Notes under the pieces: generated by a model | The model's input: the letters and a program-made list of their open reading frames with translations, nothing else | Told to the model about the DNA's origin: nothing | Databases searched by the model: none | Source: an uncultured Planctomycetia bacterium | GTDB lineage: Bacteria > Omnitrophota > Gorgyraeia > Duberdicusellales > 4484-171 | Assembly: GCA_964489445.1 (NCBI GenBank) | Contig: CAZAYU010000006.1 | Span: 53,518-117,517, forward strand | Length of the DNA stretch: 64,000 nt | Direction: 5' to 3' | Part shown: piece after piece, positions 1 through 64,000 of the stretch | Position numbering within the stretch: position 1 is the first letter of the stretch | Layout: the number at the start of each line of letters is the position of its first letter | Program-made: the position numbers and the translations under genes

Positions 1-912
1 CCGGGGATAAGCCGCAATCCGAGAGTCTTTACGGTAAAAATCAACAGCAGCATCCGGATTATAACGAGTAAATAATAGCGCCTCAACAGCAACGTCAGCT
101 AAAGCTTGGACAACATCAGGGGCATTCTCGTGAATTTCTTCACGGATAAAATCAAAACCGGTATTAAAAAAATACGGATAACCGGTATCTATTTTTCTCC
201 CTAATTTTTTCTGTTCAGAAAATGTTATGTGCGGATCCCAAAGAACTACTGCGTCAACACCTTTAGGTAAAAGCTGAGCATCGCGCATGCTCAAGCCGGC
301 AACCTTAAAGTCTTGACCACGAACTAAACCTTTGTGCTCAATCATAGCAGTAAGATAAAATTCTGCATACGACCCCAATGTCGTACCAATCACTGCCTGC
401 TTATCTTTCTGTTTAAGGTCTTCGGGAGATTGTATAGAAGAACGAGGTTTAACTAGCATGGCTATCTCATTATTAACACCGGTCAACGCATAAGCTTTAA
501 CCGGAGCACCTTTATCTACGGTAAGCCAAAAAGGAAAATCACCATAATGGGTAACTTGAGTTTGCCCACTCAAAAAAGCTTCAACAATCGTCGGCCCGCT
601 AAGAAAGCTTATGAATTTTACAGTAATACCTCTTTTTTCCAATAGCTTTAACTCTTTGATAATCGCATAACACGCTGAATACCCGGGAAGATCAGCAAAG
701 TAACCAATAGTTAGCGGCAGCCACCCTTTTGATTTTAGCCATTCTAACGACTCCTTACTTACTTGAGTGTACGGTAACGGCCAATTCCACTCAGTACTAT
801 CCTGTTTTGCAGGAATAGATTCAATTTGGTTGCCTTCCAATGCAGCTGTTGCTTCAACAGCATATCCGAGAATAATAGCAAAGACCAAATAAAAAATAAT
901 TCTTTTAGCCAT
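1..912 (-). CDS. ABC transporter substrate-binding protein (NitT/TauT/SsuA-NMT1 family), 5' end in window, 3' end beyond window start
   Basis: Minus-strand ORF open to the window edge with ATG at 910-912 (MAKRIIFYLVFAIILGYAVEATAAL signal peptide). The body resembles periplasmic nitrate/sulfonate/bicarbonate-binding proteins (…VIGTTLGSYAEFYL…GVDAVVLWDPH…). It is not in the ORF track because it is truncated. Confidence 0.6.
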   Translation of the reverse strand, partial: MAKRIIFYLVFAIILGYAVEATAALEGNQIESIPAKQDSTEWNWPLPYTQVSKESLEWLKSKGWLPLTIGYFADLPGYSACYAIIKELKLLEKRGITVKFISFLSGPTIVEAFLSGQTQVTHYGDFPFWLTVDKGAPVKAYALTGVNNEIAMLVKPRSSIQSPEDLKQKDKQAVIGTTLGSYAEFYLTAMIEHKGLVRGQDFKVAGLSMRDAQLLPKGVDAVVLWDPHITFSEQKKLGRKIDTGYPYFFNTGFDFIREEIHENAPDVVQALADVAVEALLFTRYNPDAAVDFYRKDSRIAAYPR

Positions 913-976
913 AGTTTGCGCTCCTCTTTATAAGTCTAGCCAAGACTCATGTTCGACACAACACATCAAACATTAC

Positions 977-2215
977 TCAAATACGATAACCAAAGCACCC
1001 TCCCTGGCAAACAGTCTTGTCGCCAAGATTGGAAGATTTATTTTTTAATTGACGCTTATAGTTACTAAAATACTTACAAGTTTTACAGTCCTCCATAAGA
1101 GGCTGCAAACATAGCTGTTCTATAGGCGCCTTAAACTGCCGATCCATTTCTTGACGGGTAGTATCAGGTGTAATCTTCTTCCCTTTAATATGAACAACAG
1201 GACAAGGATAACAAGTTAAGTCTGGATTTACGGTTATCAAATTAGCATAGTCACCATTAACGTCAAAACAATCACACCGATAATCAAATAAAAACGGAGA
1301 TATGGAATTTAGAAATTTGATTTCTTCTTTATTGAACATGCACAAGAATAAAGGCCGATAAAAGAAAAATAAAATATTATTCACATAGGCATAAGAAGAA
1401 ATATCCATAATTTGCTTAGCTAGTTTTCTCATATTCTGTCTTAATTTCTGAGGAGTTAAAGTATTCTGATTCCTGGGCAAAGCTGTACTAAAACGCAAAA
1501 CTATCTGATCGGAACACTGCTTAATCGTATCAATGAACCCTTGCCAATTATCATCTTCACACTGAATAACCCATGACGCTACTAGAGGAATACCTTTATC
1601 GAGAGCCTCTGTAATATTTCGATAGAAAATGCTTTTCTTCTCTTGCGATAAATTATTCTGAGGATAACTAAAATTTATAGACTCTATTAAACACCTATCC
1701 AGTAGAGAGCTTGTTTCACGGTTATATAAACCATTAGTAGAAAGAGAAATGCTAAGCTTGTGCCGACGGGCTATCTCCAATACACTTTTAAATTCAGGGT
1801 ATACGGTAGGCTCTCCCCCTAAAAGCCGAAAACTTTCCCATCCTTGAGACTTTGCCCAATGAGCTAAAAACTCAAAATCAGCTAAAGACATATGCTGTTT
1901 AAACTCTTCTCGAGGAATCTGCGCATAACAAAAAGAACAATTTACATTGCAATAGTAAGTTACACAAACACGCAAAATCTTCTTATGTGTTTTGCTACTT
2001 TTATTCACCTGAATGCTTCTATCCAAAAGAAGTCTTTGTTTGTAACGTATGTGTACTTTATTTAACCACAGCAGAGAAGGAAACATAAGCCTTACCAACC
2101 TAATAATAATTATACACAGCAACGAGATAACTACCTGAAAACGATAAGCAGGCAGGTTAAATAATTCTTTAATTCTCGTAAATTCTGTTTTATAGATTAT
2201 CATTGCATTACCCAA
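977..2215 (-). CDS. Radical SAM/SPASM-domain protein, membrane-anchored (family A)
   Basis: CNVNCSFC (CxxxCxxC) followed by LGGEPTVYPEF, with a Cys-rich C-terminus (CYPCPVV…CKTCKYF…VCQGGCFGYRI). There is an N-terminal hydrophobic helix. The track start is TTG; ATG 12 nt downstream at 2203 is an alternative. Confidence 0.75.
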   Translation of the reverse strand: MGNAMIIYKTEFTRIKELFNLPAYRFQVVISLLCIIIIRLVRLMFPSLLWLNKVHIRYKQRLLLDRSIQVNKSSKTHKKILRVCVTYYCNVNCSFCYAQIPREEFKQHMSLADFEFLAHWAKSQGWESFRLLGGEPTVYPEFKSVLEIARRHKLSISLSTNGLYNRETSSLLDRCLIESINFSYPQNNLSQEKKSIFYRNITEALDKGIPLVASWVIQCEDDNWQGFIDTIKQCSDQIVLRFSTALPRNQNTLTPQKLRQNMRKLAKQIMDISSYAYVNNILFFFYRPLFLCMFNKEEIKFLNSISPFLFDYRCDCFDVNGDYANLITVNPDLTCYPCPVVHIKGKKITPDTTRQEMDRQFKAPIEQLCLQPLMEDCKTCKYFSNYKRQLKNKSSNLGDKTVCQGGCFGYRI

Positions 2216-2240
2216 TAATTTTTTTCTCTAGCCTATGGCT

Positions 2241-3473
2241 TCAACGATAACCAAAACATCCGCCTTGGCAAACTGTTTTATCCGCTAAATCAAAAGATTT
2301 TTGTTTTATTTGCCTTTGATACTTAGCAAAAAAATCGCAAGTTTTACATGAATCCATTAACGGCTGCGCAGACATTGTGCTTACCACATGTTTAAAGCGA
2401 TGTTCAATGTCACTTAAGTTAACCTTCGGGCCGATTTTTACACCACCAGTACGCACAACAGGACAGGGATAGCAACTTAAATCCGGATTAACAGTCAGCC
2501 TTAGCCCAGCATAGTTATCGCCTAAATTAAGAGGACAACGAGTATAGTACACGAAGGGACTTATTGAATCTAAGTAATCAAAATCGGCGTCAGACAGCAT
2601 GCAGCGCAAAAAAGGCCGGTAAAAATGGAATGTCACATGGTTTTTAAGAGCATAATTGGCAATATCTAAGGCTTGCCTTGACATTTTTTTAAAATTCTCC
2701 CTTACGCGTTCAAAGCTAGAACATTTCTCATTATTCGGCAGAACCATGCTAAAGCGTACCACAATATTAGGCCGGTACTTACTGGCTAAATCAATCACCT
2801 GGCGCCAATCTTCTTTGTCGGGATATATAACGCACGACATAATTAATTCCGTTTCTTTATCCATAGCATTCTTAAGATTTTGATGAAAAAGTTTCTTCTC
2901 ATCCCGGTTATTTTCATCTTGAGGATAACTAAAATTTATTGACCGCACTACTTTATCACCAAGGAAAAGACTTATTTCAGAATTAAATAAACCATTAGTC
3001 GAAAGATCAATATAAAATCCTTTTTTTTCTGTCATACTTAATATGCTTTTAAATTCAGGATGCACAGTCGGTTCACCACCCAAAAACCTGATCGCTTTCC
3101 ACCCCTGGAGTTTTGCCCAATTAAGCAAAAAATCAAAATCACTCAAAACCATATGGTGTTTAAATTCTTCTTGAAAGCTCCTAGAATAACAAAAAGAACA
3201 TTCCTTATTGCAACTATAAGTAATACAAACTCGTAAAGTTTCTAAATTAGCCAGTATTTTCGGAGCCCTAATTAACTTTTGCTTGTGTCGCGCATATGCT
3301 ATCTTTAAAGGTTCTGTAGAAATTTTACATTTTCTTAATACGGAGATTAAATAAGTTATTCCCACTGACAAAATAATGCGCGAGAAAGGCACACGCCTAG
3401 ATTCAGCCATTATTTTTATGAAAATAATTTTACTTATCAAATTCTCCCAATACTTTTTAAAAATACCTTTCAT
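2241..3473 (-). CDS. Radical SAM/SPASM-domain protein, tandem paralogue of the 977..2215 gene
   Basis: CNKECSFC followed by LGGEPTVHPEF, and the same C-terminal CQGGCFGYR motif. The N-terminal TM helix and ATG start are as in the neighbour. Confidence 0.75.
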   Translation of the reverse strand: MKGIFKKYWENLISKIIFIKIMAESRRVPFSRIILSVGITYLISVLRKCKISTEPLKIAYARHKQKLIRAPKILANLETLRVCITYSCNKECSFCYSRSFQEEFKHHMVLSDFDFLLNWAKLQGWKAIRFLGGEPTVHPEFKSILSMTEKKGFYIDLSTNGLFNSEISLFLGDKVVRSINFSYPQDENNRDEKKLFHQNLKNAMDKETELIMSCVIYPDKEDWRQVIDLASKYRPNIVVRFSMVLPNNEKCSSFERVRENFKKMSRQALDIANYALKNHVTFHFYRPFLRCMLSDADFDYLDSISPFVYYTRCPLNLGDNYAGLRLTVNPDLSCYPCPVVRTGGVKIGPKVNLSDIEHRFKHVVSTMSAQPLMDSCKTCDFFAKYQRQIKQKSFDLADKTVCQGGCFGYR

Positions 3474-3562
3474 TGCTCTCTAAAAAATGAAGTGCTTAGC
3501 AAAACTTTGAACTTTCAAATTATTTACTCCTACTCTTACTGTAAAATTTTATAAAGGTAGGT

Positions 3563-4663
3563 TTAAAAAACTAACTGTACCTGAAGAGCGACTTTATTCC
3601 TAGGCTTTGAGCCGTAATTCTCTTCCGCACTGCGAATAATGTAATTTAACTTTATATTATTTAAGGTTCCTTCTTTCAAAAACCAAGTTAGACCAACAGT
3701 AACCGTTTCGATGCCTGTATTGCTAATCTCTGAGTCCTTCTCGTACCAAGCGTAACGTACCGGAATTTCAATCCAGGATAAGGGTTTAAAACCAACCATC
3801 GCATACCACCCTCGAGGTTTCTGGGTGGGAAATTGAAACCTTTCTACACCGTTTACTTCTGAAAACCCTTCGTGCAACGCCTGCAAGTACTCATAAACAA
3901 CTCTAAATTTCCCGCTATTATATGCAATATCCACACCATAAGCATGTTCCGGCAAATTTCGCTCTTCGTTCCGACCTAAATCCGAAACAACATCTACCTG
4001 AGAATATCCGTGGAATCCGGAAACACCAAGTTCTAATCCCTCTAAAGGGCTAAGCCATAGCCGGCCGGTAAAATCTTTTTTCTCGTTATCGTCAAAATGA
4101 TCCAACCCGGCTCCAGTAGTAACAGAAAAAATATACCCCCAAGGAAATTTAGTTTCCAAAAAATTGCCCCATAACCATACTCCCTTATCATAACCATAAT
4201 TACCATTTCTACCCATACTCAACCATATTCCGTCAATGACTTCCGGTCGGAGAATAAACGGAATCTTCGGTAATATTTCTGTTCCAGAGCGAGAAAATCT
4301 GTACCACGATTGTCCTACCTTGATATTAACAGCAGAATTAACTTTTAGATTAAACCAAGCATCCAAAAGAGTCGCAGGGTCATTGTAAGTCAACCTTCCC
4401 CACTCTGACAAAAACATATAATCAATCCGGGAATTTAAATTACCCCTAACCCCCAATCTTACCCTAGCTATTTTTAAATCTTCGCCATGAGTTTTTCCGG
4501 CAGTATTATCATACTGGGCCCATAAATGGGTGAACCCGAAGGCATTAATCGTAAATTCATCTTCATTTTGATCTACTTCTTCAGAAAAACAAAAATTAGT
4601 GCTCGCCAAAATAAAAACAAAAACAACAGTTAATATTAAACTTGCACCGCGTTTTAAATTCAT
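3563..4663 (-). CDS. Outer-membrane beta-barrel protein (porin-like)
   Basis: Signal peptide MNLKRGASLILTVVFVFILAS. The body has alternating hydrophobic beta-strand patterns rich in aromatic/Gly residues and ends in the typical …ALQVQLVF C-terminal Phe. Confidence 0.55.
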   Translation of the reverse strand: MNLKRGASLILTVVFVFILASTNFCFSEEVDQNEDEFTINAFGFTHLWAQYDNTAGKTHGEDLKIARVRLGVRGNLNSRIDYMFLSEWGRLTYNDPATLLDAWFNLKVNSAVNIKVGQSWYRFSRSGTEILPKIPFILRPEVIDGIWLSMGRNGNYGYDKGVWLWGNFLETKFPWGYIFSVTTGAGLDHFDDNEKKDFTGRLWLSPLEGLELGVSGFHGYSQVDVVSDLGRNEERNLPEHAYGVDIAYNSGKFRVVYEYLQALHEGFSEVNGVERFQFPTQKPRGWYAMVGFKPLSWIEIPVRYAWYEKDSEISNTGIETVTVGLTWFLKEGTLNNIKLNYIIRSAEENYGSKPRNKVALQVQLVF

Positions 4664-4710
4664 CTCACTTATTTATATTCCCAATAGATAATTACCCGAT
4701 TAACTATCAC

Positions 4711-7491
4711 TCACGAAAAACAAGAACTCTGATTGTGCCATCTAAGATTCAAGCACCCCCCCTGACAAACTCTTTGGCTAAAAAAATCCTTACTTTTTTG
4801 AGAATTCTTATCATTTAAACTATTCATAAAAAGATCATGCGCCAGGCACTCATTACATGATTCAATCAAACAATTAGAAATTAGCTGTGCTGTATTTTTC
4901 TTTAAAAAAGCATTTAACTCTTTCCTATTTTTGAATTTCAATATATTCTCGTTCTTCATAAAAACTGAATAACAAAATGAAAAACTTAAATCAGGATTTA
5001 CAGTAAGCATATACGTATACCGGCCTTTATACCCTATCGGACACCTAGTGTATGCCACATAAGGAGAAATTTCCTTAAGCTTCTTCCACTCTTTATCCGA
5101 GAACATGCACACAGGAATGGGGCGGTAGTTATAAAACGGTATCCTCAACCTTACACATTCCTTCTGAATCTGCATTATTTGACGAAAGAAATGTTGACTA
5201 TAATCAAATATATTGCACCCAAGATTTTGCTTCGATGAATCCGGCAATGCCAAACTTGTCCTCACAAACGTTGGTTTGTAATATTCTACATCGAAAAACA
5301 ATTTTCTCAAGTCTTCTTTGTCCTTACCTATTATATAAGAGAATCCAAAACTTATATTTCTTGCTTTCCACTCCTTAAGATTCCGATCAAAAAATCGCTG
5401 CTGGCTAGAATTTGCAACCTGGCGGGCATTATAATTTACAATAACATTTTCATGCCAAAAACTTTTTACATTTGAAATAATCCGGCTGGGAAAAACATTA
5501 TTTGTTGCTATTGTTATAAACATTTTATGTTTATAACACAATTTAAGCATATCACTAAAATCTGGATGAAGCGTCGGTTCTCCTCCCAAAAAAACCATTC
5601 TATTCCATTTGTTTTTCTTAGCCCAAATTAATAGGCGATAGAAATCATTTAGTGTCATATCATTTGGTATTTTTTCCTTAAAATCTCGTGCATAGCAATA
5701 TTTGCAAGATAAATTACATTTATACGTTGTGCATACTTTCAATAAGGAATCTTGCATCCGAGGCAACCAGTCAGGTTTTCTTGTGTGCACATGGTAATGT
5801 AGTTGGCTCCAAGCGTCCCTTCTTGACCATCTTTTACTCGAAAAGATTAGCAATTGATAGAAAACAGTCAAATAAGATTTAAAATAAAAAAAAGAATAAC
5901 CTAGCAATCTTCCAGATAACCATAACCTCCTGACTTTATTAATAATTCTGTGAATTATTTTCTTTTGGGAATTTATTGTAATAACGGCTATTTCAATCGT
6001 TCTTTGACGAATACGTTTAAAATTCAATTTGAATGATACAATAAATAGATACAAATGATGCCATACTGAATGCAACACCATAAACTTATACTTATCAAGA
6101 TGCCTGATTGGTTTTTTACATATTGCTTTTATGCGAATAGCTTTCATTTTCTTAACGATCTTCTTTCTTAGCTTGTCATTATTCTGACCAAATAAAAATC
6201 CAGGAACAGAGTAGTTGTTATTTTCAAACTTAAAATCATTATTAAATTTATCCTTGTATATTTCAGAAAGCGTGCTACCCGGCAAAAAGTTTGCAAACAA
6301 AAACCATGCTCTATCCAATCCTAAACTTTCCGCAAAAGATAATGTTTCATTAATCTCTGCTTCCGTTTCCCCCGGAAACCCCAAAATAAAAAAGCTATTG
6401 GTATCTATACCAATTTTCCTTGCTACTTTGACTATTTCTTTTACCTGTATTAGGTTCACAGGCTTTCCAATAAAGGTCTCAAGTATCCGTTTGTTGGCGC
6501 TTTCGATACCTAAAGTTAACTCATAGCAACCACTTTCTTTCATTAATTCCAATAATTTTTCATCCAGTGTCCAAGCTGCAACTCCGTTAGGCATATTCCA
6601 ATGTATATTAAATTTCCGTTTAATCATGCCTTCAAACAACTCCACTGTTCTTTTTTTATCTTGTGTTAGATTATCATCAATAAATTGTACTTCTCTTATC
6701 GAAAACTTTTTAATTAATTCTTCAATCTCGTTTAATACATTTTCTGTTGTCCGAACCCGGTATCTTCTTCCCCAATAATTACTTGATGAACAAAATTGGC
6801 AATCCTCTAAACAACCTCGTGAGGTTATCAAGGTTGTATTGCGTTTAGTTTTAGAAATGTGCCCGGGAGGCCTGTTGATGCTATAATATTCTTCCATTGG
6901 TATTAACTGGCGAGCAGGAAAAGAAATATCATCTAAACACCGAATAAAATTATTCTTTTTATTTACAATAATTTCTTTTCCGTTCCGCCAAGCTATTCCA
7001 TCTAAATCGTAAACCGAACGGCTTAAATTGAGCCGAGATAACAGTTCTTTGAAAGAACTTTCTCCTTCACCAAGCACAATGAAATCTATATCAGTATCCC
7101 GCATGCATTCTCGAGCAAGAAAAGTAGGATGGCTGCCGCCGATAACAGTAACAATCTCTTTATTAAGAAATTTTACCTCTTTGCAAATACTTTGAGCAGC
7201 TATGAATTGGCTTGAAAATAAGCAGCTAATACCGACTACATCCGGAGTGAATATTCTAATTTCTTCTTTAATCTTTCCCATCTTTAAACCATGACGATAA
7301 CGTTTCTCTCCTGCTAAAACTCGATGTTTAAATCCTTCAACTACACAATCTAAGATTTTTACATTAAAATCATCTTTAATCGCGCTGGCAATATAAGCTA
7401 GTCCTAGGGGAGGAGTAACAACTTCGTAACTTCCTGTCGGCAATAAGAATGGTGGAAAAATCAAAAGTACATTTTTTATTTTTTTACTCAT
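4711..7491 (-). CDS. Fusion protein: cobalamin-binding (class B) radical SAM domain + family-A SPASM radical SAM domain
   Basis: N-terminal B12-binding-like domain (…VIGGSHPTF…) then radical SAM TSRGCLEDCQFC. The C-terminal ~400 aa is paralogous to ORFs 977/2241, including the hydrophobic linker, CTTYKCNLSCKYCYA, LGGEPTLHPDF and the terminal VCQGGC. Confidence 0.75.
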   Translation of the reverse strand: MSKKIKNVLLIFPPFLLPTGSYEVVTPPLGLAYIASAIKDDFNVKILDCVVEGFKHRVLAGEKRYRHGLKMGKIKEEIRIFTPDVVGISCLFSSQFIAAQSICKEVKFLNKEIVTVIGGSHPTFLARECMRDTDIDFIVLGEGESSFKELLSRLNLSRSVYDLDGIAWRNGKEIIVNKKNNFIRCLDDISFPARQLIPMEEYYSINRPPGHISKTKRNTTLITSRGCLEDCQFCSSSNYWGRRYRVRTTENVLNEIEELIKKFSIREVQFIDDNLTQDKKRTVELFEGMIKRKFNIHWNMPNGVAAWTLDEKLLELMKESGCYELTLGIESANKRILETFIGKPVNLIQVKEIVKVARKIGIDTNSFFILGFPGETEAEINETLSFAESLGLDRAWFLFANFLPGSTLSEIYKDKFNNDFKFENNNYSVPGFLFGQNNDKLRKKIVKKMKAIRIKAICKKPIRHLDKYKFMVLHSVWHHLYLFIVSFKLNFKRIRQRTIEIAVITINSQKKIIHRIINKVRRLWLSGRLLGYSFFYFKSYLTVFYQLLIFSSKRWSRRDAWSQLHYHVHTRKPDWLPRMQDSLLKVCTTYKCNLSCKYCYARDFKEKIPNDMTLNDFYRLLIWAKKNKWNRMVFLGGEPTLHPDFSDMLKLCYKHKMFITIATNNVFPSRIISNVKSFWHENVIVNYNARQVANSSQQRFFDRNLKEWKARNISFGFSYIIGKDKEDLRKLFFDVEYYKPTFVRTSLALPDSSKQNLGCNIFDYSQHFFRQIMQIQKECVRLRIPFYNYRPIPVCMFSDKEWKKLKEISPYVAYTRCPIGYKGRYTYMLTVNPDLSFSFCYSVFMKNENILKFKNRKELNAFLKKNTAQLISNCLIESCNECLAHDLFMNSLNDKNSQKSKDFFSQRVCQGGCLNLRWHNQSSCFS

Positions 7492-7523
7492 TTAAAAATA
7501 ATTTATTACTTGGCTTGTGCCGA

Positions 7524-8768
7524 TTACCATACCTGATTCCGAGTCACATCAAATAGAGTCTCTTTCTTTCTGATTAATTCCACTTTTTTTGATGAATTTA
7601 AAAAATAAACAGCACTTCTCGGCCGAGAAAATTGATTAGCATACGGGATAGAATAAGCTCCAACACCAAAAATTACCAAGATATCCCCCCTTTCTATGCT
7701 AGGACTCCAAACATTCAGAAAAAGCTTATCGAAAGAATTAACTGACGCACTATAAATATTTACCTTCTCCATCGGGCTTTGCTTTACTTTATTCGCAATT
7801 AAAAATCCTCTATTTTTAAAAAGCGGACGGTATCCAAGATCATTCATTAAAATATCCGTATACACATTTCTTCCTTTCTTCTCAACAATTTTTCCAACCA
7901 AAATAGCACTATTACCCATTATCGACCTTCCTGGCTCAAGAGAAATATTTAGATTTAATCTTGTTTTTCTGAAATTAGCATCATAACCCCTCTCAATCGC
8001 TTTAATAAAATGCTCCAGACTTACAGGAAATTTAGAAAAAAACGGAAAAGCATGTTGTATTCCTTGGGAAGGAAATCCTCCGCCAAGATTTATTTCTCTA
8101 ATGTCAACACCCCGAACTTTGAATTGCTTGGCTAAACTAAATAGGTTTTTTAATGATTTTTGGTAATAGGCCGGCTTAACAAAAGAAAAAGTAAGATGTG
8201 CCAATAGCCCCTTAATGTCAACAAAAGAGTACTTATCGAAATTATTTAAAAGATATCTTACTTCCTGTGAACCTAGCCCATAGCTCCTTTGGCCCGTAGT
8301 TAGAAAAATATTTCTTAAATCATACGAACTTACCTGAGGATCTATACGTAAACCAATGTTAACTTTTAGCAATTGCCCTTTGGCAATCTTATTCAAACGG
8401 TTCAATTCATCTATTGAATCAATATTAATCAATTGGATATTTTTTTCTACACATTTTTTTAAGAAAGCATCGGATTTATTCGTACCGTCTACAATAATAT
8501 CAAAGTGGGGAAATTGTGCTTTTTCCGCTAAAAACATATCTAAGTCTCCAGAAACCTCAGCCCCTAAGCCCATCTTTCTTATAGTCTGGAGCACTCTTGA
8601 TTCGTAATTTGTTTTAAGGGAATAATAAATCTTAGTATTAGGTTTACTTTTCGTAAGACGAAGCAGAATGCTACAATTCTTCGTAATTATGTTTTCGGAA
8701 ATTACAAAAAATGGTGTAGCGGTTCTTTTTGAAAAATCAACAATATCCAAACCTTCGAAATAATACAT
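7524..8768 (-). CDS. PLP-dependent decarboxylase, Orn/DAP/Arg decarboxylase (fold-III, LysA-like) family
   Basis: YSLKTN (PLP-Lys motif YAxKAN-like), GGGFPS and EPGRSIMG motifs, with TIM-barrel plus beta-sandwich domain order. Confidence 0.65.
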   Translation of the reverse strand: MYYFEGLDIVDFSKRTATPFFVISENIITKNCSILLRLTKSKPNTKIYYSLKTNYESRVLQTIRKMGLGAEVSGDLDMFLAEKAQFPHFDIIVDGTNKSDAFLKKCVEKNIQLINIDSIDELNRLNKIAKGQLLKVNIGLRIDPQVSSYDLRNIFLTTGQRSYGLGSQEVRYLLNNFDKYSFVDIKGLLAHLTFSFVKPAYYQKSLKNLFSLAKQFKVRGVDIREINLGGGFPSQGIQHAFPFFSKFPVSLEHFIKAIERGYDANFRKTRLNLNISLEPGRSIMGNSAILVGKIVEKKGRNVYTDILMNDLGYRPLFKNRGFLIANKVKQSPMEKVNIYSASVNSFDKLFLNVWSPSIERGDILVIFGVGAYSIPYANQFSRPRSAVYFLNSSKKVELIRKKETLFDVTRNQVW

Positions 8769-8891
8769 TTTTTATTTTAAAACCGGCTTTCTCTTGTTGC
8801 TAAATTTCATCTAAGGTTAACTACTAAAATGCTCCCACCATGAATAAAATCCTACACTCACAATATGTTTGGCTTCGACGCTAATGTACCT

Positions 8892-9905
8892 TTAAATAGC
8901 ATTATCAATGTACCGCTTTCGAAACTGCTGATTTCTCATAACACAATCAGAAGAATCGATTACTTTATATAGTAGATGACCATTCATCTTCCGCCAAAGA
9001 ATAACTAACGAATTTTCCCGGACATTACCAAAACGAAGCGGAACAAAATTACACGGTTGAATATCACCATAAGGTGAAACATAAAACAGCTTCTTTAGAA
9101 CCGCATTGCATCGTGAATAATAACTACAGATTGCTTCCAGATGAACGTAACAAGGATCAAGAAGACCATTGATATACTTTTTTTCCTGCTGCGACAACAT
9201 CATCTCGCAACTATTTAGCCACTTTCCTCCAGGAATAGCAAAAAGCAACACCACCCCTTTCGCTTTTAATTCTCTTGCCAGCTTAATGATCGATGGTATT
9301 TCATCTTTCCTGCAGATATTTTCTTTTGAAACGCACACAGAAACAAAAACAGTAATATTTTCTTCAACACACATCGAAATTGCTTTTTTTGCTTTTTCAA
9401 ACAAGCCAATACGCTTTCGGAATTTATCGTGAATTTTCGGATATGAACTATCAATACTGATATTTATAAATGTAAGACCCCGATTTTTTAATTGCCGGAT
9501 CTTTTCCCGCGTTAATAATAACGCATTAGTGCTAACAGCAGTAATCAGCCCTTTTTTTGCCGTATACTCAACTAACTCACTTATGTCTTCCCTTAATAAC
9601 GGTTCGCCACCGGTAAAATTAACAAAATAAACACCTAATTTATAAGCTTGAAAAATCACCTTTATTACTTCTTCTGTGCTTAATTCTTTCTTGCTACTAT
9701 TCAAACTCCTTTCAATCCCGCAGTGCACACAGTCCAATTGGCATCTATCAGTAACCCCTAAAATAAGCGTATTCGGAGCACTCATCCATGGTAGATTATT
9801 CATGAGTTTACGCAATATAATATTGGTTTTTCTAAAAAAAGAGAACGGTCTCAAAAATACATCATACTGATACTTTTTTTGATTTAACCAATTAGCAATA
9901 TTCAT
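8892..9905 (-). CDS. Radical SAM protein with SPASM/twitch-like C-terminus
   Basis: GVTDRCQLDCVHCGI followed by FTGGEPLLRED, with C-terminal Cys cluster CSYYSRCNAV…PCNFVP. Confidence 0.75.
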   Translation of the reverse strand: MNIANWLNQKKYQYDVFLRPFSFFRKTNIILRKLMNNLPWMSAPNTLILGVTDRCQLDCVHCGIERSLNSSKKELSTEEVIKVIFQAYKLGVYFVNFTGGEPLLREDISELVEYTAKKGLITAVSTNALLLTREKIRQLKNRGLTFINISIDSSYPKIHDKFRKRIGLFEKAKKAISMCVEENITVFVSVCVSKENICRKDEIPSIIKLARELKAKGVVLLFAIPGGKWLNSCEMMLSQQEKKYINGLLDPCYVHLEAICSYYSRCNAVLKKLFYVSPYGDIQPCNFVPLRFGNVRENSLVILWRKMNGHLLYKVIDSSDCVMRNQQFRKRYIDNAI

Positions 9906-9967
9906 AAAATGCTATTATCCAAATTCTTCTTTAAATTTTAGAGGTAACCCGATATTATTTAAATATG

Positions 9968-10774
9968 CTAATTTTGCTTAACAGATTTTACGACAATAAA
10001 CCATCCTGTTAAGTCCTTGCTTTTTTTTTGCCTTCCCAACCACTTAAAGAACAAAACACACCTTTGAGCAATCCTGTCTACAATATCATCACTTATGAAT
10101 TTTCTTAATAAACACAATATGCTGTTAACTGGGCTAACTATATGAACAATCACTTCTACCTCCTGAATATCCAACCCGACTTCCTTAAATATTCTTCTAA
10201 TTGAATTCAAATGATAAAAACGACTCAAATATGGCTTAAATTTAAAAATCTCTTGTAACTTAAGCATTGAATAAAAATTAATGTTACTCTTATTGTTAAG
10301 AGCGATTATCATACACCCATCAGGGCTAAGTACTCGTTTTAATTCCCAGAGCGATTTTTTTAAATCATCGGAAACTACAAAATGATCCAAGGTAGAAGTA
10401 GATAGAATAAGACTGAATGCATCTTCTTTAAAAGGCAAGTTTCTTACATCAGCAGTTAAATAGCGATGCTTGAATCCTTTACCATCCATTTTATTATTTG
10501 CAATTTTGGTTATATCTTCAGAAACGTCTAAAGCAAAAATTTCCATTTCTCTGTTTTTTAAGGAAAATAACACTTGATCCGCACCAAATGCTTCCTCACA
10601 AAGATCAGTTTTAAGCAATCTTACCTGTTTTAAATTACTGCTCCATTTTTTGACTAAGCATATGAATTCGTTTGATTTATACTCTCCTAGCACGGGATAA
10701 ATACCCAGACACTTTGACTTATTCTCAGCAAGCTTATCCCAAAACTTCTTTGTACTAATTTGTTTTCCAGACAT
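9968..10774 (-). CDS. Class I SAM-dependent methyltransferase (putative)
   Basis: Divergent motif I, post-I acidic ALDVSEDI, motif II DVRNLPFKEDAFSLILS, motif III LKRVLSPDGCMIIA. Confidence 0.5.
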   Translation of the reverse strand: MSGKQISTKKFWDKLAENKSKCLGIYPVLGEYKSNEFICLVKKWSSNLKQVRLLKTDLCEEAFGADQVLFSLKNREMEIFALDVSEDITKIANNKMDGKGFKHRYLTADVRNLPFKEDAFSLILSTSTLDHFVVSDDLKKSLWELKRVLSPDGCMIIALNNKSNINFYSMLKLQEIFKFKPYLSRFYHLNSIRRIFKEVGLDIQEVEVIVHIVSPVNSILCLLRKFISDDIVDRIAQRCVLFFKWLGRQKKSKDLTGWFIVVKSVKQN

Positions 10775-10864
10775 ATCTAAAAATTACCAACATTCCTATT
10801 TATCGGCCAAAAACAATACTTGAATTGCAAAAAACATTTACTGCTGCACAACAGAGTAAGCCCC

Positions 10865-11947
10865 TCACGCACTGCAAAGTGCATTCTTTACCTTATTAAA
10901 CATTTCTCGATAGCCCTCTTTGTAGCACCCTCTAAATATTAAACAATCCACCATTTTACACCGCCGCATTTCTCTAAATGTTTGAGCTGCCCTCTCTGAT
11001 TTCCAAATATCCTTTAATGAATCGTTAGCTAGGTTACCAATGGGTTCCCGAAATAGACAAACGCGAAGATTGCCATCCTGTTTTATGAATATGTGGCTGG
11101 CAATAATTTCACAATATTTTTTCTTAAGCTGCGCCGAGAAATGATAATAAGCTTTGAGGCGCGCAAACTGTTGTCTAGAGTTAACTATTCCCTTGTTGTA
11201 TTTTTTTCTTCTTACTACCTCACTGATAACATAATCTAGTTTTTTTAAATCCTGGGGGAACAAATAATGTTCCTTGGGAAAACTGAGTTTTTCCGTACCA
11301 CCTGTCATGTTGATGAGCCCCTGAAAGGAAATCTGTATTTTATGCCTATAAGCAAAATTACAGAGATCTAAAATTTCATCTAAATTGTCATCCATAATTG
11401 TGGTATTGATTTGAATCGGAACTTTTCCTTTCAAATGGTCTATCGTCTCCATCACTTTATGGTATGTTCCCTTTATCCCCCTTAGTTTATCGTGCGTCTG
11501 AGGCTGAAAACCATCAAGAGAAATGTTTATCAATGCCGGGTTATTCTTCCTTAATTCCTTGGCTAAACTCTCGGTCATTATTGTTCCATTCGTGGTTATT
11601 AACGGGCTGATATCATTTTGTGAACAAAAATTGATTAATTCCAAAAGGTCTCCTCTACAAAACGGCTCACCTCCATAAAAACGTAAAAAATAGGGACCAA
11701 TGTAGCTTTTTATATCTAAAATAATATTCTTCCATTGCTCAGTTGAAAGTTCTTTGAAGCCAGACATTTTCCATTCCGGACACTGCTGACATTTTAAATT
11801 ACATTTTAGAGTCAACCTTAAATCTATTAAATTAGGCGGCAAATAAAGATTTTTGCCGGATAACGATGAAATTTTTCGAAAAAATTCATTTTTTAAAAAT
11901 CTTACCCCAGAATTAAAAATGATTGTTGACTTTATTCTCATACCCAT
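10865..11947 (-). CDS. Radical SAM/SPASM-domain protein
   Basis: LTLKCNLKCQQCPEW followed by FYGGEPFCRGD, with Cys-rich C-terminus (CEIIASH…CLFRE…CKMVDCLIFRGCYKEG). Confidence 0.75.
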   Translation of the reverse strand: MGMRIKSTIIFNSGVRFLKNEFFRKISSLSGKNLYLPPNLIDLRLTLKCNLKCQQCPEWKMSGFKELSTEQWKNIILDIKSYIGPYFLRFYGGEPFCRGDLLELINFCSQNDISPLITTNGTIMTESLAKELRKNNPALINISLDGFQPQTHDKLRGIKGTYHKVMETIDHLKGKVPIQINTTIMDDNLDEILDLCNFAYRHKIQISFQGLINMTGGTEKLSFPKEHYLFPQDLKKLDYVISEVVRRKKYNKGIVNSRQQFARLKAYYHFSAQLKKKYCEIIASHIFIKQDGNLRVCLFREPIGNLANDSLKDIWKSERAAQTFREMRRCKMVDCLIFRGCYKEGYREMFNKVKNALCSA

Positions 11948-12022
11948 ATAGCAATTTACTTTTAAGCTACATATTTAACAATTGAAAAAGCACAAAAAAT
12001 ATCTCAAAATACACTAGGCATA

Positions 12023-12934
12023 TTACCAAAAGGATAAAAAATTATCTTTTAACGAGTAAGTAGAGTAAAACCCCCAAAGCTCTATCCGCTTAGTGCTATA
12101 GACTCGATCTTCATTAAAAAATTTTAGCTTTCTTCCGATAAACGGAAGACCTAATAGAAATCGATTTAAGAAACCAGGAATATTTAACGGTGGACCAACA
12201 TTGAGCGCTTTGCTAAAAACATTAAAAAGCTCATAAGCCGTAAACACTTCTTTATCGGCAATAAAAAACGAACCTTTAAGAAATTCTTTTTTACTTAAAG
12301 AAAAAATCATTGCTTCAACAACATTTTTCACAAAAATCATGTGAAGTTTTCTTTTTCCGTTATCAACTAATGGTAAAATTCGATGTTTTAGGCCAAACAA
12401 TATTCGTCCTGCCATATGTGAAGCACCTTTTCCGTAGACCATGCAAGGACGGAGAATAACAGCTCTTAAACCTTTTTTGCGATATTCACAGACTTTTTTC
12501 TCGCCTTCTATTTTGGACTCACCATAAATACTTGTCGCTCGGAATGGTAAATCTTCTGTTAGCGGAATTTGAGAGTTTCCACTTACTACAGCTACCGAGC
12601 TTAAATAAACTACTCTTTCAACACCTAATCTTAAAGCCAACAAACAAATATTTTCGGTTCCCAGCACATTTACACAATAAAACGAAGAATGTTTTCTACT
12701 ATCCACACAACCCGCACAATGAAATATAACATCAATCTTATAATTCAAAACTTGGCTAAGGGTATCATTTCGGGTAATATCCGCATAGATAAGTTCTACC
12801 CCAAATTTCTTTATATTCTTTGCTTTATTAGAATTCCGTACCAAACAAAAAAGAGAATGTTTACGGCACTCAGTTAGTCTTTCTACTAAATGCCGACCAA
12901 TAAATCCGCTAGCCCCGGTAATTAAAATATTCAT
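12023..12934 (-). CDS. NAD-dependent sugar epimerase/dehydratase (extended SDR)
   Basis: N-terminal Rossmann ILITGASGFIG and catalytic YGESK (YxxxK). Confidence 0.75.
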   Translation of the reverse strand: MNILITGASGFIGRHLVERLTECRKHSLFCLVRNSNKAKNIKKFGVELIYADITRNDTLSQVLNYKIDVIFHCAGCVDSRKHSSFYCVNVLGTENICLLALRLGVERVVYLSSVAVVSGNSQIPLTEDLPFRATSIYGESKIEGEKKVCEYRKKGLRAVILRPCMVYGKGASHMAGRILFGLKHRILPLVDNGKRKLHMIFVKNVVEAMIFSLSKKEFLKGSFFIADKEVFTAYELFNVFSKALNVGPPLNIPGFLNRFLLGLPFIGRKLKFFNEDRVYSTKRIELWGFYSTYSLKDNFLSFW

Positions 12935-13043
12935 TTTGCCCTAATTTCTTTGCACTAACTAACTGCATAGACATTATTTTTATTACTCACTCAGGCAAAA
13001 CATATTTTAAAAATATATACTCCTCAAAGTACTTTTCTGCCTA

Positions 13044-14207
13044 TTAACTAATAACCAATTCGTAAACTTTTCTTGTTTTTTCAGCCTCAAATTGGGAATC
13101 AAACTTTTTTACACTGAAAAACGCATTATTCCCAAGATATTCCCTGAGTTGCTTATTACATATTAACTTGCTTATTGCACTAGCTAAGGAATCTACATCC
13201 GCAAGTTTGGTTAGCAAGCCATTTTCACCATCTTTAACTAATTCTTTTGCGCAAGAAAGATTAGTAAAAACAACCGCTTTCCCAGCAGCCATTGCTTCTA
13301 AGAGCACTAGGGGTAACCCTTCGTATAAAGATGGCAAAACAAAAATATCACAAATATTTAAAAAATCTTTTATATGCGCCGGAGCAACTGGGCCAATAAT
13401 TACCACTTTATCCTCAAGCTTTAATAATTTTATTTGGATCCTTATATTTTTTAACTCACCACAATCCGGACCAACAATAAACAGCTTTATATTACTGTGT
13501 TTGCCTTGATCAATAACTTTCTTAAAAGCATAAATAAGATATGTGATGCCTTTTCTGGGCAATATACGAATTACGGTCAATATTTTCACCTCATCACCTA
13601 GACCATGCATTCTCTTAAAGCAATCATTTAATTCTAAATTTTGATAATCTCTAACCCTAATACAATTCTCTTGGATTGTTGTCTTATTCTCAATATTCTT
13701 ATTTCGCATAATCTTCAGGATCTCTTCCTGCTGAACATTTGATGGACAAAATATCTGGCTAGCCCTTTTAATTATCCGTCTTCCCACAAAATAATCATAA
13801 AACATCTTCAAAAATTTCAAAACCGGATTTCTAAACTGATAGCCATACACTGTTAATAAAAAAGGAATCCCTGTCCTCTTTGAATACAAATAAACAATAT
13901 CTGTACTATAAGAGCCATACTCGAAGGCATGAATTAAATCAGGATTTTCTTTCTTTAAAACGGAAAAAAACTTAGGGATAATTCGGTAAATCTGTAAGGG
14001 ATTACTAGAAACCTTGAGTGAAATTGTTGGCAAAGTTAGTAATGTGTACCCTTTTAGGCTGCGTCGTTGTATTTCTTTCCCTTTCCCCCCGGCAATTACT
14101 ACTACATCATCAGTTTCTGAAAGTGCCGATGCTAGATTATGGACATGTTTCTCTCGACCACCAATAAAATCCGGATAAGCTGTGTGAGTTGTAAGCGCTA
14201 TTTTCAT
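13044..14207 (-). CDS. Glycosyltransferase family 4 (GT-B, group 1)
   Basis: C-terminal EGLPLVLLEAMAAGKAVVFT…GENGLL motif (E-x7-E). Confidence 0.75.
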   Translation of the reverse strand: MKIALTTHTAYPDFIGGREKHVHNLASALSETDDVVVIAGGKGKEIQRRSLKGYTLLTLPTISLKVSSNPLQIYRIIPKFFSVLKKENPDLIHAFEYGSYSTDIVYLYSKRTGIPFLLTVYGYQFRNPVLKFLKMFYDYFVGRRIIKRASQIFCPSNVQQEEILKIMRNKNIENKTTIQENCIRVRDYQNLELNDCFKRMHGLGDEVKILTVIRILPRKGITYLIYAFKKVIDQGKHSNIKLFIVGPDCGELKNIRIQIKLLKLEDKVVIIGPVAPAHIKDFLNICDIFVLPSLYEGLPLVLLEAMAAGKAVVFTNLSCAKELVKDGENGLLTKLADVDSLASAISKLICNKQLREYLGNNAFFSVKKFDSQFEAEKTRKVYELVIS

Positions 14208-14232
14208 AGTTATTAAAATAAATAATTTTGAC

Positions 14233-14973
14233 TTATTTTATAAACGCACTCTTAGGAAATAATGTTCGCCTTTTCAAGGCCAAGGATACCACCCGAAAAA
14301 AAGCTTCAATGATTATCCCTGAGGACATTTTGGATTTTTCCTTTTTTCTCCCGCAAAAAACAATAGGCTGCTCAATTATTATGAATCCCTTCAAAAAAGC
14401 TCTATAAACCATCTCTATTTGGAAAGCATACCCCTTAGAGAGTATCGTATTAAAATTAATGTTTTCTAGCACTTTTCTCTTTACACACTTAAAACCACTG
14501 GTTAAATCATTTAGCGGAATAGCCAGCAAAATTTTAGAAAAAATATTTGCGCTTTTGCTCAATAACACTCGACTTAATGGCCAGCCCAAAACACCCCCTC
14601 CATGAATATACCGACTACCAATAACCAAATCGTATTTTTCCATCAGAGTAACCATTTCAATAATTTTTTCCGGAGAATGAGACAAATCAGCATCAATTTG
14701 GATTATAACATCAAATCCTCTAGATAACGCATAGCCAAAACCCTCAATGTACGCAGTGCCTAATCCCTGCTGACAGTCTCTGGTAATTAAATGTAGGCTA
14801 TGATGTTTTTCCTGCAGTTTTTTAACTTTTTGATATGTTTTGTCTGGAGAATTATCATCAACAACTAAGACTGATAATTGAATATTTAAGGAGTATATTC
14901 TCTGGACAAGAAAACATATATTCTCAGCTTCATTGTACGTGGGTACAATAACTATTGTCTTTCCCGTCATCAT
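14233..14973 (-). CDS. Polyprenyl-phosphate glycosyltransferase, Dpm1/Ppm1-like GT2 (soluble form)
   Basis: IVIVPTYNEAENI, VVDDNSPDKT, IQIDADLSHSP and GSRY motifs typical of dolichyl/polyprenyl-phosphate mannose synthase. Confidence 0.75.
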   Translation of the reverse strand: MMTGKTIVIVPTYNEAENICFLVQRIYSLNIQLSVLVVDDNSPDKTYQKVKKLQEKHHSLHLITRDCQQGLGTAYIEGFGYALSRGFDVIIQIDADLSHSPEKIIEMVTLMEKYDLVIGSRYIHGGGVLGWPLSRVLLSKSANIFSKILLAIPLNDLTSGFKCVKRKVLENINFNTILSKGYAFQIEMVYRAFLKGFIIIEQPIVFCGRKKEKSKMSSGIIIEAFFRVVSLALKRRTLFPKSAFIK

Positions 14974-15031
14974 CTAACCAATCACTTTTTTTTAATAACC
15001 GACCCTTAGCGCTTATTGAGATATGGCCTAC

Positions 15032-16327
15032 CTATAAAAAACCAGAAATTTTTTTGCTTTCAATAATTACATCTTCCATTGATAAATAACGCCAGCCACC
15101 AAATCGGCCGCAGACAATAATGTTATTTTTTAAGAAAAATTGTAAAATTTTCTTCCGAGCCTCAGTATACTGTTTATCATAGATTACATATGCATACTTC
15201 AAATCATTCACGTTACAACAGCAAATTTTATTGCTGCTTTTTAGAATTCCTGTTCTTCGTAATGCTAACTCAACTTCTGATAAGATTGTTTTTTGATCAA
15301 AATCTTTTTGTCCTAGATAAGTTAGTTCAATATATAATGAGCTACTATTCTTCGGAGTTAAAGCTAAAGAAAAATTATGAAAAAATCCTACACGAAAAAA
15401 TGGTATATTCTTTTGCGGAAAATAGACCCAATGAGATTTTGGCCAAACACTGCCGGTTACCCCCAGGTTAATGTTGTACACCGAAAGCCAATTAAGTTTA
15501 TCCAGAGAAGACAATATACCCTTTGGCAATTCTTCGGTAATTCGCCCTAGCTCTGGCAATGGCATAGTAGATACGAGGGTATCAAACTTCTCTTTTCGCC
15601 CACTTTCAAACTCGATGCTCTTTCCTGTTAAATTAATCCTTGTTAACCGCTGGTTTAATTCTATTTTTTCTGTTTTTCGAGAAAATGCACCCACCAGCTC
15701 TTCTATACCTCCTTGTTTAGGATACCAAAAAAAATGGTTATACCCATAATTCTTCTGCCTGCAATCGTTAGATTGATGCTTAAAGTCATCAGGAGAAGGA
15801 ACAACAACAAACCTTTCCGCCCAGTCAGCCATGATATCCTGTAAAGGAAACCTCCAAAACTTTTGATTATAAGGAATCATGAAATATCGAGCAATCCCTG
15901 CACCAAATTTTTTATTTATCCATTCTAGTAAATTTTTTGCAGCAAACTTACTCTTCTTAGCCCGTGACACTTTCATGAAGTTAGATAGGCAATCTTGGGC
16001 GATCTTTTTAGAAAGATAGTTAAAATGCACCTGAAAAGGATAGGGAATATATTTTTTAGATACTCTCACATATGCATTTCTTTTGTGTTTAACAAGGTTT
16101 CCTCCAATTATTTTTTTCACTAAAGCTAAAATTTTTGGATTACGGAAATGTAAGATATGCCCACTATAATCAAAAATAAACCCACGCTTATGAATAGACC
16201 TACATAATCCTCCTGGCTCTTTTTCTTTTTCAAAGATATAAGCTTTTTTCCTTTTTTTATGCAGAAAATAATTTAATGATAATCCGGATAATCCTGCTCC
16301 AATAATTATATTTTTTTTCTTACTCAT
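15032..16327 (-). CDS. FAD/NAD(P)-binding oxidoreductase (amine-oxidase / UDP-galactopyranose-mutase-like fold)
   Basis: N-terminal IIIGAGLSGLSLNYFL…FEKEKEPGGL dinucleotide-binding motif. Exact function cannot be assigned from sequence alone. Confidence 0.5.
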   Translation of the reverse strand: MSKKKNIIIGAGLSGLSLNYFLHKKRKKAYIFEKEKEPGGLCRSIHKRGFIFDYSGHILHFRNPKILALVKKIIGGNLVKHKRNAYVRVSKKYIPYPFQVHFNYLSKKIAQDCLSNFMKVSRAKKSKFAAKNLLEWINKKFGAGIARYFMIPYNQKFWRFPLQDIMADWAERFVVVPSPDDFKHQSNDCRQKNYGYNHFFWYPKQGGIEELVGAFSRKTEKIELNQRLTRINLTGKSIEFESGRKEKFDTLVSTMPLPELGRITEELPKGILSSLDKLNWLSVYNINLGVTGSVWPKSHWVYFPQKNIPFFRVGFFHNFSLALTPKNSSSLYIELTYLGQKDFDQKTILSEVELALRRTGILKSSNKICCCNVNDLKYAYVIYDKQYTEARKKILQFFLKNNIIVCGRFGGWRYLSMEDVIIESKKISGFL

Positions 16328-16388
16328 TAGAAATTACCAATAATTATATTTTTTTTAAAAAGAGTGGCATAACTAAAATAGCCAGAAA

Positions 16389-17495
16389 CTATTTCTTCAA
16401 ATCTAAATGTTTTTCAATTTCTTCTAAAAAAGCGGTTAATTTGTGTAAGTTTTGGTTAACATCCTGAGAATCGCAATTGATTTGTTGTAAAGTTTGATCA
16501 ACTATCTGTGTATTGTTAATAATCTTTCCTAATAAATCAACTACTTCTAAAAACCTTTCCTTAAGTAACCCTAAATCACTAGTCGTTATCTCTTTCGCCT
16601 CTAAAAAATTATCATTCAATGATCTTAATTCACTATTAACGGTCTCATGTTTTATAGATAACTCCTGAAATAGACGAATGATCTCAAAAGAATTACCATT
16701 AATAGTTCTTACATCCTCATGGAAAAGCCCTAAAAGCTGTTTTAATTCTTCATTCTTGTTTGCAAAAACATGCAATAAATTATTTATTTCGACAAAGGCC
16801 TCTTTAAAGGACTTTAAATCAGCTTCCACAGACTCTTGGAACGCCTTATCTTGTTTAACCGTTTGGTCTAAAAAGTTGTTCGTACTCAACGATACGTCAT
16901 TTAGAGACTTTAAACCAGCTCCCACAGACTCTTGGAATATTTTGTCCTGTTCAACTGTCTGGCTTAAGGAGTTATCTACGCTTAGGGATACGTCATTTAG
17001 AGACTTTAAACCAGCTCCCACAGACTCTTGGAATATCTTATCCTGTTCAACTGTCTGGCTTAAGGAGTTATCTACGCTTAGGGATACGTCATTTAGAGAC
17101 TTTAAATTGGCTCCCACAGACTTTTGGAATATTTTGTCCTGTTCAGCTGTCTGGCTTAAGGAGTTATTTACGCTTAGGGATACGTCATTTAGAGACTTTA
17201 AACCAGCCCCCACAGACTCTTGGAATATCTTATCCTGTTTATTCATTTGATTTAAGGAGCTAACTACTATGCTTAAACTTTTCACAATTGAAACATTGTA
17301 TATTTTTATATTAAAAATAAAATCACCGATATTAGCTAAAAATCTAAACACAACAGCAACAACCGCCCCAGTTAATAAAACAACACTATACTTCTCCCAA
17401 GAGCCGGCACACCAGATTCCTCCAAGTATAGCGCCAATAAATAATGCACTCCAAGAAAAAGCTATCAACGCCCAACCTATGAATGTACGTTGCAT
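16389..17495 (-). CDS. Membrane-anchored coiled-coil repeat protein (2 N-terminal TM helices + ~5 x 32-aa tandem repeats)
   Basis: N-terminus WALIAFSWSALFIGAILGGIW… followed by repeats (E)QDKIFQESVGAGLKSLNDVSLSVDNSLSQTV, encoded by a 96-bp DNA tandem array. A further heptad-rich alpha-helical tail follows. Confidence 0.6.
   Translation of the reverse strand: MQRTFIGWALIAFSWSALFIGAILGGIWCAGSWEKYSVVLLTGAVVAVVFRFLANIGDFIFNIKIYNVSIVKSLSIVVSSLNQMNKQDKIFQESVGAGLKSLNDVSLSVNNSLSQTAEQDKIFQKSVGANLKSLNDVSLSVDNSLSQTVEQDKIFQESVGAGLKSLNDVSLSVDNSLSQTVEQDKIFQESVGAGLKSLNDVSLSTNNFLDQTVKQDKAFQESVEADLKSFKEAFVEINNLLHVFANKNEELKQLLGLFHEDVRTINGNSFEIIRLFQELSIKHETVNSELRSLNDNFLEAKEITTSDLGLLKERFLEVVDLLGKIINNTQIVDQTLQQINCDSQDVNQNLHKLTAFLEEIEKHLDLKK
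16780..17255. repeat. Tandem 96-bp repeat array (~5 copies, near-identical) inside the coiled-coil gene
   Basis: The motif gatacgtcatttagagactttaaaccagctcccacagactcttggaatat recurs at 16891, 16987, 17083 and 17179, with a degenerate copy near 16795. Confidence 0.85.
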
Positions 17496-18838
17496 ACTAC
17501 CCCCTTATTTACTAACAATTTTTTTTGTGAATCAAGCAATAAATTAAAAATGCCTGGAATTTCTGCGTTTAAGCCATTGAGCCACTTGTCAAAATTAAGC
17601 GTGAACGCTTTTATTAATCTTTGATTTACAATAGGATGCTTCTTAATAAGAAAATCCTCCCAATTATTATGTAAATCCAACATTAATAGCAACCTTTTAG
17701 AAAATAGCGATAGGCTGGTATCCCTGCCCCCTAATATATTTTCCAGTAAAATATTCAGAGTTCCGCCAATAAATACAGAATCTACTAATCTTTTTTTTAA
17801 AAGATTACCGGTTAAAAGAGCAAATACTAAAAAATTTTGAAAAAAACCAGAACGCTTATTTAATAATGTTCGTAATGAACTACTTTTTGAATCTAAATGA
17901 TAAAAAAAAGTCAAATCTACCATACTAAAGTATAAAACAGAAAAAGGGATATTTCTTATATCTTGTATTGAATTTTTTTTCTGATAAATGAACAAAAAAT
18001 CCTGGAAAAAAAGATACATGCAAAGTAAAAAATCAATATACATTAACTTTAATCTTTTATGTAAAAAGTCATCGGTCATAAATCTATTGGCTAAACCAAT
18101 ATTCTCCTTTATCTTCACCGACAATTTTTGATAATCACGATAGTACCCTTTTCCCTGATGATACATGAAATTCCAATTCCAATACGCACTAAACAAAGAA
18201 GAAAGGCTGTCCTTTTTTGTATGGTAGACTAGGGCTTCAGGCACATAGACTAAACTGTATCCCAACCTTTTAACTTTCTTTGATATATCCACATCCTCAT
18301 AGTTAGTCGCATATTTTTCATTATAGCCACCTGAGTTTAAAATACATTTTTTCCGAAAAACTGTGTTAGATCCAAATAAAAACCGAATCGAACTTGTTTT
18401 TTTCTCTCCCCACTCCTGTTTCATATGAACCGCACGCCAAGAATCAATGATGTGCTTTGTCTTTCTTTCCAGCATTCTCCCCCCCACACCCCCTACTTTT
18501 GGTGAAATAAAACTATTCATTAAATTTTCAAGCCATTTTTCATCAACTACACAATCTGCATCTACAGCTGCTATAAACTCACCATTGGAACTTTTAACTG
18601 CTGTATTTCTTACTGCCGCTAACCCTTTGTTGGTTTTGTGTTTGATTAATTTAACTGGAAATTTTAAGGCTAATTTGCTGGTTTCATCTACGGAGCCATC
18701 GTCAATAACCAATATTTCTTCTATCGGATAAGACTGTTTTAAAACCGCCTTTAGGCAACGTTCAATATACTCTGCCGCATTAAAGCATGGTATATAAACA
18801 GTAACTTTAAACTTTGCAGTATTTCTTTTTTTACTCAT
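17477..18838 (-). CDS. Glycosyltransferase family 2 with C-terminal membrane domain
   Basis: VYIPCFNAAEYI…VIDDGSVDET…AVDADC (DxD) GT-A motifs. The C-terminal ~200 aa is hydrophobic. Confidence 0.75.
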   Translation of the reverse strand: MSKKRNTAKFKVTVYIPCFNAAEYIERCLKAVLKQSYPIEEILVIDDGSVDETSKLALKFPVKLIKHKTNKGLAAVRNTAVKSSNGEFIAAVDADCVVDEKWLENLMNSFISPKVGGVGGRMLERKTKHIIDSWRAVHMKQEWGEKKTSSIRFLFGSNTVFRKKCILNSGGYNEKYATNYEDVDISKKVKRLGYSLVYVPEALVYHTKKDSLSSLFSAYWNWNFMYHQGKGYYRDYQKLSVKIKENIGLANRFMTDDFLHKRLKLMYIDFLLCMYLFFQDFLFIYQKKNSIQDIRNIPFSVLYFSMVDLTFFYHLDSKSSSLRTLLNKRSGFFQNFLVFALLTGNLLKKRLVDSVFIGGTLNILLENILGGRDTSLSLFSKRLLLMLDLHNNWEDFLIKKHPIVNQRLIKAFTLNFDKWLNGLNAEIPGIFNLLLDSQKKLLVNKGVVCNVHS

Positions 18839-20061
18839 CTCAACGTTTTGAGCTTTTCTTCTAATATTTTTTCTGTTTCGTCTAGTTCTGCCAATAAGGA
18901 ATTTATTCTTTCCTTACTAATTTCTTTATCTATCTTAAGTTGAGACATTTTGTTTCTTTTTCCCAAATAACCTTTAAATCGCCTCAATAAAGCAAATAAT
19001 GGTTCTCGACACAAAAGATAAAATCTTAATCTTTTTAACCACCTTTCGCATAGCTTAACGAAATAAACAGATAACCCATTTTTTTTAACTAATACAGCAT
19101 TAAAACTCAGCCTGCTCTTTAAGTTGTCCTGTTTAAACGATTCATCGTAGCAGCTCATCATGCAACCCACACAGCCTTTACTCTTTATTTTTTCGCGTAT
19201 CCGATTATGATGTGCAGAATCCCATAAATCAAACAACTGTCGCTCTTTAATATTACCAATAAGTTGTTTTTTATCTTTAATAACCCAGCATGGATAGATG
19301 TCCCCGTTTGAAGTTATCGGGCATGAAGCCCATAACGCACCACAAGCACTCCCATTAATAGATTGTTTGCTTAAATAGAGTGGTATCTTTTGCAAGTAAG
19401 CCTGTGGATTGGTAGCAATCCCAGTTTTTTGACAAAATATTATAATTTTTTCCATTATCTGTTTTAAAGCATGCGCTTGCTGAATAGAAATAAAAAAATC
19501 CGACTCCCGCGTTCGATCGTTCATGAATAATGCATTAAACGGCTGAAATTTTAACGTAGTAACTTTATGCTGAAGAGCTATTTCGGCAATTGTATACAAA
19601 TGCCGAAAATTATACTGAGAAACTGTTGAAGCAATTGTTGCTTCGATCTTATTCTTGTTTAGATTACATAAAGCAGAGATTGCTTTTTGGAAAGAGCCTG
19701 GCCCTCTTAATGAATCATTAACTTCTTGCGGCCCCTCTATTGAAATATTAACAACATCTGTCCCAACTTCAGCTAAAGCAAAAGCAATCTTTTCATTTAT
19801 TAAGCTTCCATTCGAAGTAATACATACTCGCATATGTTTTTTTTTAGTGAATAAAATCAAATCAAATATATCATCCCTTAATAACGGTTCGCCACCAGAA
19901 AAAACTACTGTCGGAGCGCCAATTCTAAACGCATCCTCAATAATTTGCTTGCATTGCACATTAGGAATATCCTGAGGTTTGTTTTTAGGAACTTCACACA
20001 TCTTGCAGGAGGAATTACAGCGATTAGTTATCGAAATAATAACTTCTTTTGGACTATGCAT
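18835..20061 (-). CDS. Radical SAM/SPASM protein (family B, tandem paralogue 1 of 4) with coiled-coil C-terminal tail
   Basis: SITNRCNSSCKMCEV followed by FSGGEPLLRDD. Confidence 0.8.
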   Translation of the reverse strand: MHSPKEVIISITNRCNSSCKMCEVPKNKPQDIPNVQCKQIIEDAFRIGAPTVVFSGGEPLLRDDIFDLILFTKKKHMRVCITSNGSLINEKIAFALAEVGTDVVNISIEGPQEVNDSLRGPGSFQKAISALCNLNKNKIEATIASTVSQYNFRHLYTIAEIALQHKVTTLKFQPFNALFMNDRTRESDFFISIQQAHALKQIMEKIIIFCQKTGIATNPQAYLQKIPLYLSKQSINGSACGALWASCPITSNGDIYPCWVIKDKKQLIGNIKERQLFDLWDSAHHNRIREKIKSKGCVGCMMSCYDESFKQDNLKSRLSFNAVLVKKNGLSVYFVKLCERWLKRLRFYLLCREPLFALLRRFKGYLGKRNKMSQLKIDKEISKERINSLLAELDETEKILEEKLKTLR

Positions 20062-21202
20062 AGTTCTCTATGATTTTTCGATATTCCTGTAATGCTTTTA
20101 TGGCCTTTTTAATTATTTTACTTTTATTACATCCGGAATCAGCATCCATTTTGGAGAAAAAAGTACTTATAATTTTTCCCAGAGAATCAGATTCAGGGTT
20201 AGCCCAACACGTTTGCAAACATGGTTTTTGGCAAATCTTCATTAGCGCTCTTGCTTTATCAGCCTCTTCTGTATGCAAACAGAAATCCAACCCTGCCTCA
20301 GCAATGTTACCAAAAGAAGATCCACAACTTCTTACCTCTCCGTCCGGACCAATATTAATAAACACAAAAGGATTACACTTCCACATATCACAACTTAAAG
20401 ATCCTTTAAAGTAATCTACCCATAAGTATGGATCATGCAAAAAAACTACTAAACCATTAGCCATCTGATAGCCAACAATCTTGCCTATCTGTTCCTTTAA
20501 TTTATCGATACCGCTGCCCGTAATCCAGAATGGAGCATCGGCAGAAGTGTTTTGCATGTCATTTTGAGCAACAATTACCGGATGATAAACCAAACACTCA
20601 ACACCTAGCTCTTTTACAATATCAATAATATTAAAAAGCTCCGATACATTTTCCTTCATTATGGTCGTCCATACTGAAATCTGCGGACCACTACCGATTT
20701 GCCTTTTAGCATCCACTAAATTGCTTATTGCCTTTAATGCATTATTAAAACTTCCTTTTTCCCGAATAAAATCATGAGTAAATTCTGTTGCACCATCCAA
20801 GGAAATAGCTATATTCTTTAGCCCCGAATTTACTATTCGCTTGGCTAGCGCCTTATCAATTAATGAACCATTGGAAACTATTTCTATTTTTACTTTATTC
20901 ATTACAGCATGATCGATTATCGAAAATATATCTCTTCTTAAAAAAGGTTCTCCACCTGTAAGAGTTACAACTGTATCCCATCCCCAACCAGCAATATTTT
21001 CCAACGCAGCATTAACCGTTGATTGAGGTAATTCCTGCCCCTTCAATATTTTAACAACACCACACATTTTGCAGCTATATGTGCATTTATGGCTTAAGCT
21101 AACATATACCCAGCACGGTTTAGCAAACGGATAATTTAACACTTCTGAAAAGTAATAGGCTAAATTAGCTTCAAATTGACGTAAATAACTCGAATTGGTC
21201 AT
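20054..21202 (-). CDS. Radical SAM/SPASM protein (family B, paralogue 2 of 4)
   Basis: SLSHKCTYSCKMCGV followed by LTGGEPFLRRD, with C-terminal CQKPCLQTC. Confidence 0.8.
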   Translation of the reverse strand: MTNSSYLRQFEANLAYYFSEVLNYPFAKPCWVYVSLSHKCTYSCKMCGVVKILKGQELPQSTVNAALENIAGWGWDTVVTLTGGEPFLRRDIFSIIDHAVMNKVKIEIVSNGSLIDKALAKRIVNSGLKNIAISLDGATEFTHDFIREKGSFNNALKAISNLVDAKRQIGSGPQISVWTTIMKENVSELFNIIDIVKELGVECLVYHPVIVAQNDMQNTSADAPFWITGSGIDKLKEQIGKIVGYQMANGLVVFLHDPYLWVDYFKGSLSCDMWKCNPFVFINIGPDGEVRSCGSSFGNIAEAGLDFCLHTEEADKARALMKICQKPCLQTCWANPESDSLGKIISTFFSKMDADSGCNKSKIIKKAIKALQEYRKIIENYA

Positions 21203-22297
21203 TTATTTTTTAATACAGTTAAAATTTTTTAAAAAACACAAAGTATCATTTAAAACATCTGACGGAAAATATACACAATCCTGCAAACAATGTTCCTTGC
21301 ATTTTCTAGCCTTTATCCGCATTTTCGCAGCAGAAATTGAATACCAAATTGATTTGAGACTTTTTTCTTTTAAATCACCATAAATACCCGAACAACTCCA
21401 AAGTTTCCCATCAGAAGTAATCACTATCCGTTTAATACCCTCATAGCACTTAAAAGAAGACTGGGGGCGCTTGCCTCTAAAATAAGCAGGCAAGGATTTC
21501 AATATGGCATCATCCGTATATACACAAGGATTACTATCGGTATGCTTAATCCTAATTATTTTTGGTATAATTTCTTCAAGCTGGCCAATCATTTCTAGTG
21601 ATGGCCAAAGAGGGCTATTCACTTTCTCGTACATTTTTGTATTGCTAAAAAGTAAAGGCTGAAAAACAATGATATTACATTTCTTTAATCGAGCAAACTC
21701 AACCATCGGAAGCATATCGCCAATATTACTGTTCATTATTGTAAAATTTATGCCTAATGAAGGAAAATATGAATTTTTCTTGGCTTTATAATAATTTAAT
21801 TTATCAATATTTCTTTCAGCACAAGCAAACATTCCTTCACTACGAATAAAATCATTGCACTCTTTAAGTCCATCTAAAGAAACAGTAATATGGCTTAAAG
21901 GAATTTTAATTAACCGCTGGATAATATCATCACTAAGTAGCACTCCATTAGTAATAATATCTACCATTTTAATGCCGCTGCTCTTGGCAAACTCCACCAT
22001 ATCCAATAATTTACTTTTTAAGAATGGTTCTCCGCCAGAAAAAATAAGATGCCGAACGCCTAATTGTTTTATCTGAAGAATAATATCCTTCACCTCCGCA
22101 AACGTAAGCTCATGCTCACATTCCCTATCTTCCGGATCTTTAGAAATATCACACATTTTACAATTTAAGTTGCAGCGATTGGTTAAAGAAAAATAAACAT
22201 GTTCAGGGGGAACTAGCGGAAAAGAAAGCAAACGACTAAAAGAAAATCCTATTTTTTCCTGAAGAGTAATCCACTCTTCCTTTGAATTATTTACCAT
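21203..22297 (-). CDS. Radical SAM/SPASM protein (family B, paralogue 3 of 4)
   Basis: SLTNRCNLNCKMCDI followed by FSGGEPFLKSK, with C-terminal CKEHCLQDC. Confidence 0.8.
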   Translation of the reverse strand: MVNNSKEEWITLQEKIGFSFSRLLSFPLVPPEHVYFSLTNRCNLNCKMCDISKDPEDRECEHELTFAEVKDIILQIKQLGVRHLIFSGGEPFLKSKLLDMVEFAKSSGIKMVDIITNGVLLSDDIIQRLIKIPLSHITVSLDGLKECNDFIRSEGMFACAERNIDKLNYYKAKKNSYFPSLGINFTIMNSNIGDMLPMVEFARLKKCNIIVFQPLLFSNTKMYEKVNSPLWPSLEMIGQLEEIIPKIIRIKHTDSNPCVYTDDAILKSLPAYFRGKRPQSSFKCYEGIKRIVITSDGKLWSCSGIYGDLKEKSLKSIWYSISAAKMRIKARKCKEHCLQDCVYFPSDVLNDTLCFLKNFNCIKK

Positions 22298-23330
22298 AGC
22301 TTTTAATTATTTTTACCAAATTTTCTGATTCTTGCCGAGAGTAACAACTTTGTAAACAGAAATTTTTACACTTTTCTGAATGTAACCTTAGCCTCCAAGC
22401 TGCTTTTGATTTCCAGGCTTTTTTTAGAGCAATTTCGTTGAGGTTTCCACAAACCCCATGACAAGAATAAACCAACGGTTGGCGCCTATTATAACATATA
22501 AATACAGTTTTAAAACCACCAAAGCAAACCCAATCTCTTTCCAAAACCTCTTGCTGATAATACTTGACCAACAATTTGAGCGATGGTTCTTCATAAACAG
22601 TAATATGAACAGGTTTGTATTCTTCTATTTTTAAAATTTCTTGTTTTAAGCAGTCAATGTTCTCCTTCTTCACCCAAAATTCAGGCAATTGTTTATTCAT
22701 GAAATTTGCGTTATCATTAATCAACGGCTGAAAATTAATAGAATCAACTCCTAGCTCATCAGCAAAACGCACCAAGTCAAATAATTCATTGATGTTATTA
22801 TCCATAACAGTACAAGCAATACCTATAGAAAAACAACTTACTTTCTTTTTCAAACAATTAATCCGTTTAATGTTTTTTACTATTTTTTTAAATACTCCCT
22901 CTCCGCGAAAAAAATCATTAGTTTTTTCTAATCCGTCAAGAGAAACGTGAATATGCCCGGCTTTAGCTCCAATTAAAGCGTCAACTGTCCTCTCATCAAG
23001 CAATAGACCATTAGTGGTAACAATACTTTGTAGCCTGTTCTTGTCAGCATAACGACAAAGTTCGTAAATATCTTTGCGTAACAAAGGCTCTCCGCCAGTA
23101 AATAACACTTTTTTTATTCCGTACGCTTTTGCCTCGTCGATAATATGAAAAATCTGGACAGTAGACAGCTCTTCTTCTTGAGGTAATAAATTAACAATAC
23201 TGCACATTTTACAATTTAAATTGCACCGATAAGTAAGTGAAATCTGAATAACTTCCGGAGAGACTAAGGGGTAATTAATTTTCCGAGAAAGCCAAAATAA
23301 AATATTTTTTATTAAATGTGCCCTATTCAT
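22287..23330 (-). CDS. Radical SAM/SPASM protein (family B, paralogue 4 of 4)
   Basis: SLTYRCNLNCKMCSI followed by FTGGEPLLRKD, with C-terminal CKNFCLQSC. Confidence 0.8.
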   Translation of the reverse strand: MNRAHLIKNILFWLSRKINYPLVSPEVIQISLTYRCNLNCKMCSIVNLLPQEEELSTVQIFHIIDEAKAYGIKKVLFTGGEPLLRKDIYELCRYADKNRLQSIVTTNGLLLDERTVDALIGAKAGHIHVSLDGLEKTNDFFRGEGVFKKIVKNIKRINCLKKKVSCFSIGIACTVMDNNINELFDLVRFADELGVDSINFQPLINDNANFMNKQLPEFWVKKENIDCLKQEILKIEEYKPVHITVYEEPSLKLLVKYYQQEVLERDWVCFGGFKTVFICYNRRQPLVYSCHGVCGNLNEIALKKAWKSKAAWRLRLHSEKCKNFCLQSCYSRQESENLVKIIKSYGK

Positions 23331-23349
23331 TTATTTTTAATATATTTTT

Positions 23350-23853
23350 TTAAATAAGACAATTACCAAAACCACGCGCTTCACCGTCATAGCGATTCTC
23401 TAGTACTGAAGAATAGTTTTCATTAAAACATCCAATTATCTTAGAATCAATACCGGGACCATCAAAAAATACAGTAAAAAAAGATTCTGGATTTTCCATA
23501 TAAAATATCTCCCGAACCTTATCTATATTCTCAACTGTGTAAATAGTGAATATTTTTTTGGTAAAAAAATAAACCGGAATAAGCGAAAGAGCGCTAAAAA
23601 ATACCGGTAATAACCGTAAAATAAAATCGGATTTCTTCGCAACCACCATCCAATAATGTAAAACAAAAATAAACAACGGCTGGTGGTCAAAAGACCCTAG
23701 ATTGTGGATAATGCCCTTTAAATTTTTCTGGGCAATTTCAATGAATGCCAAATCATACACCCCAAGGCTACCTCTAGTTGCGAAAAACAAACGTAACCCA
23801 AAAGCTAAAGCCATAATACTTGTAAAAATAAGCGCTACTTTGTTATTCCTCAT
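23350..23853 (-). pseudogene. Truncated N-terminal fragment of a GT-C (ArnT/PMT-like) membrane glycosyltransferase; likely gene remnant
   Basis: The first ~100 aa (…YDLAFIEIAQKNL…HQPLFIFVLHYW…) match the N-terminal loop/TM region of ArnT/PMT-family enzymes. The ORF then stops after only 167 aa, with a non-membrane tail, and abuts the next gene. Confidence 0.35.
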
Positions 23854-25537
23854 CTTTTAAATCTGGTAAACAGATAATATCTTTATAATATAAAATCTCT
23901 TGCTTCTCGGAAATATTCTCTGCTTCATGAATATTCTTCCAAGCATTTTGCGAATCACCCAAAGCATCATAAACCAAAGCCTTTCCAATATACAGCCGAT
24001 AATCTTGAGGATCTTCATCAAGATTAATTGATTTATTAAAGTACTCTAAAGACTCAGGATACATTCCTAATCGACGATATGTTTCTCCTATATAATAAAA
24101 AACCAAAGACCAATTAAAATCAACTAAATACCCTCCCAACCAATCATCATTTAATAAATTATTTTCCGTACGCTCTCTGATATTTTGGATATTCCAAAGC
24201 GCATCAGGATTCATTAAATAAACTGTTTCAAAATATTCTACCGCCCGTTCTAATATTCCACCTGGTAAACGTAAGGATTCAAAAGCCGCCCGCTTGATTG
24301 CTCCCTCTATCTCATCGCTTCGAGTCCCTCGCTTTTCTAGTGAAGGAAAATCGGAAACTACTATTGAAAAATCAGCTTGCTCATCGCTGATGTTAGCTAC
24401 TTTACTTTTTAAAAAAGTTTGAATAATAACCTTAACCGCTAAATAGTTGCACTCCCGATACCAATGGCAATTATCACTAAACTGCTCTCGGCCCAAAAGC
24501 CCCTCACTAGCCTGGCTGATGAACTCCTTCTCGATATCTGCCAGCAACACCGACTCTTCATCACAAACAGAACGAACAATCTTATTACTTTCAATACTTG
24601 CCCGGCCACTTCCGAATGACAAATCCAATGCTTTATGATAACACACCCTAGCTTTATCGTATTCTGCTAACTGTCTGTAGCAATTCGCTAATAGATATAA
24701 TCCAAAAGTATTTTCCGGATTGTTGTCCAAAAAACTATTTATAGCCCCAATCGCACCTTTATAACCTTTCTGATCAAATAAATAATGGGCTAAAAGATAC
24801 TCCTTATCTACTGGTCTTATTCCAAACGGCGCACAATCTGCAAAATTAACCGGCAAGGTACACAAAATCACCGGTATCTTTTTGTTCTTCGCTGCTTGCG
24901 TAATTAAGTGTAAATTTTTTTCATAGTCTACTAACCTTTGTTTTCTGCTGCGATATTGAGAACCGGATTCTCCAGTAAATTTAAGAAATTGTTCTTGCAA
25001 CTTCTGATAGACCCAAGATTTTTTAAATATTTTATCAAGCCGATACTTTAAAACATCAACTTTAACTACATTGTAGAATTCATTATTGCCAGAAAATACA
25101 ATAATTAAATCCGGATTGTAAGCTAATATTTCTTTTTCTACTAAATAAGCTCTATAACTATCATATGCTCCCATTGCACAAGGAACAACCTTGATATCTC
25201 CATCGGGAAGTATTCTCTTAAGCTCATTTTTAAAAAAAGGATTTCCTCCGAAATTGTGTCCGACTGAACCACCAATAATAAAAATTCGTAACTCATTCAG
25301 CGGCTTATCCATCAGAAATTCTTCAGAATTATTAAACGCCCTCTGTGGTACATAAAAAATTCCTTCTTTTCTACGCTCTTTTTTAAAAAAATCCTTATAA
25401 ATATCTATGTATTGGTATTGGAATTGGGGTAGATCCTTGTTAGATGGTGCAACACCATAACGAATAATCATTACACATTCAAAAAATACCAAAACCAGAA
25501 TTACGATAGCCATAAAAATAACTATAAATTTTTTCAT
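23843..25537 (-). CDS. Membrane-anchored SGNH-like hydrolase domain fused to C-terminal TPR repeats (putative)
   Basis: N-terminal TM helix. Blocks resemble SGNH hydrolases (FIIGGSVG, GAYDS, VFSGNNEF, DNCHW). C-terminal TPR-like helices (YLLANCYRQLAEYDKA…, IGETYRRLGMYPESLEYF…). Confidence 0.4.
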   Translation of the reverse strand: MKKFIVIFMAIVILVLVFFECVMIIRYGVAPSNKDLPQFQYQYIDIYKDFFKKERRKEGIFYVPQRAFNNSEEFLMDKPLNELRIFIIGGSVGHNFGGNPFFKNELKRILPDGDIKVVPCAMGAYDSYRAYLVEKEILAYNPDLIIVFSGNNEFYNVVKVDVLKYRLDKIFKKSWVYQKLQEQFLKFTGESGSQYRSRKQRLVDYEKNLHLITQAAKNKKIPVILCTLPVNFADCAPFGIRPVDKEYLLAHYLFDQKGYKGAIGAINSFLDNNPENTFGLYLLANCYRQLAEYDKARVCYHKALDLSFGSGRASIESNKIVRSVCDEESVLLADIEKEFISQASEGLLGREQFSDNCHWYRECNYLAVKVIIQTFLKSKVANISDEQADFSIVVSDFPSLEKRGTRSDEIEGAIKRAAFESLRLPGGILERAVEYFETVYLMNPDALWNIQNIRERTENNLLNDDWLGGYLVDFNWSLVFYYIGETYRRLGMYPESLEYFNKSINLDEDPQDYRLYIGKALVYDALGDSQNAWKNIHEAENISEKQEILYYKDIICLPDLKDEE

Positions 25538-26937
25538 TTTTGAAATGTCTTATGCGCGGGCACATCTCCAAGCGCAGAGATCAATTCGATAAACTTTTCG
25601 TAACGCTTTTTTCTAATTTCTGTTGTATGATTACCGTTCTGAGAGTGCCAATTCCTTTGATCGTCGGCAACAATTCCAAATCTTTGCTTATGTCTGAATA
25701 ATAAACTAGAAGATTTAAGGATAAAGGAATTAACCATTATATTATTCTTGAGATACATCATATTTTCAGACACAAACTCAAGCGTCTGGTTAAAATCTTT
25801 TTCCGTCTCTGTAGGAAAACCGACAATCCAATTAGTACAAACAGCAATTCCCGCTCGATATGTATCCTTTATTATTTTTTTTGCTTCTTCAATCATAAAG
25901 TTTTTATTCATTTGGCGTAAAACACGAGGTGAAGCACTTTCAATGCCATAATTCAAATAACAACAACCAGATTGTTTCATCTTCCTAAACAACTTATAAT
26001 CCATTTGCTTATCTACCGTAGCGCTAGCTCCCCACGAAATATTAATATTTTCTTTTATCAACAGATCACACAAACCTGACAATTGACTAAGATTTCCATT
26101 AATTAACAAATCATTAAACTCTAAAAATTCAATACCATTGTCTTTACGTAATCTTATTTCCGCTAAAATATTTTTTGCACTCCTATATCTATAACGCCTC
26201 CACATAAGAGTATCATCACAAAATACACACCTATTTACGCACCCTCTGCTTCCTAGAATAGGTAGTCTGTCTTTAAATTTATACTTTTCAGGGAAATCGT
26301 TAAATTCCGGGAAAGGTATTGAGTCGATATCTTCTATTAGTCTCCTTTCTCCATTATTAAACATCCGATTGTTTTCTCTAATAATAGTTCCTGGGCAACC
26401 TATAAGCGAATTCTTGCTTTCAATGCGTTGCACCACATCAATAATAGTTGATTCTCCTTCCCCAAGCACAACAACATCGATAGTTTTAACGCCCAAAAGG
26501 TTCTCTATTCCCAGCAAATAATATGAATGATCCAAGCTATAGCTTAAGTGCAAGGGCCCGCCAAAAACAATCTTTTGCTCCGGACATATACTCTTTATTT
26601 CACCAGCTAAACTAATACTTGCTGTCAAAGAAGAGCTTTGCACTGAAAAACCAATTAAATCTGGATTACTACTTAATATTCTTTGCGCCCATTTTTTAAA
26701 ATAACAACTAGGAAGTATTTTTTGCTTAATAATATGATTGTTTTCCATCCATTCAAAAACATACTGAAACTCCCAAAATTTTTTGTCCTCTTCTTTTGTT
26801 CTCGAATACAACTCTACGTTCAAATCAAAAACTGTAGCTTGGTGTTTATATCTTCTTAAAAACGCAACCAGATAAGCCAAACCTAAAGGAGGCCGATCAA
26901 TTCCAAAAGCCGGACATTGTACAAGAGTAATTTTCAT
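25534..26937 (-). CDS. Cobalamin-binding (class B) radical SAM protein
   Basis: N-terminal B12-binding-like domain (…FGGPLHLS…) then GSRGCVNRCVFCDD. The track start at 26988 is TTG; ATG (MKITLVQCP, as in paralogues) is at 26937. Confidence 0.7.
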   Translation of the reverse strand: MKITLVQCPAFGIDRPPLGLAYLVAFLRRYKHQATVFDLNVELYSRTKEEDKKFWEFQYVFEWMENNHIIKQKILPSCYFKKWAQRILSSNPDLIGFSVQSSSLTASISLAGEIKSICPEQKIVFGGPLHLSYSLDHSYYLLGIENLLGVKTIDVVVLGEGESTIIDVVQRIESKNSLIGCPGTIIRENNRMFNNGERRLIEDIDSIPFPEFNDFPEKYKFKDRLPILGSRGCVNRCVFCDDTLMWRRYRYRSAKNILAEIRLRKDNGIEFLEFNDLLINGNLSQLSGLCDLLIKENINISWGASATVDKQMDYKLFRKMKQSGCCYLNYGIESASPRVLRQMNKNFMIEEAKKIIKDTYRAGIAVCTNWIVGFPTETEKDFNQTLEFVSENMMYLKNNIMVNSFILKSSSLLFRHKQRFGIVADDQRNWHSQNGNHTTEIRKKRYEKFIELISALGDVPAHKTFQK

Positions 26938-27019
26938 TTTAATACTAACAGCTAATAAGATAGCTTTTATGAGACTATTTACTGTCAAAAATGTTTTCTA
27001 TAAACATTTTAGTAATACC

Positions 27020-27793
27020 CTACCTAGACTCAACAATTTCTTGAGATAAGTTCCGTAGCAGCACTTTAACGTGCTCAAGGCGAATGTTAATGTCCTCATT
27101 TAGCTGTTTTAACCCATTATTATTAAGAACTATTTCGCTGTTAACATTATCTAGTGTAAAAGATACACTCCTTCTCTGGGCTGCTGAATCTTCGCTTGCT
27201 GAAGACAATAAGCTACTTAATGATTGAACCGAATTATCAAGTCTATCTATCTCTTGTTTTACATTTAAAGAAGAAAGAGATTCGGGTAATAGCTGTAAGG
27301 TTTCATTAATTTTTTCAAATGCTGAAGACAGTAAGCTACTTAATGATTGAACCGAATTATCAATTTTTTCAAATTTATCTTTTAAAGTACAATCAATACG
27401 CTCTTCAAAAACATCTATCTTGGCTAGCACCTGTCTCATCTCCAAAGATAAACCACTGCTTAAAGAGTTTATCGAGTTATTCATTCCGCTTAGCTCTTTT
27501 GAAATAGCCAATATTTGAGAATAAAGGAATGAAGAAATATTAAAAAATATTTGGGATATATTTCCAAGCACCCTAACAATTGTTCCCAAAAGAATGCTTA
27601 CTAGAACAACCATCAACCCACTAAAAAATAATTTTGGATTAGTAAATCTAGCAAGCATCAAGTAACTGCCTCCTAAAAAGCCAAAGACCACAATCAGCCA
27701 AGAAAGAACCATCAAAATAACAGTGGTGGGAATATTTTTTGTCTTCACAACCATAGCATAACCTCCTTCTTTATTACATTTTTTTGTTGCCAA
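27020..27793 (-). CDS. Membrane-anchored coiled-coil protein (2 N-terminal TM helices + Ser/Leu-rich repeats)
   Basis: TM helices TTVILMVLSWLIVVFGFLGG and LMVVLVSILLGTIV. Repeated DNSVQSLSSLLSSA(F/S)E units sit 41 aa apart, matching DNA repeats at 27198 and 27321. Confidence 0.55.
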   Translation of the reverse strand: MATKKCNKEGGYAMVVKTKNIPTTVILMVLSWLIVVFGFLGGSYLMLARFTNPKLFFSGLMVVLVSILLGTIVRVLGNISQIFFNISSFLYSQILAISKELSGMNNSINSLSSGLSLEMRQVLAKIDVFEERIDCTLKDKFEKIDNSVQSLSSLLSSAFEKINETLQLLPESLSSLNVKQEIDRLDNSVQSLSSLLSSASEDSAAQRRSVSFTLDNVNSEIVLNNNGLKQLNEDINIRLEHVKVLLRNLSQEIVESR

Positions 27794-29956
27794 TCAATAA
27801 AAGACTTTTATCTTACCCGAATAATATCGGTATCTTCCTTTAGAAAAAATATTATCATCATCACTAAAACTTTTCCTGTAAATTATTCCTCTTGCCTGGA
27901 GCTGTTTATTAGTATTGTGAATCGCTAGCAAATCACTTGCTACCAATAATTTATCTGGCTCAAAAACGACTGAAGGAAAACCTTTAATGACTCTCATTAA
28001 TCTATTACGCTGGGTCTTCAACTTTCCTTGAGAAAACCTAACTAGCTCTACCCAAGAATCATTAAATTTATTAGACAACTTGGACGTTAAGCCATCAATA
28101 TCCAACAATTGATATTTATCAGACAGCATAAGATTTGTATCATAACGATCAATTTGTATTCTCTGCTCCAAAAACATACTTATTTCAATTATTAAACAAT
28201 GAGGATCGTTTAACTTGACTTTCCAAACCTGACACATCGGAAACCTAGTATATTCCCCTTTGGCAATTATAGTATCATTGACACACCTCACTTTCCATGA
28301 TGCCTGCAGAGAATCAATCCAATGGCCCAAAGAAAAAACAGAGGTATATAAGCCAAAATGTTTGGTTAATTCAACGCCATTATAAAAAATTCTCCCCTTC
28401 CCTTGGTCAAATAAAAACTCTAAAGCTCTTTTTTTTATAGATATCTTCTGCTTTTTATACCCTTCATTTGCTAATATTTTTTGTGTTATTTTTTTATTAA
28501 TATCAGACATTCCTTTGCTGTCTAAATACCCTCCCACTCGATTAGTGTAAAATTTTCTGCCACACTTTTCCCAAAAAATATCCATTCTTCTTAATCGTTC
28601 ACCGTAATTATTTGAAAGATCTTGAGTTTGCCAATCATAAATATTGTTGCTCTGTATATTATACAAGTTAAGATTATTATGAATATACGAATGCGGCTTT
28701 ATTGTAAATACTGATGAATCTAACCCGGAAATATATCTTCTGTTATTTTCAATAAAGTGCAATGTTTTTTCAAAGTCCTTAATCGTCTCGGTTGGAAAAC
28801 CAACAATCCAGTTAGTAAAGACAGCAATGCCGGAAGAATACGCATCTACAATATTTTGACGCGCAGCATCAACTGTAAATGGCTTTTTCATGCTGCGCAG
28901 AACATCATTTGATGCGCTTTCAATTCCAAAATTAAGATACTCACAGCCTGATTGTCGCATTTGCTCAAAAAGCTTTCGATTCATGTCCAGTCTTACAGAA
29001 ATACTCGCCCCCCATCTTGTAATTATATTATTTTTAATGATCAGTTTACACATTCTAAGTAAGGAATCTAAATCTGCATTGATTAACTCATCGTTAAAAT
29101 GAAAAAACTCAACCTGGTAATTATTTCGCTGCACATTCATCTCCTCAACGACAGATTCTGGACTTCTCTTACGAAAGACATAGTTAAAAAAATAAGGATC
29201 ATTACAAAATGCACAATGGTTAATGCACCCTCTACTTGTTAAAATCGGCAAAAATTTCAAATCAGTATAAGCGTTTAAGGAATAACCAGAAAAGTCCGGA
29301 TAAGGCAATTTATCTATATTCTTGCTCAAAGGGCGCACTTTATTGATTAGCAATGAATAGCCCTCTTTAGCGATTATCCCCTCGCATCCTTTTAAACTTT
29401 TTCCACTATTTACCCTTTCGACAATTTCCGGAAAGACATCCTCCCCTTCTCCCACAACGACAATGTCAATAATTCTCATAATATTCTTAATTCTCACGCC
29501 AGGGTTTATTGCACCATCAAAGATATTTACATTTTCAATAATAAATGGTCCGCCAAAAATTATTTTGGCGTTTTTACTAAACTCTTTAATTTTTTTTGCT
29601 AAAAGAACACTTACATTGACCGATGTGTTATACACTGTAAACCCTATTAAATCAGGAGTAGTATTCAAAATACTTTTAGCCCAGAGATCTAGTACCTTTC
29701 CACCCAAAAAATTAATATTTCTGATAGTACGTTCATCTTCCCATTCATGCTCAAGAGTATTCTGTGTCCAGAATGATTCAGACTTATAATCCCAATTTCT
29801 TTTTTCAATATCATTCACCTTATTGTAAAGGCTGATATTAAAATCAAACTGAAGCACATTATTTCCACGCTTTTCTAAGACTGATTTTAAGTAAGCCGGA
29901 CCTATTTGCGGCATCCGAGGATTAAACATTGGACATTGTATAAGGGCGATATTCAT
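27794..29956 (-). CDS. Cobalamin-binding (class B) radical SAM protein with C-terminal ~200-aa domain homologous to the Wzt C-terminal repeats
   Basis: MNIALIQCP B12-domain start, …FGGPFII…, and ILTSRGCINHCAFCND. The C-terminal GKGRIFYNGVELTKHFGLYTSVFSLGHWIDS…IDRYDTNLMLSDKYQ aligns to each repeat in ORF 54112..56841. The track start is GTG at 29974; ATG with a GGAG RBS is at 29956. Confidence 0.75.
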   Translation of the reverse strand: MNIALIQCPMFNPRMPQIGPAYLKSVLEKRGNNVLQFDFNISLYNKVNDIEKRNWDYKSESFWTQNTLEHEWEDERTIRNINFLGGKVLDLWAKSILNTTPDLIGFTVYNTSVNVSVLLAKKIKEFSKNAKIIFGGPFIIENVNIFDGAINPGVRIKNIMRIIDIVVVGEGEDVFPEIVERVNSGKSLKGCEGIIAKEGYSLLINKVRPLSKNIDKLPYPDFSGYSLNAYTDLKFLPILTSRGCINHCAFCNDPYFFNYVFRKRSPESVVEEMNVQRNNYQVEFFHFNDELINADLDSLLRMCKLIIKNNIITRWGASISVRLDMNRKLFEQMRQSGCEYLNFGIESASNDVLRSMKKPFTVDAARQNIVDAYSSGIAVFTNWIVGFPTETIKDFEKTLHFIENNRRYISGLDSSVFTIKPHSYIHNNLNLYNIQSNNIYDWQTQDLSNNYGERLRRMDIFWEKCGRKFYTNRVGGYLDSKGMSDINKKITQKILANEGYKKQKISIKKRALEFLFDQGKGRIFYNGVELTKHFGLYTSVFSLGHWIDSLQASWKVRCVNDTIIAKGEYTRFPMCQVWKVKLNDPHCLIIEISMFLEQRIQIDRYDTNLMLSDKYQLLDIDGLTSKLSNKFNDSWVELVRFSQGKLKTQRNRLMRVIKGFPSVVFEPDKLLVASDLLAIHNTNKQLQARGIIYRKSFSDDDNIFSKGRYRYYSGKIKVFY

Positions 29957-31647
29957 TGATGTCTCCGCTTCCACTCTTCGGCAAAATTAATATTTTCCGG
30001 CCGAACGAGCCTTGAGAATTCATAATATATAACAAACCCTTGGGCAGTTATTCTCTTTTTATGCCTGATATCATGCTCACTTAAATACTCATCCATTATA
30101 TCAATATGCCCAAACTTATGATTACCAGTAAATACATAAGCATACCTATTAGCTCTATCTACAGCCTGTTCATAATAATCATATCTCTCGCCAAAGTGGC
30201 AATCATCATATATTACATCCCCAGTACTTGAACAACTCCAAATGCCCCTGCACGATGCAATGATTTTCTCCTTGCTTTCAAAAACTAGCGGCCACTTAGC
30301 ATCATAATACGTATAGACGTAATGAATATCTTTTTCCAGTAACTCACTAATAAGCTGCCTTAGCCCCGACATCGACCAACGATCACCATTAATGTAGAAA
30401 TTTATATTTCCAAATAAACTAATTAAAATAATGCTTACAGCTAAAACAACTGAAATGATCTTACCTAGAAAATTAAACTCAAAGAGCTTTATTATAAACA
30501 AGGAAATAAAAATATAAAAAAAAGGATACAAAACCATTGCATAATGATCCCTCCACACATAATCACTACTATACTGGCTGAAAGAATAAAGAAGCGAATA
30601 GAACAGAGGAAAAACAAGTAACAACGATTCCGGATTAATTTTTTCGGGAATAACATTGTGCTTGGTTGAAGGTATGACTCCTTTTATGACATTCTTTAAA
30701 GATTCTCTATTCAACCAAATAAGAAAACAAACGGAAATAACCACCACGAAATAATATAAATAATTAATAAATGATGCGTTAAAGAAAGGAATTAATTCAA
30801 AGTTAAACGAATCAGGAATGCGATAAAAAAATAAATCCTTAATACGGATAAATCTCTCAGCAATATAAGAAGAAGTAAATAAGAACTTATCAACTTCCAG
30901 CCCCATCAACGGACTACTGTATCCACTGAAAATAGCATACAATAAAGGACTAATTCCAACAGTAAAAGATACAACAAAAATAAGAAACTGAACCCGCAAA
31001 AAAAATAACTTGTCAAAAAGATACCAATAAAACATGATAACCAAAACAAAAATAAATGCAGAAACATGATACGCAATAGCTAAGCCGGATAACACGCCTA
31101 AAATTATCCAATAGCCATACCTATCTAATGGTAGCGCCTTGCGCTTTGAATTAAAAAAAATGCTAAAAAAAACAAAAAATATTAAAATATCAAAAAACAA
31201 TATATCATGATGATTAGCCACACAGTATAAGCTATAGCGAAAATACGAAGGAATAGAAAAAATATACAGTAGACTAGTTAGTAGTGCAACCTTTCGACTA
31301 AAAAATTTATTTGTAAATGTAAATAAAATAACCAGTATTCCTATACTAAATATTAACGGAACCAGTCTCAAGGAAATTGTGGAAACACCAAACAATAAAA
31401 ATAGGGGAACCGCCATAAACGAGGACACCACGGAGCCCAACCCATAAAGATGAATATATGAAAGGTGTGCCTGCGTATTATTTCCTTCTAATATATGTTT
31501 TGCTAAAATCCCTCTTACTCCTTCCTCAGACATAACTACATTACAAGCAGAATATAAAACCAATAAACGTAATCCTACCAATGTTATTATCAACAAACTA
31601 ATAACAAAAAACTTATTCTTCAATATACCTAATTTCATTTTTACCAA
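29953..31647 (-). CDS. Polytopic membrane protein, probable GT-C fold glycosyltransferase (ArnT/PMT_2-like) with C-terminal soluble domain
   Basis: About 11 predicted TM segments. N-terminal loop motif SEEGVRGILAKHIL resembles the DE(x)R…IA…M loop of ArnT/PMT enzymes. The ATGA overlap with the upstream gene implies translational coupling. Confidence 0.45.
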   Translation of the reverse strand: MVKMKLGILKNKFFVISLLIITLVGLRLLVLYSACNVVMSEEGVRGILAKHILEGNNTQAHLSYIHLYGLGSVVSSFMAVPLFLLFGVSTISLRLVPLIFSIGILVILFTFTNKFFSRKVALLTSLLYIFSIPSYFRYSLYCVANHHDILFFDILIFFVFFSIFFNSKRKALPLDRYGYWIILGVLSGLAIAYHVSAFIFVLVIMFYWYLFDKLFFLRVQFLIFVVSFTVGISPLLYAIFSGYSSPLMGLEVDKFLFTSSYIAERFIRIKDLFFYRIPDSFNFELIPFFNASFINYLYYFVVVISVCFLIWLNRESLKNVIKGVIPSTKHNVIPEKINPESLLLVFPLFYSLLYSFSQYSSDYVWRDHYAMVLYPFFYIFISLFIIKLFEFNFLGKIISVVLAVSIILISLFGNINFYINGDRWSMSGLRQLISELLEKDIHYVYTYYDAKWPLVFESKEKIIASCRGIWSCSSTGDVIYDDCHFGERYDYYEQAVDRANRYAYVFTGNHKFGHIDIMDEYLSEHDIRHKKRITAQGFVIYYEFSRLVRPENINFAEEWKRRHQ

Positions 31648-31701
31648 GAGTAAATATAACTTTAGTGATCATCCAATATTTAATTAATACTAACACTCTT
31701 T

Positions 31702-33126
31702 TCAACTATTTTTTAAAAAACCACTTAATGCCTTGGCCCCTCGAAAAAATCGTTTAACATCAATTATACTTCTGATGGTCCTTAGATTTTGCCACCAGAT
31801 CTTTGGCGAAGAGTAATAATCCCAAAATGCTTTACGGTATAAATTTTGCATACGTTTCAAGCCAATTAGCGGATTAATAAAAACTGGATGCTCGTCTTTG
31901 AACATCGAATAGTCACTCCAATGAATATCTTCCGGTAATCCTCCAGATTCTTTACATAAGCGATATAACTCTGTCTCCGGATAAGGAAAAGGGAAATAGA
32001 ATAACGAAATCTGTGCTGCAAGTTTTTTTGCATAAAAGATAGTATTAGAAACCATGTCCTCGGTTTCACCAGGAATACACAAAATAAAATTATTAATCAC
32101 TAAGATTCCAGCTTCTTGAGTCCATTTAACCCCCTTAGTTTGTTGATTAACAGTAACCCCTTTTCTAAGAATATCCAAGGATTTCTGGTTACCAGACTCA
32201 ATTCCAAATACAATCTGCCGACAGCCAGCATTTCGCATTTGAGCAAGCAAAACAGGATCAACCTTGTCTGCACGCGTATTGCAAGACCATAACAAACCTA
32301 ACTTGGCTTGAATTATCTTGTCCATTAAGTCTAATGTATGGCCTCGGTTTATAGTAAATGTCGAGTCTTGAAAGTATACGCCTTGCGCTTTTTTTTGATA
32401 TTTTAGAATTTTTAATTCTTCAATAATCCGGCTGATACTATAGCGCCTTATCTTTTTCCCCAAAATTACTGGTGCGCAACAAAAAGCACAAGAATAAGGG
32501 CATCCTCGCTGCGTAATTAACGGATAATTAGGAAGAGCAACATACTGTGTAGGATGAGGAATATATTTTGAGATATCTAACTCTCCGTATACTCCACTCG
32601 GTAAAATATCAAGATTCTCAATAAACGGACGCATCGGATTGATAATTATTTGACTGCTATTTCGCCAAACCAAGCCTGGAACTTTTGAAAAATCTCCATT
32701 ATTCTCTATAGTGCCAACTAGATCAAGAAGAGTTACTTCTCCCTCATTTTGAACAATAAAATCACACTCTTTGCACTCCTTCATTGTTTCTTTGGGCATT
32801 ATTGATACATGTGCTCCACCAAATACAATCTTAGTTTTCGGAAAAATACTCTTATAAATTCTTGCCGCACGAAAAGAATACTCAGCTGTCGGCGTATAGA
32901 CAGGAATACCAATTAATGTATACTCTTCTTGAGGCATTTCCGCTAAAAACGCATCTTCACTGGTATCGTCAAATTGAAAATCTTTGAATGTAACGTCATA
33001 GCCCTTCTGTTCAAGGTATCGGCAAAGAGAGATTAATCCTATTGGCGGTAAAAACCCCTGTGCTTTGCGAAAATTACCCCAAACAATACTAGAAGGAAGA
33101 GAAGGCTGTAATAATAAGATCTTCAT
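31702..33126 (-). CDS. Cobalamin-binding (class B) radical SAM protein
   Basis: MKILLLQPSLP, …FGGAHVSIMPKE…, ITQRGCPYSCAFCCA. Confidence 0.75.
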   Translation of the reverse strand: MKILLLQPSLPSSIVWGNFRKAQGFLPPIGLISLCRYLEQKGYDVTFKDFQFDDTSEDAFLAEMPQEEYTLIGIPVYTPTAEYSFRAARIYKSIFPKTKIVFGGAHVSIMPKETMKECKECDFIVQNEGEVTLLDLVGTIENNGDFSKVPGLVWRNSSQIIINPMRPFIENLDILPSGVYGELDISKYIPHPTQYVALPNYPLITQRGCPYSCAFCCAPVILGKKIRRYSISRIIEELKILKYQKKAQGVYFQDSTFTINRGHTLDLMDKIIQAKLGLLWSCNTRADKVDPVLLAQMRNAGCRQIVFGIESGNQKSLDILRKGVTVNQQTKGVKWTQEAGILVINNFILCIPGETEDMVSNTIFYAKKLAAQISLFYFPFPYPETELYRLCKESGGLPEDIHWSDYSMFKDEHPVFINPLIGLKRMQNLYRKAFWDYYSSPKIWWQNLRTIRSIIDVKRFFRGAKALSGFLKNS

Positions 33127-35039
33127 CTTGAATCTTTTCCGATATTTTTTAAGGATTTTATCCAGTTTTCAAACACTACCAGCGGCCAAATTAATTGGCG
33201 ATGATTATTCTGCCCCGAAAAATGTTCGTTTAGAATCTTTTTCACATATTTATGGTCAAAAAATCCTTCTTTTTTGATTGCTTGTTCAGAAAGAGTATCC
33301 GATACAAATTCCTTAAAGTCACCTTTAATCCACTGGCCTAAAGGAATATCAAACCCCCTTTTGTTGTAAATGCGTGGAGTATTCGGCGGCCAATACTTTT
33401 TAATTGCCTTACGAAAAGTGTGCTTTAATCTCAGCCCCTTAATCTTTAATCCACTCGGAATAGAAGCAGAAAAATTAACAAGGTTGGGATTTAAATAAGG
33501 AAAACGGGATTCAACAGAATTCACAATACAAGCTCTTTCAGTCTTTCTCAAAGAACCATCGATCAAGTTAAATTTTAAATCTAAATAAAAAATTTTATCC
33601 AAATTACTTTTATAACCGGAGCAATCCACTAGATAGCTATTAACTGGGCGGAAAACATCATATCCATGCAATTTTTCCCTTAATCCTTCGTTTAGGAGTT
33701 TTTGTTTTTCAAGGTGATTATATGCCCCATACCAAATAAAATAGCCAATTGCTGGAGGATAATCAATGCCCCGTAAAAATTTTTTTGCCTTAAACTCTAA
33801 ACTCCGATAACTAGACGATATTCTCATCTTGTCAACCTTTAACTTAATAAATCTTTTAATAAATTCTGGAAATTTACGATAATGCTCGGCTAAAATATAC
33901 GCTTGATGAACCGGATAGCCACCAAATAATTCATCTCCACCATCACCAGAAAGACAAACATTTAACTTGCTGCCAATAAATTCAGCAAGTACACAGCTGG
34001 GTAAATATGAAGCATCAGCTAGTGGTTCATCTAAACTGTTTAAAATGTTAGTCAATTTGCTTTTTACTAATTGGCTAGTAACTAGAACCTTGTGGGCTTC
34101 TGTATTAAAGTAATTGCAAATTAAATCAATATCCTTTGATTCACTAAACGCAATATCGTCAAATATCGAAGAAAAAGTGCTAATCTTATCCTCATTAATC
34201 CCACTTCTTAAACAAACTAAAGAACCAGTATCTTTTCCGCCACTTAAAAAATTCCCCACCTTTCCAAAAGCGTTTATGTTGCCCTTGATTGAGCTAGTTA
34301 AACGCTTAATGATTTGCTCGCAAACCCATTCCTTGTTTTGAAAAAAATTTACATTAGGTGAAAAAGAGAAGTTCCAATACTGTGTGCTTTTAATCTTACC
34401 ATTTTCCCAATCTATTCTATAACCGGGCAAAACTTTATGTATCTTTTTTAAAATAGTTTTAGGGCCCGGCACGTATTCAAATGTAAGATATTCTGATAAA
34501 GCTTCGGTATCTATTTGCCAGTCTCGTAATCCGGGATACTCTAAAATCGGTTTTAATTCTGAACAAAAAATTAGATTTCTATTATGTGTCCCGTAATATA
34601 AAGGCTTTATCCCCATATGATCTCGAACCAAAAATAAACAACGCTTTTTTTTATCCCATAAAGCAAATGCAAAGATACCATCTAGTTTTCTTATGCCCTC
34701 TATGCCTTCGGTTTCATACAGATGAACTATCACCTCAACATCTAAGGAGCTCCGAAATTGATGATTACTCGTCTGAAGCTGTTTTCTTAATTCTCCAGCA
34801 TTATGAATAGCACCATCGCAAACCAACCGAATATTTTTGTCTTCATTACAAACAATGGTATCTGCCTGCTGAAAGCCTGTTGGCCCAAGATAACAATTGC
34901 CCAGTCCTAAATTATTTTCGACAAAAAAACCTGTACTATCTGGCCCTCGATAAACCATATCTTTGCACATGCGAATTAAAATACTCTTGTTTACTGGTTC
35001 ATTACTATTAAAATTTATGATCCCGCAAATGCCACTCAT
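33123..35039 (-). CDS. Asparagine synthetase (glutamine-hydrolysing)-like amidotransferase, AsnB family
   Basis: N-terminal class-II GATase (…ICGIINFN…LVRDHMGIKPLYYG) and synthetase-domain PP-loop LSGGKDTGSLV. Strong SD (GAGGG) before ATG. Confidence 0.8.
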   Translation of the reverse strand: MSGICGIINFNSNEPVNKSILIRMCKDMVYRGPDSTGFFVENNLGLGNCYLGPTGFQQADTIVCNEDKNIRLVCDGAIHNAGELRKQLQTSNHQFRSSLDVEVIVHLYETEGIEGIRKLDGIFAFALWDKKKRCLFLVRDHMGIKPLYYGTHNRNLIFCSELKPILEYPGLRDWQIDTEALSEYLTFEYVPGPKTILKKIHKVLPGYRIDWENGKIKSTQYWNFSFSPNVNFFQNKEWVCEQIIKRLTSSIKGNINAFGKVGNFLSGGKDTGSLVCLRSGINEDKISTFSSIFDDIAFSESKDIDLICNYFNTEAHKVLVTSQLVKSKLTNILNSLDEPLADASYLPSCVLAEFIGSKLNVCLSGDGGDELFGGYPVHQAYILAEHYRKFPEFIKRFIKLKVDKMRISSSYRSLEFKAKKFLRGIDYPPAIGYFIWYGAYNHLEKQKLLNEGLREKLHGYDVFRPVNSYLVDCSGYKSNLDKIFYLDLKFNLIDGSLRKTERACIVNSVESRFPYLNPNLVNFSASIPSGLKIKGLRLKHTFRKAIKKYWPPNTPRIYNKRGFDIPLGQWIKGDFKEFVSDTLSEQAIKKEGFFDHKYVKKILNEHFSGQNNHRQLIWPLVVFENWIKSLKNIGKDSR

Positions 35040-35048
35040 TTTCCCTCT

Positions 35049-35993
35049 CTAGCTATATTCTTTTTCAATCCTGTATATCTTTCTTTTACCCGTATGATGA
35101 TAAATACGCGCACTTATTTCCATGGAAAGTCCAATTGCAATTAATTGAAATCCCAACATAATCATCATCAGCGAAAAAATAAGATTTCCCAGATTTTCAT
35201 TTATTTGTAAATCAAAAAAATAATACCCAATTGCAACTAAACCAGCCACTAAAAACCCGATACTAAAAAACATCATACCTACAGCTCCAAAAAAATATAG
35301 AGGCCTAGTGATGTAGCTACACAGAAACTTAACAGTTACTAAATCTAAAATCACCCTGAGTGTTCGTGAAATTCCATAACTGCTTTTACCACTCTTTCTT
35401 GAAGCACTTTCTATGGCTACCTCCGCAACTTTGACCCCTTGCCAGCTAATTAACACTGGGATGAAACGATGTAACTCTCCAAATAATTCAAGATCATTTA
35501 AAACTTCTCTTTTACACACTCTTAAGGTGGTACCAAAATCATGTAAATTCACATTAAACATGAAACGGATTATTTTATTAGCAATTAACGACGGTAATCT
35601 CCTAAATAAAAAGTTATCCTTTCTTTTTCTTCGCCACCCGCTAACCATTCCATAACCTTCTTTTAGCTTTTCCAATAAACATGGTATATCTTTAGGATGA
35701 TGCTGCAAGTCTCCGTCCAACGTTGCAACAATCTTACCGCAAGAGTTATCAAACCCAGCGGCTAATGCTGCTGACTGTCCGAAATTTCTACTTAATTTAA
35801 TTACTTTTACTTTTTGATCAACAACGCAAATAGATTTAATTTGCTTGAAAGTATTGTCATTACTACCATCATCAACGAAAACAATCTCGTAACTAACTCC
35901 TTGCTTAACCAATGTCTCGCTTAATAGTGAATACAGAGTCGTAACATTATCTTGCTCATTGTAAACCGGAATTACCACTGAAATTTCGATCAT
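35049..35993 (-). CDS. Polyprenyl-phosphate glycosyltransferase, ArnC/GtrB-like GT2 with two C-terminal TM helices
   Basis: VVIPVYNEQDNV, VFVDDGSNDNT, LDGDLQHHP. The hydrophobic C-terminal pair is typical of GtrB/ArnC. Confidence 0.8.
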   Translation of the reverse strand: MIEISVVIPVYNEQDNVTTLYSLLSETLVKQGVSYEIVFVDDGSNDNTFKQIKSICVVDQKVKVIKLSRNFGQSAALAAGFDNSCGKIVATLDGDLQHHPKDIPCLLEKLKEGYGMVSGWRRKRKDNFLFRRLPSLIANKIIRFMFNVNLHDFGTTLRVCKREVLNDLELFGELHRFIPVLISWQGVKVAEVAIESASRKSGKSSYGISRTLRVILDLVTVKFLCSYITRPLYFFGAVGMMFFSIGFLVAGLVAIGYYFFDLQINENLGNLIFSLMMIMLGFQLIAIGLSMEISARIYHHTGKRKIYRIEKEYS

Positions 35994-36005
35994 ATTTTTT
36001 TTAAA

Positions 36006-36890
36006 TTAGAATTGAGAATAATTTATCAATCTCACTCCAGATGCTTTAATTATTTCTTTAGTTTTATAACTCATCAATAAACCTGTTTGATCCCAATGAT
36101 TAATAATGTTAAATTTTCTAAATTCGCGGCTACAATGCCTTAGCCCATCATGGATATACCCGGGATGACAAATTATTTCTGAGACACCTGATCTTATTTT
36201 ATGAATAACCCGCTGGAAAACCATTAGAAGCTGTTTTTTCCTCAAACGTGAAGAAACCAGATTAAAAAAATCAGGATATTTAATATTGTTTGCACTTAAA
36301 TAACCATAATTGGTTGATGACACAGAAGACAAAAATTTTTCACGGCAACTCAAAATTAATTCTTCTAAGCATTGCCCGTTCGCAAACAAATTTAAACCCT
36401 GCCGAAAGAACCTTATTCTATTAATGTCAAACTCAACAGCTAATTCAATAATAACCTTTAAAATAGAAGGAAAAATATGTAAATGTTTTTCTGTATCTAG
36501 ATGAGTAACACGGACATTTTGTTTTAACACTTTATTTATCTGCGCCCGAAATTCTTTTTTCACTTCCTTTAAATTAATATCTCCTAATAACAGCTTTACT
36601 ACATTTTGATGTACCCCTCTAAACAGCCCCTGATGATCAACCAAGCTTTTTACTTGGTCAATCGGCAAAATCGGCTGACCCCGTAAAATATTTAGATGAA
36701 CCCCAACTCCCAACCCAGAAACTTTCTCTAAGCATTCCATCGCATTCTTAAATGCTGATCCATTGGCCATAACAGAAGTGCTCGTGAGGACACCTTCCTT
36801 AAACAAATCAATCACTGACAAATTTATTCCTTCTGTTAAACCAAAATCATCAGCACTAATTATTAAATACTTTTTAATTTTCATTAACAT
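36006..36890 (-). CDS. YdjC/ChbG-family carbohydrate deacetylase
   Basis: N-terminal LIISADDFGLTEGINLSVIDLFKEGVLTSTSVMANG and VGVHLNIL, a hallmark of YdjC-like proteins. Confidence 0.75.
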   Translation of the reverse strand: MLMKIKKYLIISADDFGLTEGINLSVIDLFKEGVLTSTSVMANGSAFKNAMECLEKVSGLGVGVHLNILRGQPILPIDQVKSLVDHQGLFRGVHQNVVKLLLGDINLKEVKKEFRAQINKVLKQNVRVTHLDTEKHLHIFPSILKVIIELAVEFDINRIRFFRQGLNLFANGQCLEELILSCREKFLSSVSSTNYGYLSANNIKYPDFFNLVSSRLRKKQLLMVFQRVIHKIRSGVSEIICHPGYIHDGLRHCSREFRKFNIINHWDQTGLLMSYKTKEIIKASGVRLINYSQF

Positions 36891-36915
36891 TAATCAACAT
36901 CAAAAAATACATTTA

Positions 36916-38604
36916 TTAATTTTCTGACCTACTTGCTATAAAATCACCGATCACTAAATAATCCATCTCACTGTTTAAAAAAGTACCCACCGCATCATTA
37001 GGAGTGCAAACAATTGGTTCCCCCCGTAAGTTAAAAGATGTGTTCAACAAAATTGGAATACCGGTAAGCGTCTCAAATGCCTTGATTAACCGCCAAAATT
37101 TAGGATTTACCTGCTTAGAAACAGTCTGTACTCGTGCAGTTTTATCGACATGCATAACCCCCGGAATTAGTTCTCTCTTTTCAGCAATTACTTCTCCGGC
37201 CAACAACATAAACGGTGAATGCTGAGTGAGATTAAAATACTCACTCATTTTTTCTTCTAAAATTGCCGGCGCATACGGACGAAAAGATTCACGTTTCTTC
37301 ACTTTTTTATTTATTAGATCCTTAATCCCCGAAAACATCGGATTAGCCAAAATAGAACGATTTCCCAAGGCCCGAGGGCCGTATTCGCTTCTTCCCTGGA
37401 ACCAACCGACTATTTTATTATCTAAAATACGTTTAGCAACAAACTCTAATAGCTCATCTTCGTTAAATTCGGTAAATTTAAAATTTCTAGTTATTAAACA
37501 CCTTTTTATCTCTATCGGAGAAAACTCTGGACCAAGATAAGCAGAATCCATAATAAACTTTCGAGGACGTTTTAAGATTAGATTTTCAATACAACATGCC
37601 ACCCCTAATGCTCCTCCACTATCTCCGGCGGCCGGCTGAATATACACTTTACTAAACGGCGTATTCTCAATAATTTTATTATTAGCTACACAATTTAAAA
37701 ATACTCCTCCGGCTAAACAAAGATTATCCATTTTGGTATTTAAATAGAGACTATTTGCAATATTAATTAAAGTATCTTCTGTTACTTTTTGAAGACTTGC
37801 CGCTATATCACAATGACACTGCTTTATTCCTTCGTTAGCTTTTCTGTTTTTTCCAAAAAGATTTATAAACTGACGGCTATACATCCTTGCCCCTTTATTA
37901 AATCCAAAAAATTTTTGATTAATTCTAAAACTACCATCGGGCTTAGGCTGAATAATCTTATAGAACTTATCAAGATACCTTGGCTGACCGTAAGCAGCCA
38001 ACCCCATGACTTTTCCCTCTCCTTGATGCGCTAAAAACCCTAAATAACTTGTCACCGCAGTATAAAGTAAACCTAATGAATCAGGATAAGTAATTTCCTG
38101 AATAATTTTAATGTCATTTCCTCTGCCTATTCCACAAGTTGTAGTTGTCCACTCACCTACCCCATCCGCAGTTATTATCGCTGCTTCTTTAAACGGAGAA
38201 ACTAAGAATGCACTGGCCGCATGCGATAAATGATGTTTAACAAAAAATACTTTTTTATCAAACCCTAATTCTTTTTTCAATATTAATGGCAATACTAGCC
38301 TATCTTTAAGCCAATTTGGAATCCTTTCTAAGAAACTCCGCAGAGAGAATGGATAAGCTCGAATATGATCAATAATCACTCGTGAAAACTTTAAAAACGG
38401 TTTTTCGTAAAATCCAATATAATCTAAATCACCAAATGCTATTCCTCCGGCCTGAATACAATAGTTAATCGCATTAATCGGAAATACCTCTGAGTTTTTT
38501 ATCCGGTTAAATCTTTCTTCAGAGACAGCAGCAACCACTTTACCATCTTGTAACAAACAAGCAGCGGAGTCATGATAGTAGCAAGATATTCCCAATATAT
38601 TCAT
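36916..38604 (-). CDS. Carbamoyltransferase (NodU/CmcH/TobZ family)
   Basis: MNILGISCYYHDSAACLLQDGKVVAAVSEERFNRIK N-terminus, the signature of this family. About 560 aa, the typical length. Confidence 0.85.
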   Translation of the reverse strand: MNILGISCYYHDSAACLLQDGKVVAAVSEERFNRIKNSEVFPINAINYCIQAGGIAFGDLDYIGFYEKPFLKFSRVIIDHIRAYPFSLRSFLERIPNWLKDRLVLPLILKKELGFDKKVFFVKHHLSHAASAFLVSPFKEAAIITADGVGEWTTTTCGIGRGNDIKIIQEITYPDSLGLLYTAVTSYLGFLAHQGEGKVMGLAAYGQPRYLDKFYKIIQPKPDGSFRINQKFFGFNKGARMYSRQFINLFGKNRKANEGIKQCHCDIAASLQKVTEDTLINIANSLYLNTKMDNLCLAGGVFLNCVANNKIIENTPFSKVYIQPAAGDSGGALGVACCIENLILKRPRKFIMDSAYLGPEFSPIEIKRCLITRNFKFTEFNEDELLEFVAKRILDNKIVGWFQGRSEYGPRALGNRSILANPMFSGIKDLINKKVKKRESFRPYAPAILEEKMSEYFNLTQHSPFMLLAGEVIAEKRELIPGVMHVDKTARVQTVSKQVNPKFWRLIKAFETLTGIPILLNTSFNLRGEPIVCTPNDAVGTFLNSEMDYLVIGDFIASRSEN

Positions 38605-38613
38605 TATTGCCGA

Positions 38614-39636
38614 TTACCTTTTAGGAAAATTAGTGTTTAATTTTTTATAGATATCCTCAATGGCTTGATTATTAAAATTAATTTTCAAGCACTCTAAAGC
38701 TTCTTCACGCGTTAACATCCCCTCTCTTATCAATTTGCTCATTTCTACATGATAATGCGTATATCCATAATGTTTTAAAGACTGCTCTACTGATACAAAG
38801 TTTAACCGACAATTAGTTGAATTTTTTGGATAGCTACAAGAAGAAAGCTTCCATTTTAATTCCTTTTTTATTACGTCAGTATACACATCAGAACTAAATG
38901 GTAAAAACCAATGCGGCGATAAAATTATATACTTTTGCTTTTTCCGTGCTTTAGCCAAAACCTCTTCCATACTTCGCGGAAAATCTTTATACTTATCATT
39001 TTTAAAAACATAACTATTGATAAATTCTTTTGTAGCCTTAGCCATTGAATAAAACTCGGGTTGTTTTTGAATATAGTTAGAATGACCAGCACCCGACGAT
39101 TGTCCTTTTGTCCACCCGGCAATAACTAATGGTGTTTTGTACCGTAATGCAATATCCAAGGTAACCTGCATATACCAAATAGAGCAAACATGGCAAATAA
39201 CCGCTTTAGAATTAGTCTTAATAACCTCCGAAAACATATCCTTCATATAAACGCTTTTAAAGAACAACGAATCTACTCCTAATATTTCCACTGCATTCTC
39301 AATATTATTCAACGCGTCTTGATTTTCAAACCCATGATCAAAAGTAAATACTAACGGATTTAAACTATACCGCTTTTTTAAGTAATATAAAGCAGATATA
39401 CTATCTTTTCCACCGCTACACATCAAAAGACAATCATATTTTTGTTTACCTCTATATCGATTAACCGTCCTAATGAAATCTGTTTCTAGCAATTTTGTTT
39501 GTTTATTAGATTTGCTGTTTACTGCATACTCAACGCATATGTTACATACACCTTTGTCATTAAGCCATATGTCCGGTTTCCTTTCTGGCAGCACACACCT
39601 TATGCATTTCTTTTTTGAATAACTATTATCCATCAT
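38614..39636 (-). CDS. N-acetyl-sugar amidotransferase-like PP-loop ATP pyrophosphatase (LPS biosynthesis WbpG/PseA-like)
   Basis: N-terminal Cys4 zinc-ribbon (CIRC…CNIC) followed by PP-loop CSGGKDS. Confidence 0.6.
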   Translation of the reverse strand: MMDNSYSKKKCIRCVLPERKPDIWLNDKGVCNICVEYAVNSKSNKQTKLLETDFIRTVNRYRGKQKYDCLLMCSGGKDSISALYYLKKRYSLNPLVFTFDHGFENQDALNNIENAVEILGVDSLFFKSVYMKDMFSEVIKTNSKAVICHVCSIWYMQVTLDIALRYKTPLVIAGWTKGQSSGAGHSNYIQKQPEFYSMAKATKEFINSYVFKNDKYKDFPRSMEEVLAKARKKQKYIILSPHWFLPFSSDVYTDVIKKELKWKLSSCSYPKNSTNCRLNFVSVEQSLKHYGYTHYHVEMSKLIREGMLTREEALECLKINFNNQAIEDIYKKLNTNFPKR

Positions 39637-39718
39637 TTCAAATTTATACCTACCATATATATATTATTTTCTCTATAAATAAAAATGGTACCCTGGAATT
39701 AACTATTACAACAGACTC

Positions 39719-39880
39719 TTAAACTCCGGCGTAGATAAATGTTATCATCGCTGCAGGACCAATATAATACACTAAAAATGCTAAAAGAATAAGCACAATT
39801 AAAATTGGCGCTAAAAAATACATCTTATGCAGCCTAATCATATGAAACATCTCTTTAAGCATATATAAGATTTTTTTCAT
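39719..39880 (-). CDS. Small single-TM protein, DUF5989-like (SxtK-like)
   Basis: 53 aa, MKKILYMLKEMFHMIRLHKMYFLAPILIVLILLAFLVYYIGPAAMITFIYAGV. AGGAGG RBS 8 nt upstream of ATG. It is not in the ORF track because it is under 60 aa. The pattern (basic N-terminus, LPIL… helix, FIY C-terminus) matches DUF5989 proteins that accompany carbamoyltransferases. Confidence 0.5.
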   Translation of the reverse strand: MKKILYMLKEMFHMIRLHKMYFLAPILIVLILLAFLVYYIGPAAMITFIYAGV

Positions 39881-39889
39881 AGTATCCTC

Positions 39890-40117
39890 CTATGATTGTC
39901 TTAAGCTATTAATAGTATCGACTCCATATCCTTTTGCTTTAACCCAGGATGTATTATTTTTCTTATGTTTTTTGCGCAAAAATCGCCGACCGCAAACAAA
40001 CAAAAAGATTGTGCTAGCGCCTATGCCTAAAATATAGACAACCGTCAACAATACAGGAATCAATACCTTTTGTACTGTCTGGATATAGCTTTGAATTATT
40101 TTTTTTATTTTACTCAT
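39890..40117 (-). CDS. Small membrane protein (one TM, basic C-terminus)
   Basis: 75 aa. Its stop is 9 nt before the start of the DUF5989-like gene, so the two are tightly coupled. Confidence 0.4.
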   Translation of the reverse strand: MSKIKKIIQSYIQTVQKVLIPVLLTVVYILGIGASTIFLFVCGRRFLRKKHKKNNTSWVKAKGYGVDTINSLRQS

Positions 40118-40167
40118 AACTATTTTTCGCTATTGATTCCTTATAAGAATTATCATCTACAATCTAA

Positions 40168-41403
40168 TCAATTTTCAAAAAAATTATTCCTGACTACCAC
40201 ATCGTAAATATTTTGAGCCATGACTCCATACCCTTGAGCATTAGGATGTCCCCTGTCTTCTGATAAATATTCTTCTTTGTCTTTCCAAATTTCATTGAAT
40301 CTTTTTTCATTGTCAATGTAGGTAGCTCCATTATTTTCTGCAACTTCTTGCAAAATATAATTCATATCCTTGAAGGACCAAATATCCTCACATTTTGGAT
40401 AATTTTGGATTATTACGGGAATCTCTTTGTCTTTGCAAATATTGATCATCCTTGTAATATCCGAATTAACCCACCCTTGTAGCGTCTTCAAGTACAATAT
40501 TAAATCCTTTTCTCTTTTAATAAAATCTCTGACTATTTCACTTTCTTCTTCAAATTGCGATAAAAACTTAATATTCTCATTCCTTATTTCTGGTTTTTGA
40601 GAAAGAAAATTTGAAATAAAAAATCCTAACGGCTGATATTCATTAGGATTAATTTCTATTGCTTTCTTTGCGTATTCATACGCAATTTCATCATCATGAA
40701 GCATAAGAGCATATATTCTTGCAATTTGCCAATAAGATTCACAATACTCAGGCTCTAATTCCATTGCTATTTTATACCACCTTATCCCTTCCTCCCATTC
40801 TCCTTCATTTTCACAATTCCGTGCTTTATTCCAAGCATTATTAAACTCTTCTGATAAATGAATTTGTCTGTCTTTTTTTTGATCACTCTTAATCTGCTTT
40901 TGTATGTTTTTGGATAATAATTTTACCAATTTGTACACCTTAATCGACTGGATAGAATTATAAATTCTGGCACTTAATGTTTTCTCTTTTGTATATTTAA
41001 TATATCCTTGTGCATACCAAATATTTGCACCTCCAGCTAGAATAACTACTAAGTCCGGATTAAATTCTGCTATCCATCCATCAAATTTCGATAAAATTGA
41101 AAATGTATTGTACCCGCCTACCCCTCGGTTGATAACCTGACAATTTATCTTATTATTATCTGCATTTAACAATTTCTCTAATTGCCGGGGGTAACTTTTA
41201 TCAGAAGGAGCACCGCTACCATGAGTAAATGAATCCCCTACACATAGAATGATATAGCTATTAGCTTCTTTTTGATTGACTTTATCTCTAGCGGCATTTT
41301 TTAGACAAACATACCCTGTCAATCTCAAACCACCTTCAAGTGCTACCAAACAAACAACAATTCCTAGTAAAAAAACAATAAATTTACGTCTTAATAAAAA
41401 CAT
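40168..41403 (-). CDS. SGNH/GDSL hydrolase domain + TPR repeats, secreted/membrane-anchored (tandem duplicate copy A)
   Basis: N-terminal TM helix. Motifs CVGDSFTHGSGA (block I), GGAN (III) and DRGHPNAQGYG (V), with TPR-like C-terminal region. Confidence 0.7.
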   Translation of the reverse strand: MFLLRRKFIVFLLGIVVCLVALEGGLRLTGYVCLKNAARDKVNQKEANSYIILCVGDSFTHGSGAPSDKSYPRQLEKLLNADNNKINCQVINRGVGGYNTFSILSKFDGWIAEFNPDLVVILAGGANIWYAQGYIKYTKEKTLSARIYNSIQSIKVYKLVKLLSKNIQKQIKSDQKKDRQIHLSEEFNNAWNKARNCENEGEWEEGIRWYKIAMELEPEYCESYWQIARIYALMLHDDEIAYEYAKKAIEINPNEYQPLGFFISNFLSQKPEIRNENIKFLSQFEEESEIVRDFIKREKDLILYLKTLQGWVNSDITRMINICKDKEIPVIIQNYPKCEDIWSFKDMNYILQEVAENNGATYIDNEKRFNEIWKDKEEYLSEDRGHPNAQGYGVMAQNIYDVVVRNNFFEN

Positions 41404-42702
41404 TTATGCTGATAGTTCTAGGAATAAAATATATTCTATTAAAGGCCTGGACAAACTTTATTTTTCTAAATCGGAATTTAGCTTTTTTATATGTTTACAA
41501 ATATTTTGAGCCATGGCTCCATACCCTTGAGCATTAGGATGCCCCCTGTCTATCGATAAATATTCTTCTTTGTCTTTCCAAATTTCATTGAATCTTTTTT
41601 CATTGTCAATGTAGGTAGCTCCATTATTTTCTGCAACTTCTTGCAAAATATAATTCATATCCTTGAAGGACCAAATATCCTCACATTTTGGATAATTTTG
41701 GATTATTACGGGAATCTCTTTGTCTTTGCAAATATTGATCATCCTTGTAATATCCGAATTAACCCACCCTTGTAGCGTCTTCAAGTACAATATTAAATCC
41801 TTTTCTCTTTTAATAAAATCTCTGACTATTTCACTTTCTTCTTCAAATTGCGATAAAAACTTAATATTCTCATTCCTTATTTCTGGTTTTTGAGAAAGAA
41901 AATTTGAAATAAAAAATCCTAACGGCTGATATTCATTAGGATTAATTTCTATTGCTTTCTTTGCGTATTCATACGCAATTTCATCATCATGAAGCATAAG
42001 AGCATATATTCTTGCAATTTGCCAATAAGATTCACAATACTCAGGCTCTAATTCCATTGCTATTTTATACCACCTTATCCCTTCCTCCCATTCTCCTTCA
42101 TTTTCACAATTCCGTGCTTTATTCCAAGCATTATTAAACTCTTCTGATAAATGAATTTGTCTGTCTTTTTTTTGATCACTCTTAATCTGCTTTTGTATGT
42201 TTTTGGATAATAATTTTACCAATTTGTACACCTTAATCGACTGGATAGAATTATAAATTCTGGCACTTAATGTTTTCTCTTTTGTATATTTAATATATCC
42301 TTGTGCATACCAAATATTTGCACCTCCAGCTAGAATAACTACTAAGTCCGGATTAAATTCTGCTATCCATCCATCAAATTTCGATAAAATTGAAAATGTA
42401 TTGTACCCGCCTACCCCTCGGTTGATAACCTGACAATTTATCTTATTATTATCTGCATTTAACAATTTCTCTAATTGCCGGGGGTAACTTTTATCAGAAG
42501 GAGCACCGCTACCATGAGTAAATGAATCCCCTACACATAGAATGATATAGCTATTAGCTTCTTTTTGATTGACTTTATCTCTAGCGGCATTTTTTAGACA
42601 AACATACCCTGTCAATCTCAAACCACCTTCAAGTGCTACCAAACAAACAACAATTCCTAGTAAAAAAACAATAAATTTACGTCTTAATAAAAACATTTAT
42701 TT
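40206..42702. repeat. Direct tandem duplication: two ~1.2-kb units (40206..41408 and 41499..42702) with near-perfect identity, separated by a ~90-bp unique spacer
   Basis: Side-by-side reading shows only a few mismatches (e.g. catgactcc vs catggctcc). Identity ends at aaacatttat on one side and aaatattttgagcc on the other. Confidence 0.85.
41458..42696 (-). CDS. SGNH/GDSL hydrolase domain + TPR repeats (tandem duplicate copy B)
   Basis: The protein is identical to copy A except for the last ~30 residues. Confidence 0.7.
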   Translation of the reverse strand: MFLLRRKFIVFLLGIVVCLVALEGGLRLTGYVCLKNAARDKVNQKEANSYIILCVGDSFTHGSGAPSDKSYPRQLEKLLNADNNKINCQVINRGVGGYNTFSILSKFDGWIAEFNPDLVVILAGGANIWYAQGYIKYTKEKTLSARIYNSIQSIKVYKLVKLLSKNIQKQIKSDQKKDRQIHLSEEFNNAWNKARNCENEGEWEEGIRWYKIAMELEPEYCESYWQIARIYALMLHDDEIAYEYAKKAIEINPNEYQPLGFFISNFLSQKPEIRNENIKFLSQFEEESEIVRDFIKREKDLILYLKTLQGWVNSDITRMINICKDKEIPVIIQNYPKCEDIWSFKDMNYILQEVAENNGATYIDNEKRFNEIWKDKEEYLSIDRGHPNAQGYGAMAQNICKHIKKLNSDLEK

Positions 42703-42943
42703 TAGTAATTTTACAAACAGAATTAATTCTAATAACAATCCGAATAAAACTTACCCTGTTGATTATTTCTGCTTCTCTCCTAAAATTTAAAAAACTGACA
42801 CAGCCTTTTATACTATGCTTTAACTAACTTATAGCCTTCCATATTTAACATTAAACATCAACAATAAGTCTAACGAGAAAATATCTGCGGCACTCTTATT
42901 ATTTCCCTAATTTATTTATGCTTCTAACTAAGATAACCTAACA

Positions 42944-43549
42944 TTACTTTATTACTTCTATCTGAGCTTTGGTTTCACTGATTACTCTTTCACAATCTTT
43001 ATACTTCTTAAGAATAGTATTGAAAGTTTTTTTAGCTTTTTTTACTTTTCCTTGTTGCTGGTATACATTACCAGTTCCCAACAACGCCCAAGCACATACT
43101 TCAGGCTGATCAGAATATTTTCGCAAAACAACACTATACGCAGCTAAAGCTTCGTCAAACTTGCCCATTGATGTATATGTATCTCCTATCCCTTTTTGCC
43201 CAGCTGAACAAGCCCACAAATCGTTAGGATATTTAACTAAAGCAGCCTCGTATGCACTTAATGCTTCTTCTTGTTTTCCTATGCGCAGATAAGCATTTGC
43301 CATTCCTATTTGCGCTCTTGCACAAAATACTGAATCATTTGGATGCTCAGCTAAAATAGTTTTATAGATATCTAGAGCTTCTTGATTCTTTCCTTCATTA
43401 AAATATTCGTCAGCTTCAGACACCTTTCCCTCAACTCCGCTTGTCTGTGCTAATGACATATTCTGTTGCCCATTTTGTATCCCAAATATTACAATTGTTG
43501 CCACACACCATGAAATTAACCACAGGGAAATTTTTTTTCCTTTACACAT
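42944..43549 (-). CDS. TPR-repeat protein with N-terminal signal anchor
   Basis: Three to four TPR units (ALDIYKTILAEHPND, AYEAALVKYPND, AYSVVLRKYSDQ). The track start is TTG at 43576; ATG with a GGGAGGG RBS is at 43549 (MCKGKKISLWLISW…). Confidence 0.6.
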   Translation of the reverse strand: MCKGKKISLWLISWCVATIVIFGIQNGQQNMSLAQTSGVEGKVSEADEYFNEGKNQEALDIYKTILAEHPNDSVFCARAQIGMANAYLRIGKQEEALSAYEAALVKYPNDLWACSAGQKGIGDTYTSMGKFDEALAAYSVVLRKYSDQPEVCAWALLGTGNVYQQQGKVKKAKKTFNTILKKYKDCERVISETKAQIEVIK

Positions 43550-43717
43550 TTGTCCCTCCCAATTACATTGCTCCAAATTTTTCTAAATCCAAAACAAAAA
43601 ACCTCACTCTCGTATCTTACCACCTCCTTTTTAGTTTTTAATGATATTCTTACCTTTAATTACCAAAATACCAATACTTCATTTAAAAGACTCAAGCGCA
43701 AATATTTGCCTCCAGTA

Positions 43718-44866
43718 TCATTCTCCGGCATTAAGCATTCTTTTTTTAATCTCTTCAATTTCGTCTAAAACGCATATGCTACATTTTTTACAATTTGAAA
43801 TACAATACTCTCCAATAAATTGTTTTGTAAAATCTACAAAATCCTTGTTTTTAAAAAACTTCTTCAGAGATACAAGAGAAAAATAATTTCTCTTATAAAA
43901 TTCATCCCGCATGGAAAAACATTTAGGCATCCTTCCATCTGCCCAAATCGCAAAGGTAATCAAAGGATAATAGCAGCCTATCTTGGAATTTTTGTTAAAT
44001 AATAATTTATTCTTAACCACCGATTTATGGTCTCTGGAATCTTCGATAAAGTCTCTGTTTATTTTAAAATTATTTATGTTAGATCTTATGTGTTTATCGT
44101 AAAAAACTTTTTCTACTTCTGGGATCATCATCAAGAACTCCTCTTTTTGCTGATTAGTCAGCTGTAGCTTCAAGCAATCCTCGTGATCAATCCTTAACGG
44201 CTGTATAAAAAAGTATTCAATATCCATATCATTTAGTATCGATGCAATCTTAGGAATCTGATTATAATTTTCATTGCATAAAACAAACATTATATGCACC
44301 AAAGGGTATCTTTGTTTATACATTTTTTTATATTTAGAAATGCTCTCTAATACAGAAACTGTATTTTTATGCCTTTCCTTATTAAAATATAACTTATCTG
44401 CTACTGATTCGTTGTCTTCATTTAACGTTATATTCAACTGGCTAACAAACTTGCTTTTGACAATATTTCGTATATCCATATCAGTAAGATTGGCACCATT
44501 GGTTATTATTCTTAGAAAAGAATCGACTGCTAACATTTTTTCCAGAAAATAAAACATATTATCTTTATAAAAGAACGGCTCTCCACCACCGAACAAGTGT
44601 ATATCTTTAAAACCGACATCCTCTATATCTATTACAAGTTTATCGATATAATCTTTATTATTAAAAAAGTCCTTTTTAATGCTCACTTTAGTATGTTCCG
44701 CGCAATACTTACAACGATCATTACACTTGTTGGAAGGAAAAACAAATAAACGAACTGGATTGATACCCTGGTAAGAACTCAACTGATATAAATAGCTACT
44801 CATATAATTAGCTACTTTTTCTTCATCAAACTTAAATTTAAATTCTGATAAATTCTGCTTATTCAT
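43718..44866 (-). CDS. Radical SAM/SPASM protein
   Basis: VFPSNKCNDRCKYCAEH followed by LFGGGEPFFYKD. C-terminal Cys cluster (CYYP…CFSM…CISNCKKCSIC). Confidence 0.75.
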   Translation of the reverse strand: MNKQNLSEFKFKFDEEKVANYMSSYLYQLSSYQGINPVRLFVFPSNKCNDRCKYCAEHTKVSIKKDFFNNKDYIDKLVIDIEDVGFKDIHLFGGGEPFFYKDNMFYFLEKMLAVDSFLRIITNGANLTDMDIRNIVKSKFVSQLNITLNEDNESVADKLYFNKERHKNTVSVLESISKYKKMYKQRYPLVHIMFVLCNENYNQIPKIASILNDMDIEYFFIQPLRIDHEDCLKLQLTNQQKEEFLMMIPEVEKVFYDKHIRSNINNFKINRDFIEDSRDHKSVVKNKLLFNKNSKIGCYYPLITFAIWADGRMPKCFSMRDEFYKRNYFSLVSLKKFFKNKDFVDFTKQFIGEYCISNCKKCSICVLDEIEEIKKRMLNAGE

Positions 44867-44899
44867 AACAAATAATGTTTATCAACAAAACAAGCCATC

Positions 44900-46984
44900 C
44901 TAATCATAATGACAAAACTGCAAACAAGAATTTTTACATTGTTTAGTAATTAACCTCATTTCAGCCGCTTTTTGAGAATACCAAGCATCTTTCAAAGACA
45001 TATCATAGATATTACCACAGCTACCTTGGCAAAAAAATACTTCCGAGCTAGCTTTGCCATTCTTCCAGCAAGGTGCCGTAATAATAATACTTTTATGCCC
45101 GGCACAGCATGGTTTATCTATAGTCCTCTGTGAATAATAATCAAGTAAAAGGTCAAAACTAGGATTTGAATCGACTTTTAGATAAGAATAGCGATGCTCT
45201 TTTATTCTTTGAAAGTTATCACTTAAACATTTTAGTCCATAATTATCGGGCCATAACAAACTGTGCTTACATCCTTTTTTTGAGTATTGAGGATTAGTAT
45301 TATTAACCAGATAAGGAATAAAATTGATTGAATTTACTTTGAGAGCATCAGCTATTTGAGTTAATTTAAATAAATCATTACAATTTTTGCTGAATATTAC
45401 TGTCCCAATGCCTATAGATTTTTTTTTGTTTAATAAACGAAGATGCTTTATTGCTTCCATTGCATGGTCATAGCTACCTTTTCCCCTTATAAAGTCATTG
45501 CTTTCCTTTAATCCATCTAAGGAGAAATGAATATGGTCTATGTGCGATTTAGAAATCATTTCAACCATCTGTTTATTATAAAAACCATTTGTTGTTACTG
45601 AAATATTAAGGCCCAGGCTATTAATATAGCTGGCAATTTCAAATATTTCTGCTACTAAAAACGGCTCACCTCCACTTAACACAACAGTTTTGATATTCAT
45701 CATTCTTGCTTGTCTGGCTATATCAAATATCTTATTCTTATCTACCTTTATATTATTCTGGTTTATGTCTTTTTTTATACTGCAAATGCTACACTTTAAA
45801 TTACAAGATTCCGTAAGCGATATAATTATCATCTCTGGCGGAACAATAGGAACATTCAAAATTCGCGACATGCTGTATTTTCCATTAAGGCTTTTAGAAG
45901 CATACTGATTAAAGTTAGTTGTTTCACTACGCAACGGCCCACAACAATTACTACACGCCGGATCAATCATCTTTCCCGCTAATATTTTTTTCCGTAATGC
46001 ATTTAACGCTTTGCTATCCCATACCTTCAACAAACTATCGTCTATCTTTTCTATTTTATTCTTGATAAGCGAGCAAGGTGAAATGTATCCGTCTTCGGAA
46101 ATAACTAATGTTTTCCATAAATGGATACAATACAATTCCTTTTCATTAAAAATTGCAGACACTGTTGACGATTTTCTTTGAAAATTTTTATAAAGAGAAA
46201 TTATAAAATCAATATTGTGTTGTATCCTTGTTTCAAATCTTTTTTTTGATAAAATATCTATCAACTCTTTTTGCTGTTCATCAGAAAGAGACATGCCCCT
46301 TGCCCCTTCATGTACTTCCAGCAAAGGCATAAAATGTATCTCATCAACTCCCTGGTTAATACAATATTCCATAAATAGATCTAGATGGCCATAGTTCTCA
46401 TTAGAAATTACCGGGCAAACTCTGATTAATGTATAACTTATATGATTATTCTTTTTAGCCATTTGAATAAACTTAAAAATTTTATTTACTTTAGCAAAAC
46501 ATCCATTTACCCCACGTATCTTATCGTGAACTTTTTCTAAATGTGAATCAAGACTTATTCGTAGAATATCCCACCCAACAGCCACTAATCGTTGGGCAAT
46601 TTCGGCATTAAGAAGCAAGCCGTTAGTTATCAAAATACCCTTCATATTACAAGCCTTGATCATTTCTAAAATATCAATTAGCTGCGGATACAGAAAAGGT
46701 TCGCCTCCTCTACCTCCAATATTCCAAGCTAAAGAACCATTTCTGCTAGATTGTTCAACTAGCGAAAGCATCCTTTTTTGTGGTATTATTCCTTCAAAGC
46801 TATCAACTGTTTTTTGATCATACCCTCCACAATAAGCACAATGTGAATTACAATTGTAGGTAGGGAACCACTCAATCATCTCTGGCCCTTGTAAGTTGTA
46901 ATAGATTGATTTTGCTAACCTATCTAAAGGTGTTAAAAGTGTTTTATTTATTAGATTTTGATATTTCACCATTTCTTGTCCCAT
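44900..46984 (-). CDS. Double radical SAM protein (two tandem rSAM/SPASM modules in one polypeptide)
   Basis: Module 1 has TYNCNSHCAYCGG and GGRGGEPFLYPQ. Module 2 has ISLTESCNLKCSICSI and LSGGEPFLVAE, with C-terminal CKNSCLQFC. Confidence 0.75.
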   Translation of the reverse strand: MGQEMVKYQNLINKTLLTPLDRLAKSIYYNLQGPEMIEWFPTYNCNSHCAYCGGYDQKTVDSFEGIIPQKRMLSLVEQSSRNGSLAWNIGGRGGEPFLYPQLIDILEMIKACNMKGILITNGLLLNAEIAQRLVAVGWDILRISLDSHLEKVHDKIRGVNGCFAKVNKIFKFIQMAKKNNHISYTLIRVCPVISNENYGHLDLFMEYCINQGVDEIHFMPLLEVHEGARGMSLSDEQQKELIDILSKKRFETRIQHNIDFIISLYKNFQRKSSTVSAIFNEKELYCIHLWKTLVISEDGYISPCSLIKNKIEKIDDSLLKVWDSKALNALRKKILAGKMIDPACSNCCGPLRSETTNFNQYASKSLNGKYSMSRILNVPIVPPEMIIISLTESCNLKCSICSIKKDINQNNIKVDKNKIFDIARQARMMNIKTVVLSGGEPFLVAEIFEIASYINSLGLNISVTTNGFYNKQMVEMISKSHIDHIHFSLDGLKESNDFIRGKGSYDHAMEAIKHLRLLNKKKSIGIGTVIFSKNCNDLFKLTQIADALKVNSINFIPYLVNNTNPQYSKKGCKHSLLWPDNYGLKCLSDNFQRIKEHRYSYLKVDSNPSFDLLLDYYSQRTIDKPCCAGHKSIIITAPCWKNGKASSEVFFCQGSCGNIYDMSLKDAWYSQKAAEMRLITKQCKNSCLQFCHYD

Positions 46985-47000
46985 CTAACATCATGTCTAA

Positions 47001-49001
47001 TTAATAGTTATCTGGATTAATATGCAACCCCTGCAAACACGGTTCTTTACAATTTTTTATTCTCTCTAGTTCTTTTTGATAATCGCTTGAGTTAAAAACA
47101 TCTTTGAACCTCAATTTATATAATGGCATATTTATTTCTGTTCCACACAAATACGGCTTACCTTCAAAAGTAATATTTAATGATTCAAATCCGGTTAAGC
47201 AACGATTTGATTTTTTAAGCTTATTATCAAAATAGTCAATATATCGTTCAACAACCGAAACCGGACGAGCACTTATATCAGGGTTATTCTTTACATACTC
47301 AATAATATCCTTCAACTTATTTTTTTCCAACTCTGTTATCAAAAAATTCCCTTTAACATGGCATAGTTCATTGTTTGGAATAACTGGCTGGATGTCAACC
47401 CTTACCCCCTTATACTGTTTAAGCAACATTAAAAATGCAATATAATGCATGAAATTCTCCGGCATCAATATCGAACTTACTGTTAAAAAATTAATCCTCT
47501 GCAATTTATAATAATTATGATAAATTGCTTTAAAATTAAAAAACGACTTTTGAAAAGCGCCACTTCCACGAATAAAATCATGAGTATATTCCAGCCCATC
47601 GATTGAAAAAATTATTCCTATTTTCTTTAATTCTTCTTTTGAAAAATTATTCAAAAATTCCTCATTAAATAGAATCCCATTAGATATAATATTGACTGTA
47701 GCAATATCTGTTGCGCAAACAAATTTAATTATTTCCGGTAAATCTTTACGTAACAGCGGCTCTCCCCCACCAAATGTGATTCTTTCAATATTGCAATCAT
47801 TATTTAAATTAAGAATCAGCCTCTTCCACTCTTCCTTAGTAATTTCATCTTGGATATCAAATTTACCCTTACCAGTAGTGCACATAATGCATTTAAGATT
47901 ACAGCGATTAGTAATCGCAATATAAAACTCTGTGATATTGAACTCCTTTCTATCCATTATTACTTTCTTGCTGCTACTTTCTTCGTCTAAGCAACGTTTT
48001 AGCTCTTGATTAATTGCTTTAATTGGACTACAACAGCTATCCCAGCAAAGAGTGCTATCGTAATAGTGCTTATATTGTTCGATTAGTTTATAGTAAATAT
48101 CACCTAAGTCCTCATCGTAAACATTAAATGGTGTTTTTTGAGGATCACCGTTACACTTTAATACTTGCCCCTGACAATCAATTAAAATTTTATATAAGTA
48201 GAAAAAACATTTATTTTTTGCAATACTTGATATTTCCGAATTAATTTTTTGGATATCAGCGCAAGATTCATTGTCTAACCATTCTGCTCGGTTAAAATTA
48301 ACAGGAGTATCCATATTTTTTAATCTATATTTAAAATCTATTATCTGTTTGTCTGCAGGCAATAGCTCATTAAACTTTTGTGTCATTTTGACTAATTTGA
48401 TTAAAGTTACATTCTTTATTCTATAAAGCTCTGATTTTAAAAAATAATTTTCCACGTTATCATAGTTAATATTTGTCACTACCATATTAAGATTTAAATT
48501 AAGAGTTGGATTATTTTTAACGGTAAATTCTAAGAACCCTATTATTCTCTGTAAATAATCATCACCACCACAAGCCGGTTTTAATTTATACTGAATAGCT
48601 GGAACAAATGAATCTAAAGATATAGTCACTACATCCCAACCTATTTTTTTTATAAATTGCGCAAATTCTAAATCAAGTTTGCTACCGTTAGTCAATAAAG
48701 TACCAATGAGTTTTCTCTTTTTAATCTCTTCCATTAAAAATTTAATATCCTCGACTATTGTTGGTTCGCCAATTAAAGATGTTAACGAAATTTCCTGAGT
48801 TCCCATCTTTTTTGCAGCATTAAGAATTTTTATTAAAACATCTCTGGATAAATATTTATGCTCATTATGTTTTACACTTCCGGAGCAATACAAACAATTT
48901 AGATTACAAAAATTATTAATAACTAAATCAATGCAATAAGGTCCTTTTTCCACGCCTTTCAACCTTTTCTTAAACCAAGAATAAAACTCTTTTGAAATCA
49001 T
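47001..49001 (-). CDS. Double radical SAM protein (two tandem rSAM/SPASM modules)
   Basis: Module 1 has VINNFCNLNCLYCSGS. Module 2 has IAITNRCNLKCIMCTT and FGGGEPLLRKD, with C-terminal CKEPCLQG. Confidence 0.75.
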   Translation of the reverse strand: MISKEFYSWFKKRLKGVEKGPYCIDLVINNFCNLNCLYCSGSVKHNEHKYLSRDVLIKILNAAKKMGTQEISLTSLIGEPTIVEDIKFLMEEIKKRKLIGTLLTNGSKLDLEFAQFIKKIGWDVVTISLDSFVPAIQYKLKPACGGDDYLQRIIGFLEFTVKNNPTLNLNLNMVVTNINYDNVENYFLKSELYRIKNVTLIKLVKMTQKFNELLPADKQIIDFKYRLKNMDTPVNFNRAEWLDNESCADIQKINSEISSIAKNKCFFYLYKILIDCQGQVLKCNGDPQKTPFNVYDEDLGDIYYKLIEQYKHYYDSTLCWDSCCSPIKAINQELKRCLDEESSSKKVIMDRKEFNITEFYIAITNRCNLKCIMCTTGKGKFDIQDEITKEEWKRLILNLNNDCNIERITFGGGEPLLRKDLPEIIKFVCATDIATVNIISNGILFNEEFLNNFSKEELKKIGIIFSIDGLEYTHDFIRGSGAFQKSFFNFKAIYHNYYKLQRINFLTVSSILMPENFMHYIAFLMLLKQYKGVRVDIQPVIPNNELCHVKGNFLITELEKNKLKDIIEYVKNNPDISARPVSVVERYIDYFDNKLKKSNRCLTGFESLNITFEGKPYLCGTEINMPLYKLRFKDVFNSSDYQKELERIKNCKEPCLQGLHINPDNY

Positions 49002-49095
49002 TGATTAAATATTGAAAATATCAGATTTAAGGTAAATTTATAAATACAATAATAAGTTACAACAGCCACTCAATCACCAACAAAACCTTTATCAA

Positions 49096-52071
49096 TCAAT
49101 TACAAAGCACTTTAATTGCTTCCCTGATTCTTTCCTTTTGGCTATGCGCCTTTGAAGGAGAAAAAAAAGCATATCCGTCAGCTTTTGTTAAATAATTTAA
49201 AAGCAACCGTAAGTCATTGATTAAATATTGTTTTCCGCCACCAAGGCAATTGATTTTCAAATTATTGCTAGATCTTAATAATACTTCCATATTTTCGATT
49301 ATCAGAGAATAACTATTATTCATTAATTCCTGTAACGGTAACATCGGATACAATGATACATATTTTTCTAAGAAACGTAATTCTTGAAATATCAAAAATA
49401 AATTTCTTTTGCTACACAGCCGGCTGTGTATCTCTTCTGCCGAATCGGAAGACGGCCGTATAGAACAAAATTGAACACAATTATTTCGACAGTTTCTTAT
49501 TGTGTTTCTGAAATGTTCGGCATCTTTTGAAAACCATACAGTATCCCAAGAATCCTTGTCACCCTCTCCAAAATGCTGTAATTTTCTATCATTTGGCCCA
49601 TTACACACAAAGCATAATTTCTTTCCCACAAGTATTGCACGAGTAAAGCCAGCATAACATTTATCTACATATACAGCTTTTGAAAAATAAGTATATATTT
49701 TTTCACAAGGAATTTCTACATGTATTGGCATCCGTTTCTTTTTTTCTTCAATCTTTCTTAAAGCATCATCTAAATCCGGAAGTCGCTGTTCAGGTATCCA
49801 AAATTCGCTGCTTCTCATTCCTTTTAAGTCAGTATTGCACACGTAAGGTTGGACACAAATGCCACAAAGATCATACTCAAGACAAAAGTCTAGCATATCA
49901 TACATAGTATCAAGCGTTTGGTTCATTAAAATAGATAGAGTATTTACCCGCGGAAAAATCTTTTTTCTCCTTTTTTTCTCTACATTAATATAATTAATCG
50001 CTTCTATTGCTTGTTCAAAAACTCCTTCACCCCGCAATGAATTATGAATATCAGCATTTGGTGAATCTATAGAAATACCTAAGGTATCAAGCTCTACGTC
50101 TATCAATCTATCTATAATCTTTCTGCTTAAAATTGTTCCGTTAGTGTTAAGATGGACTATTATTCCAGGATAATAATCTTTTACATATTTTACAAGATTA
50201 AATATGTCTGGCCGCATTAATGCTTCTCCGCCAGTAAAATATACTTGCTTGAGATTACCTAGCTTATACACATCATCAATGCTCTTTTTAACATAAAACA
50301 TATCTAGTTCATCTTCGTTAGCATTCCAAACTCCGCACATTTTACAACGCAAATTACATTTTGTAGTAAGCAACAATTGATACATAAACGGCCCCACTAA
50401 AGGTTTATTTAGATAAAGCGAAAAATTATACAGATAATCTTCCTGAATATTTTTAAGAAAATCTAATTGTCCCTTGTCATCTTCTATTGAATAATTAAAG
50501 ATATTTACATCTTCCTCTAACATCAAACAACCTTTTGCCGAATCAATCTTGCTATCAATAATTTTGTCCTTTACTCCGTTATCGTTAGCATCTTTAGCTT
50601 TTATATAATAGGCTAAGGCTTGCTTGTGCTCATTATTCTCAATGCGCTTATCTCCTAGAAATAGATAATATTCAGATGGAGAGTAAAAACTATCTTCTTC
50701 CCGGCCAATATAATTATTGCAAAATTCTAGAATCTCTATTCTCTTTTGTAATGTATTCTCCCCATCTCTAGAGTGCCATCGCACAGAATTAAAATTATCT
50801 TCAAGCTCAATGCCAAAATCTCTTCTATTTTCATAGATATACGTTCCTTTAGCTATTACTAATAAATGAAAAAGAACCTTACCAATAAATCGTCTGTTAC
50901 GCTTAATAAATTCTGCTGTAAGGATAATATCCACATCTTCTTCTCCGGGAAGCCCTATTATCAACGTAACATCTGCTGTTATTCCTGCTGTATGAGTATT
51001 CTGTAGCACCAACTCTACCAATTCAGGCGTAAAACGTTTACCAATAGTCTTTAATGTTTTCGGGCTTAAACTTTCTAATCCGTAAGTAATGTGTGAGCAA
51101 CCTGCCATTTTCATTTTACTTAATAGATCTAAATTCATTTCTTCTCGTATACTAGCCTGCCCTCCCCAGTTAAGCTTTATTTTACTATCAACCAAACGAT
51201 CACAAAGACCATTCAATACTTTTAAATCTCCATTAATAAGAGAATCATTTAAAAATAGTGAACTAATACAAGGATGCTTATTGATTTGGTACATAATTTC
51301 ATCAAATATATTTCCTGCACTCCGTGTCCTGTATTTTTTCCAGTTTCTTGACTCACTGCAGAATATACATTTATTAATGCAGCCTCTACTAGTTGATATT
51401 GCTAACTTATGACTGTGAAACTCATCTAAATGATATTTATCAAAATTAAAATCAGAATAATCAGCAAAAGGCAATTCATCTAAATTCTCTATTAATTCTT
51501 CTTCCGGACAGCTTATGATATCATTGTTAATGTCTCGAAAAGCTATTCCATTTAAACCGCTAACCTTACCACATCTTTCTACTATAGCTACTATCTGAGG
51601 AAGAACTTTTTCTCCTTCAAGATAACAAATAGCATCTACAAACTGATTAGTATGTAATAAAGATGCCCCCATCTCAGACTTAGTACAATGCGGTCCGCCA
51701 AAAATAATAATTTTATCGCTATTCTCCTCTTTAACCCTCCGAGCTATTTCTTCAGAAAAAAGACGATTTAATCCCGTAATGGTAAACCCGATTGTTTTAT
51801 AACCAATACTAATAATTGACTTTACACATTCTTCTATAAACTCCCCGTATAAATTGATTATTTTTTTAACAAAATCATCATTATACCAATCTGTGGGCCT
51901 ATCATATAAGGAGTTTTTCCTCAGCCCAACTAAATAATTATAAAATTCAATATTAAAATCTAAGCATTTTACCTTATAGCCTTCTGCCTGGCATGCTGCC
52001 TTAAGCAAGGCTAGACTATAGGGTGGTGAATGTATCGACCAACAAGGAGCTTGAACAATGACCAGGCTCAT
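49096..52071 (-). CDS. Fusion protein: cobalamin-binding (class B) radical SAM + family-B SPASM radical SAM + ~120-aa C-terminal tail
   Basis: MSLVIVQAPCW, …FGGPHCTKSE…, STSRGCINKCIFCSE. The second module has LLTTKCNLRCKMCGV and FTGGEALMRPD, with CRNNCVQFC. Confidence 0.75.
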   Translation of the reverse strand: MSLVIVQAPCWSIHSPPYSLALLKAACQAEGYKVKCLDFNIEFYNYLVGLRKNSLYDRPTDWYNDDFVKKIINLYGEFIEECVKSIISIGYKTIGFTITGLNRLFSEEIARRVKEENSDKIIIFGGPHCTKSEMGASLLHTNQFVDAICYLEGEKVLPQIVAIVERCGKVSGLNGIAFRDINNDIISCPEEELIENLDELPFADYSDFNFDKYHLDEFHSHKLAISTSRGCINKCIFCSESRNWKKYRTRSAGNIFDEIMYQINKHPCISSLFLNDSLINGDLKVLNGLCDRLVDSKIKLNWGGQASIREEMNLDLLSKMKMAGCSHITYGLESLSPKTLKTIGKRFTPELVELVLQNTHTAGITADVTLIIGLPGEEDVDIILTAEFIKRNRRFIGKVLFHLLVIAKGTYIYENRRDFGIELEDNFNSVRWHSRDGENTLQKRIEILEFCNNYIGREEDSFYSPSEYYLFLGDKRIENNEHKQALAYYIKAKDANDNGVKDKIIDSKIDSAKGCLMLEEDVNIFNYSIEDDKGQLDFLKNIQEDYLYNFSLYLNKPLVGPFMYQLLLTTKCNLRCKMCGVWNANEDELDMFYVKKSIDDVYKLGNLKQVYFTGGEALMRPDIFNLVKYVKDYYPGIIVHLNTNGTILSRKIIDRLIDVELDTLGISIDSPNADIHNSLRGEGVFEQAIEAINYINVEKKRRKKIFPRVNTLSILMNQTLDTMYDMLDFCLEYDLCGICVQPYVCNTDLKGMRSSEFWIPEQRLPDLDDALRKIEEKKKRMPIHVEIPCEKIYTYFSKAVYVDKCYAGFTRAILVGKKLCFVCNGPNDRKLQHFGEGDKDSWDTVWFSKDAEHFRNTIRNCRNNCVQFCSIRPSSDSAEEIHSRLCSKRNLFLIFQELRFLEKYVSLYPMLPLQELMNNSYSLIIENMEVLLRSSNNLKINCLGGGKQYLINDLRLLLNYLTKADGYAFFSPSKAHSQKERIREAIKVLCN

Positions 52072-52201
52072 AATCCTTTCTTATTATTACTCAATAAATA
52101 AAAATTCATTTATCTGTTATCAAAAGGAAACTAACTAAATTCAATAGCTTTTTTAACATTTTTAAAAAATAACCCATGCAAAGCAACGCAAGGAATATTA
52201 G

Positions 52202-53203
52202 TTATACATCGTCACAGAAGCATGGTAACAAACATGGCCATGCGCATCTTTTTACCTGATTTCTTGCCTGAATTATTTCCTTGCTCATAAGGACATCTTT
52301 TAATAACGTGTTTTTTAAACTTCCATACACAGAAAAACACGTTCGACATTTTCCATCATTAGCCACCAGAATTGTTCTGTCCGCAGACAAACATTTAGCA
52401 TTTTCCGGCAATAATCTGTTGCAGTAATAGTCTCTCATTAACAACAAGTTGGTAATTGAATTCTTTATAAAATCCGGTTTTTCTTTTTTTAACTCTATCA
52501 GTTTACTTAAGGAATCATCCAGTATATTTAGCCGATCTTTAAGAACCCAAAATTCAGATTTCTTTCGTTCATTCATCCTTAGATTATTGGGAAGCAGCGC
52601 TTGAAATTGTAATGAATCTGCACCTAAAGATTCAACAAAAGCAGCAATGTCCGCTAATTCTTCTAAATTATGATTCAAAATTATAGTAATTACGTTAAAT
52701 TTTACCTGCGAATTACTTTTCTTCAAGCAAGAAAGAACACCAAGCCCTTCTACTGTTTTCTTCCAAGCATTATCATAGTTGCGGATATAATTATGGGTAT
52801 CTGCTTTTAATGAGTCTAAAGAAAAGACCAACGAAATAGTATTATCCAGGATATAGGGCTCTAATCTGTTAATATTTTCCGCAATCATTATCCCATTTGT
52901 CAAAACACCTAAATTTTTAATATTTATATTTCTTGCGTAATCAAATATTTCATATATATCTTTTCTTATTAGTGGCTCACCTCCAGAAAGAGCAATTTCA
53001 TTTATCCCCAGTTTTTTAGCTTGATCAAGCACCCGCTGGACATGATAAATATCTATATCTTTTTCGGAAATACCAGTTTTCCATATATCACAAATACGAC
53101 ACTTTAGATTGCAGGAATGTGTAATATCTAAGATGATAAGCCGAGGCAGATAAAGATTATTAACTTTGTTTAACATTGCCAGACTGAATTCGGAAATATT
53201 CAT
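52202..53203 (-). CDS. Radical SAM/SPASM protein (family B)
   Basis: DITHSCNLKCRICDI followed by LSGGEPLIRKD, with C-terminal CAWPCLLPC. The track start (53242) is TTG and overlaps the upstream GT2; ATG (MNISEF) is at 53203. Confidence 0.7.
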   Translation of the reverse strand: MNISEFSLAMLNKVNNLYLPRLIILDITHSCNLKCRICDIWKTGISEKDIDIYHVQRVLDQAKKLGINEIALSGGEPLIRKDIYEIFDYARNINIKNLGVLTNGIMIAENINRLEPYILDNTISLVFSLDSLKADTHNYIRNYDNAWKKTVEGLGVLSCLKKSNSQVKFNVITIILNHNLEELADIAAFVESLGADSLQFQALLPNNLRMNERKKSEFWVLKDRLNILDDSLSKLIELKKEKPDFIKNSITNLLLMRDYYCNRLLPENAKCLSADRTILVANDGKCRTCFSVYGSLKNTLLKDVLMSKEIIQARNQVKRCAWPCLLPCFCDDV

Positions 53204-54107
53204 GAATATTTCCAAAAATATAAAAAATTTTATGAAGAGCAAAATAAATATAAACAGTTATTCGTCGAGCCCCTGTCCCCTTACTCTGATGTTTAAGAAA
53301 TTGTTTACCTAATATACAGCTAAATCGTGGAATTTTAATAAGATTGCCTAATGTCGATAGCCAAAAAGAACTTCTTCCTATTTTTAGTTCTTTTAATAAA
53401 ACATGACTATTGTTTTTATATTTTGTTAATAGGTTACCTCTTCCGTAAATATAAGCTTGTTCAAGAAAGCTTATGAATGTATCCTCGCGATAATGAATAA
53501 CTCTTATTTTTTTATCCCAGATAAATCTATGGCCATCCTTGAACAGACGCCAAAAAAAATCTAAATCTTCGCCTCCCGGCAAAGGAAAATCTTTATCAAA
53601 TTTATATTTCTCAAAAATTTCTCTCTTAAGAGAAACATTGCAAGTAGGAAAAAATATTATTTCTTCTTTGCCATCAATATTGGTATTAATACTACACGTA
53701 CTTAAGAATTGACTAACCAATACAGCAATCTTAGGCGATCGAGAATAAGTACCTCCACCTACAGCCGAGACATCGGGGTTATCCTTATGTATTTTAACCA
53801 TCAATTCCACCCAATTTTTCTCAGCAACACAATCATCATCAGTGAATAAAACTATTTTTCCTTGGGCAGCTTCTACTCCTAAATTTCTTGCTACAGCTGG
53901 ACCCCTAGAAAGTTGAGAAACATAAACTAAATTACCAAAGTTAAATTTTATTTGAAAAATTAACTTCTTTATCTCTTTATTTGCTCGATCATCAACAACT
54001 ATAACCTCAAACTTATTTAGAGGATAGTTCTGCTTAGCTAAAGAACTCAAGCAATCAATTAATTTTTTCTTTCTGCCACACGTAGGTACTACTACCGAAA
54101 CTTCCAT
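53160..54107 (-). CDS. Glycosyltransferase family 2
   Basis: VVVPTCGRKKKLIDCL…VIVVDD…LFTDDDC GT-A motifs. Confidence 0.75.
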   Translation of the reverse strand: MEVSVVVPTCGRKKKLIDCLSSLAKQNYPLNKFEVIVVDDRANKEIKKLIFQIKFNFGNLVYVSQLSRGPAVARNLGVEAAQGKIVLFTDDDCVAEKNWVELMVKIHKDNPDVSAVGGGTYSRSPKIAVLVSQFLSTCSINTNIDGKEEIIFFPTCNVSLKREIFEKYKFDKDFPLPGGEDLDFFWRLFKDGHRFIWDKKIRVIHYREDTFISFLEQAYIYGRGNLLTKYKNNSHVLLKELKIGRSSFWLSTLGNLIKIPRFSCILGKQFLKHQSKGTGARRITVYIYFALHKIFYIFGNIHEYFRIQSGNVKQS

Positions 54108-54111
54108 TTTT

Positions 54112-56841
54112 TTACTCTCCGTTAACCATTATTTCACCTTTTGAATATATATACTCTCCAGGCATTAAACTAATCGGAACATCATCTAAATATTGTAAAA
54201 CTCTACCACGAAAATTAAGATCTGTGTTTACTATGTTAAGCTTGTCCTGCTGACTTCTAAAAAAGGGGGTAAATATTATTTCGGGAAAATAACTTTCCTT
54301 TTTTCTAATCCTCTTTACCCCAGCATAGAACTTATTATCCTCCGACAAACAACATGAAGAAATAACTCCCCAATCATCGTCAACATTTCCATCAAAAAGA
54401 GGAAATGTCCCTTCATTTTTATTGAATGCCCATTGTTTATATTCTTCAGAAAGCATAATATTTGTCTGCTGGCGATCAATTCCAATTTCTTTATTAACTC
54501 TCATTTTAATTGAAAACGCAATAACACCCTCCCGTACTAATCTTAAATTCCAATATTGTTCTATTGGCAAATGCATCCATCTGCCAATAGAATTAATTTC
54601 GGAATCATTACCCTGAACACTCCATACAGCATGCGTACAAGAATCGTACCATCTGCCTTGCGACCGCAAAGAGGTATAAAAACCAAGCTGCTTTGTTAAT
54701 TTTTTATCATTCCAAAATATTTCTCCTCTCCCATTTGTTAAATTATACTTTAATTTTTTTTTCGCCACCATCCAAGAATCATTGGTAGTATTTTGTTGTT
54801 TAGCGTCATATTTTAAGGAAATTCTTACCTCAAAACACCTATGCCTACCTTGCGCAAACTTTCTTTTATCCTCCGGTTCAACACTTTGGATAGACAATAC
54901 TCTTGTCCGGCAAGACATAGCTGAATTAAAAATTTTAGCAAAATTATGCGGTTTTTTAGAGAAATCTAATAAAATATCCGGCAAATGTTTATCTAAACTA
55001 GACAAAATAATACTTTCATCGGGAATACATCTTTGCAACATATCCTCTTCGCGCTCTGAAAAAATATCCGAAAATGCACCCTTACCATACTTACTAAAAT
55101 AATATTTGTATCTTTCTGATAACTCAATCCTGATAAACTTTTCCTCAATCTCTAATTCATCTTTTATCTCGATATCTAAAGTAAAAATAAAATAATCTTC
55201 ACTAATAATTTCTATTTCCCAGATACAAATAACAGGTAAATACGCACTCTCACACCTGGCAATTATTTTTTTATTGCCTTCTTTTTTTATCTCCCAGAAA
55301 CTAGATTCAAAATTATACACCCGGCCTGCACAACGTAAAAAAAAGCTTACACAATTACCTTTGACTAAAGATAAATCATTAAAGAACGGAATGACTTTCC
55401 CATTATTAAATGTTAACCTTAACCTCTCTTGTGATATTGTTGTTTCGTCTTGAATATTCTTAAGATAAGCAGGCACATCTTTGATTCCAATAATGATTTT
55501 TCCGCTAAAAAATGTTAACCGTTTCCCTTTATTTTTAGAATAATTTTGTACATTCGCTATTTGAAATTGCAAAATTCGCGAGGAAATGAAACAATCTGAA
55601 TTTAATATTTGCCCATAGACAGGTAAAGCAGATAATGATTGTTCAACAATAAAAGAAGGCATACTCTCAGCAAGGCTATTCTCGGTTATTACTCCGATAC
55701 ATCTTCTAGAAATATTATCTTCCAATAAAGGCATCCATTGGTTATTACCTTCAATTATGGAGGGAAAATTATCTTTTTCGCCTAGAGAAGTAAACCATTG
55801 CTGATATTTATCAACTAAAATAAAATCAACACATCCCTGTTCAATTTCCATCATTTGTTCACTCTCAATCCCAATATCTATCTTTATCTCGCCGGAATCC
55901 ATCAATTCTATTTTCCAAACAACAATAAGCTCTATTTGATATATCCGCCCCTTAGCTGTAATCCGCTTATCACTTTCTTCTTCAATCTCCCAGTAGGCTT
56001 GAAAAGAATTGTACCGTTTATCTCGCGTAAAGAAATTAATATGTATTCCGGAAGAATTAGTAATAGGCTGATCGGCCCAATTAATAAATAAGCGGCCATT
56101 ATTAAATACAATACTTAAATTATCTTTTTTTAGGATCCCGACACCCTCCTTTGCCCCGACTACTTGTGTATAAAGAGCGATGGTCTTTTTCACCTCAGAA
56201 TCCTTAATGAGCCTACCCTCTTTAAGCAAAATAGCTCTCTTGCAAAGCCTCTGCAGCATCCCCATTTCATGGGTAACGTAAACAATTGTTGCACCTTTTT
56301 CTCTGATTTCAAATATTTTCTTTATGCATTTTTTTTGAAAAGACTCATCTCCCACCGCTAAAGTATCATCGATTAATAATATTTCCGGATCCAGACAAAT
56401 AGCAATCGAAAACGCCAAACGGACAAACATTCCTTGAGAGTAATACTTAACCGGAGCATTAATAAATTTCCCAATTGCGGCAAAATTTTCAATATCTTCG
56501 TATTTCTGATCAATTTCCTGTCGTGTAAATCCAAAAAAAGTGCTGTTTAAGAAAATATTATCTTTTCCGCTTAATTCCTGCTGAAAACCAGCTCCCAAAT
56601 CTAAAAGCCCGGTTACTCTCCCAGAAACACTCACCTCGCCTCGATCAGGGACGAGTATTCCGGCAATTAACTTTAAAATAGTAGATTTTCCTGCCCCGTT
56701 TTCTCCGATTATTCCCAGACTTTGCCCCTTCTCAACATCAAATGTTATATCCTTTAATGCCCAAAAATTATCCCAAGAAAGTTTACCATCAATAATAAAC
56801 TTTATTCGAAATATTTCCCAAACATCTTTAAACGTGATCAT
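54112..56841 (-). CDS. wzt: ABC transporter ATP-binding protein, Wzt/TagH-like, with ~650-aa C-terminal extension built from three tandem ~200-aa domains
   Basis: Walker A GENGAGKST, signature YSQGMF, Walker B ILLIDD, H-loop THE. Three repeats follow (…FNNGRLFINW…, …FNNGKVIPFF…, …GRGEIFWNDKKL…). Confidence 0.75.
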   Translation of the reverse strand: MITFKDVWEIFRIKFIIDGKLSWDNFWALKDITFDVEKGQSLGIIGENGAGKSTILKLIAGILVPDRGEVSVSGRVTGLLDLGAGFQQELSGKDNIFLNSTFFGFTRQEIDQKYEDIENFAAIGKFINAPVKYYSQGMFVRLAFSIAICLDPEILLIDDTLAVGDESFQKKCIKKIFEIREKGATIVYVTHEMGMLQRLCKRAILLKEGRLIKDSEVKKTIALYTQVVGAKEGVGILKKDNLSIVFNNGRLFINWADQPITNSSGIHINFFTRDKRYNSFQAYWEIEEESDKRITAKGRIYQIELIVVWKIELMDSGEIKIDIGIESEQMMEIEQGCVDFILVDKYQQWFTSLGEKDNFPSIIEGNNQWMPLLEDNISRRCIGVITENSLAESMPSFIVEQSLSALPVYGQILNSDCFISSRILQFQIANVQNYSKNKGKRLTFFSGKIIIGIKDVPAYLKNIQDETTISQERLRLTFNNGKVIPFFNDLSLVKGNCVSFFLRCAGRVYNFESSFWEIKKEGNKKIIARCESAYLPVICIWEIEIISEDYFIFTLDIEIKDELEIEEKFIRIELSERYKYYFSKYGKGAFSDIFSEREEDMLQRCIPDESIILSSLDKHLPDILLDFSKKPHNFAKIFNSAMSCRTRVLSIQSVEPEDKRKFAQGRHRCFEVRISLKYDAKQQNTTNDSWMVAKKKLKYNLTNGRGEIFWNDKKLTKQLGFYTSLRSQGRWYDSCTHAVWSVQGNDSEINSIGRWMHLPIEQYWNLRLVREGVIAFSIKMRVNKEIGIDRQQTNIMLSEEYKQWAFNKNEGTFPLFDGNVDDDWGVISSCCLSEDNKFYAGVKRIRKKESYFPEIIFTPFFRSQQDKLNIVNTDLNFRGRVLQYLDDVPISLMPGEYIYSKGEIMVNGE

Positions 56842-56847
56842 ACTATT

Positions 56848-57642
56848 TTACAATTTTTTAAATAATTCCTTCTCAAAATACGAAAAAACTTTAAATCCAA
56901 GAATTAAACTGACAATAGCCCACAAGAATGTACCTGCAAATATAGAAATGCTAGGCAAATTTCCATTAAAAATAACATCACGATAATATTGAATATAGCA
57001 ACTCATAGGATTTATACTTATTACCCACCTAAGCTGTTCGGGAAGCATCTCCGAAGAATAGAATATCGGAGTTATCCAGAACCAAAGCATAAGCATAACC
57101 CCTAGAAAATGTGTTATGTCACGATAAACTACATTAAGAACAGAAAGCATAAGCGAAATACCGCAAATAAACAAAAAATGCAAAAATAAAACGATAAACA
57201 AAAAAGGGACCAAACTAATTATTTTAAAATTAAAAAATAAAAATACAAAATATAGTGTGCAAAACCCAGCAATAAATTCCAAAAAATTTGCCAGAACAAC
57301 AGATATCGGAAATATTTCTTTAGGTATATTGAACTGTTGCAAAAGCCCTCGCTGATTTATAATCGACCCTGCAGCATCAAACAGAGAACTAGAAAAAAAC
57401 ATCCAAGGGATAATACCAGCAAGAACGAAAAGAGGAAAATTTTTGATTTCCGCCTTAAAAATAAAAGTGAACACAAAAGTTATTACAAGCATTAATAATA
57501 AAGGATTAACTACTGCCCAAAATACCCCTAAAAAGGCATTCGAATATTTTGCCTTCACCCTAGAAAAGGCAATTTTCCATAAATTGCCACGATAAGAATA
57601 TATTTTAGTTATTCTTTCCCTTAACATAATACTAAAACGCAT
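56848..57642 (-). CDS. wzm: ABC-2 type transporter permease (Wzm-like)
   Basis: 264 aa, six hydrophobic segments. It sits immediately upstream of the Wzt-like ATPase, separated by 6 nt. Confidence 0.7.
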   Translation of the reverse strand: MRFSIMLRERITKIYSYRGNLWKIAFSRVKAKYSNAFLGVFWAVVNPLLLMLVITFVFTFIFKAEIKNFPLFVLAGIIPWMFFSSSLFDAAGSIINQRGLLQQFNIPKEIFPISVVLANFLEFIAGFCTLYFVFLFFNFKIISLVPFLFIVLFLHFLFICGISLMLSVLNVVYRDITHFLGVMLMLWFWITPIFYSSEMLPEQLRWVISINPMSCYIQYYRDVIFNGNLPSISIFAGTFLWAIVSLILGFKVFSYFEKELFKKL

Positions 57643-57714
57643 ATTTTAACATAAACCACTTTATGCTTCAATATTTTCCGCCACATAAACAAAACCCAGT
57701 CTCATGTATCATCA

Positions 57715-58851
57715 TTATCGCATCAATTCAGAAATATTGTCTGCAATTATACTGTAAAGTTTATCGCCCGCTAAATTTAAGGAATATTTTTTACGCACAA
57801 CCTCTAATCCGTTTATTCCAATGGTTTTGGCCAGGTTACGATCAGAAATCATTAATTCCATATTAGATAAAAATTCTTCTTTATTATAACTTAACAACCC
57901 GGAATATCCACTTTGAATTATAAAATTTGCCTCACCTACCGCAGAAGCAATTACCGGTTTCCCTTTTGCCATATATTCAAACAACTTGACTGGACTCTTG
58001 GATAGATTAAATTTTGTTGTATCGAATAATGGCACAAGGCCTACATCAACTTCATCTAAATACTCAGAAATATTTTCTGGTTTTATCCATCTTTGATAAA
58101 CTATGCCGTTACATCTATATTTTTCAATCATCATTGCTAATTGCCCATCGAAAGTGCCCTCCCCGGCAATAAATAATTTAATAAACGGATACTTCCGGTA
58201 AAGCACCAAAAAACAATCAATAATAAATTTTATATAATCTAATATTTCGATCCTATTTAACGTTCCGTGCCATGAAAATACCATCTTTTTCTTCTCTTCA
58301 GCAGAAAAAGATGGATAAAACTCCTTAATATCTACCCCACTAGGTAGATAATAAACCTTTTTATTTTGCTTCGACAAATAATCTTTAAGGTAATTGCTCG
58401 CAGCAATACAGCAAATACTTTCGGAAGCTAATTTCCTTGTTAAATATTCAGCTTTGGAGCGTGGAAACACCCCAAAATAGTTACTGATATCCTCTCGTGC
58501 CTCCCAGTCATCCATATCAAAAATAAACGGAATTTTTTTTATTTTCGATAAAATCCATACTGGAATCGTATGATAATTGAAACGATTTATTATAAATATA
58601 GGATTGTTAGCCTTTTTTAAAAGGAATTTATACCCCTTAAATGCATAGATTATCTTTTCCAGCAATGTAAAGTTAGCGTCTTCTCCCCCTGATTTTGCTC
58701 CTAAATTTTCCACGAAAGACACTACAGAAGAACGAAAGCCTTTTTCGTTAAGCTGTTCAGAAAATCCCCATGAACGTGCTCTTGCTCCTGGATCTTTACG
58801 ACCTTCCCTAGTTATAAAAATAAAATTTTTATCCAATAATATCTTGCTCAT
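57715..58851 (-). CDS. Glycosyltransferase family 4 (GT-B)
   Basis: C-terminal …FIAGEGTFDGQ…GKPVIASAVGEANFIIQSGYSGLL motif. Confidence 0.7.
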   Translation of the reverse strand: MSKILLDKNFIFITREGRKDPGARARSWGFSEQLNEKGFRSSVVSFVENLGAKSGGEDANFTLLEKIIYAFKGYKFLLKKANNPIFIINRFNYHTIPVWILSKIKKIPFIFDMDDWEAREDISNYFGVFPRSKAEYLTRKLASESICCIAASNYLKDYLSKQNKKVYYLPSGVDIKEFYPSFSAEEKKKMVFSWHGTLNRIEILDYIKFIIDCFLVLYRKYPFIKLFIAGEGTFDGQLAMMIEKYRCNGIVYQRWIKPENISEYLDEVDVGLVPLFDTTKFNLSKSPVKLFEYMAKGKPVIASAVGEANFIIQSGYSGLLSYNKEEFLSNMELMISDRNLAKTIGINGLEVVRKKYSLNLAGDKLYSIIADNISELMR

Positions 58852-59019
58852 AAATTCTATACTTGTTCATTAAATTCACTCTGGCACCTTGAAACAGCAC
58901 AAACTAAATACACCTGTCAACGATTCCCTCATCCAAGAAAAAATCAATTATAATACGAACACCAAAGCAATCATCACCAAAAAAATAACAAATTAGACAA
59001 TCCTATCGATTAATTCAAT

Positions 59020-59041
59020 ATTGCAAAATATATTTTTTGCA
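59020..59041. promoter_or_regulatory. Perfect 8-bp inverted repeat TTGCAAAA-N6-TTTTGCAA in the largest intergenic gap; candidate operator/promoter element
   Basis: Read directly from sequence at 59020..59041. It lies in the 349-bp non-coding gap between the aminotransferase and GT4 genes. Confidence 0.25.
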
Positions 59042-59199
59042 AGATTTTAAAAAATACTGCATATTTATTAAACACACAGCATTATCGCCAGCCACTTCTC
59101 TTCGCCTTATTAATACCTAGTTTTATCATATTTCACTGCCTTAATCAGCAGCTCAAACTCAATAAATATTCTACCACTATAGAAAAGCTACCACTAAAC

Positions 59200-60243
59200 C
59201 TAAATTACCTTTTTAATCGTGTCTACTACATGCTTAATCTGTTTCCCAGTAAGCAATGGATATATCGGTACTGATACTGCTGAACGCATAATATATTCTG
59301 TATTAGGAAAATTTTTTGCTGATAAATTTAAATATCTATGCAATGGGTGAGGTTTTACTGGTTGCTTTACCTTTACTCCTTTTTTATAACATTTCTTCAT
59401 AAAAGAATAGATATCTTTGTTTATCCTGATCATATATCTTTGATATATGTCTATACTTTCTGGACAACCTTTTAGTAATTGCATATCGCAATCAGCAAAA
59501 GCCATATTGTAAATGTTTGCCACTAACTTTCTTTTTCTTATAAACTCGCCCAATCTTGATAATTGCACCCTGCCCACTGCAGCTTGAAGATTTGTCATCC
59601 GATACGTATATTTTATTTTAAACTCCGAAGAATCAGGCTCCTTGAGCTTCTTTAATCTGTTTAATAAGTAATTAGAATTCGACAATACCATTCCTCCTTC
59701 ACCAGTAGTTATATATTTGGTCCCTTCAAAAGAAAATATAGACAAATCGCCCCAACTGCCCACCTTTCTATTTTTATATTCTGCTCCTATCGAGTGAGCA
59801 CAATCTTCAATAATATAAACTCCTAATTCCTTAAATTCATCAATCTTCGCGGGACACCCGTACATATGAGGAATAATTATAGCTTTTGTTCTTCTAGTAA
59901 TCTTTTTTTCGGCTTCACGCGAAGACATATTGTAGTCTTCTACGCTAACATCACATAATACTGGTTTTGCTCTAGAATATAGTACAGAATTTAATAGTGA
60001 ACGACACGCATAGCTTGGAATTATAATTTCGTCGCCACTATTAATATCCAGACACATCAACGCTAAATGCAATGCCAACGTTCCCGTGCAAGTAGCTACA
60101 CCACCTTTACTATTTATATACTGTGCGAGTTCTTTTTCAAATTTACTTACAATTTTGCCCTCAGCAAGATAATTAGTCTTCATAGTAGCACTAATAGCTT
60201 TTTGCTCTTGTCTCCCCATTGTTGGCTTAGAATGTTCAATCAT
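59200..60243 (-). CDS. DegT/DnrJ/EryC1/StrS-family PLP-dependent sugar aminotransferase
   Basis: N-terminal …SKFEKELAQYINSKGGVATCTGTLALHLAL… and the PLP-lysine region SIFSFEGTKYITTGEGGMV. Confidence 0.8.
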   Translation of the reverse strand: MIEHSKPTMGRQEQKAISATMKTNYLAEGKIVSKFEKELAQYINSKGGVATCTGTLALHLALMCLDINSGDEIIIPSYACRSLLNSVLYSRAKPVLCDVSVEDYNMSSREAEKKITRRTKAIIIPHMYGCPAKIDEFKELGVYIIEDCAHSIGAEYKNRKVGSWGDLSIFSFEGTKYITTGEGGMVLSNSNYLLNRLKKLKEPDSSEFKIKYTYRMTNLQAAVGRVQLSRLGEFIRKRKLVANIYNMAFADCDMQLLKGCPESIDIYQRYMIRINKDIYSFMKKCYKKGVKVKQPVKPHPLHRYLNLSAKNFPNTEYIMRSAVSVPIYPLLTGKQIKHVVDTIKKVI

Positions 60244-60274
60244 GCTTTAATCTTTTTTCATGTCGACTTTATTT

Positions 60275-61270
60275 TCACTTTGTCGCTATCGGTATTTTTT
60301 GCTTAAATGAAAATAGACTTTTTCTAAATATATATATAAAACCACCTACAATGCTAGTACATACGAGCGAAGTAAGGACCAACACAGATACAGCAAGCGC
60401 TTTTTCTGAAGATATGTAAGGTCCTAAAAAATACACTAACGCTCCTTCTCTTATTCCTAAGCCATTCAATGAAGGCAATAATGTCACAAAAAATACTATT
60501 GGAACTACCAAAAAAAATACACCGATTCTAACATCAAAAACATGTAGCGCTTTTGCGAATATATATATTGCAAATATGTACAAAATCTGGACTATAGCTG
60601 ATAAAAACAAACCCCAGAGAAGAATCATCTTATGACTTAAATACATATTGAAAAAGACAAATTCATTTATTAAGTTTTTACACCAAAGTCTATTTCTAAA
60701 GGGCTTAAGTATCAGCATAAGATACTTAGTTGTGTTTTTATGCAAAAGTATCCAAATAAATGCCATGCCCATTAAAAAAGCACTGTACACAAGCACAACA
60801 ATTAATCTGTTTGATATTTGATGACCAAAAAAAACTACTATAACAACAGGAATAATTATAAATGATATTACATAGAGTATTCTATCCATGAATACTCCGG
60901 CGAATAAACCTTTCTTCTCTCTATGTGTTTTCCCCATACAAGAAACTTTTAAAATATCCTCCCCTAAAGAAGTTATTGGAAAATTACTAAAAAAATACCC
61001 CATAAATGTAAAGAAAATAGATTCTTTTAGACTCATCCTTATATTTTGCACAGATATAATTTTTTTAAGCCTTAATGCTAGGAAATATGTAGCACCAACA
61101 ATTAAAAAAAATCCAAGAATTACAAACTTTCTGTCAGCATTCACAACCGTATTAAACATTATTGATAACTTATTACGCATAATCCAACAAAGTAGCGATA
61201 TCAAAGATACACTGATAAATGCTTTCAATGTAATTAAAATTTTATTTTTCATAAACAACAACATGAACAA
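60275..61270 (-). CDS. Flippase-like domain membrane protein (UPF0104 / LPG-synthase-TM-like)
   Basis: About 8 TM helices and a C-terminal LLPSLNGLGIREGAL motif (PxxxGGxGxxE) characteristic of this family. It sits next to a Dpm1-like GT2. Confidence 0.55.
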   Translation of the reverse strand: MFMLLFMKNKILITLKAFISVSLISLLCWIMRNKLSIMFNTVVNADRKFVILGFFLIVGATYFLALRLKKIISVQNIRMSLKESIFFTFMGYFFSNFPITSLGEDILKVSCMGKTHREKKGLFAGVFMDRILYVISFIIIPVVIVVFFGHQISNRLIVVLVYSAFLMGMAFIWILLHKNTTKYLMLILKPFRNRLWCKNLINEFVFFNMYLSHKMILLWGLFLSAIVQILYIFAIYIFAKALHVFDVRIGVFFLVVPIVFFVTLLPSLNGLGIREGALVYFLGPYISSEKALAVSVLVLTSLVCTSIVGGFIYIFRKSLFSFKQKIPIATK

Positions 61271-61416
61271 AATCGATTTCGGGATTAATCATATTTTTGT
61301 AAATTTTTTGAGTTTTACTTTTGAGAAAACTTTTATTTTTCATAGGAAGATAGGTTTGCTTTAATGCTAAAGTCTAGCCTTGCAATGTGTTTTATTGTCA
61401 CTTATTCGTTTTTCAA

Positions 61417-62160
61417 CTACACTATTTGAAGAATATCATATTCTGCTTCCTTAAAATAAAGGGATACGCCAAACTTTAGACAAATATCATTTATTTTAAG
61501 AATTATTGCATCCTTAATCACCTTACAAAAACGCATTGGGCTCCCATATTTTGAAAAACCATGATTTCTTATCCGATGAGAAACAATAACTTCCCCAATT
61601 AATAAGTTATTGTTTTTAGCTAAAACGGGAATAAACCGGTGCCCCCCGTTGAATATTACAATACCCTTAATAGACCTATTTTTATAAGCTCTAAGCGTAG
61701 TGCTAAAATCATGCACGCCTAGATTAAACATGACGCGACCTAATTTATTTGCTAAAACAGAAGGCATCCTCCTGAATAATATATTATCAGAGCGTACTTT
61801 TCTGTAGCCGCAAACCAAATCATAACCTTTATCTATTTCCTTAAGCAATGATGGAATATCTTTAGGGTCATGTTGAAGATCCCCGTCCATAGATACAATT
61901 AAATCCCCTATAGCATGCTTAAATCCTGCCAATAATGCTGAACTTAACCCAAAATTTTTTACAAAAGTTATGAGCCTCACAACATTGTCTTTTTTTATAA
62001 GTTCAATAATTTTCTCTTCTGTTGAATCTACGCTTCCATCATTAATAAATATAATTTCATAAGTCTTATTCAAAAATCCTAATACACTCTTAAGCTCTTT
62101 ATAAAGAGTATTTATTGATAACTCTTCATTGTAAACAGGAATAATAATACTTAAATCCAT
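61417..62160 (-). CDS. Polyprenyl-phosphate glycosyltransferase-like GT2 (ArnC/Dpm1 family) lacking C-terminal TM helices
   Basis: IIIPVYNEELSI, IFINDGSVDST, MDGDLQHDP. It is a paralogue of ORF 35049..35993 but is 247 aa and has no membrane anchor. Confidence 0.75.
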   Translation of the reverse strand: MDLSIIIPVYNEELSINTLYKELKSVLGFLNKTYEIIFINDGSVDSTEEKIIELIKKDNVVRLITFVKNFGLSSALLAGFKHAIGDLIVSMDGDLQHDPKDIPSLLKEIDKGYDLVCGYRKVRSDNILFRRMPSVLANKLGRVMFNLGVHDFSTTLRAYKNRSIKGIVIFNGGHRFIPVLAKNNNLLIGEVIVSHRIRNHGFSKYGSPMRFCKVIKDAIILKINDICLKFGVSLYFKEAEYDILQIV

Positions 62161-62279
62161 ATCATTCTACTTGGTTATTTTAGATTTCTGTAGGATATCA
62201 AAGTAATATTATTTTTCTTAGCTATATTACTCATTGCAAAATTCATTAAAAAATTATAGTCTTTAATTCCAAATTTTTT

Positions 62280-62759
62280 AACATTGAAATGTCCCAATCA
62301 CTTGGATAATCACTTGTTTCCAAGGATGGACTATCAATTCAATTGTACCATCTTTAATACTGTTGATAGAATAAATAAATTGTTTCTCTCTGTATACTTT
62401 TTTAGAATGAAAGCAACAAATAAAGTCCGGATGTATCAAATTAGATAATTCTACTAATTTTTATTTATCTGTGACCAACCAATAACCCTCTTGAAATAAT
62501 TAAAAGCTTTACACATTACACTCTTTGGCCAAAACATAAACTTATTAGCATATCGAATCCTCTTTATACCAAAACGCTTAGCAAGCCTTATTAATACATC
62601 TAATATCAAAGTTAGCTGGTGAAGATGCTTTTCCGTATCTAAATGTGTTATAGTTATCCCTCTATCCGATACCTTTTTAATCTGTGCATATCCCTCTTTA
62701 TAGAGATCATCCGCATTTATGATAAGTTTGTCATTATTAATTCTTGATTTTATAACACC
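62280..62759 (-). pseudogene. Decayed YdjC-family deacetylase paralogue (internal deletion + in-frame stop, no start codon)
   Basis: Minus-strand translation gives DKLIINADDLYKEG fused directly to ITHLDTEKHLHQLTLILDVL…KRIRY (compare intact ORF 36006..36890: LIISADDFGLTEG … VTHLDTEKHLHIFPSILKVI…NRIRF). A stop follows near 62455, and after it a further region …IELIVHPW… matches the YdjC C-terminus. Confidence 0.45.
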
Positions 62760-64000
62760 TTAGCTCAGCCCCATTATAAGAAGCATACATAGAATAAATT
62801 AGATTATAGTATTTATTTAAATATGAATAAAATGATTCAGAAAAAACACCTGGCCAATCAGGTGACATTATCAGCCAAACATTTCGATTTTGATTAACTA
62901 TCGGAAGTGCTTTATCTCTATTGATAAAATCTTTAACTTTAAAAAGATCAACTCCGATAAATAAATTATTATTTATTTTAAATTCCTTTACAGACCTTTT
63001 ATTTATAACCTTACCGGTAACATCTATATTCTTAAGAGAATCTTGTTCATTATAATTAAAGTAATAAAAGAATGCGGGCATTTGATCTGTTGGAATAAAA
63101 ATAACTGCGTCTGCAGGCTTTATATTCTTTCGCAAATATAAACCTATCTCCCTCCAAGATAGCCTATTTTTGCTTAAATTATAGTAATTATAAAGAGCAA
63201 AAGACATCAAGAACATTATAATACAAACAATAAGAATCATTAATCTTTTACTTCTCAATAGAGATACTCCATATGCAATAATCAAATAATACGCCGGTAG
63301 AGATATTATGGTATGTCTTAACAAATAAAAGGAAACATAAAAGACACTTGAAAGATATGGTATTATAACTGGAATCAGTAGCCACAAAAGCAAAAAGAAT
63401 AACCTACCTCTAATACTGTTGACACCACCCTTAATATCCTTTATTTTTTTAAAATATAAGGGCTTTAGCGCTATTATAAAAATTACAGCAAACAAAACAT
63501 TTAGTATTCTTGGAACTATCAATTTTTTGTTTACAATAACAAAGCCATCTTGTCCGTGAGCCTGTATTGGCCCGCCATAATTAAATGTTTCGATTACTGG
63601 AAATAAATAACTAGGAGTCAACCTCTGGTTAAACCGAATAAAAGTATGGCTTCCAACTGTAGCTAAACAGATTCCTATTAATACGGCTAAAAAAATAAAT
63701 ATTATTGCCCACCACTTTAACCATTTTTTTAATCTTTTTCTGCTTAAGCTAAAAAAAGCAAATATATGCTGAACCGGAATTAAATACAAAGTCATCGGAT
63801 GTGAATAAATTAGTATTATAGTAACAAAAGTATACGCTATGTAATCACGTTTTCTGTCAAACTTTAAAAGTCTAATAAAATAAAACATATTGATAATTGC
63901 CAAAAATATTACAAATGTATAATTACGCACTTCTTGAGACCAATAAATATGAAATGGTGACAATGCCAAAAGAAAAGCTGCCCACAATGCTACCTTTTTA
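62737..64000 (-). CDS. GT-C fold membrane glycosyltransferase (ArnT/PMT, GT39/83-like), N-terminus beyond window end
   Basis: …LALSPFHIYWSQEVRNYTFVIF… resembles the ArnT/PMT conserved region, and many TM helices follow. The reading frame is open to position 64000. The track start is a TTG, not necessarily the true start. Confidence 0.6.
   Translation of the reverse strand, partial: KKVALWAAFLLALSPFHIYWSQEVRNYTFVIFLAIINMFYFIRLLKFDRKRDYIAYTFVTIILIYSHPMTLYLIPVQHIFAFFSLSRKRLKKWLKWWAIIFIFLAVLIGICLATVGSHTFIRFNQRLTPSYLFPVIETFNYGGPIQAHGQDGFVIVNKKLIVPRILNVLFAVIFIIALKPLYFKKIKDIKGGVNSIRGRLFFLLLWLLIPVIIPYLSSVFYVSFYLLRHTIISLPAYYLIIAYGVSLLRSKRLMILIVCIIMFLMSFALYNYYNLSKNRLSWREIGLYLRKNIKPADAVIFIPTDQMPAFFYYFNYNEQDSLKNIDVTGKVINKRSVKEFKINNNLFIGVDLFKVKDFINRDKALPIVNQNRNVWLIMSPDWPGVFSESFYSYLNKYYNLIYSMYASYNGAELRCYKIKN

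Follow-up and report, generated by a model that had tools for sequence, protein, structure and literature searches.

The four consecutive radical SAM (rSAM) genes described here, which we call D, C, B and A, encode, judged from their sequences, four ancient and distinct enzymes rather than recent copies of one another. They most likely form the conserved core of a gene set for the export of a sugar polymer or glycolipid that is found across Omnitrophota. We think it probable that these anciently diverged enzymes, together with GT2 glycosyltransferases, carry out four different tailoring steps on a sugar-containing product that leaves the cell through a Wzt/Wzm exporter. The quartet lies in a 64-kb window (the whole stretch of DNA that was analysed), which encodes more than 20 rSAM domains.

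Results

All four genes were found at the coordinates that the initial annotation gives, and they lie on the minus strand. D (22287..23330, 347 aa) is the first gene of the quartet and is followed by C (21203..22297, 364 aa), B (20054..21202, 382 aa) and A (18835..20061, 408 aa). The tight packing that had been noted was also found, with overlaps of 11 nt between C and D (22287-22297) and 8 nt between A and B (20054-20061), and 0 nt between B and C (21202/21203). Downstream, the stop of A and the start of the glycosyltransferase gene GT2a overlap by 4 nt (ATGA), and GT2a overlaps the following ORF by 19 nt. Stops and starts overlap and the gene array showed no terminator on the minus strand, from which one co-transcribed, translationally coupled operon is predicted. 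Each protein matched Pfam Radical_SAM (PF04055) with 77-84 bits (cut-off 29.5), at E-values of 2e-21 to 2e-23 (D 5e-23, C 2.5e-21, B 2e-21, A 2e-23); for four consecutive matches of this significance, chance is ruled out.

The cysteines of the CxxxCxxC motif are kept in all four proteins (A CNSSCKMC, B CTYSCKMC, C and D CNLNCKMC), as had been judged by eye, and in 20/20, 22/22, 29/29 and 31/32 orthologues of the four groups. GGEP[FL]L[RK] is likewise present in 4/4 (GGEPLLR in A and D, GGEPFLR in B, GGEPFLK in C). Two longer consensus motifs attributed to the whole quartet hold in part: the N-terminal (S/T)L(T/S)xRCNxxCKMC is exact in C and D only, A reading SITNRCNSSCKMC and B reading SLSHKCTYSCKMC, and the C-terminal CxxxCLQxC occurs in B, C and D, whereas A has CVGCMMSC. 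This last motif had also been assigned to three distant ORFs; it is found in the C-terminal module of ORF 44900, but ORF 49096 reads CRNNCVQFC and ORF 47001 has no such motif. The wider kinship is nevertheless correct: A-D share one broad family with the C-terminal modules of 44900 and 49096, to which the module of ORF 52202 (C-terminal motif CAWPCLLPC) can be added.

Cysteine conservation within each orthogroup distinguishes the paralogues. D has seven conserved C-terminal cysteines (C269, 279, 290, 294, 321, 325 and 329); those conserved in C are C207, C284, C302, C333, C337 and C341, in B C203, C276, C293, (C308), C324, C328 and C332, and in A C80, C240, C247, C258, C297, C300 and C304. Five C-terminal cysteines are common to all four (C-x17-C ... 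Cx3Cx3C, with Cx2Cx3C in A), and the extra conserved ones differ from paralogue to paralogue, giving 6-7 per protein. A diverges most: it is without the N-terminal helix present in B-D and carries a conserved basic helical C-terminal extension of ~100 aa.

The seven-Cys signature of the SPASM subfamily (PF13186 / TIGR04085), CX9-15GX4C - gap - CX2CX5CX3C - gap - C, binds two auxiliary [4Fe-4S] clusters; the twitch domain is a truncated SPASM fold (beta-hairpin plus helix) that holds one auxiliary cluster via 3-4 cysteines. A-D do not match the seven-Cys signature, their spacing being different. Pfam SPASM (PF13186) scored 33.3 bits for A, 27.3 for C and 17.6 for B against a cut-off of 21.5, and gave no match for D; NCBIfam N_Twi_rSAM scored 61-72 bits against a cut-off of 170. 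We provisionally assign A-D to a small clade of SPASM/twitch-type radical SAM proteins, placed in Omnitrophota by the source names of close homologues, and we found no family model or paper that covers their orthogroups. The window itself is assigned to this phylum by the same source names rather than by a marker gene. The top NCBIfam matches, the haem-modifying rSAMs NirJ, AhbC and AhbD (76-112 bits against cut-offs of 500-650), were rejected, and there are no tetrapyrrole genes nearby. HpnH (adenosylhopane synthase) was also rejected, with 64 bits for B and 68 bits for D against a cut-off of 225 and no shc/hpn core genes.

The AF2 model of D (pLDDT 88, pTM 0.88), which is without metals, has a hairpin at residues 275-288, a third strand and helices, followed by the Cys triad; its best Foldseek matches were SkfB and BlsE (TM 0.71/0.75 to BlsE). 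In the model of A (pLDDT 83), residues 307-407 form four long helices, and the best Foldseek match was again BlsE. As a global structural match BlsE comes first for both models (TM 0.61-0.75), with DesII close behind, and it is the second-best PDB sequence-profile match (E 4e-20). The best PDB neighbours of the two models are SkfB, BlsE, DesII, SuiB, anSME and MoaA. Taking sequence and fold together, the best matches of A-D are SPASM/twitch rSAMs (anSME, SkfB, PqqE, MftC, CteB, SuiB, BtrN, MoaA), with which they share a partial TIM-barrel core, CxxxCxxC, the GGE motif, and a Cys-rich C-terminal domain in which a Cys-flanked beta-hairpin precedes a helix and a Cys cluster. They differ from these enzymes in their low identity (15-21 %), in having neither an RRE domain nor the seven-Cys signature, and in their context of glycosyltransferases and Wzm/Wzt in place of peptides or cofactors.

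The data lend no support to a recent or iterative copying of one rSAM gene in place: A-D share only 26-35 % identity with each other, while separate orthologues of each, 38-67 % identical and in the same gene order, occur in 30 other Omnitrophota genomes. D has more than 120 orthologue clusters (48-69 % identity); orthologue identities are 45-67 % for C, 52-66 % for B and 38-57 % for A, whose orthologues are all ~400 aa. Each orthogroup was monophyletic in 189-200/200 bootstraps (B in 200/200), whereas A+B+C+D formed a single clade in 0/200. D resembles the C-module of 44900, at a distance of 22 kb (36 %, 208 bits), no less than it resembles the adjacent C (35 %, 192 bits). That one rSAM was repeatedly duplicated on the spot, so that its copies apply a single chemistry to several positions of a repeating unit, would be in keeping with the fold, motifs and five-Cys C-terminal core common to A-D; the distinct phylum-wide orthogroups, the differing extra cysteines and the deviating termini of A nevertheless make it improbable. 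Similar chemistry at several positions of such a unit, taken by itself, may still apply. By the criterion of age that the initial annotation set for in-situ duplication, the paralogues are very old, but the cluster is of equal age. Since the cluster is as old as its paralogues and the tree leaves their deep branching order unsettled, A-D may have an ancestral tandem origin.

Gene order is conserved across the phylum as D-C...B-A-GT2-small membrane protein. C lies directly downstream of D in 28/28 loci with room for it, D-C-B-A are contiguous in 16 loci (a 17th is cut off after B), and insertions occur between C and B only. Two loci (L040 and L041) have B-A-GT2a-tail-B12-rSAM without D-C. By gene order, the quartet and its neighbours form two conserved sub-modules, D-C and B-A-GT2a-tail protein-(HpnJ-like B12-rSAM). 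The smallest version, in locus L026, comprises 10 genes in ~13 kb in the order Wzm, Wzt, GT2-rSAM fusion, D, C, B, A, GT2, tail protein and HpnJ-like B12-rSAM, and is flanked by the housekeeping genes LeuRS/ComEC and MFS/PurN. Neither an initiating phosphoglycosyltransferase nor sugar-nucleotide genes are present in this minimal cassette, which counts against a sugar product.

The partner genes in the window, all on the minus strand, correspond to those of the cassette. GT2a (17477..18838, 453 aa; Pfam Glycos_transf_2 E 3e-31) follows B-A wherever the locus sequence runs past A, with orthologues of 35-48 % identity directly after A. Its best NCBIfam match is MftF (136-138 bits, cut-off 280), then PgaC/IcaA (100 bits). 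The small tail membrane protein (16389..17495, 368 aa here) comes directly after GT2a in every locus extending that far, ranging from 112 to 389 aa in HMM searches. Its features are a pair of hydrophobic segments at the N-terminus, taken to be TM helices, the motif RFLANIGDF, coiled-coil repeats of 33 aa and a conserved C-terminus (...QINCDSQDVNQNLHKLTAFLEEIEKHLDLKK), and it matched no Pfam or NCBIfam family. GT2c (53160-54107) and its family-B rSAM (52202-53242) are split here with an 83-nt overlap, but elsewhere, in at least 18 loci, they make up a single fused ORF (representatives P0331, P0341 and P0363). The Wzm-like permease (56848-57642; Pfam ABC2_membrane) and the Wzt-like ATPase (54112-56841, 909 aa; Pfam ABC_tran), the latter with three ~220-aa C-terminal domains, are nearest to galactan and teichoic-acid exporters, their NCBIfam TagH and galactan Wzt/Wzm matches being below cut-off. 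Of the proteins in the window, the HpnJ-like B12-binding rSAM at 31702..33126 (208 bits to NCBIfam HpnJ over nearly the full length; cut-off 577) best matches the B12-rSAM that other loci carry after the tail protein, though at just 26-31 % identity, which makes its orthology uncertain. The window also encodes GT4, GT-C-like, DegT, epimerase, carbamoyltransferase and WbuX-like genes.

Relatives of A-D are fused to each other, with 2-4 rSAM modules per chain, and to glycosyltransferases: a GT2 + rSAM + rSAM architecture occurs in at least 9 representative proteins, and L033 has a 1028-aa fusion of an rSAM, a B12 part and GT2a. Among the best 120 homologues of A or D no fusions were found; the fusions are known from paralogous relatives and not from A-D themselves.

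Discussion

From the homology, motifs, synteny and fusions observed here, we infer a sugar substrate and a distinct chemistry for each paralogue. Pointing to a sugar are the GT2 fusions, the similarity of Wzm/Wzt to galactan and teichoic-acid exporters, the Wzt domain shared with a B12-rSAM, the structural matches to BlsE and DesII, and the window's GT4, GT-C-like, DegT, epimerase, YdjC, carbamoyltransferase and WbuX-like genes. The two GT2s would build a lipid-linked glycan or glycolipid at the cytoplasmic face of the membrane. Each rSAM would reductively cleave SAM at its predicted CxxxCxxC [4Fe-4S] cluster, and the resulting 5'-deoxyadenosyl radical would take a specific hydrogen from the GT2 product, with the predicted C-terminal auxiliary Fe-S domain handling an electron or the substrate. 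Candidate reactions for the four steps are oxidation, epimerisation, decarboxylation, dehydration and C-C bond formation, and the extended Wzt/Wzm would export the finished molecule. As the orthogroups include no characterised member and A-D approach no NCBIfam equivalog cut-off (about 100 bits against 265-650), any reaction type named for them is a guess. A-D probably work as a complex with a GT2, as the fusions of their paralogous relatives suggest; these fusions also lend indirect support to the multi-subunit radical enzyme that the initial annotation had offered as an alternative.

Where radical SAM enzymes are known to act on sugars, they mostly do so as one step of an antibiotic or cofactor pathway. 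DesII, like BlsE, acts on a sugar ring. Each is a single enzyme of an antibiotic pathway, with a nucleoside or nucleotide sugar as its substrate, and they share 12-19 % identity with A-D; here, by contrast, from 4 to more than 20 rSAM domains stand beside GT2s and an exporter. BlsE itself is a cytosylglucuronate decarboxylase and thus acts on a sugar acid (PMC3715490).

The top sequence matches of A-D are peptide-modifying enzymes (SkfB, StsB, WgkB, MftC, PqqE) as much as sugar-modifying ones. Together with CteB and SuiB, these neighbours would also fit maturation of a ribosomal peptide (RiPP) or of a cofactor, in which A-D modify, for example, the C-terminus of the tail protein and GT2a then glycosylates it, as MftC and MftF do in mycofactocin. 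MftF glycosylates a peptide-derived cofactor, and the mycofactocin cluster likewise sets an rSAM/SPASM-type enzyme beside a GT2 of this kind. The tail protein co-occurs with the cassette, its C-terminal ~30 aa look more conserved than the enzymes themselves, and the B12-rSAMs weakly match RiPP C-methyltransferase models. Yet no PqqD/RRE domain was matched in the scanned window proteins or those of L026 and L030, B-D extend by no more than ~30 aa at the N-terminus, and the rSAM fusion partners are GT2 domains, not RRE domains. The minimal cassette has no peptidase and no short precursor ORF, and its exporter is of the Wzm/Wzt type rather than one of the peptidase-containing ABC transporters. 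The tail protein seems to be anchored in the membrane, and its single Cys is Ser in L008 and missing in L036. Compared with mycofactocin, no MftA-like precursor, MftB (RRE), MftD or MftE was found, and MftC scores of A-D are 70-98 against a cut-off of 265. We consider a peptide or cofactor substrate quite unlikely.

That the substrate of A-D is a membrane lipid, or the lipid moiety of a glycolipid, with the GT2s adding the head group, is suggested by the conserved B12-rSAM of the cassette, which is clearly HpnJ-like: its counterparts in L026 and L030 score 262 and 230 bits, and the next-best match about 135-170. Weak matches to HpnH, Tes and 'ladder' B12-rSAMs, GDGT-MAS among the fold neighbours and an LPG_synthase_TM protein encoded in the window point the same way, and 'ladderane-like' BGC calls have been reported in Omnitrophota MAGs (PMC9902471). 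All these lipid-family matches, however, fall far below family cut-offs, and no isoprenoid, squalene-hopene cyclase or fatty-acid genes were found in the minimal cassette. HpnJ, moreover, has been proposed to act on a sugar (glucosamine) moiety and not on the hydrocarbon (PMC13459092). As a glycolipid substrate is already covered by sugar tailoring, we regard action on the lipid itself as unlikely. Known or predicted systems of this type comprise HpnH/HpnJ for hopanoids, Tes/GDGT-MAS for tetraethers and the predicted ladderane genes.

The hopanoid pathway is also informative for sugar tailoring, the reading we prefer, as its combination of HpnI (GT2), HpnK (YdjC deacetylase) and HpnJ (B12-rSAM) has a parallel in the window, which encodes a GT2, a YdjC-family protein (36006-36890) and an HpnJ-like B12-rSAM. 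It offers a precedent for the radical remodelling of a sugar once this has been transferred (PMC13459092). Unlike that pathway, the window has no hopanoid core genes and its HpnJ scores are far below 577, and A-D have no counterpart there except the weak HpnH similarity.

We found no literature description of a conserved rSAM train joined to glycosyltransferases and a polysaccharide-type exporter. A bolder proposal, which we put forward tentatively and with some doubt, is that the quartet may be the invariant heart of an undescribed phylum-wide pathway, in which at least six rSAM enzymes physically coupled to GT2s would use radical chemistry to rebuild a sugar polymer or glycolipid (for example by carbocyclisation, C-C cross-links or C-methylation), giving a new class of envelope glycoconjugate exported by a modification-recognising Wzt. 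The Omnitrophota, a widespread and uncultured group of bacteria, are often ultra-small and may depend on hosts. With the compact L026 cassette, such a pathway can be put to a direct test by heterologous expression. The four orthogroups, each with its own set of conserved Cys, represent four new, uncharacterised rSAM subfamilies with a plausible substrate class, and rSAM/SPASM-like domains alone are no ground for calling such genes RiPP or 'ladderane' clusters.

The exporter resembles the Wzm/Wzt pathways for O-antigen, galactan and teichoic acid, in which an ABC-2 permease and an ATPase with a long C-terminus stand beside glycosyltransferases; in the literature, no rSAM train was found in pathways of this type. 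In E. coli O9a, a carbohydrate-binding module makes up the Wzt extension and recognises the modification that ends the chain. Unlike known Wzt proteins, the one here has three copies of its ~220-aa domain, which is unannotated, and one of them is shared with the B12-rSAM at 27794-29974 (BLASTP E 1e-20).

Results

Four successive minus-strand genes encode radical SAM (rSAM) enzymes, here named in transcription order D (22287-23330, 347 aa), C (21203-22297, 364 aa), B (20054-21202, 382 aa) and A (18835-20061, 408 aa). The junctions agree with the initial annotation: D and C overlap by 11 nt, C and B abut, and B and A overlap by 8 nt. The TGA stop of A overlaps, as ATGA, the start of a GT2 glycosyltransferase gene (GT2a, 17477-18838), which in turn overlaps ORF 16389-17495 by 19 nt. 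A promoter/terminator scan found no minus-strand terminator-like sites inside the array, and promoter-like sites were no commoner than in shuffled sequence. All four proteins match Pfam Radical_SAM (E 2e-21 to 2e-23), and none has lost its catalytic cysteines, with both CxxxCxxC and GGEP[FL]L[RK] intact in 4/4. Other motifs ascribed to the whole quartet are less uniform. The N-terminal (S/T)L(T/S)xRCNxxCKMC is exact in C and D, but A reads SITNRC and B reads SLSHKCTYSC at this position; CxxxCLQxC is present in B, C and D, but is CVGCMMSC in A. The proposed recurrence of CxxxCLQxC elsewhere holds for the C-terminal module of ORF 44900 but not for ORFs 49096 (CRNNCVQFC) and 47001. Just upstream of D, a 167-aa ORF (23350-23853, minus strand; called as 154 aa in some near-identical contigs) has no family match. 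By eye, its N-terminus looks similar to the initial transmembrane helices of ArnT/PMT-like (GT-C) glycosyltransferases, and the ORF may be a truncated fragment.

The four were initially taken to have arisen by iterative duplication in place, but a history of recent copies is not borne out by their pairwise identities of 26-35 % and their separate orthogroups across Omnitrophota lineages. In a neighbour-joining tree with 200 bootstraps, these orthogroups were recovered in 196 (A), 200 (B), 200 (C) and 189 (D) replicates, while the groupings A+B+C+D, C+D, B+C and A+B each appeared in 0-1 of 200, leaving the deep branching order without support. When the 21 rSAM modules of the window were compared all against all, the best partner of D was the C-terminal module of ORF 44900, 22 kb off (208 bits, 36 %), versus 192 bits and 35 % for its neighbour C; A was about equidistant from many modules. 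A search of 5.8 billion proteins returned more than 120 clusters for D at 48-69 % identity and a similar set for A at 40-53 %. Named homologues of both are called only "radical SAM protein" and come mostly from Candidatus Omnitrophota/Omnitrophica MAGs. About 19 metagenome contigs (ENA, JGI, Logan) encode proteins identical to those of the window.

Synteny was assessed ORF by ORF against three contigs reached through homologues (L007-L009) and 30 loci (L010-L039) that a scan of GTDB species genomes had yielded; the latter are all Omnitrophota MAGs or automatically labelled MAGs. A C orthologue lies directly beside D in 28/28 loci with room after D. The order D-C-B-A is contiguous in 16 loci, a 17th (L019) ending after B, and GT2a follows A wherever the sequence reaches that far. 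Added genes are found solely between C and B (L007, L009, L012, L039); B-A is placed upstream in L033, and two further loci (L040, L041) carry B-A, GT2a, the following membrane protein and a B12-binding rSAM without D-C. Orthologue identity to the window is 47-64 % for D, 45-67 % for C, 52-66 % for B, 38-57 % for A and 35-48 % for GT2a. Judged from sequence, the separate, well-supported orthogroups together with conserved synteny indicate that the duplications behind A-D are older than the split of these Omnitrophota lineages.

The smallest cassette, in locus L026, has LeuRS and ComEC as its neighbours at one end; at the other lie MFS, FMN-binding and PurN genes. It comprises, in order, the permease Wzm and ATPase Wzt of an ABC-2 exporter, a GT2-rSAM fusion, D, C, B, A, GT2a, a 112-aa membrane protein and a B12-binding rSAM. 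The latter is clearly HpnJ-like, with scores of 262 bits (L026) and 230 bits (another locus, L030) for a family cut-off of 577. The window's copy is inflated; its GC content is about 33 %, and every gene in it lies on the minus strand. Its extras include three more GT2s, two GT4-type glycosyltransferases and one GT-C-like protein, as well as DegT, epimerase, AsnB, carbamoyltransferase, YdjC, WbuX-like, GDSL/TPR and UGM-like flavoprotein genes. Across positions 1-64000, every gene-like ORF of 150 aa or more has this orientation, and the GC skew is steadily negative. The window holds 22 CxxxCxxC motifs in 17 proteins, of which 21 mark rSAM modules, the odd one being the second motif of ORF 43718, at its C-terminal end; this rSAM density is unusually high for a single locus.

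The unannotated membrane protein directly following GT2a (16389-17495, minus strand; L026 16129-16467, L030 15944-16687, and others), hereafter the tail protein, always occupies this position. Two hydrophobic N-terminal segments, read as transmembrane helices, and an RMFANIGQMxFD motif precede a coiled-coil spacer of highly variable length (total 112-389 aa) and a strongly conserved C-terminus, QxNCDSKDxNQNIxQIxxFFEQIEKHLDLKK. In the window the spacer consists of 33-aa tandem repeats, and the protein measures 368 aa here but 336 aa in L001, a near-identical contig. The tail protein may be a PgaD/IcaD-like GT2 partner or a WbdD-like molecular ruler. Between two B12-rSAM genes lies a second member of the family (27020-27793, minus strand), which matches by its N-terminal membrane part only, without the conserved C-terminal motif.

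A-D share a C-terminal core of five cysteines: C-x17-C, about 30 residues, then Cx3Cx3C (Cx2Cx3C in A). This pattern departs from the canonical 7-Cys SPASM signature and also from a minimal twitch domain, and only A and C pass the Pfam SPASM model. Each orthogroup conserves additional cysteines, namely C80 and C247 in A, C203 and, less strictly, C308 in B, C207 in C, and C279 and C294 in D. A lacks the N-terminal helix present in B-D and carries a conserved basic helical tail of about 100 aa. AF2 models were confident (D: pLDDT 88, pTM 0.88; A: pLDDT 83), and their nearest Foldseek neighbours were SkfB, BlsE (TM 0.71/0.75 for D, 0.61/0.75 for A), DesII, SuiB, anSME, MoaA, PqqE and GDGT-MAS, all at 12-24 % identity. 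A profile search of the PDB gave remote matches only (SkfB 1.5e-22, BlsE 4e-20), covering mainly the core. NCBIfam matches were sub-threshold and generic (NirJ, AhbD, MoaA, MftC and others), offering no named equivalog.

GT2 and rSAM modules are repeatedly joined in one protein. GT2c and the rSAM beside it are fused into one ORF in at least 18 other loci; in the window they are separate minus-strand ORFs (53160-54107 and 52202-53242) overlapping by 83 nt. A frameshift or an assembly error may account for this, or the two may be truly separate genes. A 1028-aa fusion in L033 (12560-15646) unites a C-like family-B rSAM, a B12-rSAM part and the GT2a orthologue, and is followed by the tail protein. 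D is matched by only 138 of 1.84 billion representatives at E 1e-30 or better; at least nine of these have a GT2 + rSAM + rSAM architecture, while in others three or four rSAM modules follow one another, or the order is B12-rSAM + GT2 + rSAM. No fused D-C-B-A protein was found, the long relatives joining paralogous modules of no more than 35 % identity. Double-module proteins (rSAM+rSAM or B12-rSAM+rSAM) also occur on the minus strand at 44900-46984, 47001-49001, 49096-52071 and 4711-7491, whereas in L007, L020 and L036 each half is encoded by a gene of its own, next to the other. In this system, adjoining rSAM genes frequently fuse and split.

The exporter is of the Wzm/Wzt polysaccharide/teichoic-acid type. 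Its Wzt-like ATPase (54112-56841, minus strand, 909 aa) contains three tandem domains of about 220 aa (~215-450, 464-678 and 692-906), unassigned to a family. The same domain forms the C-terminus (aa 513-724) of the B12-rSAM 27794-29974 (minus strand; BLASTP E 1e-20). It may be a common substrate-binding module, and its presence in both proteins suggests that exporter and enzyme recognise the same molecule.

Discussion

Although the superfamily of A-D is well known, no curated family corresponds to the four orthogroups, to the cassette or to the coupling of rSAM with GT2. Our literature searches on rSAM enzymes in Omnitrophota/Omnitrophica, and on rSAM with polysaccharide/glycosyltransferase or Wzt/glycan, found no description of these cassettes. 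The minimal cassette makes the function of the system testable.

The strongest clue to the substrate is gene fusion. The hopanoid side-chain route of HpnI (GT2), HpnK (YdjC) and HpnJ (B12-rSAM) is a precedent for remodelling a sugar by radical chemistry once it has been transferred (PMC13459092), and BlsE is one for rSAM activity towards a hexuronic acid (PMC3715490). Because of these precedents, the rSAM-GT2 fusions, the Wzm/Wzt exporter and the common ~220-aa domain, we favour a reading in which A-D would carry out four non-redundant radical tailoring steps on a GT2 product, in a membrane-associated complex and before export.

Maturation of a RiPP or cofactor by the quartet seems quite improbable. 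Peptide-modifying enzymes are among the neighbours of A-D, GT2a resembles MftF (136 bits against a cut-off of 280) and the end of the tail protein is conserved, but the proteins scanned from the window, L026 and L030 gave no RRE domain, the minimal cassette has neither a peptidase nor a short precursor, and the fusion partners are GT2 domains. Between its GT2a and B12-rSAM genes, L026 encodes only the 112-aa tail protein as a potential precursor, and a Cys-based cross-link on its C-terminus is unlikely because the cysteine is not invariant. A lipid substrate, to which matches of HpnJ, HpnH, Tes and ladderane type could point, is also unlikely, since lipid core genes do not accompany the cassette; a glycolipid would be compatible with tailoring of a GT2 product. 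The earlier suggestion that the four perform the same chemistry at different positions is disfavoured by the age of the paralogues and by their individual features.

The quartet is two conserved sub-modules, not a local duplication burst. Unlike A-D, two adjacent GDSL-hydrolase + TPR proteins (40168-41403 and 41458-42696, minus strand), with nearly identical patterns of Pfam matches, look like a genuinely recent tandem duplication.

Follow-up and report, generated by a model that had tools for sequence, protein, structure and literature searches.

A putative membrane anchor with a helical stalk, encoded between two B12-radical SAM genes, is a divergent member of an Omnitrophota protein family

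ORF 27020, a minus-strand gene in a 64-kb stretch of DNA that we analysed as a whole (the window), encodes a small protein that we propose, with a probability of roughly 0.4, to anchor soluble glycan-tailoring enzymes to the membrane and to act as their helical scaffold. It would be an inner-membrane protein consisting of an N-terminal two-helix hairpin followed by an amphipathic stalk of ~180 residues, the latter made of two long helices separated by a break at Pro162, about which duplicated Ser/Leu segments are symmetric. The hairpin may serve as an anchoring or docking subunit by which soluble glycan-tailoring enzymes are kept at the cytoplasmic membrane face, where the lipid-linked glycan would be built, and the stalk may serve as an oligomerising spacer or docking rod. 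ORF 27020 would then be a second, lineage-specific copy of a conserved family, in which the anchor has been kept and the C-terminal motif is gone, and its most likely task would be to organise at the membrane the two flanking B12-binding radical SAM (B12-rSAM) enzymes, including the one that bears the sugar-binding-like domain of the exporter. Coordinates are given in Table 1.

The reading frame is intact, and its longest version (27020-27793, minus strand) has TTG 27793 as the outermost start. The likely start, judged from the DNA and its homologues, is instead ATG 27754. Both the JGI and the ENA gene calls give a protein of 244 aa, more than 30 homologues begin within a few residues of the Met encoded there in the family alignment, and the spacer 27755-27793 (39 nt), which holds a Shine-Dalgarno (SD) motif, is coding only under the TTG-start reading. 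With ATG 27754 as the start, 39 nt lie between the gene and the stop codon of the upstream B12-rSAM gene and the two do not overlap. Therefore, the distance of 1 nt given in a preliminary description of this DNA is true only for the TTG of the longest ORF, and the likely co-translation proposed there loses its footing, since overlap-type coupling depends on what is probably the wrong start codon. The description was right to treat the frame as a gene, as shown by the intact frame, the SD motif, the 244-aa calls and family membership, and to place it next to a B12-rSAM gene with an extra domain; the two are co-oriented with no terminator between them, and a promoter and terminator scan gave no signal above shuffles. 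SD-like motifs were found at 23 of 24 family genes in other loci and at both copies in the window, and at 4 of the 40 other genes of the window. The strong SD motifs of the family genes suggest that these proteins may be synthesised abundantly.

Table 1. Positions of ORF 27020, its parts and related features in the window.
Feature	Position	Strand	Remarks
ORF 27020, CDS	27020..27754	-	244 aa from ATG 27754; stop 27020-27022; ORF reading, gene calls, family alignment, N-domain HMM
SD motif AAGGAGG	27762..27768	-	7 nt ahead of ATG 27754, within spacer 27755-27793
Conserved family N-domain, aa 4-81	27512..27745	-	TM1 ~aa 12-33, TM2 ~aa 42-60; hydropathy, alignment, AF2, HMM
First stalk helix, aa 62-159	27278..27571	-	Continuous with TM2 in AF2 model; holds repeat copy 1
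Predicted helix break LLPES, aa 160-164	27263..27277	-	AF2 model
Second stalk helix, aa 165-243	27026..27262	-	Holds repeat copy 2; AF2
DNA direct repeat copy A	27320..27384	.	Encodes DNSVQSLSSLLSSAFE; 123 nt from copy B
DNA direct repeat copy B	27197..27261	.	Encodes DNSVQSLSSLLSSASE
Upstream B12-binding radical SAM enzyme	27794..29974	-	Gene callers: 720 aa from 29956
All-beta domain, rSAM aa 505-726	27797..28462	-	Common to Wzt-like ATPase; BLASTP, AF2, Foldseek
Downstream B12-rSAM, paralogue of upstream one	25534..26988	-	Gene callers mostly start at 26937 (467 aa)
Family paralogue in canonical position, ORF 16389, 368 aa	16389..17495	-	Divergent N-domain; alignment, synteny, HMM
Soluble GT2, 453 aa	17477..18838	-	Family's conserved upstream neighbour; fused to 2-TM domain in P0053
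Wzt-like ABC ATPase, 909 aa	54112..56841	-	Three tandem beta-domains, ~aa 215-420, 464-678, 692-906
Wzm-like permease	56848-57642		

Kyte-Doolittle analysis showed hydrophobic segments centred at ~residues 14-29 and 46-60 of the protein, and the AF2 model (mean pLDDT 88.3, pTM 0.45) has helices at residues 9-35, 40-159 and 165-243. By both methods, the two TM helices first described at the N-terminus fall within residues 9-60. The ~180 residues of the stalk are confidently predicted by AF2 to be helical, in two long segments, and the break between them is, by arithmetic from the repeat positions, the midpoint between the two repeat copies. The tail is rich in Ser (18%) and Leu (16%), and its DNSVQSLSSLLSSA repeat, noted earlier as recurring after 41 aa, is present at the DNA level as well; the two encoded copies are exactly 41 aa apart and the 65-nt direct repeat is 85% identical, with one mismatch in the first 45 nt (direct reading), which is far beyond chance. 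TRF detected no tandem array in the gene, the repeat consisting of two dispersed copies. Hydrophobic periodicity peaks at 3.64, not 3.50, a result reached by 0 of 300 shuffles, and the mean heptad and hendecad core scores were reached by 0 of 200; the stalk is amphipathic along the whole tail. Thus, of the helical coiled coil that had been described, the long helix is borne out as a confident prediction, whereas a canonical heptad coiled coil is not confirmed at this periodicity. Foldseek found nothing at E < 1 for the model (best E = 1.4), Pfam and NCBIfam gave no enzymatic domain, and a PDB profile search matched solely apolipoprotein-like proteins and designed coiled coils. Matches to Baculo_PEP_C, DUF1664, Apolipoprotein, SMC and ZorA tails (Pfam, NCBIfam, PADLOC) are generic helical ones and were rejected as compositional.

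An exhaustive search was needed to recover the family: word-indexed searching returned ORF 27020 alone when the single protein was the query, and ORF 27020 plus two ORF 16389 alleles when the family alignment was used. Exhaustive phmmer yielded 84 cluster representatives at E <= 1e-3 (ORF 27020 counted in), nearly all of which align from residue ~4 and the closest of which is 27% identical to ORF 27020. Members have in common an N-domain with two conserved TM helices and a conserved C-terminal motif of 39 aa; the stalk between the two is hypervariable (0-210 aa) and consists of lineage-specific tandem repeats that evolve fast. The N-domain follows the pattern PTT..FSW..G..R-x3-N-I-G-Q-x2-F, in which R61 and F71 are invariant; its juxtamembrane motif reads R61-VLGNISQIFFNIS in ORF 27020 and RMFGNIGQMLFDLK in the family consensus. 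With both window proteins left out of its construction, an N-domain HMM scored ORF 27020 at 86.2 bits (E 6e-29). The near-invariant C-terminal motif (..EQINCDSKDINQNIHQIKTFFEQIERHLDLKK) is present in 72 of the 83 relatives; its HMM reached at best -0.4 bits on ORF 27020 as opposed to 54.8 bits on ORF 16389. The C-terminus of ORF 27020, LKQLNEDINIRLEHVKVLLRNLSQEIVESR, has no agreement with this motif, of which mere remnants (IDCTLKD, FEKINETL) are left. A Cys-x3-Asp, found in 58 of 75 instances of the motif, is kept as C122..D126 in the first stalk helix (27377-27391). ORF 27020 therefore has the N-domain and the repeat-built helical stalk of the family and lacks its C-terminal motif and its position downstream of a GT2 gene, and on sequence grounds we regard it as a divergent paralogue that has lost the motif. 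All 14 genome loci come from Omnitrophota MAGs or from MAGs labelled Planctomycetia/-ales. No Pfam or NCBIfam model matched the family, and we found no description of it in the literature on Omnitrophota and on coiled-coil rulers. One relative, P0013, is named a methyl-accepting chemotaxis protein by one source; this name was rejected, MCPsignal not being among the best 25 of 86 Pfam families and the Foldseek/PDB matches being weak and hairpin-like.

ORF 16389 is the syntenic copy of the family in the window. It has four 32-aa repeats and a fifth, more divergent copy, ends in the canonical C-terminal motif QQINCDSQDVNQNLHKLTAFLEEIEKHLDLKK, and its stalk possibly varies between strains by one 32-aa repeat, the alleles of 336 and 368 aa reflecting either a true difference in copy number or a collapse in assembly. 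Its architecture is the same as that of ORF 27020, as had been recognised, but the accompanying statement that the two have no sequence identity has to be revised. Although BLASTP between them gives E = 0.4, the independent N-domain HMM detects ORF 16389 (22 bits, E 6e-9) as well as ORF 27020, and they are therefore distant paralogues. Complementary subfunctionalisation, one paralogue retaining the N-domain and the other the C-motif, was considered and is weakened because the related locus L026 has in the same region just an ORF 16389-like copy. The N-domain of this L026 copy is divergent like that of ORF 16389, whereas ORF 27020 has a canonical one. The neighbouring GT2 has a single borderline hydrophobic window (residues 265-284, score 1.65 vs threshold 1.6) and has no convincing TM helices. 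The proposal that it is a SunS-like S-glycosyltransferase was rejected, since the matches in a PDB sequence search were all general GT2 enzymes of polysaccharide/teichoic type, without any of SunS type.

In all ~30 other loci read (14 genome loci, L026/L027 and 17 metagenome loci, wherever upstream sequence was available), the family gene lies directly 3' of a soluble ~435-aa GT2 gene of this type, and a ~452-aa B12-rSAM gene usually follows within a few nt, the standard locus being a conserved rSAM / rSAM-SPASM / GT2 / B12-rSAM module. The conserved partner of the family is this GT2, not the upstream B12-rSAM. In one lineage the canonical slot is occupied by P0053, in which the GT2 (46% identity over 273 aa) is fused to the 2-TM domain; the fusion was assembled in two runs, and no separate family gene is present there. 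ORF 27020 does not occupy this slot next to a GT2 gene but sits between two B12-rSAM genes that are paralogues of each other. In L026 and L027/L028, loci of matching gene order, the two B12-rSAM genes are direct neighbours (gap of 3 nt or 343 nt), and no member of the family separates them. The contigs that bear ORF 27020 are 99.98-100% identical and thus represent one population; the gene itself is identical in all of them, leaving no variation for dN/dS, and is known from this single clonal population only. Synteny, which the preliminary description had offered as a test of its pairing of ORF 27020 with the adjacent B12-rSAM, spoke against it, the pair being absent from all related loci read. 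In support of the description, the gene lies in an ABC-transporter (Wzm/Wzt-type) glycan cluster, with ATPase and permease genes in the window. Besides Wzm/Wzt, the cluster encodes GT2/GT4 enzymes, an epimerase, DegT, a carbamoyltransferase and YdjC, and 17 rSAM genes lie within the 64 kb beside Wzm/Wzt and many GTs.

The upstream B12-rSAM has a lineage-specific extension (residues ~483-726). Its nearest orthologues, at 46-50% identity, stop at residue ~482 without the beta-domain, and tblastn of the domain on the fetched loci found nothing at E <= 1e-3. Its C-terminal ~215 aa match the three copies in the Wzt-like ATPase (BLASTP E = 1e-22, 1e-12 and 1e-7), and the AF2 model of the domain resembles mutarotase-like / GH-PL supersandwich sugar-binding domains. 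The Wzt-like recognition domain claimed for this enzyme is therefore homologous to the C-terminus of the organism's own Wzt-like ATPase, but it is not Pfam Wzt_C (PF14524), to which none of the four copies matched at E <= 10; the best 50 Foldseek matches were mutarotase-like, GH or PL supersandwiches, none of them described as an ABC-transporter or Wzt domain. No TM helices were found in this enzyme or in B12-rSAM(474). For the B12-rSAM that lies downstream in canonical loci, the window contains no orthologue (the best identity is ~30%), and the neighbours of ORF 27020 thus constitute a different subfamily.

Radical SAM and GT enzymes are cytoplasmic. Since an enzyme is fused N-terminally to the hairpin in P0053, the N-terminus of the hairpin would be cytoplasmic and, with two TM helices, so would the C-terminus; the positive-inside charge pattern of the family's N-tail (on average 1.9 K+R vs 0.26 D+E, with 1.4 K+R in the loop) is a weak bias towards the same topology. 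The fusion fits an anchor better than a substrate. It lacks any stalk and therefore does not bear on the role of the stalk, and because ORF 27020 lies outside the GT2 slot, its own client is a guess. No match to any characterised anchor or scaffold was obtained with Foldseek, Pfam or NCBIfam. A soluble GT-A GT2 tethered by two TM helices recalls GT2 enzymes of the GtrB / ArnC / DPMS type, which have a two-TM hairpin at the C-terminus, the tether being here a separate gene or fused, as in P0053. However, the Foldseek matches of the hairpin to GtrB/ArnC are non-significant (E 3-7), the GT2 is longer by a C-terminal region of ~170 aa, and the anchor has a long stalk and a conserved end motif.

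The coiled-coil rulers of ABC-dependent O-antigen assembly, WbdD (E. coli O9a / K. pneumoniae O3, O5) and WbbB (K. pneumoniae O12; PMC11231755), suggest a different reading, that of a split WbdD-like system in which the B12-rSAM with the exporter-type sugar-binding domain would be the chain-terminating (capping) enzyme and ORF 27020 a stand-alone molecular ruler, holding that enzyme at a fixed distance from a membrane-bound polymerase and thereby restricting capping and export to chains of a set length. We consider this unlikely. The likeness is a long helical rod with membrane attachment in a Wzm/Wzt-type cluster; terminated ABC-dependent O-antigen systems are characterised by coiled-coil proteins, and in Klebsiella one terminator has an extra CBM (PMC11231755). 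The exporter ATPase has extra C-terminal domains of sugar-binding type, the same domain is found on the rSAM, stalk length varies enough across the family, and possibly between strains, that it could set a distance, and the beta-domain and ORF 27020 are jointly present or absent as one ~1.5-kb block when compared with L026/L027. However, the terminating enzyme of WbdD and WbbB is distal on the same polypeptide, and GT modules or an amphipathic helix at the C-terminus make the membrane contact (PMC11231755), whereas ORF 27020 lacks a catalytic domain, carries its 2-TM hairpin at the N-terminus, resembles these proteins in neither sequence nor fold, and has a mid-tail helix break that may give a hairpin instead of an extended rod. 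Its lack of the family's conserved distal motif, of overlap-type coupling and of a conserved pairing with the candidate terminator in any other genome also counts against a ruler, as does a beta-domain that is neither Pfam Wzt_C nor matched by a recognised Wzt CBD entry among the best 50 structures. Similarly doubtful is the idea that the second family copy is specialised to position a B12-rSAM 'cap-writer' bearing the exporter's 'cap-reader' glycan-binding domain, the family being a modular tether/ruler for an rSAM-tailored, ABC-exported Omnitrophota glycan and the whole a WbdD logic split among unrelated parts.

It is also improbable that the family proteins are not anchors but substrates, precursor-like ribosomal proteins that would be recognised through their conserved ends and modified (thioether cross-link, C-methylation, glycosylation) at the Cys-x3-Asp loop and in the repeat core by the rSAM-SPASM, B12-rSAM and GT2 enzymes among whose genes they sit. 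RiPP precursors do not usually have a two-TM 'leader'. The hypervariable repeated core flanked by conserved ends would suit such a role, the strong SD motifs suggest expression above that of the enzymes, and the conserved Cys-x3-Asp beside rSAM-SPASM genes, retained in ORF 27020, recalls the ranthipeptide PapA, CX3D being the PapB thioether motif (PMC9413430). Yet the family proteins are 80-385 aa long with two TM helices, the SPASM enzymes score 75 bits vs the PapB cut-off of 340 bits, and the best NCBIfam matches, although RiPP-type (TIGR03975 C-methyltransferase, MftF-like GT), are all below the curated cut-off. The Pfam results contained neither an RRE/PqqD domain nor a leader peptidase or peptide exporter, the GT2::2-TM fusion has no core at all, and the remaining cluster is sugar chemistry with a Wzm/Wzt exporter. 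With a comparably low probability, ORF 27020 could be a decaying or functionally neutral duplicate, a stray copy without the C-motif or canonical partner, as its non-canonical position in one population and its distance from even the closest relative might indicate; against decay are the intact frame with a full-consensus SD motif, an N-domain better conserved than that of the syntenic paralogue (86 vs 22 bits), the amphipathic pattern kept through the whole tail and the confident AF2 model. Least plausible to us is a tail that is periplasmic or on the membrane surface, acting in a PCP/Wzz-like or apolipoprotein-like manner on lipid-linked intermediates or the envelope. A hypervariable repeat region is a typical trait of exposed proteins, and the charge bias between N-tail and loop is modest. 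The periodicity of 3.6-3.67 and the 11-residue repeats of many members are shared with the amphipathic helices of apolipoproteins; profiles matched apolipoproteins A-IV and A-I and apolipophorin III weakly, and Pfam Apolipoprotein (PF01442) matched 11 of 34 members (ORF 27020 itself not at significance). These matches are compositional, however, with E >= 5e-5 and confined to the low-complexity tail, and give no evidence of homology. Wzz/PCP proteins are likewise membrane proteins with a long helical domain implicated in glycan length control, but they are Wzy-dependent and have a TM - periplasmic domain - TM layout, whereas ORF 27020 has both TMs adjacent at the N-terminus and belongs to an ABC-type pathway; no Wzz was among the Pfam matches listed, and the conserved partners are cytoplasmic enzymes, one of them fused N-terminally to the hairpin.

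ORF 27020 is the odd one out of its family, and its chief use is that it led to the family, which is conserved, phylum-restricted and without a Pfam or NCBIfam model, and which is found here in a cluster exceptionally dense in radical SAM genes. It also marks a lineage-specific insertion that gave a B12-rSAM the exporter's sugar-binding-like domain. If the family proteins are substrates, they would represent membrane-tethered, rSAM-modified proteins of a new class. If they are anchors or rulers, length and position control of ABC-dependent glycans could be delegated to a separate, fast-evolving membrane protein, and the surface-glycan diversity of uncultured, host-dependent nanobacteria might be read from repeat counts.

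The longest reading frame at the locus, on the minus strand, opens with a TTG at 27793, ends with the stop at 27020 and spans 257 codons; an ATG at 27754 lies in the same frame behind AAGGAGG with a 7-nt spacer. Since this motif precedes the ATG, the gene callers of JGI and ENA arrive at 244 aa, and the N-termini of >30 homologues fall within a few residues of this Met in the family alignment, we place the gene under study (the target) at 27020-27754. Its start is therefore 39 nt from the stop of the upstream B12-binding radical SAM (rSAM) gene at 27794, instead of the 1 nt given in the preliminary description. Overlap-type coupling thus falls away, but co-transcription of the two genes is likely, as they share a strand and the stretch between them has no terminator-like site exceeding background. 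The downstream B12-rSAM reaches 484 aa from its longest-ORF TTG start, and the extra N-terminal stretch is hydrophobic; ATG 26937 is the start in most gene calls (467 aa), with 82 nt between it and the target.

A word-indexed homology search with the target protein returned no match beyond itself; exhaustive phmmer recovered 84 cluster representatives at E <= 1e-3, target counted, nearly all aligned from residue ~4. The family has an N-domain of ~80 aa with two TM helices (consensus MPTT..L..FSWLIA..G..GGYLI ... LLLA..IRMFGNIGQMLFDLK; R61 and F71 invariant in the alignment), a hypervariable middle with lineage-specific tandem repeats, often 11-mers, and a near-invariant 39-aa C-terminal motif, ..EQINCDSKDINQNIHQIKTFFEQIERHLDLKK, which 72 of 83 relatives carry, some with an internal duplication. 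N-domain and C-motif are 0-210 aa apart (median 72). The target had been said to share no sequence identity with ORF 16389, and BLASTP alone indeed gives E = 0.4; both match the N-domain HMM, however, so that they are distant paralogues whose apparent lack of identity is an artefact of pairwise comparison. A local HMM scan found just these two family copies in the 64-kb window. The target shares 27% identity with its nearest relative. Neither Pfam nor NCBIfam has a model for the family (generic helical matches only), a PDB profile search gave weak matches to apolipoprotein-like and designed coiled-coil entries, and Foldseek with the target model gave no match below E = 1. As far as Pfam, NCBIfam and the searched literature show, the family is undescribed.

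Features of the target, its family and the surrounding cluster (HMMs built without either window protein)
Feature	Coordinates	Strand	Details
Target gene	27020-27754	minus	N-domain HMM 86 bits, E 6e-29; C-motif HMM no match, best -0.4 bits
ORF 16389	16389-17495		N-domain HMM 22 bits, E 6e-9; C-motif HMM 54.8 bits, E 3e-19
AAGGAGG SD motif, target	27762-27768	minus	
AAGGGGG SD-like motif, ORF 16389	17498-17506	minus	
CTLKD of target	27377-27391		C122-D126
Predicted target helices (residues)	9-35, 40-159, 165-243		AlphaFold2
GT2::2-TM fusion P0053	L029 8001-9521; L030 2321-3841		506 aa
GT2 before ORF 16389	17477-18838		
Downstream B12-rSAM	25534-26988		
Upstream B12-rSAM	27794-29974		
Multi-TM protein	29953-31647		564 aa
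ABC ATPase	54112-56841		909 aa
Genes with Radical_SAM domains	977-53242		17 genes
Genes with two rSAM domains apiece	4711-7491, 44900-46984, 47001-49001, 49096-52071		
GDSL-lipase + TPR genes	40168-41403, 41458-42696		

The family pattern was found in 14 genome loci, each of them from a Candidatus Omnitrophota MAG (3 labelled uncultured Planctomycetia or Planctomycetales), and all 14 share the order rSAM, rSAM-SPASM, GT2 (~435 aa), family gene, B12-rSAM (~452 aa) and GT2 (~290 aa), with the family gene's stop often abutting or overlapping the B12-rSAM start. In 17 further metagenome loci the family gene directly follows the GT2 wherever flanking sequence is present. ORF 16389 holds this canonical slot in the window, overlapping the GT2 stop. 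In one lineage the slot is occupied by a fusion of GT2 to the 2-TM domain, P0053, which lacks stalk and C-motif and has no separate family gene beside it; its assemblies come from two runs, and its GT2 part is 46% identical to the window GT2 over 273 aa. That window GT2 has a single borderline hydrophobic window, and no TM helices were found in rSAM-CBD (the upstream rSAM with its C-terminal beta-domain) or B12-rSAM(474). The universal GT2 adjacency, the fusion and the mostly TM-free candidate client enzymes are the strongest clues to function and point to the family N-domain being a membrane anchor or docking subunit. Since a cytoplasmic enzyme precedes the hairpin in the fusion, both ends of the hairpin would be cytoplasmic, the C-terminal one by virtue of the two TMs, in agreement with a modest positive-inside charge bias. 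The stalk and C-motif would then form a cytoplasmic rod bearing a conserved binding epitope. The ORF 16389 orthologue occurs in forms of 368 aa and 336 aa (L001/L004 versus L002). Apart from the exact loss of one 32-aa repeat the two are 100% identical, and the remainder of their contigs agrees at 99.98%; the difference reflects either true variation in repeat copy number or a collapse in short-read assembly.

Kyte-Doolittle analysis placed two hydrophobic segments within target residues 1-60. In the AlphaFold2 model (family alignment input; mean pLDDT 88.3, pTM 0.45), TM2 continues straight into a ~100-residue helix and the next helix break falls at LLPES 160-164. The tail (Ser 18%, Leu 16%) has maximal hydrophobic periodicity at 3.64 residues, a power reached by 0 of 300 shuffles, and its heptad and hendecad core-position scores are on average above all 200 shuffles. 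By these measures it is a seam-forming amphipathic helix that lacks the clean 3.5-residue periodicity of a heptad coil. The reported Ser/Leu repeat 41 aa apart was confirmed: DNSVQSLSSLLSSA(F/S)E recurs at residues 133-148 and 174-189, encoded by a 65-nt direct repeat with copies 123 nt apart and 85% identical overall, the first 45 nt differing by one base on direct reading. The predicted break lies midway between the two copies, which would sit side by side if the tail were a hairpin. The canonical-slot member of L026, the closest syntenic relative (20637-21416; called product 431 aa), carries 53-aa Ser/Leu/Asn-rich repeats, ..NLSSLLKSSSLSN.., that recall the target's SLSSLLSS segments.

For the upstream rSAM, the nearest homologues (Omnitrophota, 46-50% identity, 471-497 aa) stop at query residue ~482, without the C-terminal 244 aa. 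Two related loci, L026 and L027/L028, share the window order of large membrane protein, two B12-rSAMs, TPR, four rSAM, GT2 and family gene; their B12-rSAM genes are adjacent (gaps of 343 nt and 3 nt), and HMM scanning in every reading frame found no second family copy in either. Considering these homologues and the adjacent B12-rSAM genes, the extra beta-domain and the target form a ~1.5-kb block, by insertion here or loss elsewhere, that among the compared loci is present here only, and the expected synteny of upstream rSAM and target is missing from both relatives. The target has a canonical N-domain, whereas the L026 canonical-slot copy resembles ORF 16389 in its divergent N-domain and Ser/Leu repeats, which suggests that the target is of old or foreign origin and did not arise by duplicating ORF 16389 recently. 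Identity to the window is 99.98-100% on each of the 10 contigs read for the target, which is itself an atypical paralogue of a single population.

Residues ~513-726 of the upstream rSAM align to three tandem segments of the Wzt-like ABC ATPase (E = 1e-22, 1e-12 and 1e-7), whose gene adjoins an ABC-2 permease gene. This homology bears out part of the Wzt-like recognition domain described earlier, but none of the 4 beta-domain copies matched Pfam Wzt_C even at E <= 10. An AlphaFold2 model from a 4-sequence alignment is all-beta (pLDDT 76, pTM 0.76) and is similar to the galactose-mutarotase-like supersandwich domains that occur in glycoside hydrolases and polysaccharide lyases (E 5e-5 to 1e-3), with no ABC-transporter or Wzt description among the top 50 structural matches. 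The modelled domain is plausibly sugar-binding but, by the Wzt_C and structural tests, falls outside the known Wzt CBM family. The ATPase carries three tandem ~215-aa copies, none matching Pfam, the further copy being that on the B12-rSAM; ATPases of similar length occur in Omnitrophota loci L025 and L026 (911 and 918 aa).

The density of Radical_SAM genes in the window is extraordinary. Five have B12-binding domains and several SPASM. They share a single strand, with GT2/GT4, AsnB, carbamoyltransferase, YdjC, DegT and Wzm/Wzt genes interspersed. The two neighbouring GDSL-lipase + TPR genes share 99.5% identity across 399 aa and are the product of a very recent tandem duplication. The multi-TM protein encoded directly upstream of the rSAM pair weakly matches PMT_2 (dolichyl-phosphate-mannose-type GT-C); its position is kept in L026 and L027 (567 and 649 aa), and in L025 an 857-aa PMT_2 + TPR protein lies upstream of a B12-rSAM pair.

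The preliminary description compared the target and the upstream rSAM with WbdD, the combined terminating enzyme and coiled-coil ruler of E. coli O9a. A WbdD-type ruler reading has real analogies: coiled-coil proteins are characteristic of terminated ABC-dependent systems, one terminator of Klebsiella bears an extra CBM (PMC11231755), and the family's stalk length is variable. However, of the defining WbdD-type features tested, a terminating catalytic domain on the helical polypeptide was not found, and synteny likewise speaks against a ruler. A second alternative, that family proteins are RiPP-like substrates of the neighbouring enzymes, stays alive. Cys-x3-Asp (mostly CDSKD) occurs in 58 of 75 C-motif instances, is retained by the target as CTLKD, and is spaced like the PapB ranthipeptide thioether cross-link motif (PMC9413430); the best matches of the neighbouring enzymes are RiPP-type, though all under curated cut-offs. 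SD-like motifs precede 23 of 24 family genes of other loci (L011-L047) and both window copies, against 4 of 40 for the other genes of the window and 22 of 52 in related loci; these strong motifs, which also fit a substrate, suggest that the family protein is made in excess of its neighbours. Against a substrate, the Pfam matches include no RRE, peptidase or peptide exporter.

As an anchor or docking protein, the target would have kept the anchor and stalk and lost the epitope. We tentatively propose, at a probability of roughly 0.4, that its role is to organise, at the membrane, the B12-rSAMs encoded on either side of it, which would class it with the helical membrane-associated organisers of ABC-dependent glycan assembly.

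Follow-up and report, generated by a model that had tools for sequence, protein, structure and literature searches.

A predicted β-supersandwich module common to a B12-type radical SAM enzyme and a Wzt-like exporter ATPase suggests a single handle for glycan modification and export in uncultured Omnitrophota

Genes and features at the locus

The Omnitrophota are widespread, uncultured, ultra-small and host-dependent bacteria, whose surface probably mediates host contact. The stretch of Omnitrophota DNA analysed here (the window; 64,000 nucleotides) encodes GT2, GT4, DegT, carbamoyltransferase and YdjC genes together with 17 radical SAM (rSAM) genes, and contains two carriers of a shared C-terminal module, lying 24 kb apart. 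The features concerned are as follows.

25534..26988, minus strand: paralogous B12-type rSAM gene without the module, sharing 37% identity with the rSAM carrier over its catalytic part
27794..29956, minus strand: class B (B12-type) rSAM gene with C-terminal module (the rSAM carrier), 720 aa from the ATG at 29956; the open reading frame (ORF) reaches a GTG at 29974
29423..29677, minus strand: B12-binding-like region of the rSAM carrier, ORF residues 100-184, covered by PF02310 and NCBIfam B12-rSAM
28751..29242, minus strand: radical SAM core of the rSAM carrier, ORF residues 245-408 (PF04055, E 1.2e-20)
29204-29227, minus strand: CxxxCxxC motif of the rSAM carrier, CINHCAFC, residues 250-257
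27797..28444, minus strand: predicted β-supersandwich module of the rSAM carrier, 'terminal' subtype, ORF residues 511-726
29953..31647, minus strand: PMT_2-like GT-C membrane glycosyltransferase (Pfam PMT_2 weak, 23.8 bits)
54112..56841, minus strand: Wzt-like ABC exporter ATPase, 909 aa, with a C-terminal array of three modules (Pfam ABC_tran)
56158..56841, minus strand: nucleotide-binding domain of the Wzt-like protein, residues 1-228
55444..56157, minus strand: module repeat 1 of the Wzt-like protein, 'first' subtype, residues 229-466
54772..55443, minus strand: module repeat 2 of the Wzt-like protein, 'middle' subtype, residues 467-690
54115..54771, minus strand: module repeat 3 of the Wzt-like protein, 'terminal' subtype, residues 691-909
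56848..57642, minus strand: Wzm-like ABC-2 permease, partner of the Wzt-like protein (Pfam ABC2_membrane)

The rSAM carrier scores 74.8 bits against Radical_SAM (Pfam accession: PF04055) and has the CxxxCxxC motif within its core, as class B enzymes do; its B12-binding match (Pfam accession: PF02310) reaches 30.2 bits, slightly below the cut-off of 32.1. Residues 75-450 align with NCBIfam B12-rSAM families at E values down to 5e-41, the best being C- and P-methyltransferase subfamilies, with all scores far under the family cut-offs (e.g. 140.8 versus 281.85 bits). The exact 720-aa product occurs on 13 metagenome contigs; translation most likely starts at the ATG at 29956 rather than the GTG at 29974, since no gene on record gives the 726-aa product of the latter. 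Upstream, the stop of the PMT_2-like gene overlaps the start of the rSAM carrier; this glycosyltransferase lacks the module, which the same enzyme class bears in 1-3 copies in other genomes, and BLAST detects no relatedness between it and the membrane parts of those fusions. The module is absent from the rSAM paralogue in the window and from all 120 closest homologues of the carrier's catalytic part (up to 50% identity), which points to a portable module.

The Wzt-like protein, whose exact product was found on 9 contigs, is matched best by the NCBIfam TagH and Wzt/RfbE families (E 1e-52 to 1e-54, under cut-off). Its gene adjoins that of the ABC2_membrane permease and is flanked by GT2 and GT4 genes, the arrangement of a Wzm/Wzt (ABC-2) exporter. 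In place of a canonical Walker B ending in the catalytic glutamate (…DE) it has ILLIDD, aspartate replacing the usual Glu; the DD form is present in about 60 of the 79 family members in which the motif could be located, with DE in the rest (about 14).

Homology between the enzyme and exporter modules

Residues 511-726 of the rSAM carrier show homology to each of the three tandem repeats that the Wzt-like protein has after its ATPase domain. With rSAM residues 481-726 as BLASTP query against all ORFs of the window, the Wzt-like protein was the sole match, hit three times: at residues 692-906 (30% identity, E 3e-21), 215-374 (28%, E 3e-11) and 464-678 (18%, E 2.5e-6). The family HMM likewise detected no further carrier in the window. 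When the four copies are aligned, the rSAM copy shows 30.1% identity to Wzt repeat 3, its nearest relative inside the window, the Wzt repeats being mutually only about 21% identical. The original prediction had aligned the rSAM C-terminus with this third repeat, and the alignment stands, with the quoted peptides in place, 30% identity and 85.5 bits. A purely compositional origin of the similarity, named in advance as grounds for abandoning the idea, is ruled out: with both SEG filtering and composition correction off, the real pair scores 85.5 bits, whereas the rSAM domain shuffled 500 times gave 18.0±2.1 bits with a maximum of 25.

Even so, enzyme-borne copies from elsewhere resemble the rSAM copy more closely (34%, 121 bits) than does Wzt repeat 3 of the same genome (30%, 84 bits), which leads us to reject a recent intragenomic duplication from that repeat and leaves no sign of within-genome co-specialisation.

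Predicted fold and family membership

The AlphaFold2 model of the module (pLDDT 88.9, pTM 0.87) is a compact β-supersandwich of the galactose-mutarotase-like type; Foldseek agrees, superposing it on known members, and the predicted fold is typical of carbohydrate-binding or carbohydrate-processing domains. A shared fold, on which the original prediction depended, underlies the similarity, and of the 60 nearest structures about 58 belong to proteins that act on carbohydrates. Searching the PDB with a sequence profile returned no match, and 30 module copies matched no Pfam family, including the aldose epimerases (Pfam accession: PF01263) and Wzt_C (Pfam accession: PF14524), even at E ≤ 1; when the Wzt of the window (E ≤ 0.01) and a second Wzt (locus L034, below) were scanned against Pfam, ABC/AAA families alone were matched, with no Wzt_C. 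Solved Wzt-C structures are small jelly-roll β-sandwiches, a fold that the module does not share.

The module was originally equated with the carbohydrate-binding domain (CBD) of characterised Wzt proteins; this identification fails, and membership of the classical Wzt_C family is rejected, as there is neither a PF14524 match nor a common fold. For the same reasons the analogy with the classical domain is positional, not homologous.

A family of differentiated modules on unrelated carriers

The shared segment belongs to a previously unannotated domain family of ~220 aa. No description of it was found in Pfam, NCBIfam or the searchable literature, and searches combining Wzt with mutarotase, Omnitrophota with radical SAM, and B12-rSAM with O-antigen found nothing relevant, in agreement with the earlier supposition that sharing of this kind between enzyme and exporter was undescribed. 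Word-indexed protein searches returned no matches with the rSAM module alone and only two proteins with a 30-sequence alignment; an exhaustive profile search recovered 572 representatives, 215 of them under 1e-30.

Among the 150 best profile matches, 91 have a Wzt ATPase domain followed by 1-8 module copies, the array starting directly past the ATPase domain as it does at about residue 229 in the window; Omnitrophota arrays usually comprise three differentiated copies in this position. Elsewhere the module is borne by at least four unrelated enzyme classes: GT-C/PMT_2 fusions with 1-3 copies (P0012, P0034, P0074, P0144); a sulfatase-family enzyme with two; an rSAM protein in which a B12-rSAM, a copy, a SPASM-rSAM and a further copy succeed one another; and others in which module copies precede an rSAM/SPASM part. 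A single 1856-aa protein joins Wzt, five copies and rSAM/SPASM, its gene adjoining Wzm, and three stand-alone proteins consist of a single module (P0123, P0132, P0138).

Best non-self matches sort by array position (first-to-first 66, middle-to-middle 49, last-to-last 48, off-diagonal 30); the repeats are positional subtypes whose order in arrays is conserved. The window rSAM copy groups with the terminal copies of Wzt proteins and of enzymes, and this 'terminal' subtype, strongly conserved across genomes and carriers, seems to have been fused repeatedly and independently to B12/SPASM rSAM, GT-C and sulfatase-family enzymes. Across 30 terminal copies, T, W, S, N, R, W, W, Y, W and F are among the residues that are invariant or nearly so. 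The columns without any variation in 30 module copies comprise T, W, S, P, N and R; none is His or Glu.

Co-occurrence in related loci

Carriers were found together in up to three neighbouring genes. At L034, a second and divergent locus, a Wzm gene is followed in a row by a Wzt with three copies, an rSAM/SPASM gene with two and a B12-rSAM with one C-terminal copy, the last only 27% identical to the window rSAM carrier; at L028 and L033 two neighbouring rSAM genes have five copies between them. The fetched flanks (≤10 kb per side) contain rSAM genes at 18 of 19 related Omnitrophota Wzt loci, and each of six full ~20-kb loci (10 kb on both sides) contains 4-8. Within such flanks (≤10 kb per side) none of the 19 other Wzt loci has a second module carrier, a null that is uninformative because the carriers of the window lie further apart than this; the evidence for co-occurrence therefore comes from the window, L034 and the P0037 fusion. 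The genome scan used a 6-sequence alignment biased to close Wzt relatives, and therefore says little on taxonomic breadth.

Glycan recognition and its alternatives

On the strength of this homology, fold, architecture and co-location we infer, with a slight lean in its favour, a portable module for glycan recognition or targeting that links tailoring with export. The module would be a non-catalytic unit akin to a carbohydrate-binding module (CBM), binding a conserved feature of the lipid-linked polymer and thereby recruiting tailoring enzymes and exporter to one substrate: the B12-rSAM of the window would be held by its module on the nascent glycan while it modifies a sugar residue by radical chemistry; the likeliest reaction, by analogy with the families nearest to it, would be C-methylation. 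The Wzt array would in turn bind that polymer and pass it on to export. The conserved positions, rich in Trp, Tyr, Asn, Arg, Ser and Thr, would be typical of sugar-binding sites, and conservation of the terminal subtype despite presumably different glycans argues for a conserved ligand, although a protein partner would explain it equally well.

Such a partner is what a docking or oligomerisation role would supply, the terminal-subtype copies contacting each other so that enzymes dock on the Wzt array or on one another and a membrane-associated tailoring and export complex forms without the module touching glycan. The conservation of the terminal subtype over genomes and carriers would suit a protein interface, as would the conserved subtype order; the fusion of Wzt, array and rSAM indicates selection for enzyme/exporter proximity; and the supersandwich also serves outside carbohydrate binding, in the YidC P1 domain, the viral capsid protein PBCV-1 P19 and NDH PnsB2. 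We nevertheless regard docking as unlikely, given residues characteristic of sugar-binding sites, nearest structures that overwhelmingly act on carbohydrates, and the stand-alone single-module proteins. The sulfatase-family carrier weighs in the same direction: it has an N-terminal signal anchor and no further hydrophobic segment, its module copies are therefore predicted to lie outside the cytoplasm, and the cytoplasmic Wzt array thus cannot partner them, whereas glycan can. For the GT-C fusions, a home-made topology estimate (hydropathy and positive-inside count) gave inconsistent results.

The original prediction had the B12-rSAM install a radical-derived modification at the chain terminus and the Wzt array read this cap as an export signal, the module being common to both since each protein must bind the terminus. 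The C-terminal domain of characterised Wzt proteins does read a terminal cap (PMC11231755), the module begins directly past the ATPase domain as the classical domain does, and the rSAM copy is nearest to one specific Wzt repeat, that of the terminal subtype. Yet the module is unrelated to the cap-reading domain, and its presence on at least four enzyme classes, on three carriers in L034 and in five copies on two neighbouring enzymes is difficult to square with a single terminating enzyme; arrays that place 3-8 copies on each Wzt monomer point to multivalent binding along the chain, and the rSAM copy resembles foreign enzyme-borne copies more closely than its own repeat 3. A dedicated writer and reader of caps is accordingly judged improbable; the ordered arrays of 1-8 differentiated copies, carrier diversity and terminal-subtype conservation accord better with general polymer targeting than with one pair of writer and reader. 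That the supersandwich is itself a mutarotase- or epimerase-like enzyme acting on sugar residues is very improbable: stand-alone proteins of the same fold are aldose 1-epimerases and some acidic positions are often conserved (WxDS and NSD motifs), but no aldose-epimerase or other Pfam match and no invariant His or Glu were found in the 30 members, the module is smaller (~220 aa) than mutarotases (~290-340 aa), and 3-8 diverged copies arrayed on an ATPase would be unexpected for an enzyme.

If the favoured glycan-recognition role is extended, a speculative and rather doubtful possibility is an Omnitrophota glycan 'assembly line', in which the module might hold the lipid-linked polymer on the exporter ATPase while a battery of rSAM enzymes rewrites it; the 17 rSAM genes of the window, and the bearing of the module by some rSAM enzymes or their fusion to the exporter, could conceivably be read in this way. 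The module might then do for polysaccharides what leader-peptide recognition elements do for RiPPs, and the hypothetical product would be a surface glycan in which radical-derived modifications, e.g. C-methylations or cross-links, reach a density without precedent.

Significance and comparison with known systems

The findings suggest that in uncultured Omnitrophota a single module serves to hold a surface sugar polymer during both its modification and its export. If the module binds glycan, it would represent a second way for O-antigen-type ABC exporters to select their substrate, unrelated in structure to the classical one, and the first recognition domain of such exporters systematically common to tailoring enzymes, with modification and export coupled via one handle. 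It opens up polysaccharide-directed rSAM chemistry, which is nearly unexplored, by flagging which rSAM enzymes may act on polymer, and it highlights the very rSAM-rich surface-glycan loci of Omnitrophota. The family merits a Pfam/InterPro entry, since ~220-aa regions amounting to up to 1,700 residues per protein are now blank in annotation.

Galactose-mutarotase-like domains, found in aldose 1-epimerases, GH97, GH38, GH63 and GH174 enzymes, β-galactosidase (domain 5) and heparinase and alginate lyases as N- or C-terminal domains, share 5-13% identity with the module and no profile match; the module is smaller, has no conserved catalytic His or Glu, and is joined to ABC ATPase, radical SAM and GT-C proteins, not hydrolases or lyases. 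Class B radical SAM methyltransferases acting on sugars or unactivated carbons (GenK, Fom3, PhpK, HpnP/HpnR) resemble the rSAM carrier, with its CxxxCxxC core and putative N-terminal B12-type domain, but none of these families is known to have this C-terminal module. RiPP recognition elements (RRE; PqqD-like) are winged-helix domains that bind leader peptides and are fused to radical SAM or other peptide-maturing enzymes; they are a conceptual analogue only, both being small, portable recruiting domains found stand-alone or fused to several unrelated tailoring enzymes of one pathway, radical SAM/SPASM enzymes included, whereas here the fold is a predicted β-supersandwich, glycan is presumed to be the ligand, and the exporter also carries the module.

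The closest positional counterpart is the classical Wzt CBD (E. coli O9a, K. pneumoniae O12/O4, Aquifex aeolicus; Pfam accession: PF14524), which occupies the same place after the ATPase domain of Wzm/Wzt systems, likewise in a locus for ABC transporter-dependent glycan, and is likewise the presumed selector of polymer for export. A 2024 paper states that, one Ig-like candidate aside, no CBM had been identified in terminator enzymes (PMC11231755). In contrast to the classical domain, the module described here is a ~220-aa predicted supersandwich outside PF14524, arranged in 1-8 differentiated tandem copies and common to exporter and tailoring enzymes.

The radical SAM enzyme and the Wzt-like exporter

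All genes of the 64-kb window, which matches ENA metagenome assemblies ERZ273… and has a G+C content of ~33%, are carried on the minus strand, including the cobalamin-dependent radical SAM enzyme (B12-rSAM) and the Wzt-like exporter ATPase:

27794-29974, minus: B12-rSAM ORF, 726 aa from a GTG start
B12-rSAM residues 100-184: B12-binding domain, sub-threshold (Pfam, 30.2 bits against a cut-off of 32.1)
B12-rSAM residues 245-408: Radical_SAM core (Pfam, 74.8 bits)
B12-rSAM residues 250-257: cluster motif CINHCAFC
54112-56841, minus: Wzt-like ATPase, 909-aa ORF, ABC_tran at residues 29-161
56848-57642, minus: ABC-2 permease gene (Pfam), adjoining the Wzt-like ATPase gene

A 720-aa form of the B12-rSAM, starting at the ATG at 29956, is recorded on 13 metagenome contigs, and no gene is on record for the 726-aa product. 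Residues ~75-450 align to many cobalamin-dependent rSAM families in NCBIfam, the top families being C- and P-methyltransferase subfamilies (E 5e-41 to 3e-37), all far under the family cut-offs; residues ~505-726 have neither Pfam nor NCBIfam coverage. The stop codon of a PMT_2-like gene overlaps the B12-rSAM ATG (window 29953-29956), an arrangement suggestive of translational coupling. PMT_2 enzymes themselves bear the module described below in other genomes. In the window Wzt (ATPase domain 56158-56841), Walker B reads ILLIDD (residues 154-165), with Asp replacing the catalytic Glu; of the array-bearing Wzt homologues, 79 yielded the motif, and in ~60 of them it ends in DD, unusual for a homodimeric ABC ATPase, whereas ~14 have DE.

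Homology and fold of the shared module

The alignment of the B12-rSAM C-terminus with the third Wzt repeat, put forward in the original prediction, is borne out by BLASTP of residues 481-726 against all window ORFs, where the Wzt-like protein was the sole match, found three times: at residues 692-906 (30% identity, E 3e-21), 215-374 (E 3e-11) and 464-678 (E 2.5e-6). With composition correction off, the real score of 85.5 bits lies far above that of 500 shuffled rSAM domains (18.0±2.1, maximum 25), thus excluding a purely compositional similarity, one of the two outcomes proposed as a refutation. When the four copies are aligned, the rSAM copy shares 30.1% identity with Wzt repeat 3, and Wzt repeats 1-3 are mutually only ~21% identical; a six-frame search with the family HMM found no further copies in the window.

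With four sequences as input, the structure model was confident for its first half alone; with 30 terminal-type copies, the values were pLDDT 88.9 and pTM 0.87, and Foldseek matches were concordant (best TM 0.66). The module had been equated with the carbohydrate-binding domain of characterised Wzt proteins, an identification that did not hold: PF14524 does not match it and no Wzt carbohydrate-binding-domain structure is among the structural matches listed, so the module is analogous in position, not homologous, to the classical Wzt domain.

Family size, distribution and architectures

The module constitutes a real, sizeable and unannotated family. A word-indexed protein search with the rSAM module found nothing; when 1.84 billion cluster representatives were searched exhaustively with a profile, 572 proteins were recovered at E ≤ 1e-3 (215 at E ≤ 1e-30). 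Thirty copies scanned singly against Pfam at E ≤ 1 yielded no consistent family, and profile search of PDB sequences gave no match. All carriers with a named source belong to Candidatus Omnitrophota, their annotations going no further than labels such as ‘radical SAM protein’ and ‘glycosyltransferase family 39 protein’. Scanning the GTDB species representatives for a pattern, with a bias to close relatives of the window Wzt, identified 19 loci, comprising 13 titled as Omnitrophota/Omnitrophica MAGs, five with Planctomycetia/Planctomycetales labels and one ‘bacterium’.

Among the best 150 of the 572 representatives, 91 start with a Wzt-type ATPase domain, behind which come 1-8 copies, most often three, and the remaining complete carriers are enzymes; short stand-alone proteins with a single copy also occur. 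Some Wzt homologues, among them P0076 (2244 aa) and P0005 (1370 aa), bear 5-8 tandem copies, so that the array of one ATPase subunit can reach ~1,700 residues.

Architectures of module-bearing proteins other than Wzt homologues and stand-alone proteins
GT-C/PMT_2 membrane glycosyltransferases: 1-3 C-terminal copies
Sulfatase-family protein: two copies
1403-aa protein: B12-rSAM, copy, SPASM-rSAM, copy
rSAM/SPASM proteins: 2-3 N-terminal copies ahead of rSAM/SPASM
P0037 (L027 3516-9086, JGI 3300013103), 1856-aa single ORF directly downstream of Wzm: Wzt ATPase, five copies, rSAM/SPASM; exporter and radical enzyme in one polypeptide

None of the 120 nearest homologues of the catalytic part of the rSAM (identity ≤ 50%, 471-485 aa; the source-named members being Omnitrophota) has the module, nor does the B12-rSAM paralogue at 25534-26988, which lies two genes downstream and is 37% identical. 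A 727-aa B12-rSAM with the module, from metagenomic contig L034, is only 27% identical to the window enzyme in its catalytic part, and a second example forms the N-terminal half of 1398-1403-aa proteins at two further loci, L028 and L033. The combination of B12-rSAM and module recurs in unrelated lineages, and the fusion is portable.

Positional subtypes

In all-against-all BLAST of 357 copies, similarity between proteins follows position in the array: the counts were 66 for first-to-first, 49 for middle-to-middle and 48 for last-to-last comparisons, against 30 off-diagonal. The same three clades emerged from an approximate neighbour-joining tree that carries no support values. The window rSAM copy falls in the terminal clade, whose conserved motifs are ELTK-LGLYTS, W-DS, LP--Q-W, QTN-MLS--Y--W, G-FP, I-NSD-----RVLQ and PG-Y-YF-G-I, with T27, W42, S45, P69, N177 and R185 invariant; W50, W74, Y111 and W114 are further conserved positions (module numbering, to which 510 is added for the ORF). 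The top matches of the window rSAM copy are the last copies of P0034 (GT-C fusion; 34%, 121 bits), P0012 (GT-C fusion), P0137 (rSAM), P0017 and P0002 (both Wzt), and all outscore Wzt repeat 3 of its own locus (84 bits). A recent duplication of the neighbouring repeat onto the rSAM is therefore ruled out.

Genomic context

The radical SAM gene density of the window is extraordinary, with 17 genes encoding ~21 rSAM domains in 64 kb (span 977-53242). Four double-domain proteins (B12-rSAM plus rSAM/SPASM, or rSAM plus rSAM) are interspersed with glycosyltransferases. Examples of the window rSAM genes are:

4711-7491, minus
44900-46984, minus
47001-49001, minus
49096-52071, minus

Also present are GT2 and GT4 glycosyltransferases, a DegT aminotransferase, epimerase/dehydratase, carbamoyltransferase, YdjC, an AsnB-like amidotransferase, GDSL esterases, two PMT_2-like proteins and Wzm/Wzt; the chemistry of this ABC-transporter-dependent glycan locus is unusual. 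Two GDSL-esterase/TPR genes in tandem (40168-41403 and 41458-42696), 99% identical over 399 aa, reflect either a very recent duplication or an assembly in which this region was collapsed or duplicated. For four ORFs of the locus (27020-27793, 38614-39636, 16389-17495 and 23350-23853) no family could be assigned convincingly, 38614-39636 giving only weak ThiI/QueC-like PP-loop matches.

Radical SAM genes lie within the Wzt flank at 18 of 19 related genome loci, and number 4-8 per full ~20-kb locus at six related Omnitrophota Wzt loci (10 kb each side). Independent support for functionally linking exporter and enzymes is strongest in the gene order at L034 6369-15359 (95-kb contig, JGI 3300037810), where Wzm, Wzt (three copies), an rSAM/SPASM gene (two N-terminal copies) and a B12-rSAM gene (one C-terminal copy) are consecutive and seven further rSAM-SPASM genes follow. 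L028 and L033 have two neighbouring rSAM genes with five copies in total.

The sulfatase-family carrier P0107 (L030 10001-12376, two copies) has as neighbours CysD/CysN-like genes, other genes of the sulfatase and phosphodiesterase families, glycosyltransferases and rSAM-SPASM genes, a hint that some Omnitrophota make glycans that are sulfated or carry phospho-substituents. P0107 begins MLKRYTIIVAIIISISLICSFFLL; given this N-terminal signal anchor and no other hydrophobic segment, its catalytic domain and copies are predicted to be extracytoplasmic.

Role of the module

What has been established for the module is its homology and fold class, together with its architectures, its positional subtypes and its genomic association. 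On balance it is probably a non-catalytic glycan-recognition unit bringing tailoring enzymes and exporter to the same lipid-linked polymer. Through its module, the window B12-rSAM would stay attached to the chain while modifying a sugar, most plausibly by C-methylation, and the Wzt array would catch the same chain for export. This reading draws on the carbohydrate-associated fold, conserved positions rich in Trp, Tyr, Asn and Arg, carrier enzymes that are varied yet all act on glycans, and the carrier predicted to be extracytoplasmic, which cannot touch a cytoplasmic Wzt array. Homotypic docking of modules into an enzyme-exporter complex, which would explain why the terminal subtype is so highly conserved and why a Wzt-rSAM fusion exists, appears rather unlikely.

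The original prediction, in which the B12-rSAM writes a terminal cap that Wzt reads, accounts poorly for many carriers within one locus and for multivalent arrays; the module is moreover not homologous to known cap readers and within-genome co-specialisation is absent, leaving such a pair improbable. A mutarotase-like catalytic role is very improbable indeed, as the epimerase profile is unmatched, no His or Glu is invariant, and copies are arrayed.

Comparison with known systems

Literature searches on Wzt and mutarotase, or on Omnitrophota and radical SAM, found no description of the module, in agreement with the earlier suggestion that domain sharing between exporter and enzyme involving a radical SAM is undescribed. 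Carbohydrate-binding modules in terminator enzymes are, according to a 2024 paper, unidentified apart from one Ig-like candidate (PMC11231755). The nearest system in function is the carbohydrate-binding domain that Wzt uses in cap-dependent O-antigen export, and the nearest relatives in structure are the supersandwich domains of carbohydrate-active enzymes. In concept the nearest analogue is the RiPP recognition element, common to peptide-tailoring enzymes. Exporter-linked substrate recognition as such is known; its putative glycan-binding counterpart here departs from it in having a different fold, in forming arrays and in being shared with enzymes, including radical SAM enzymes.
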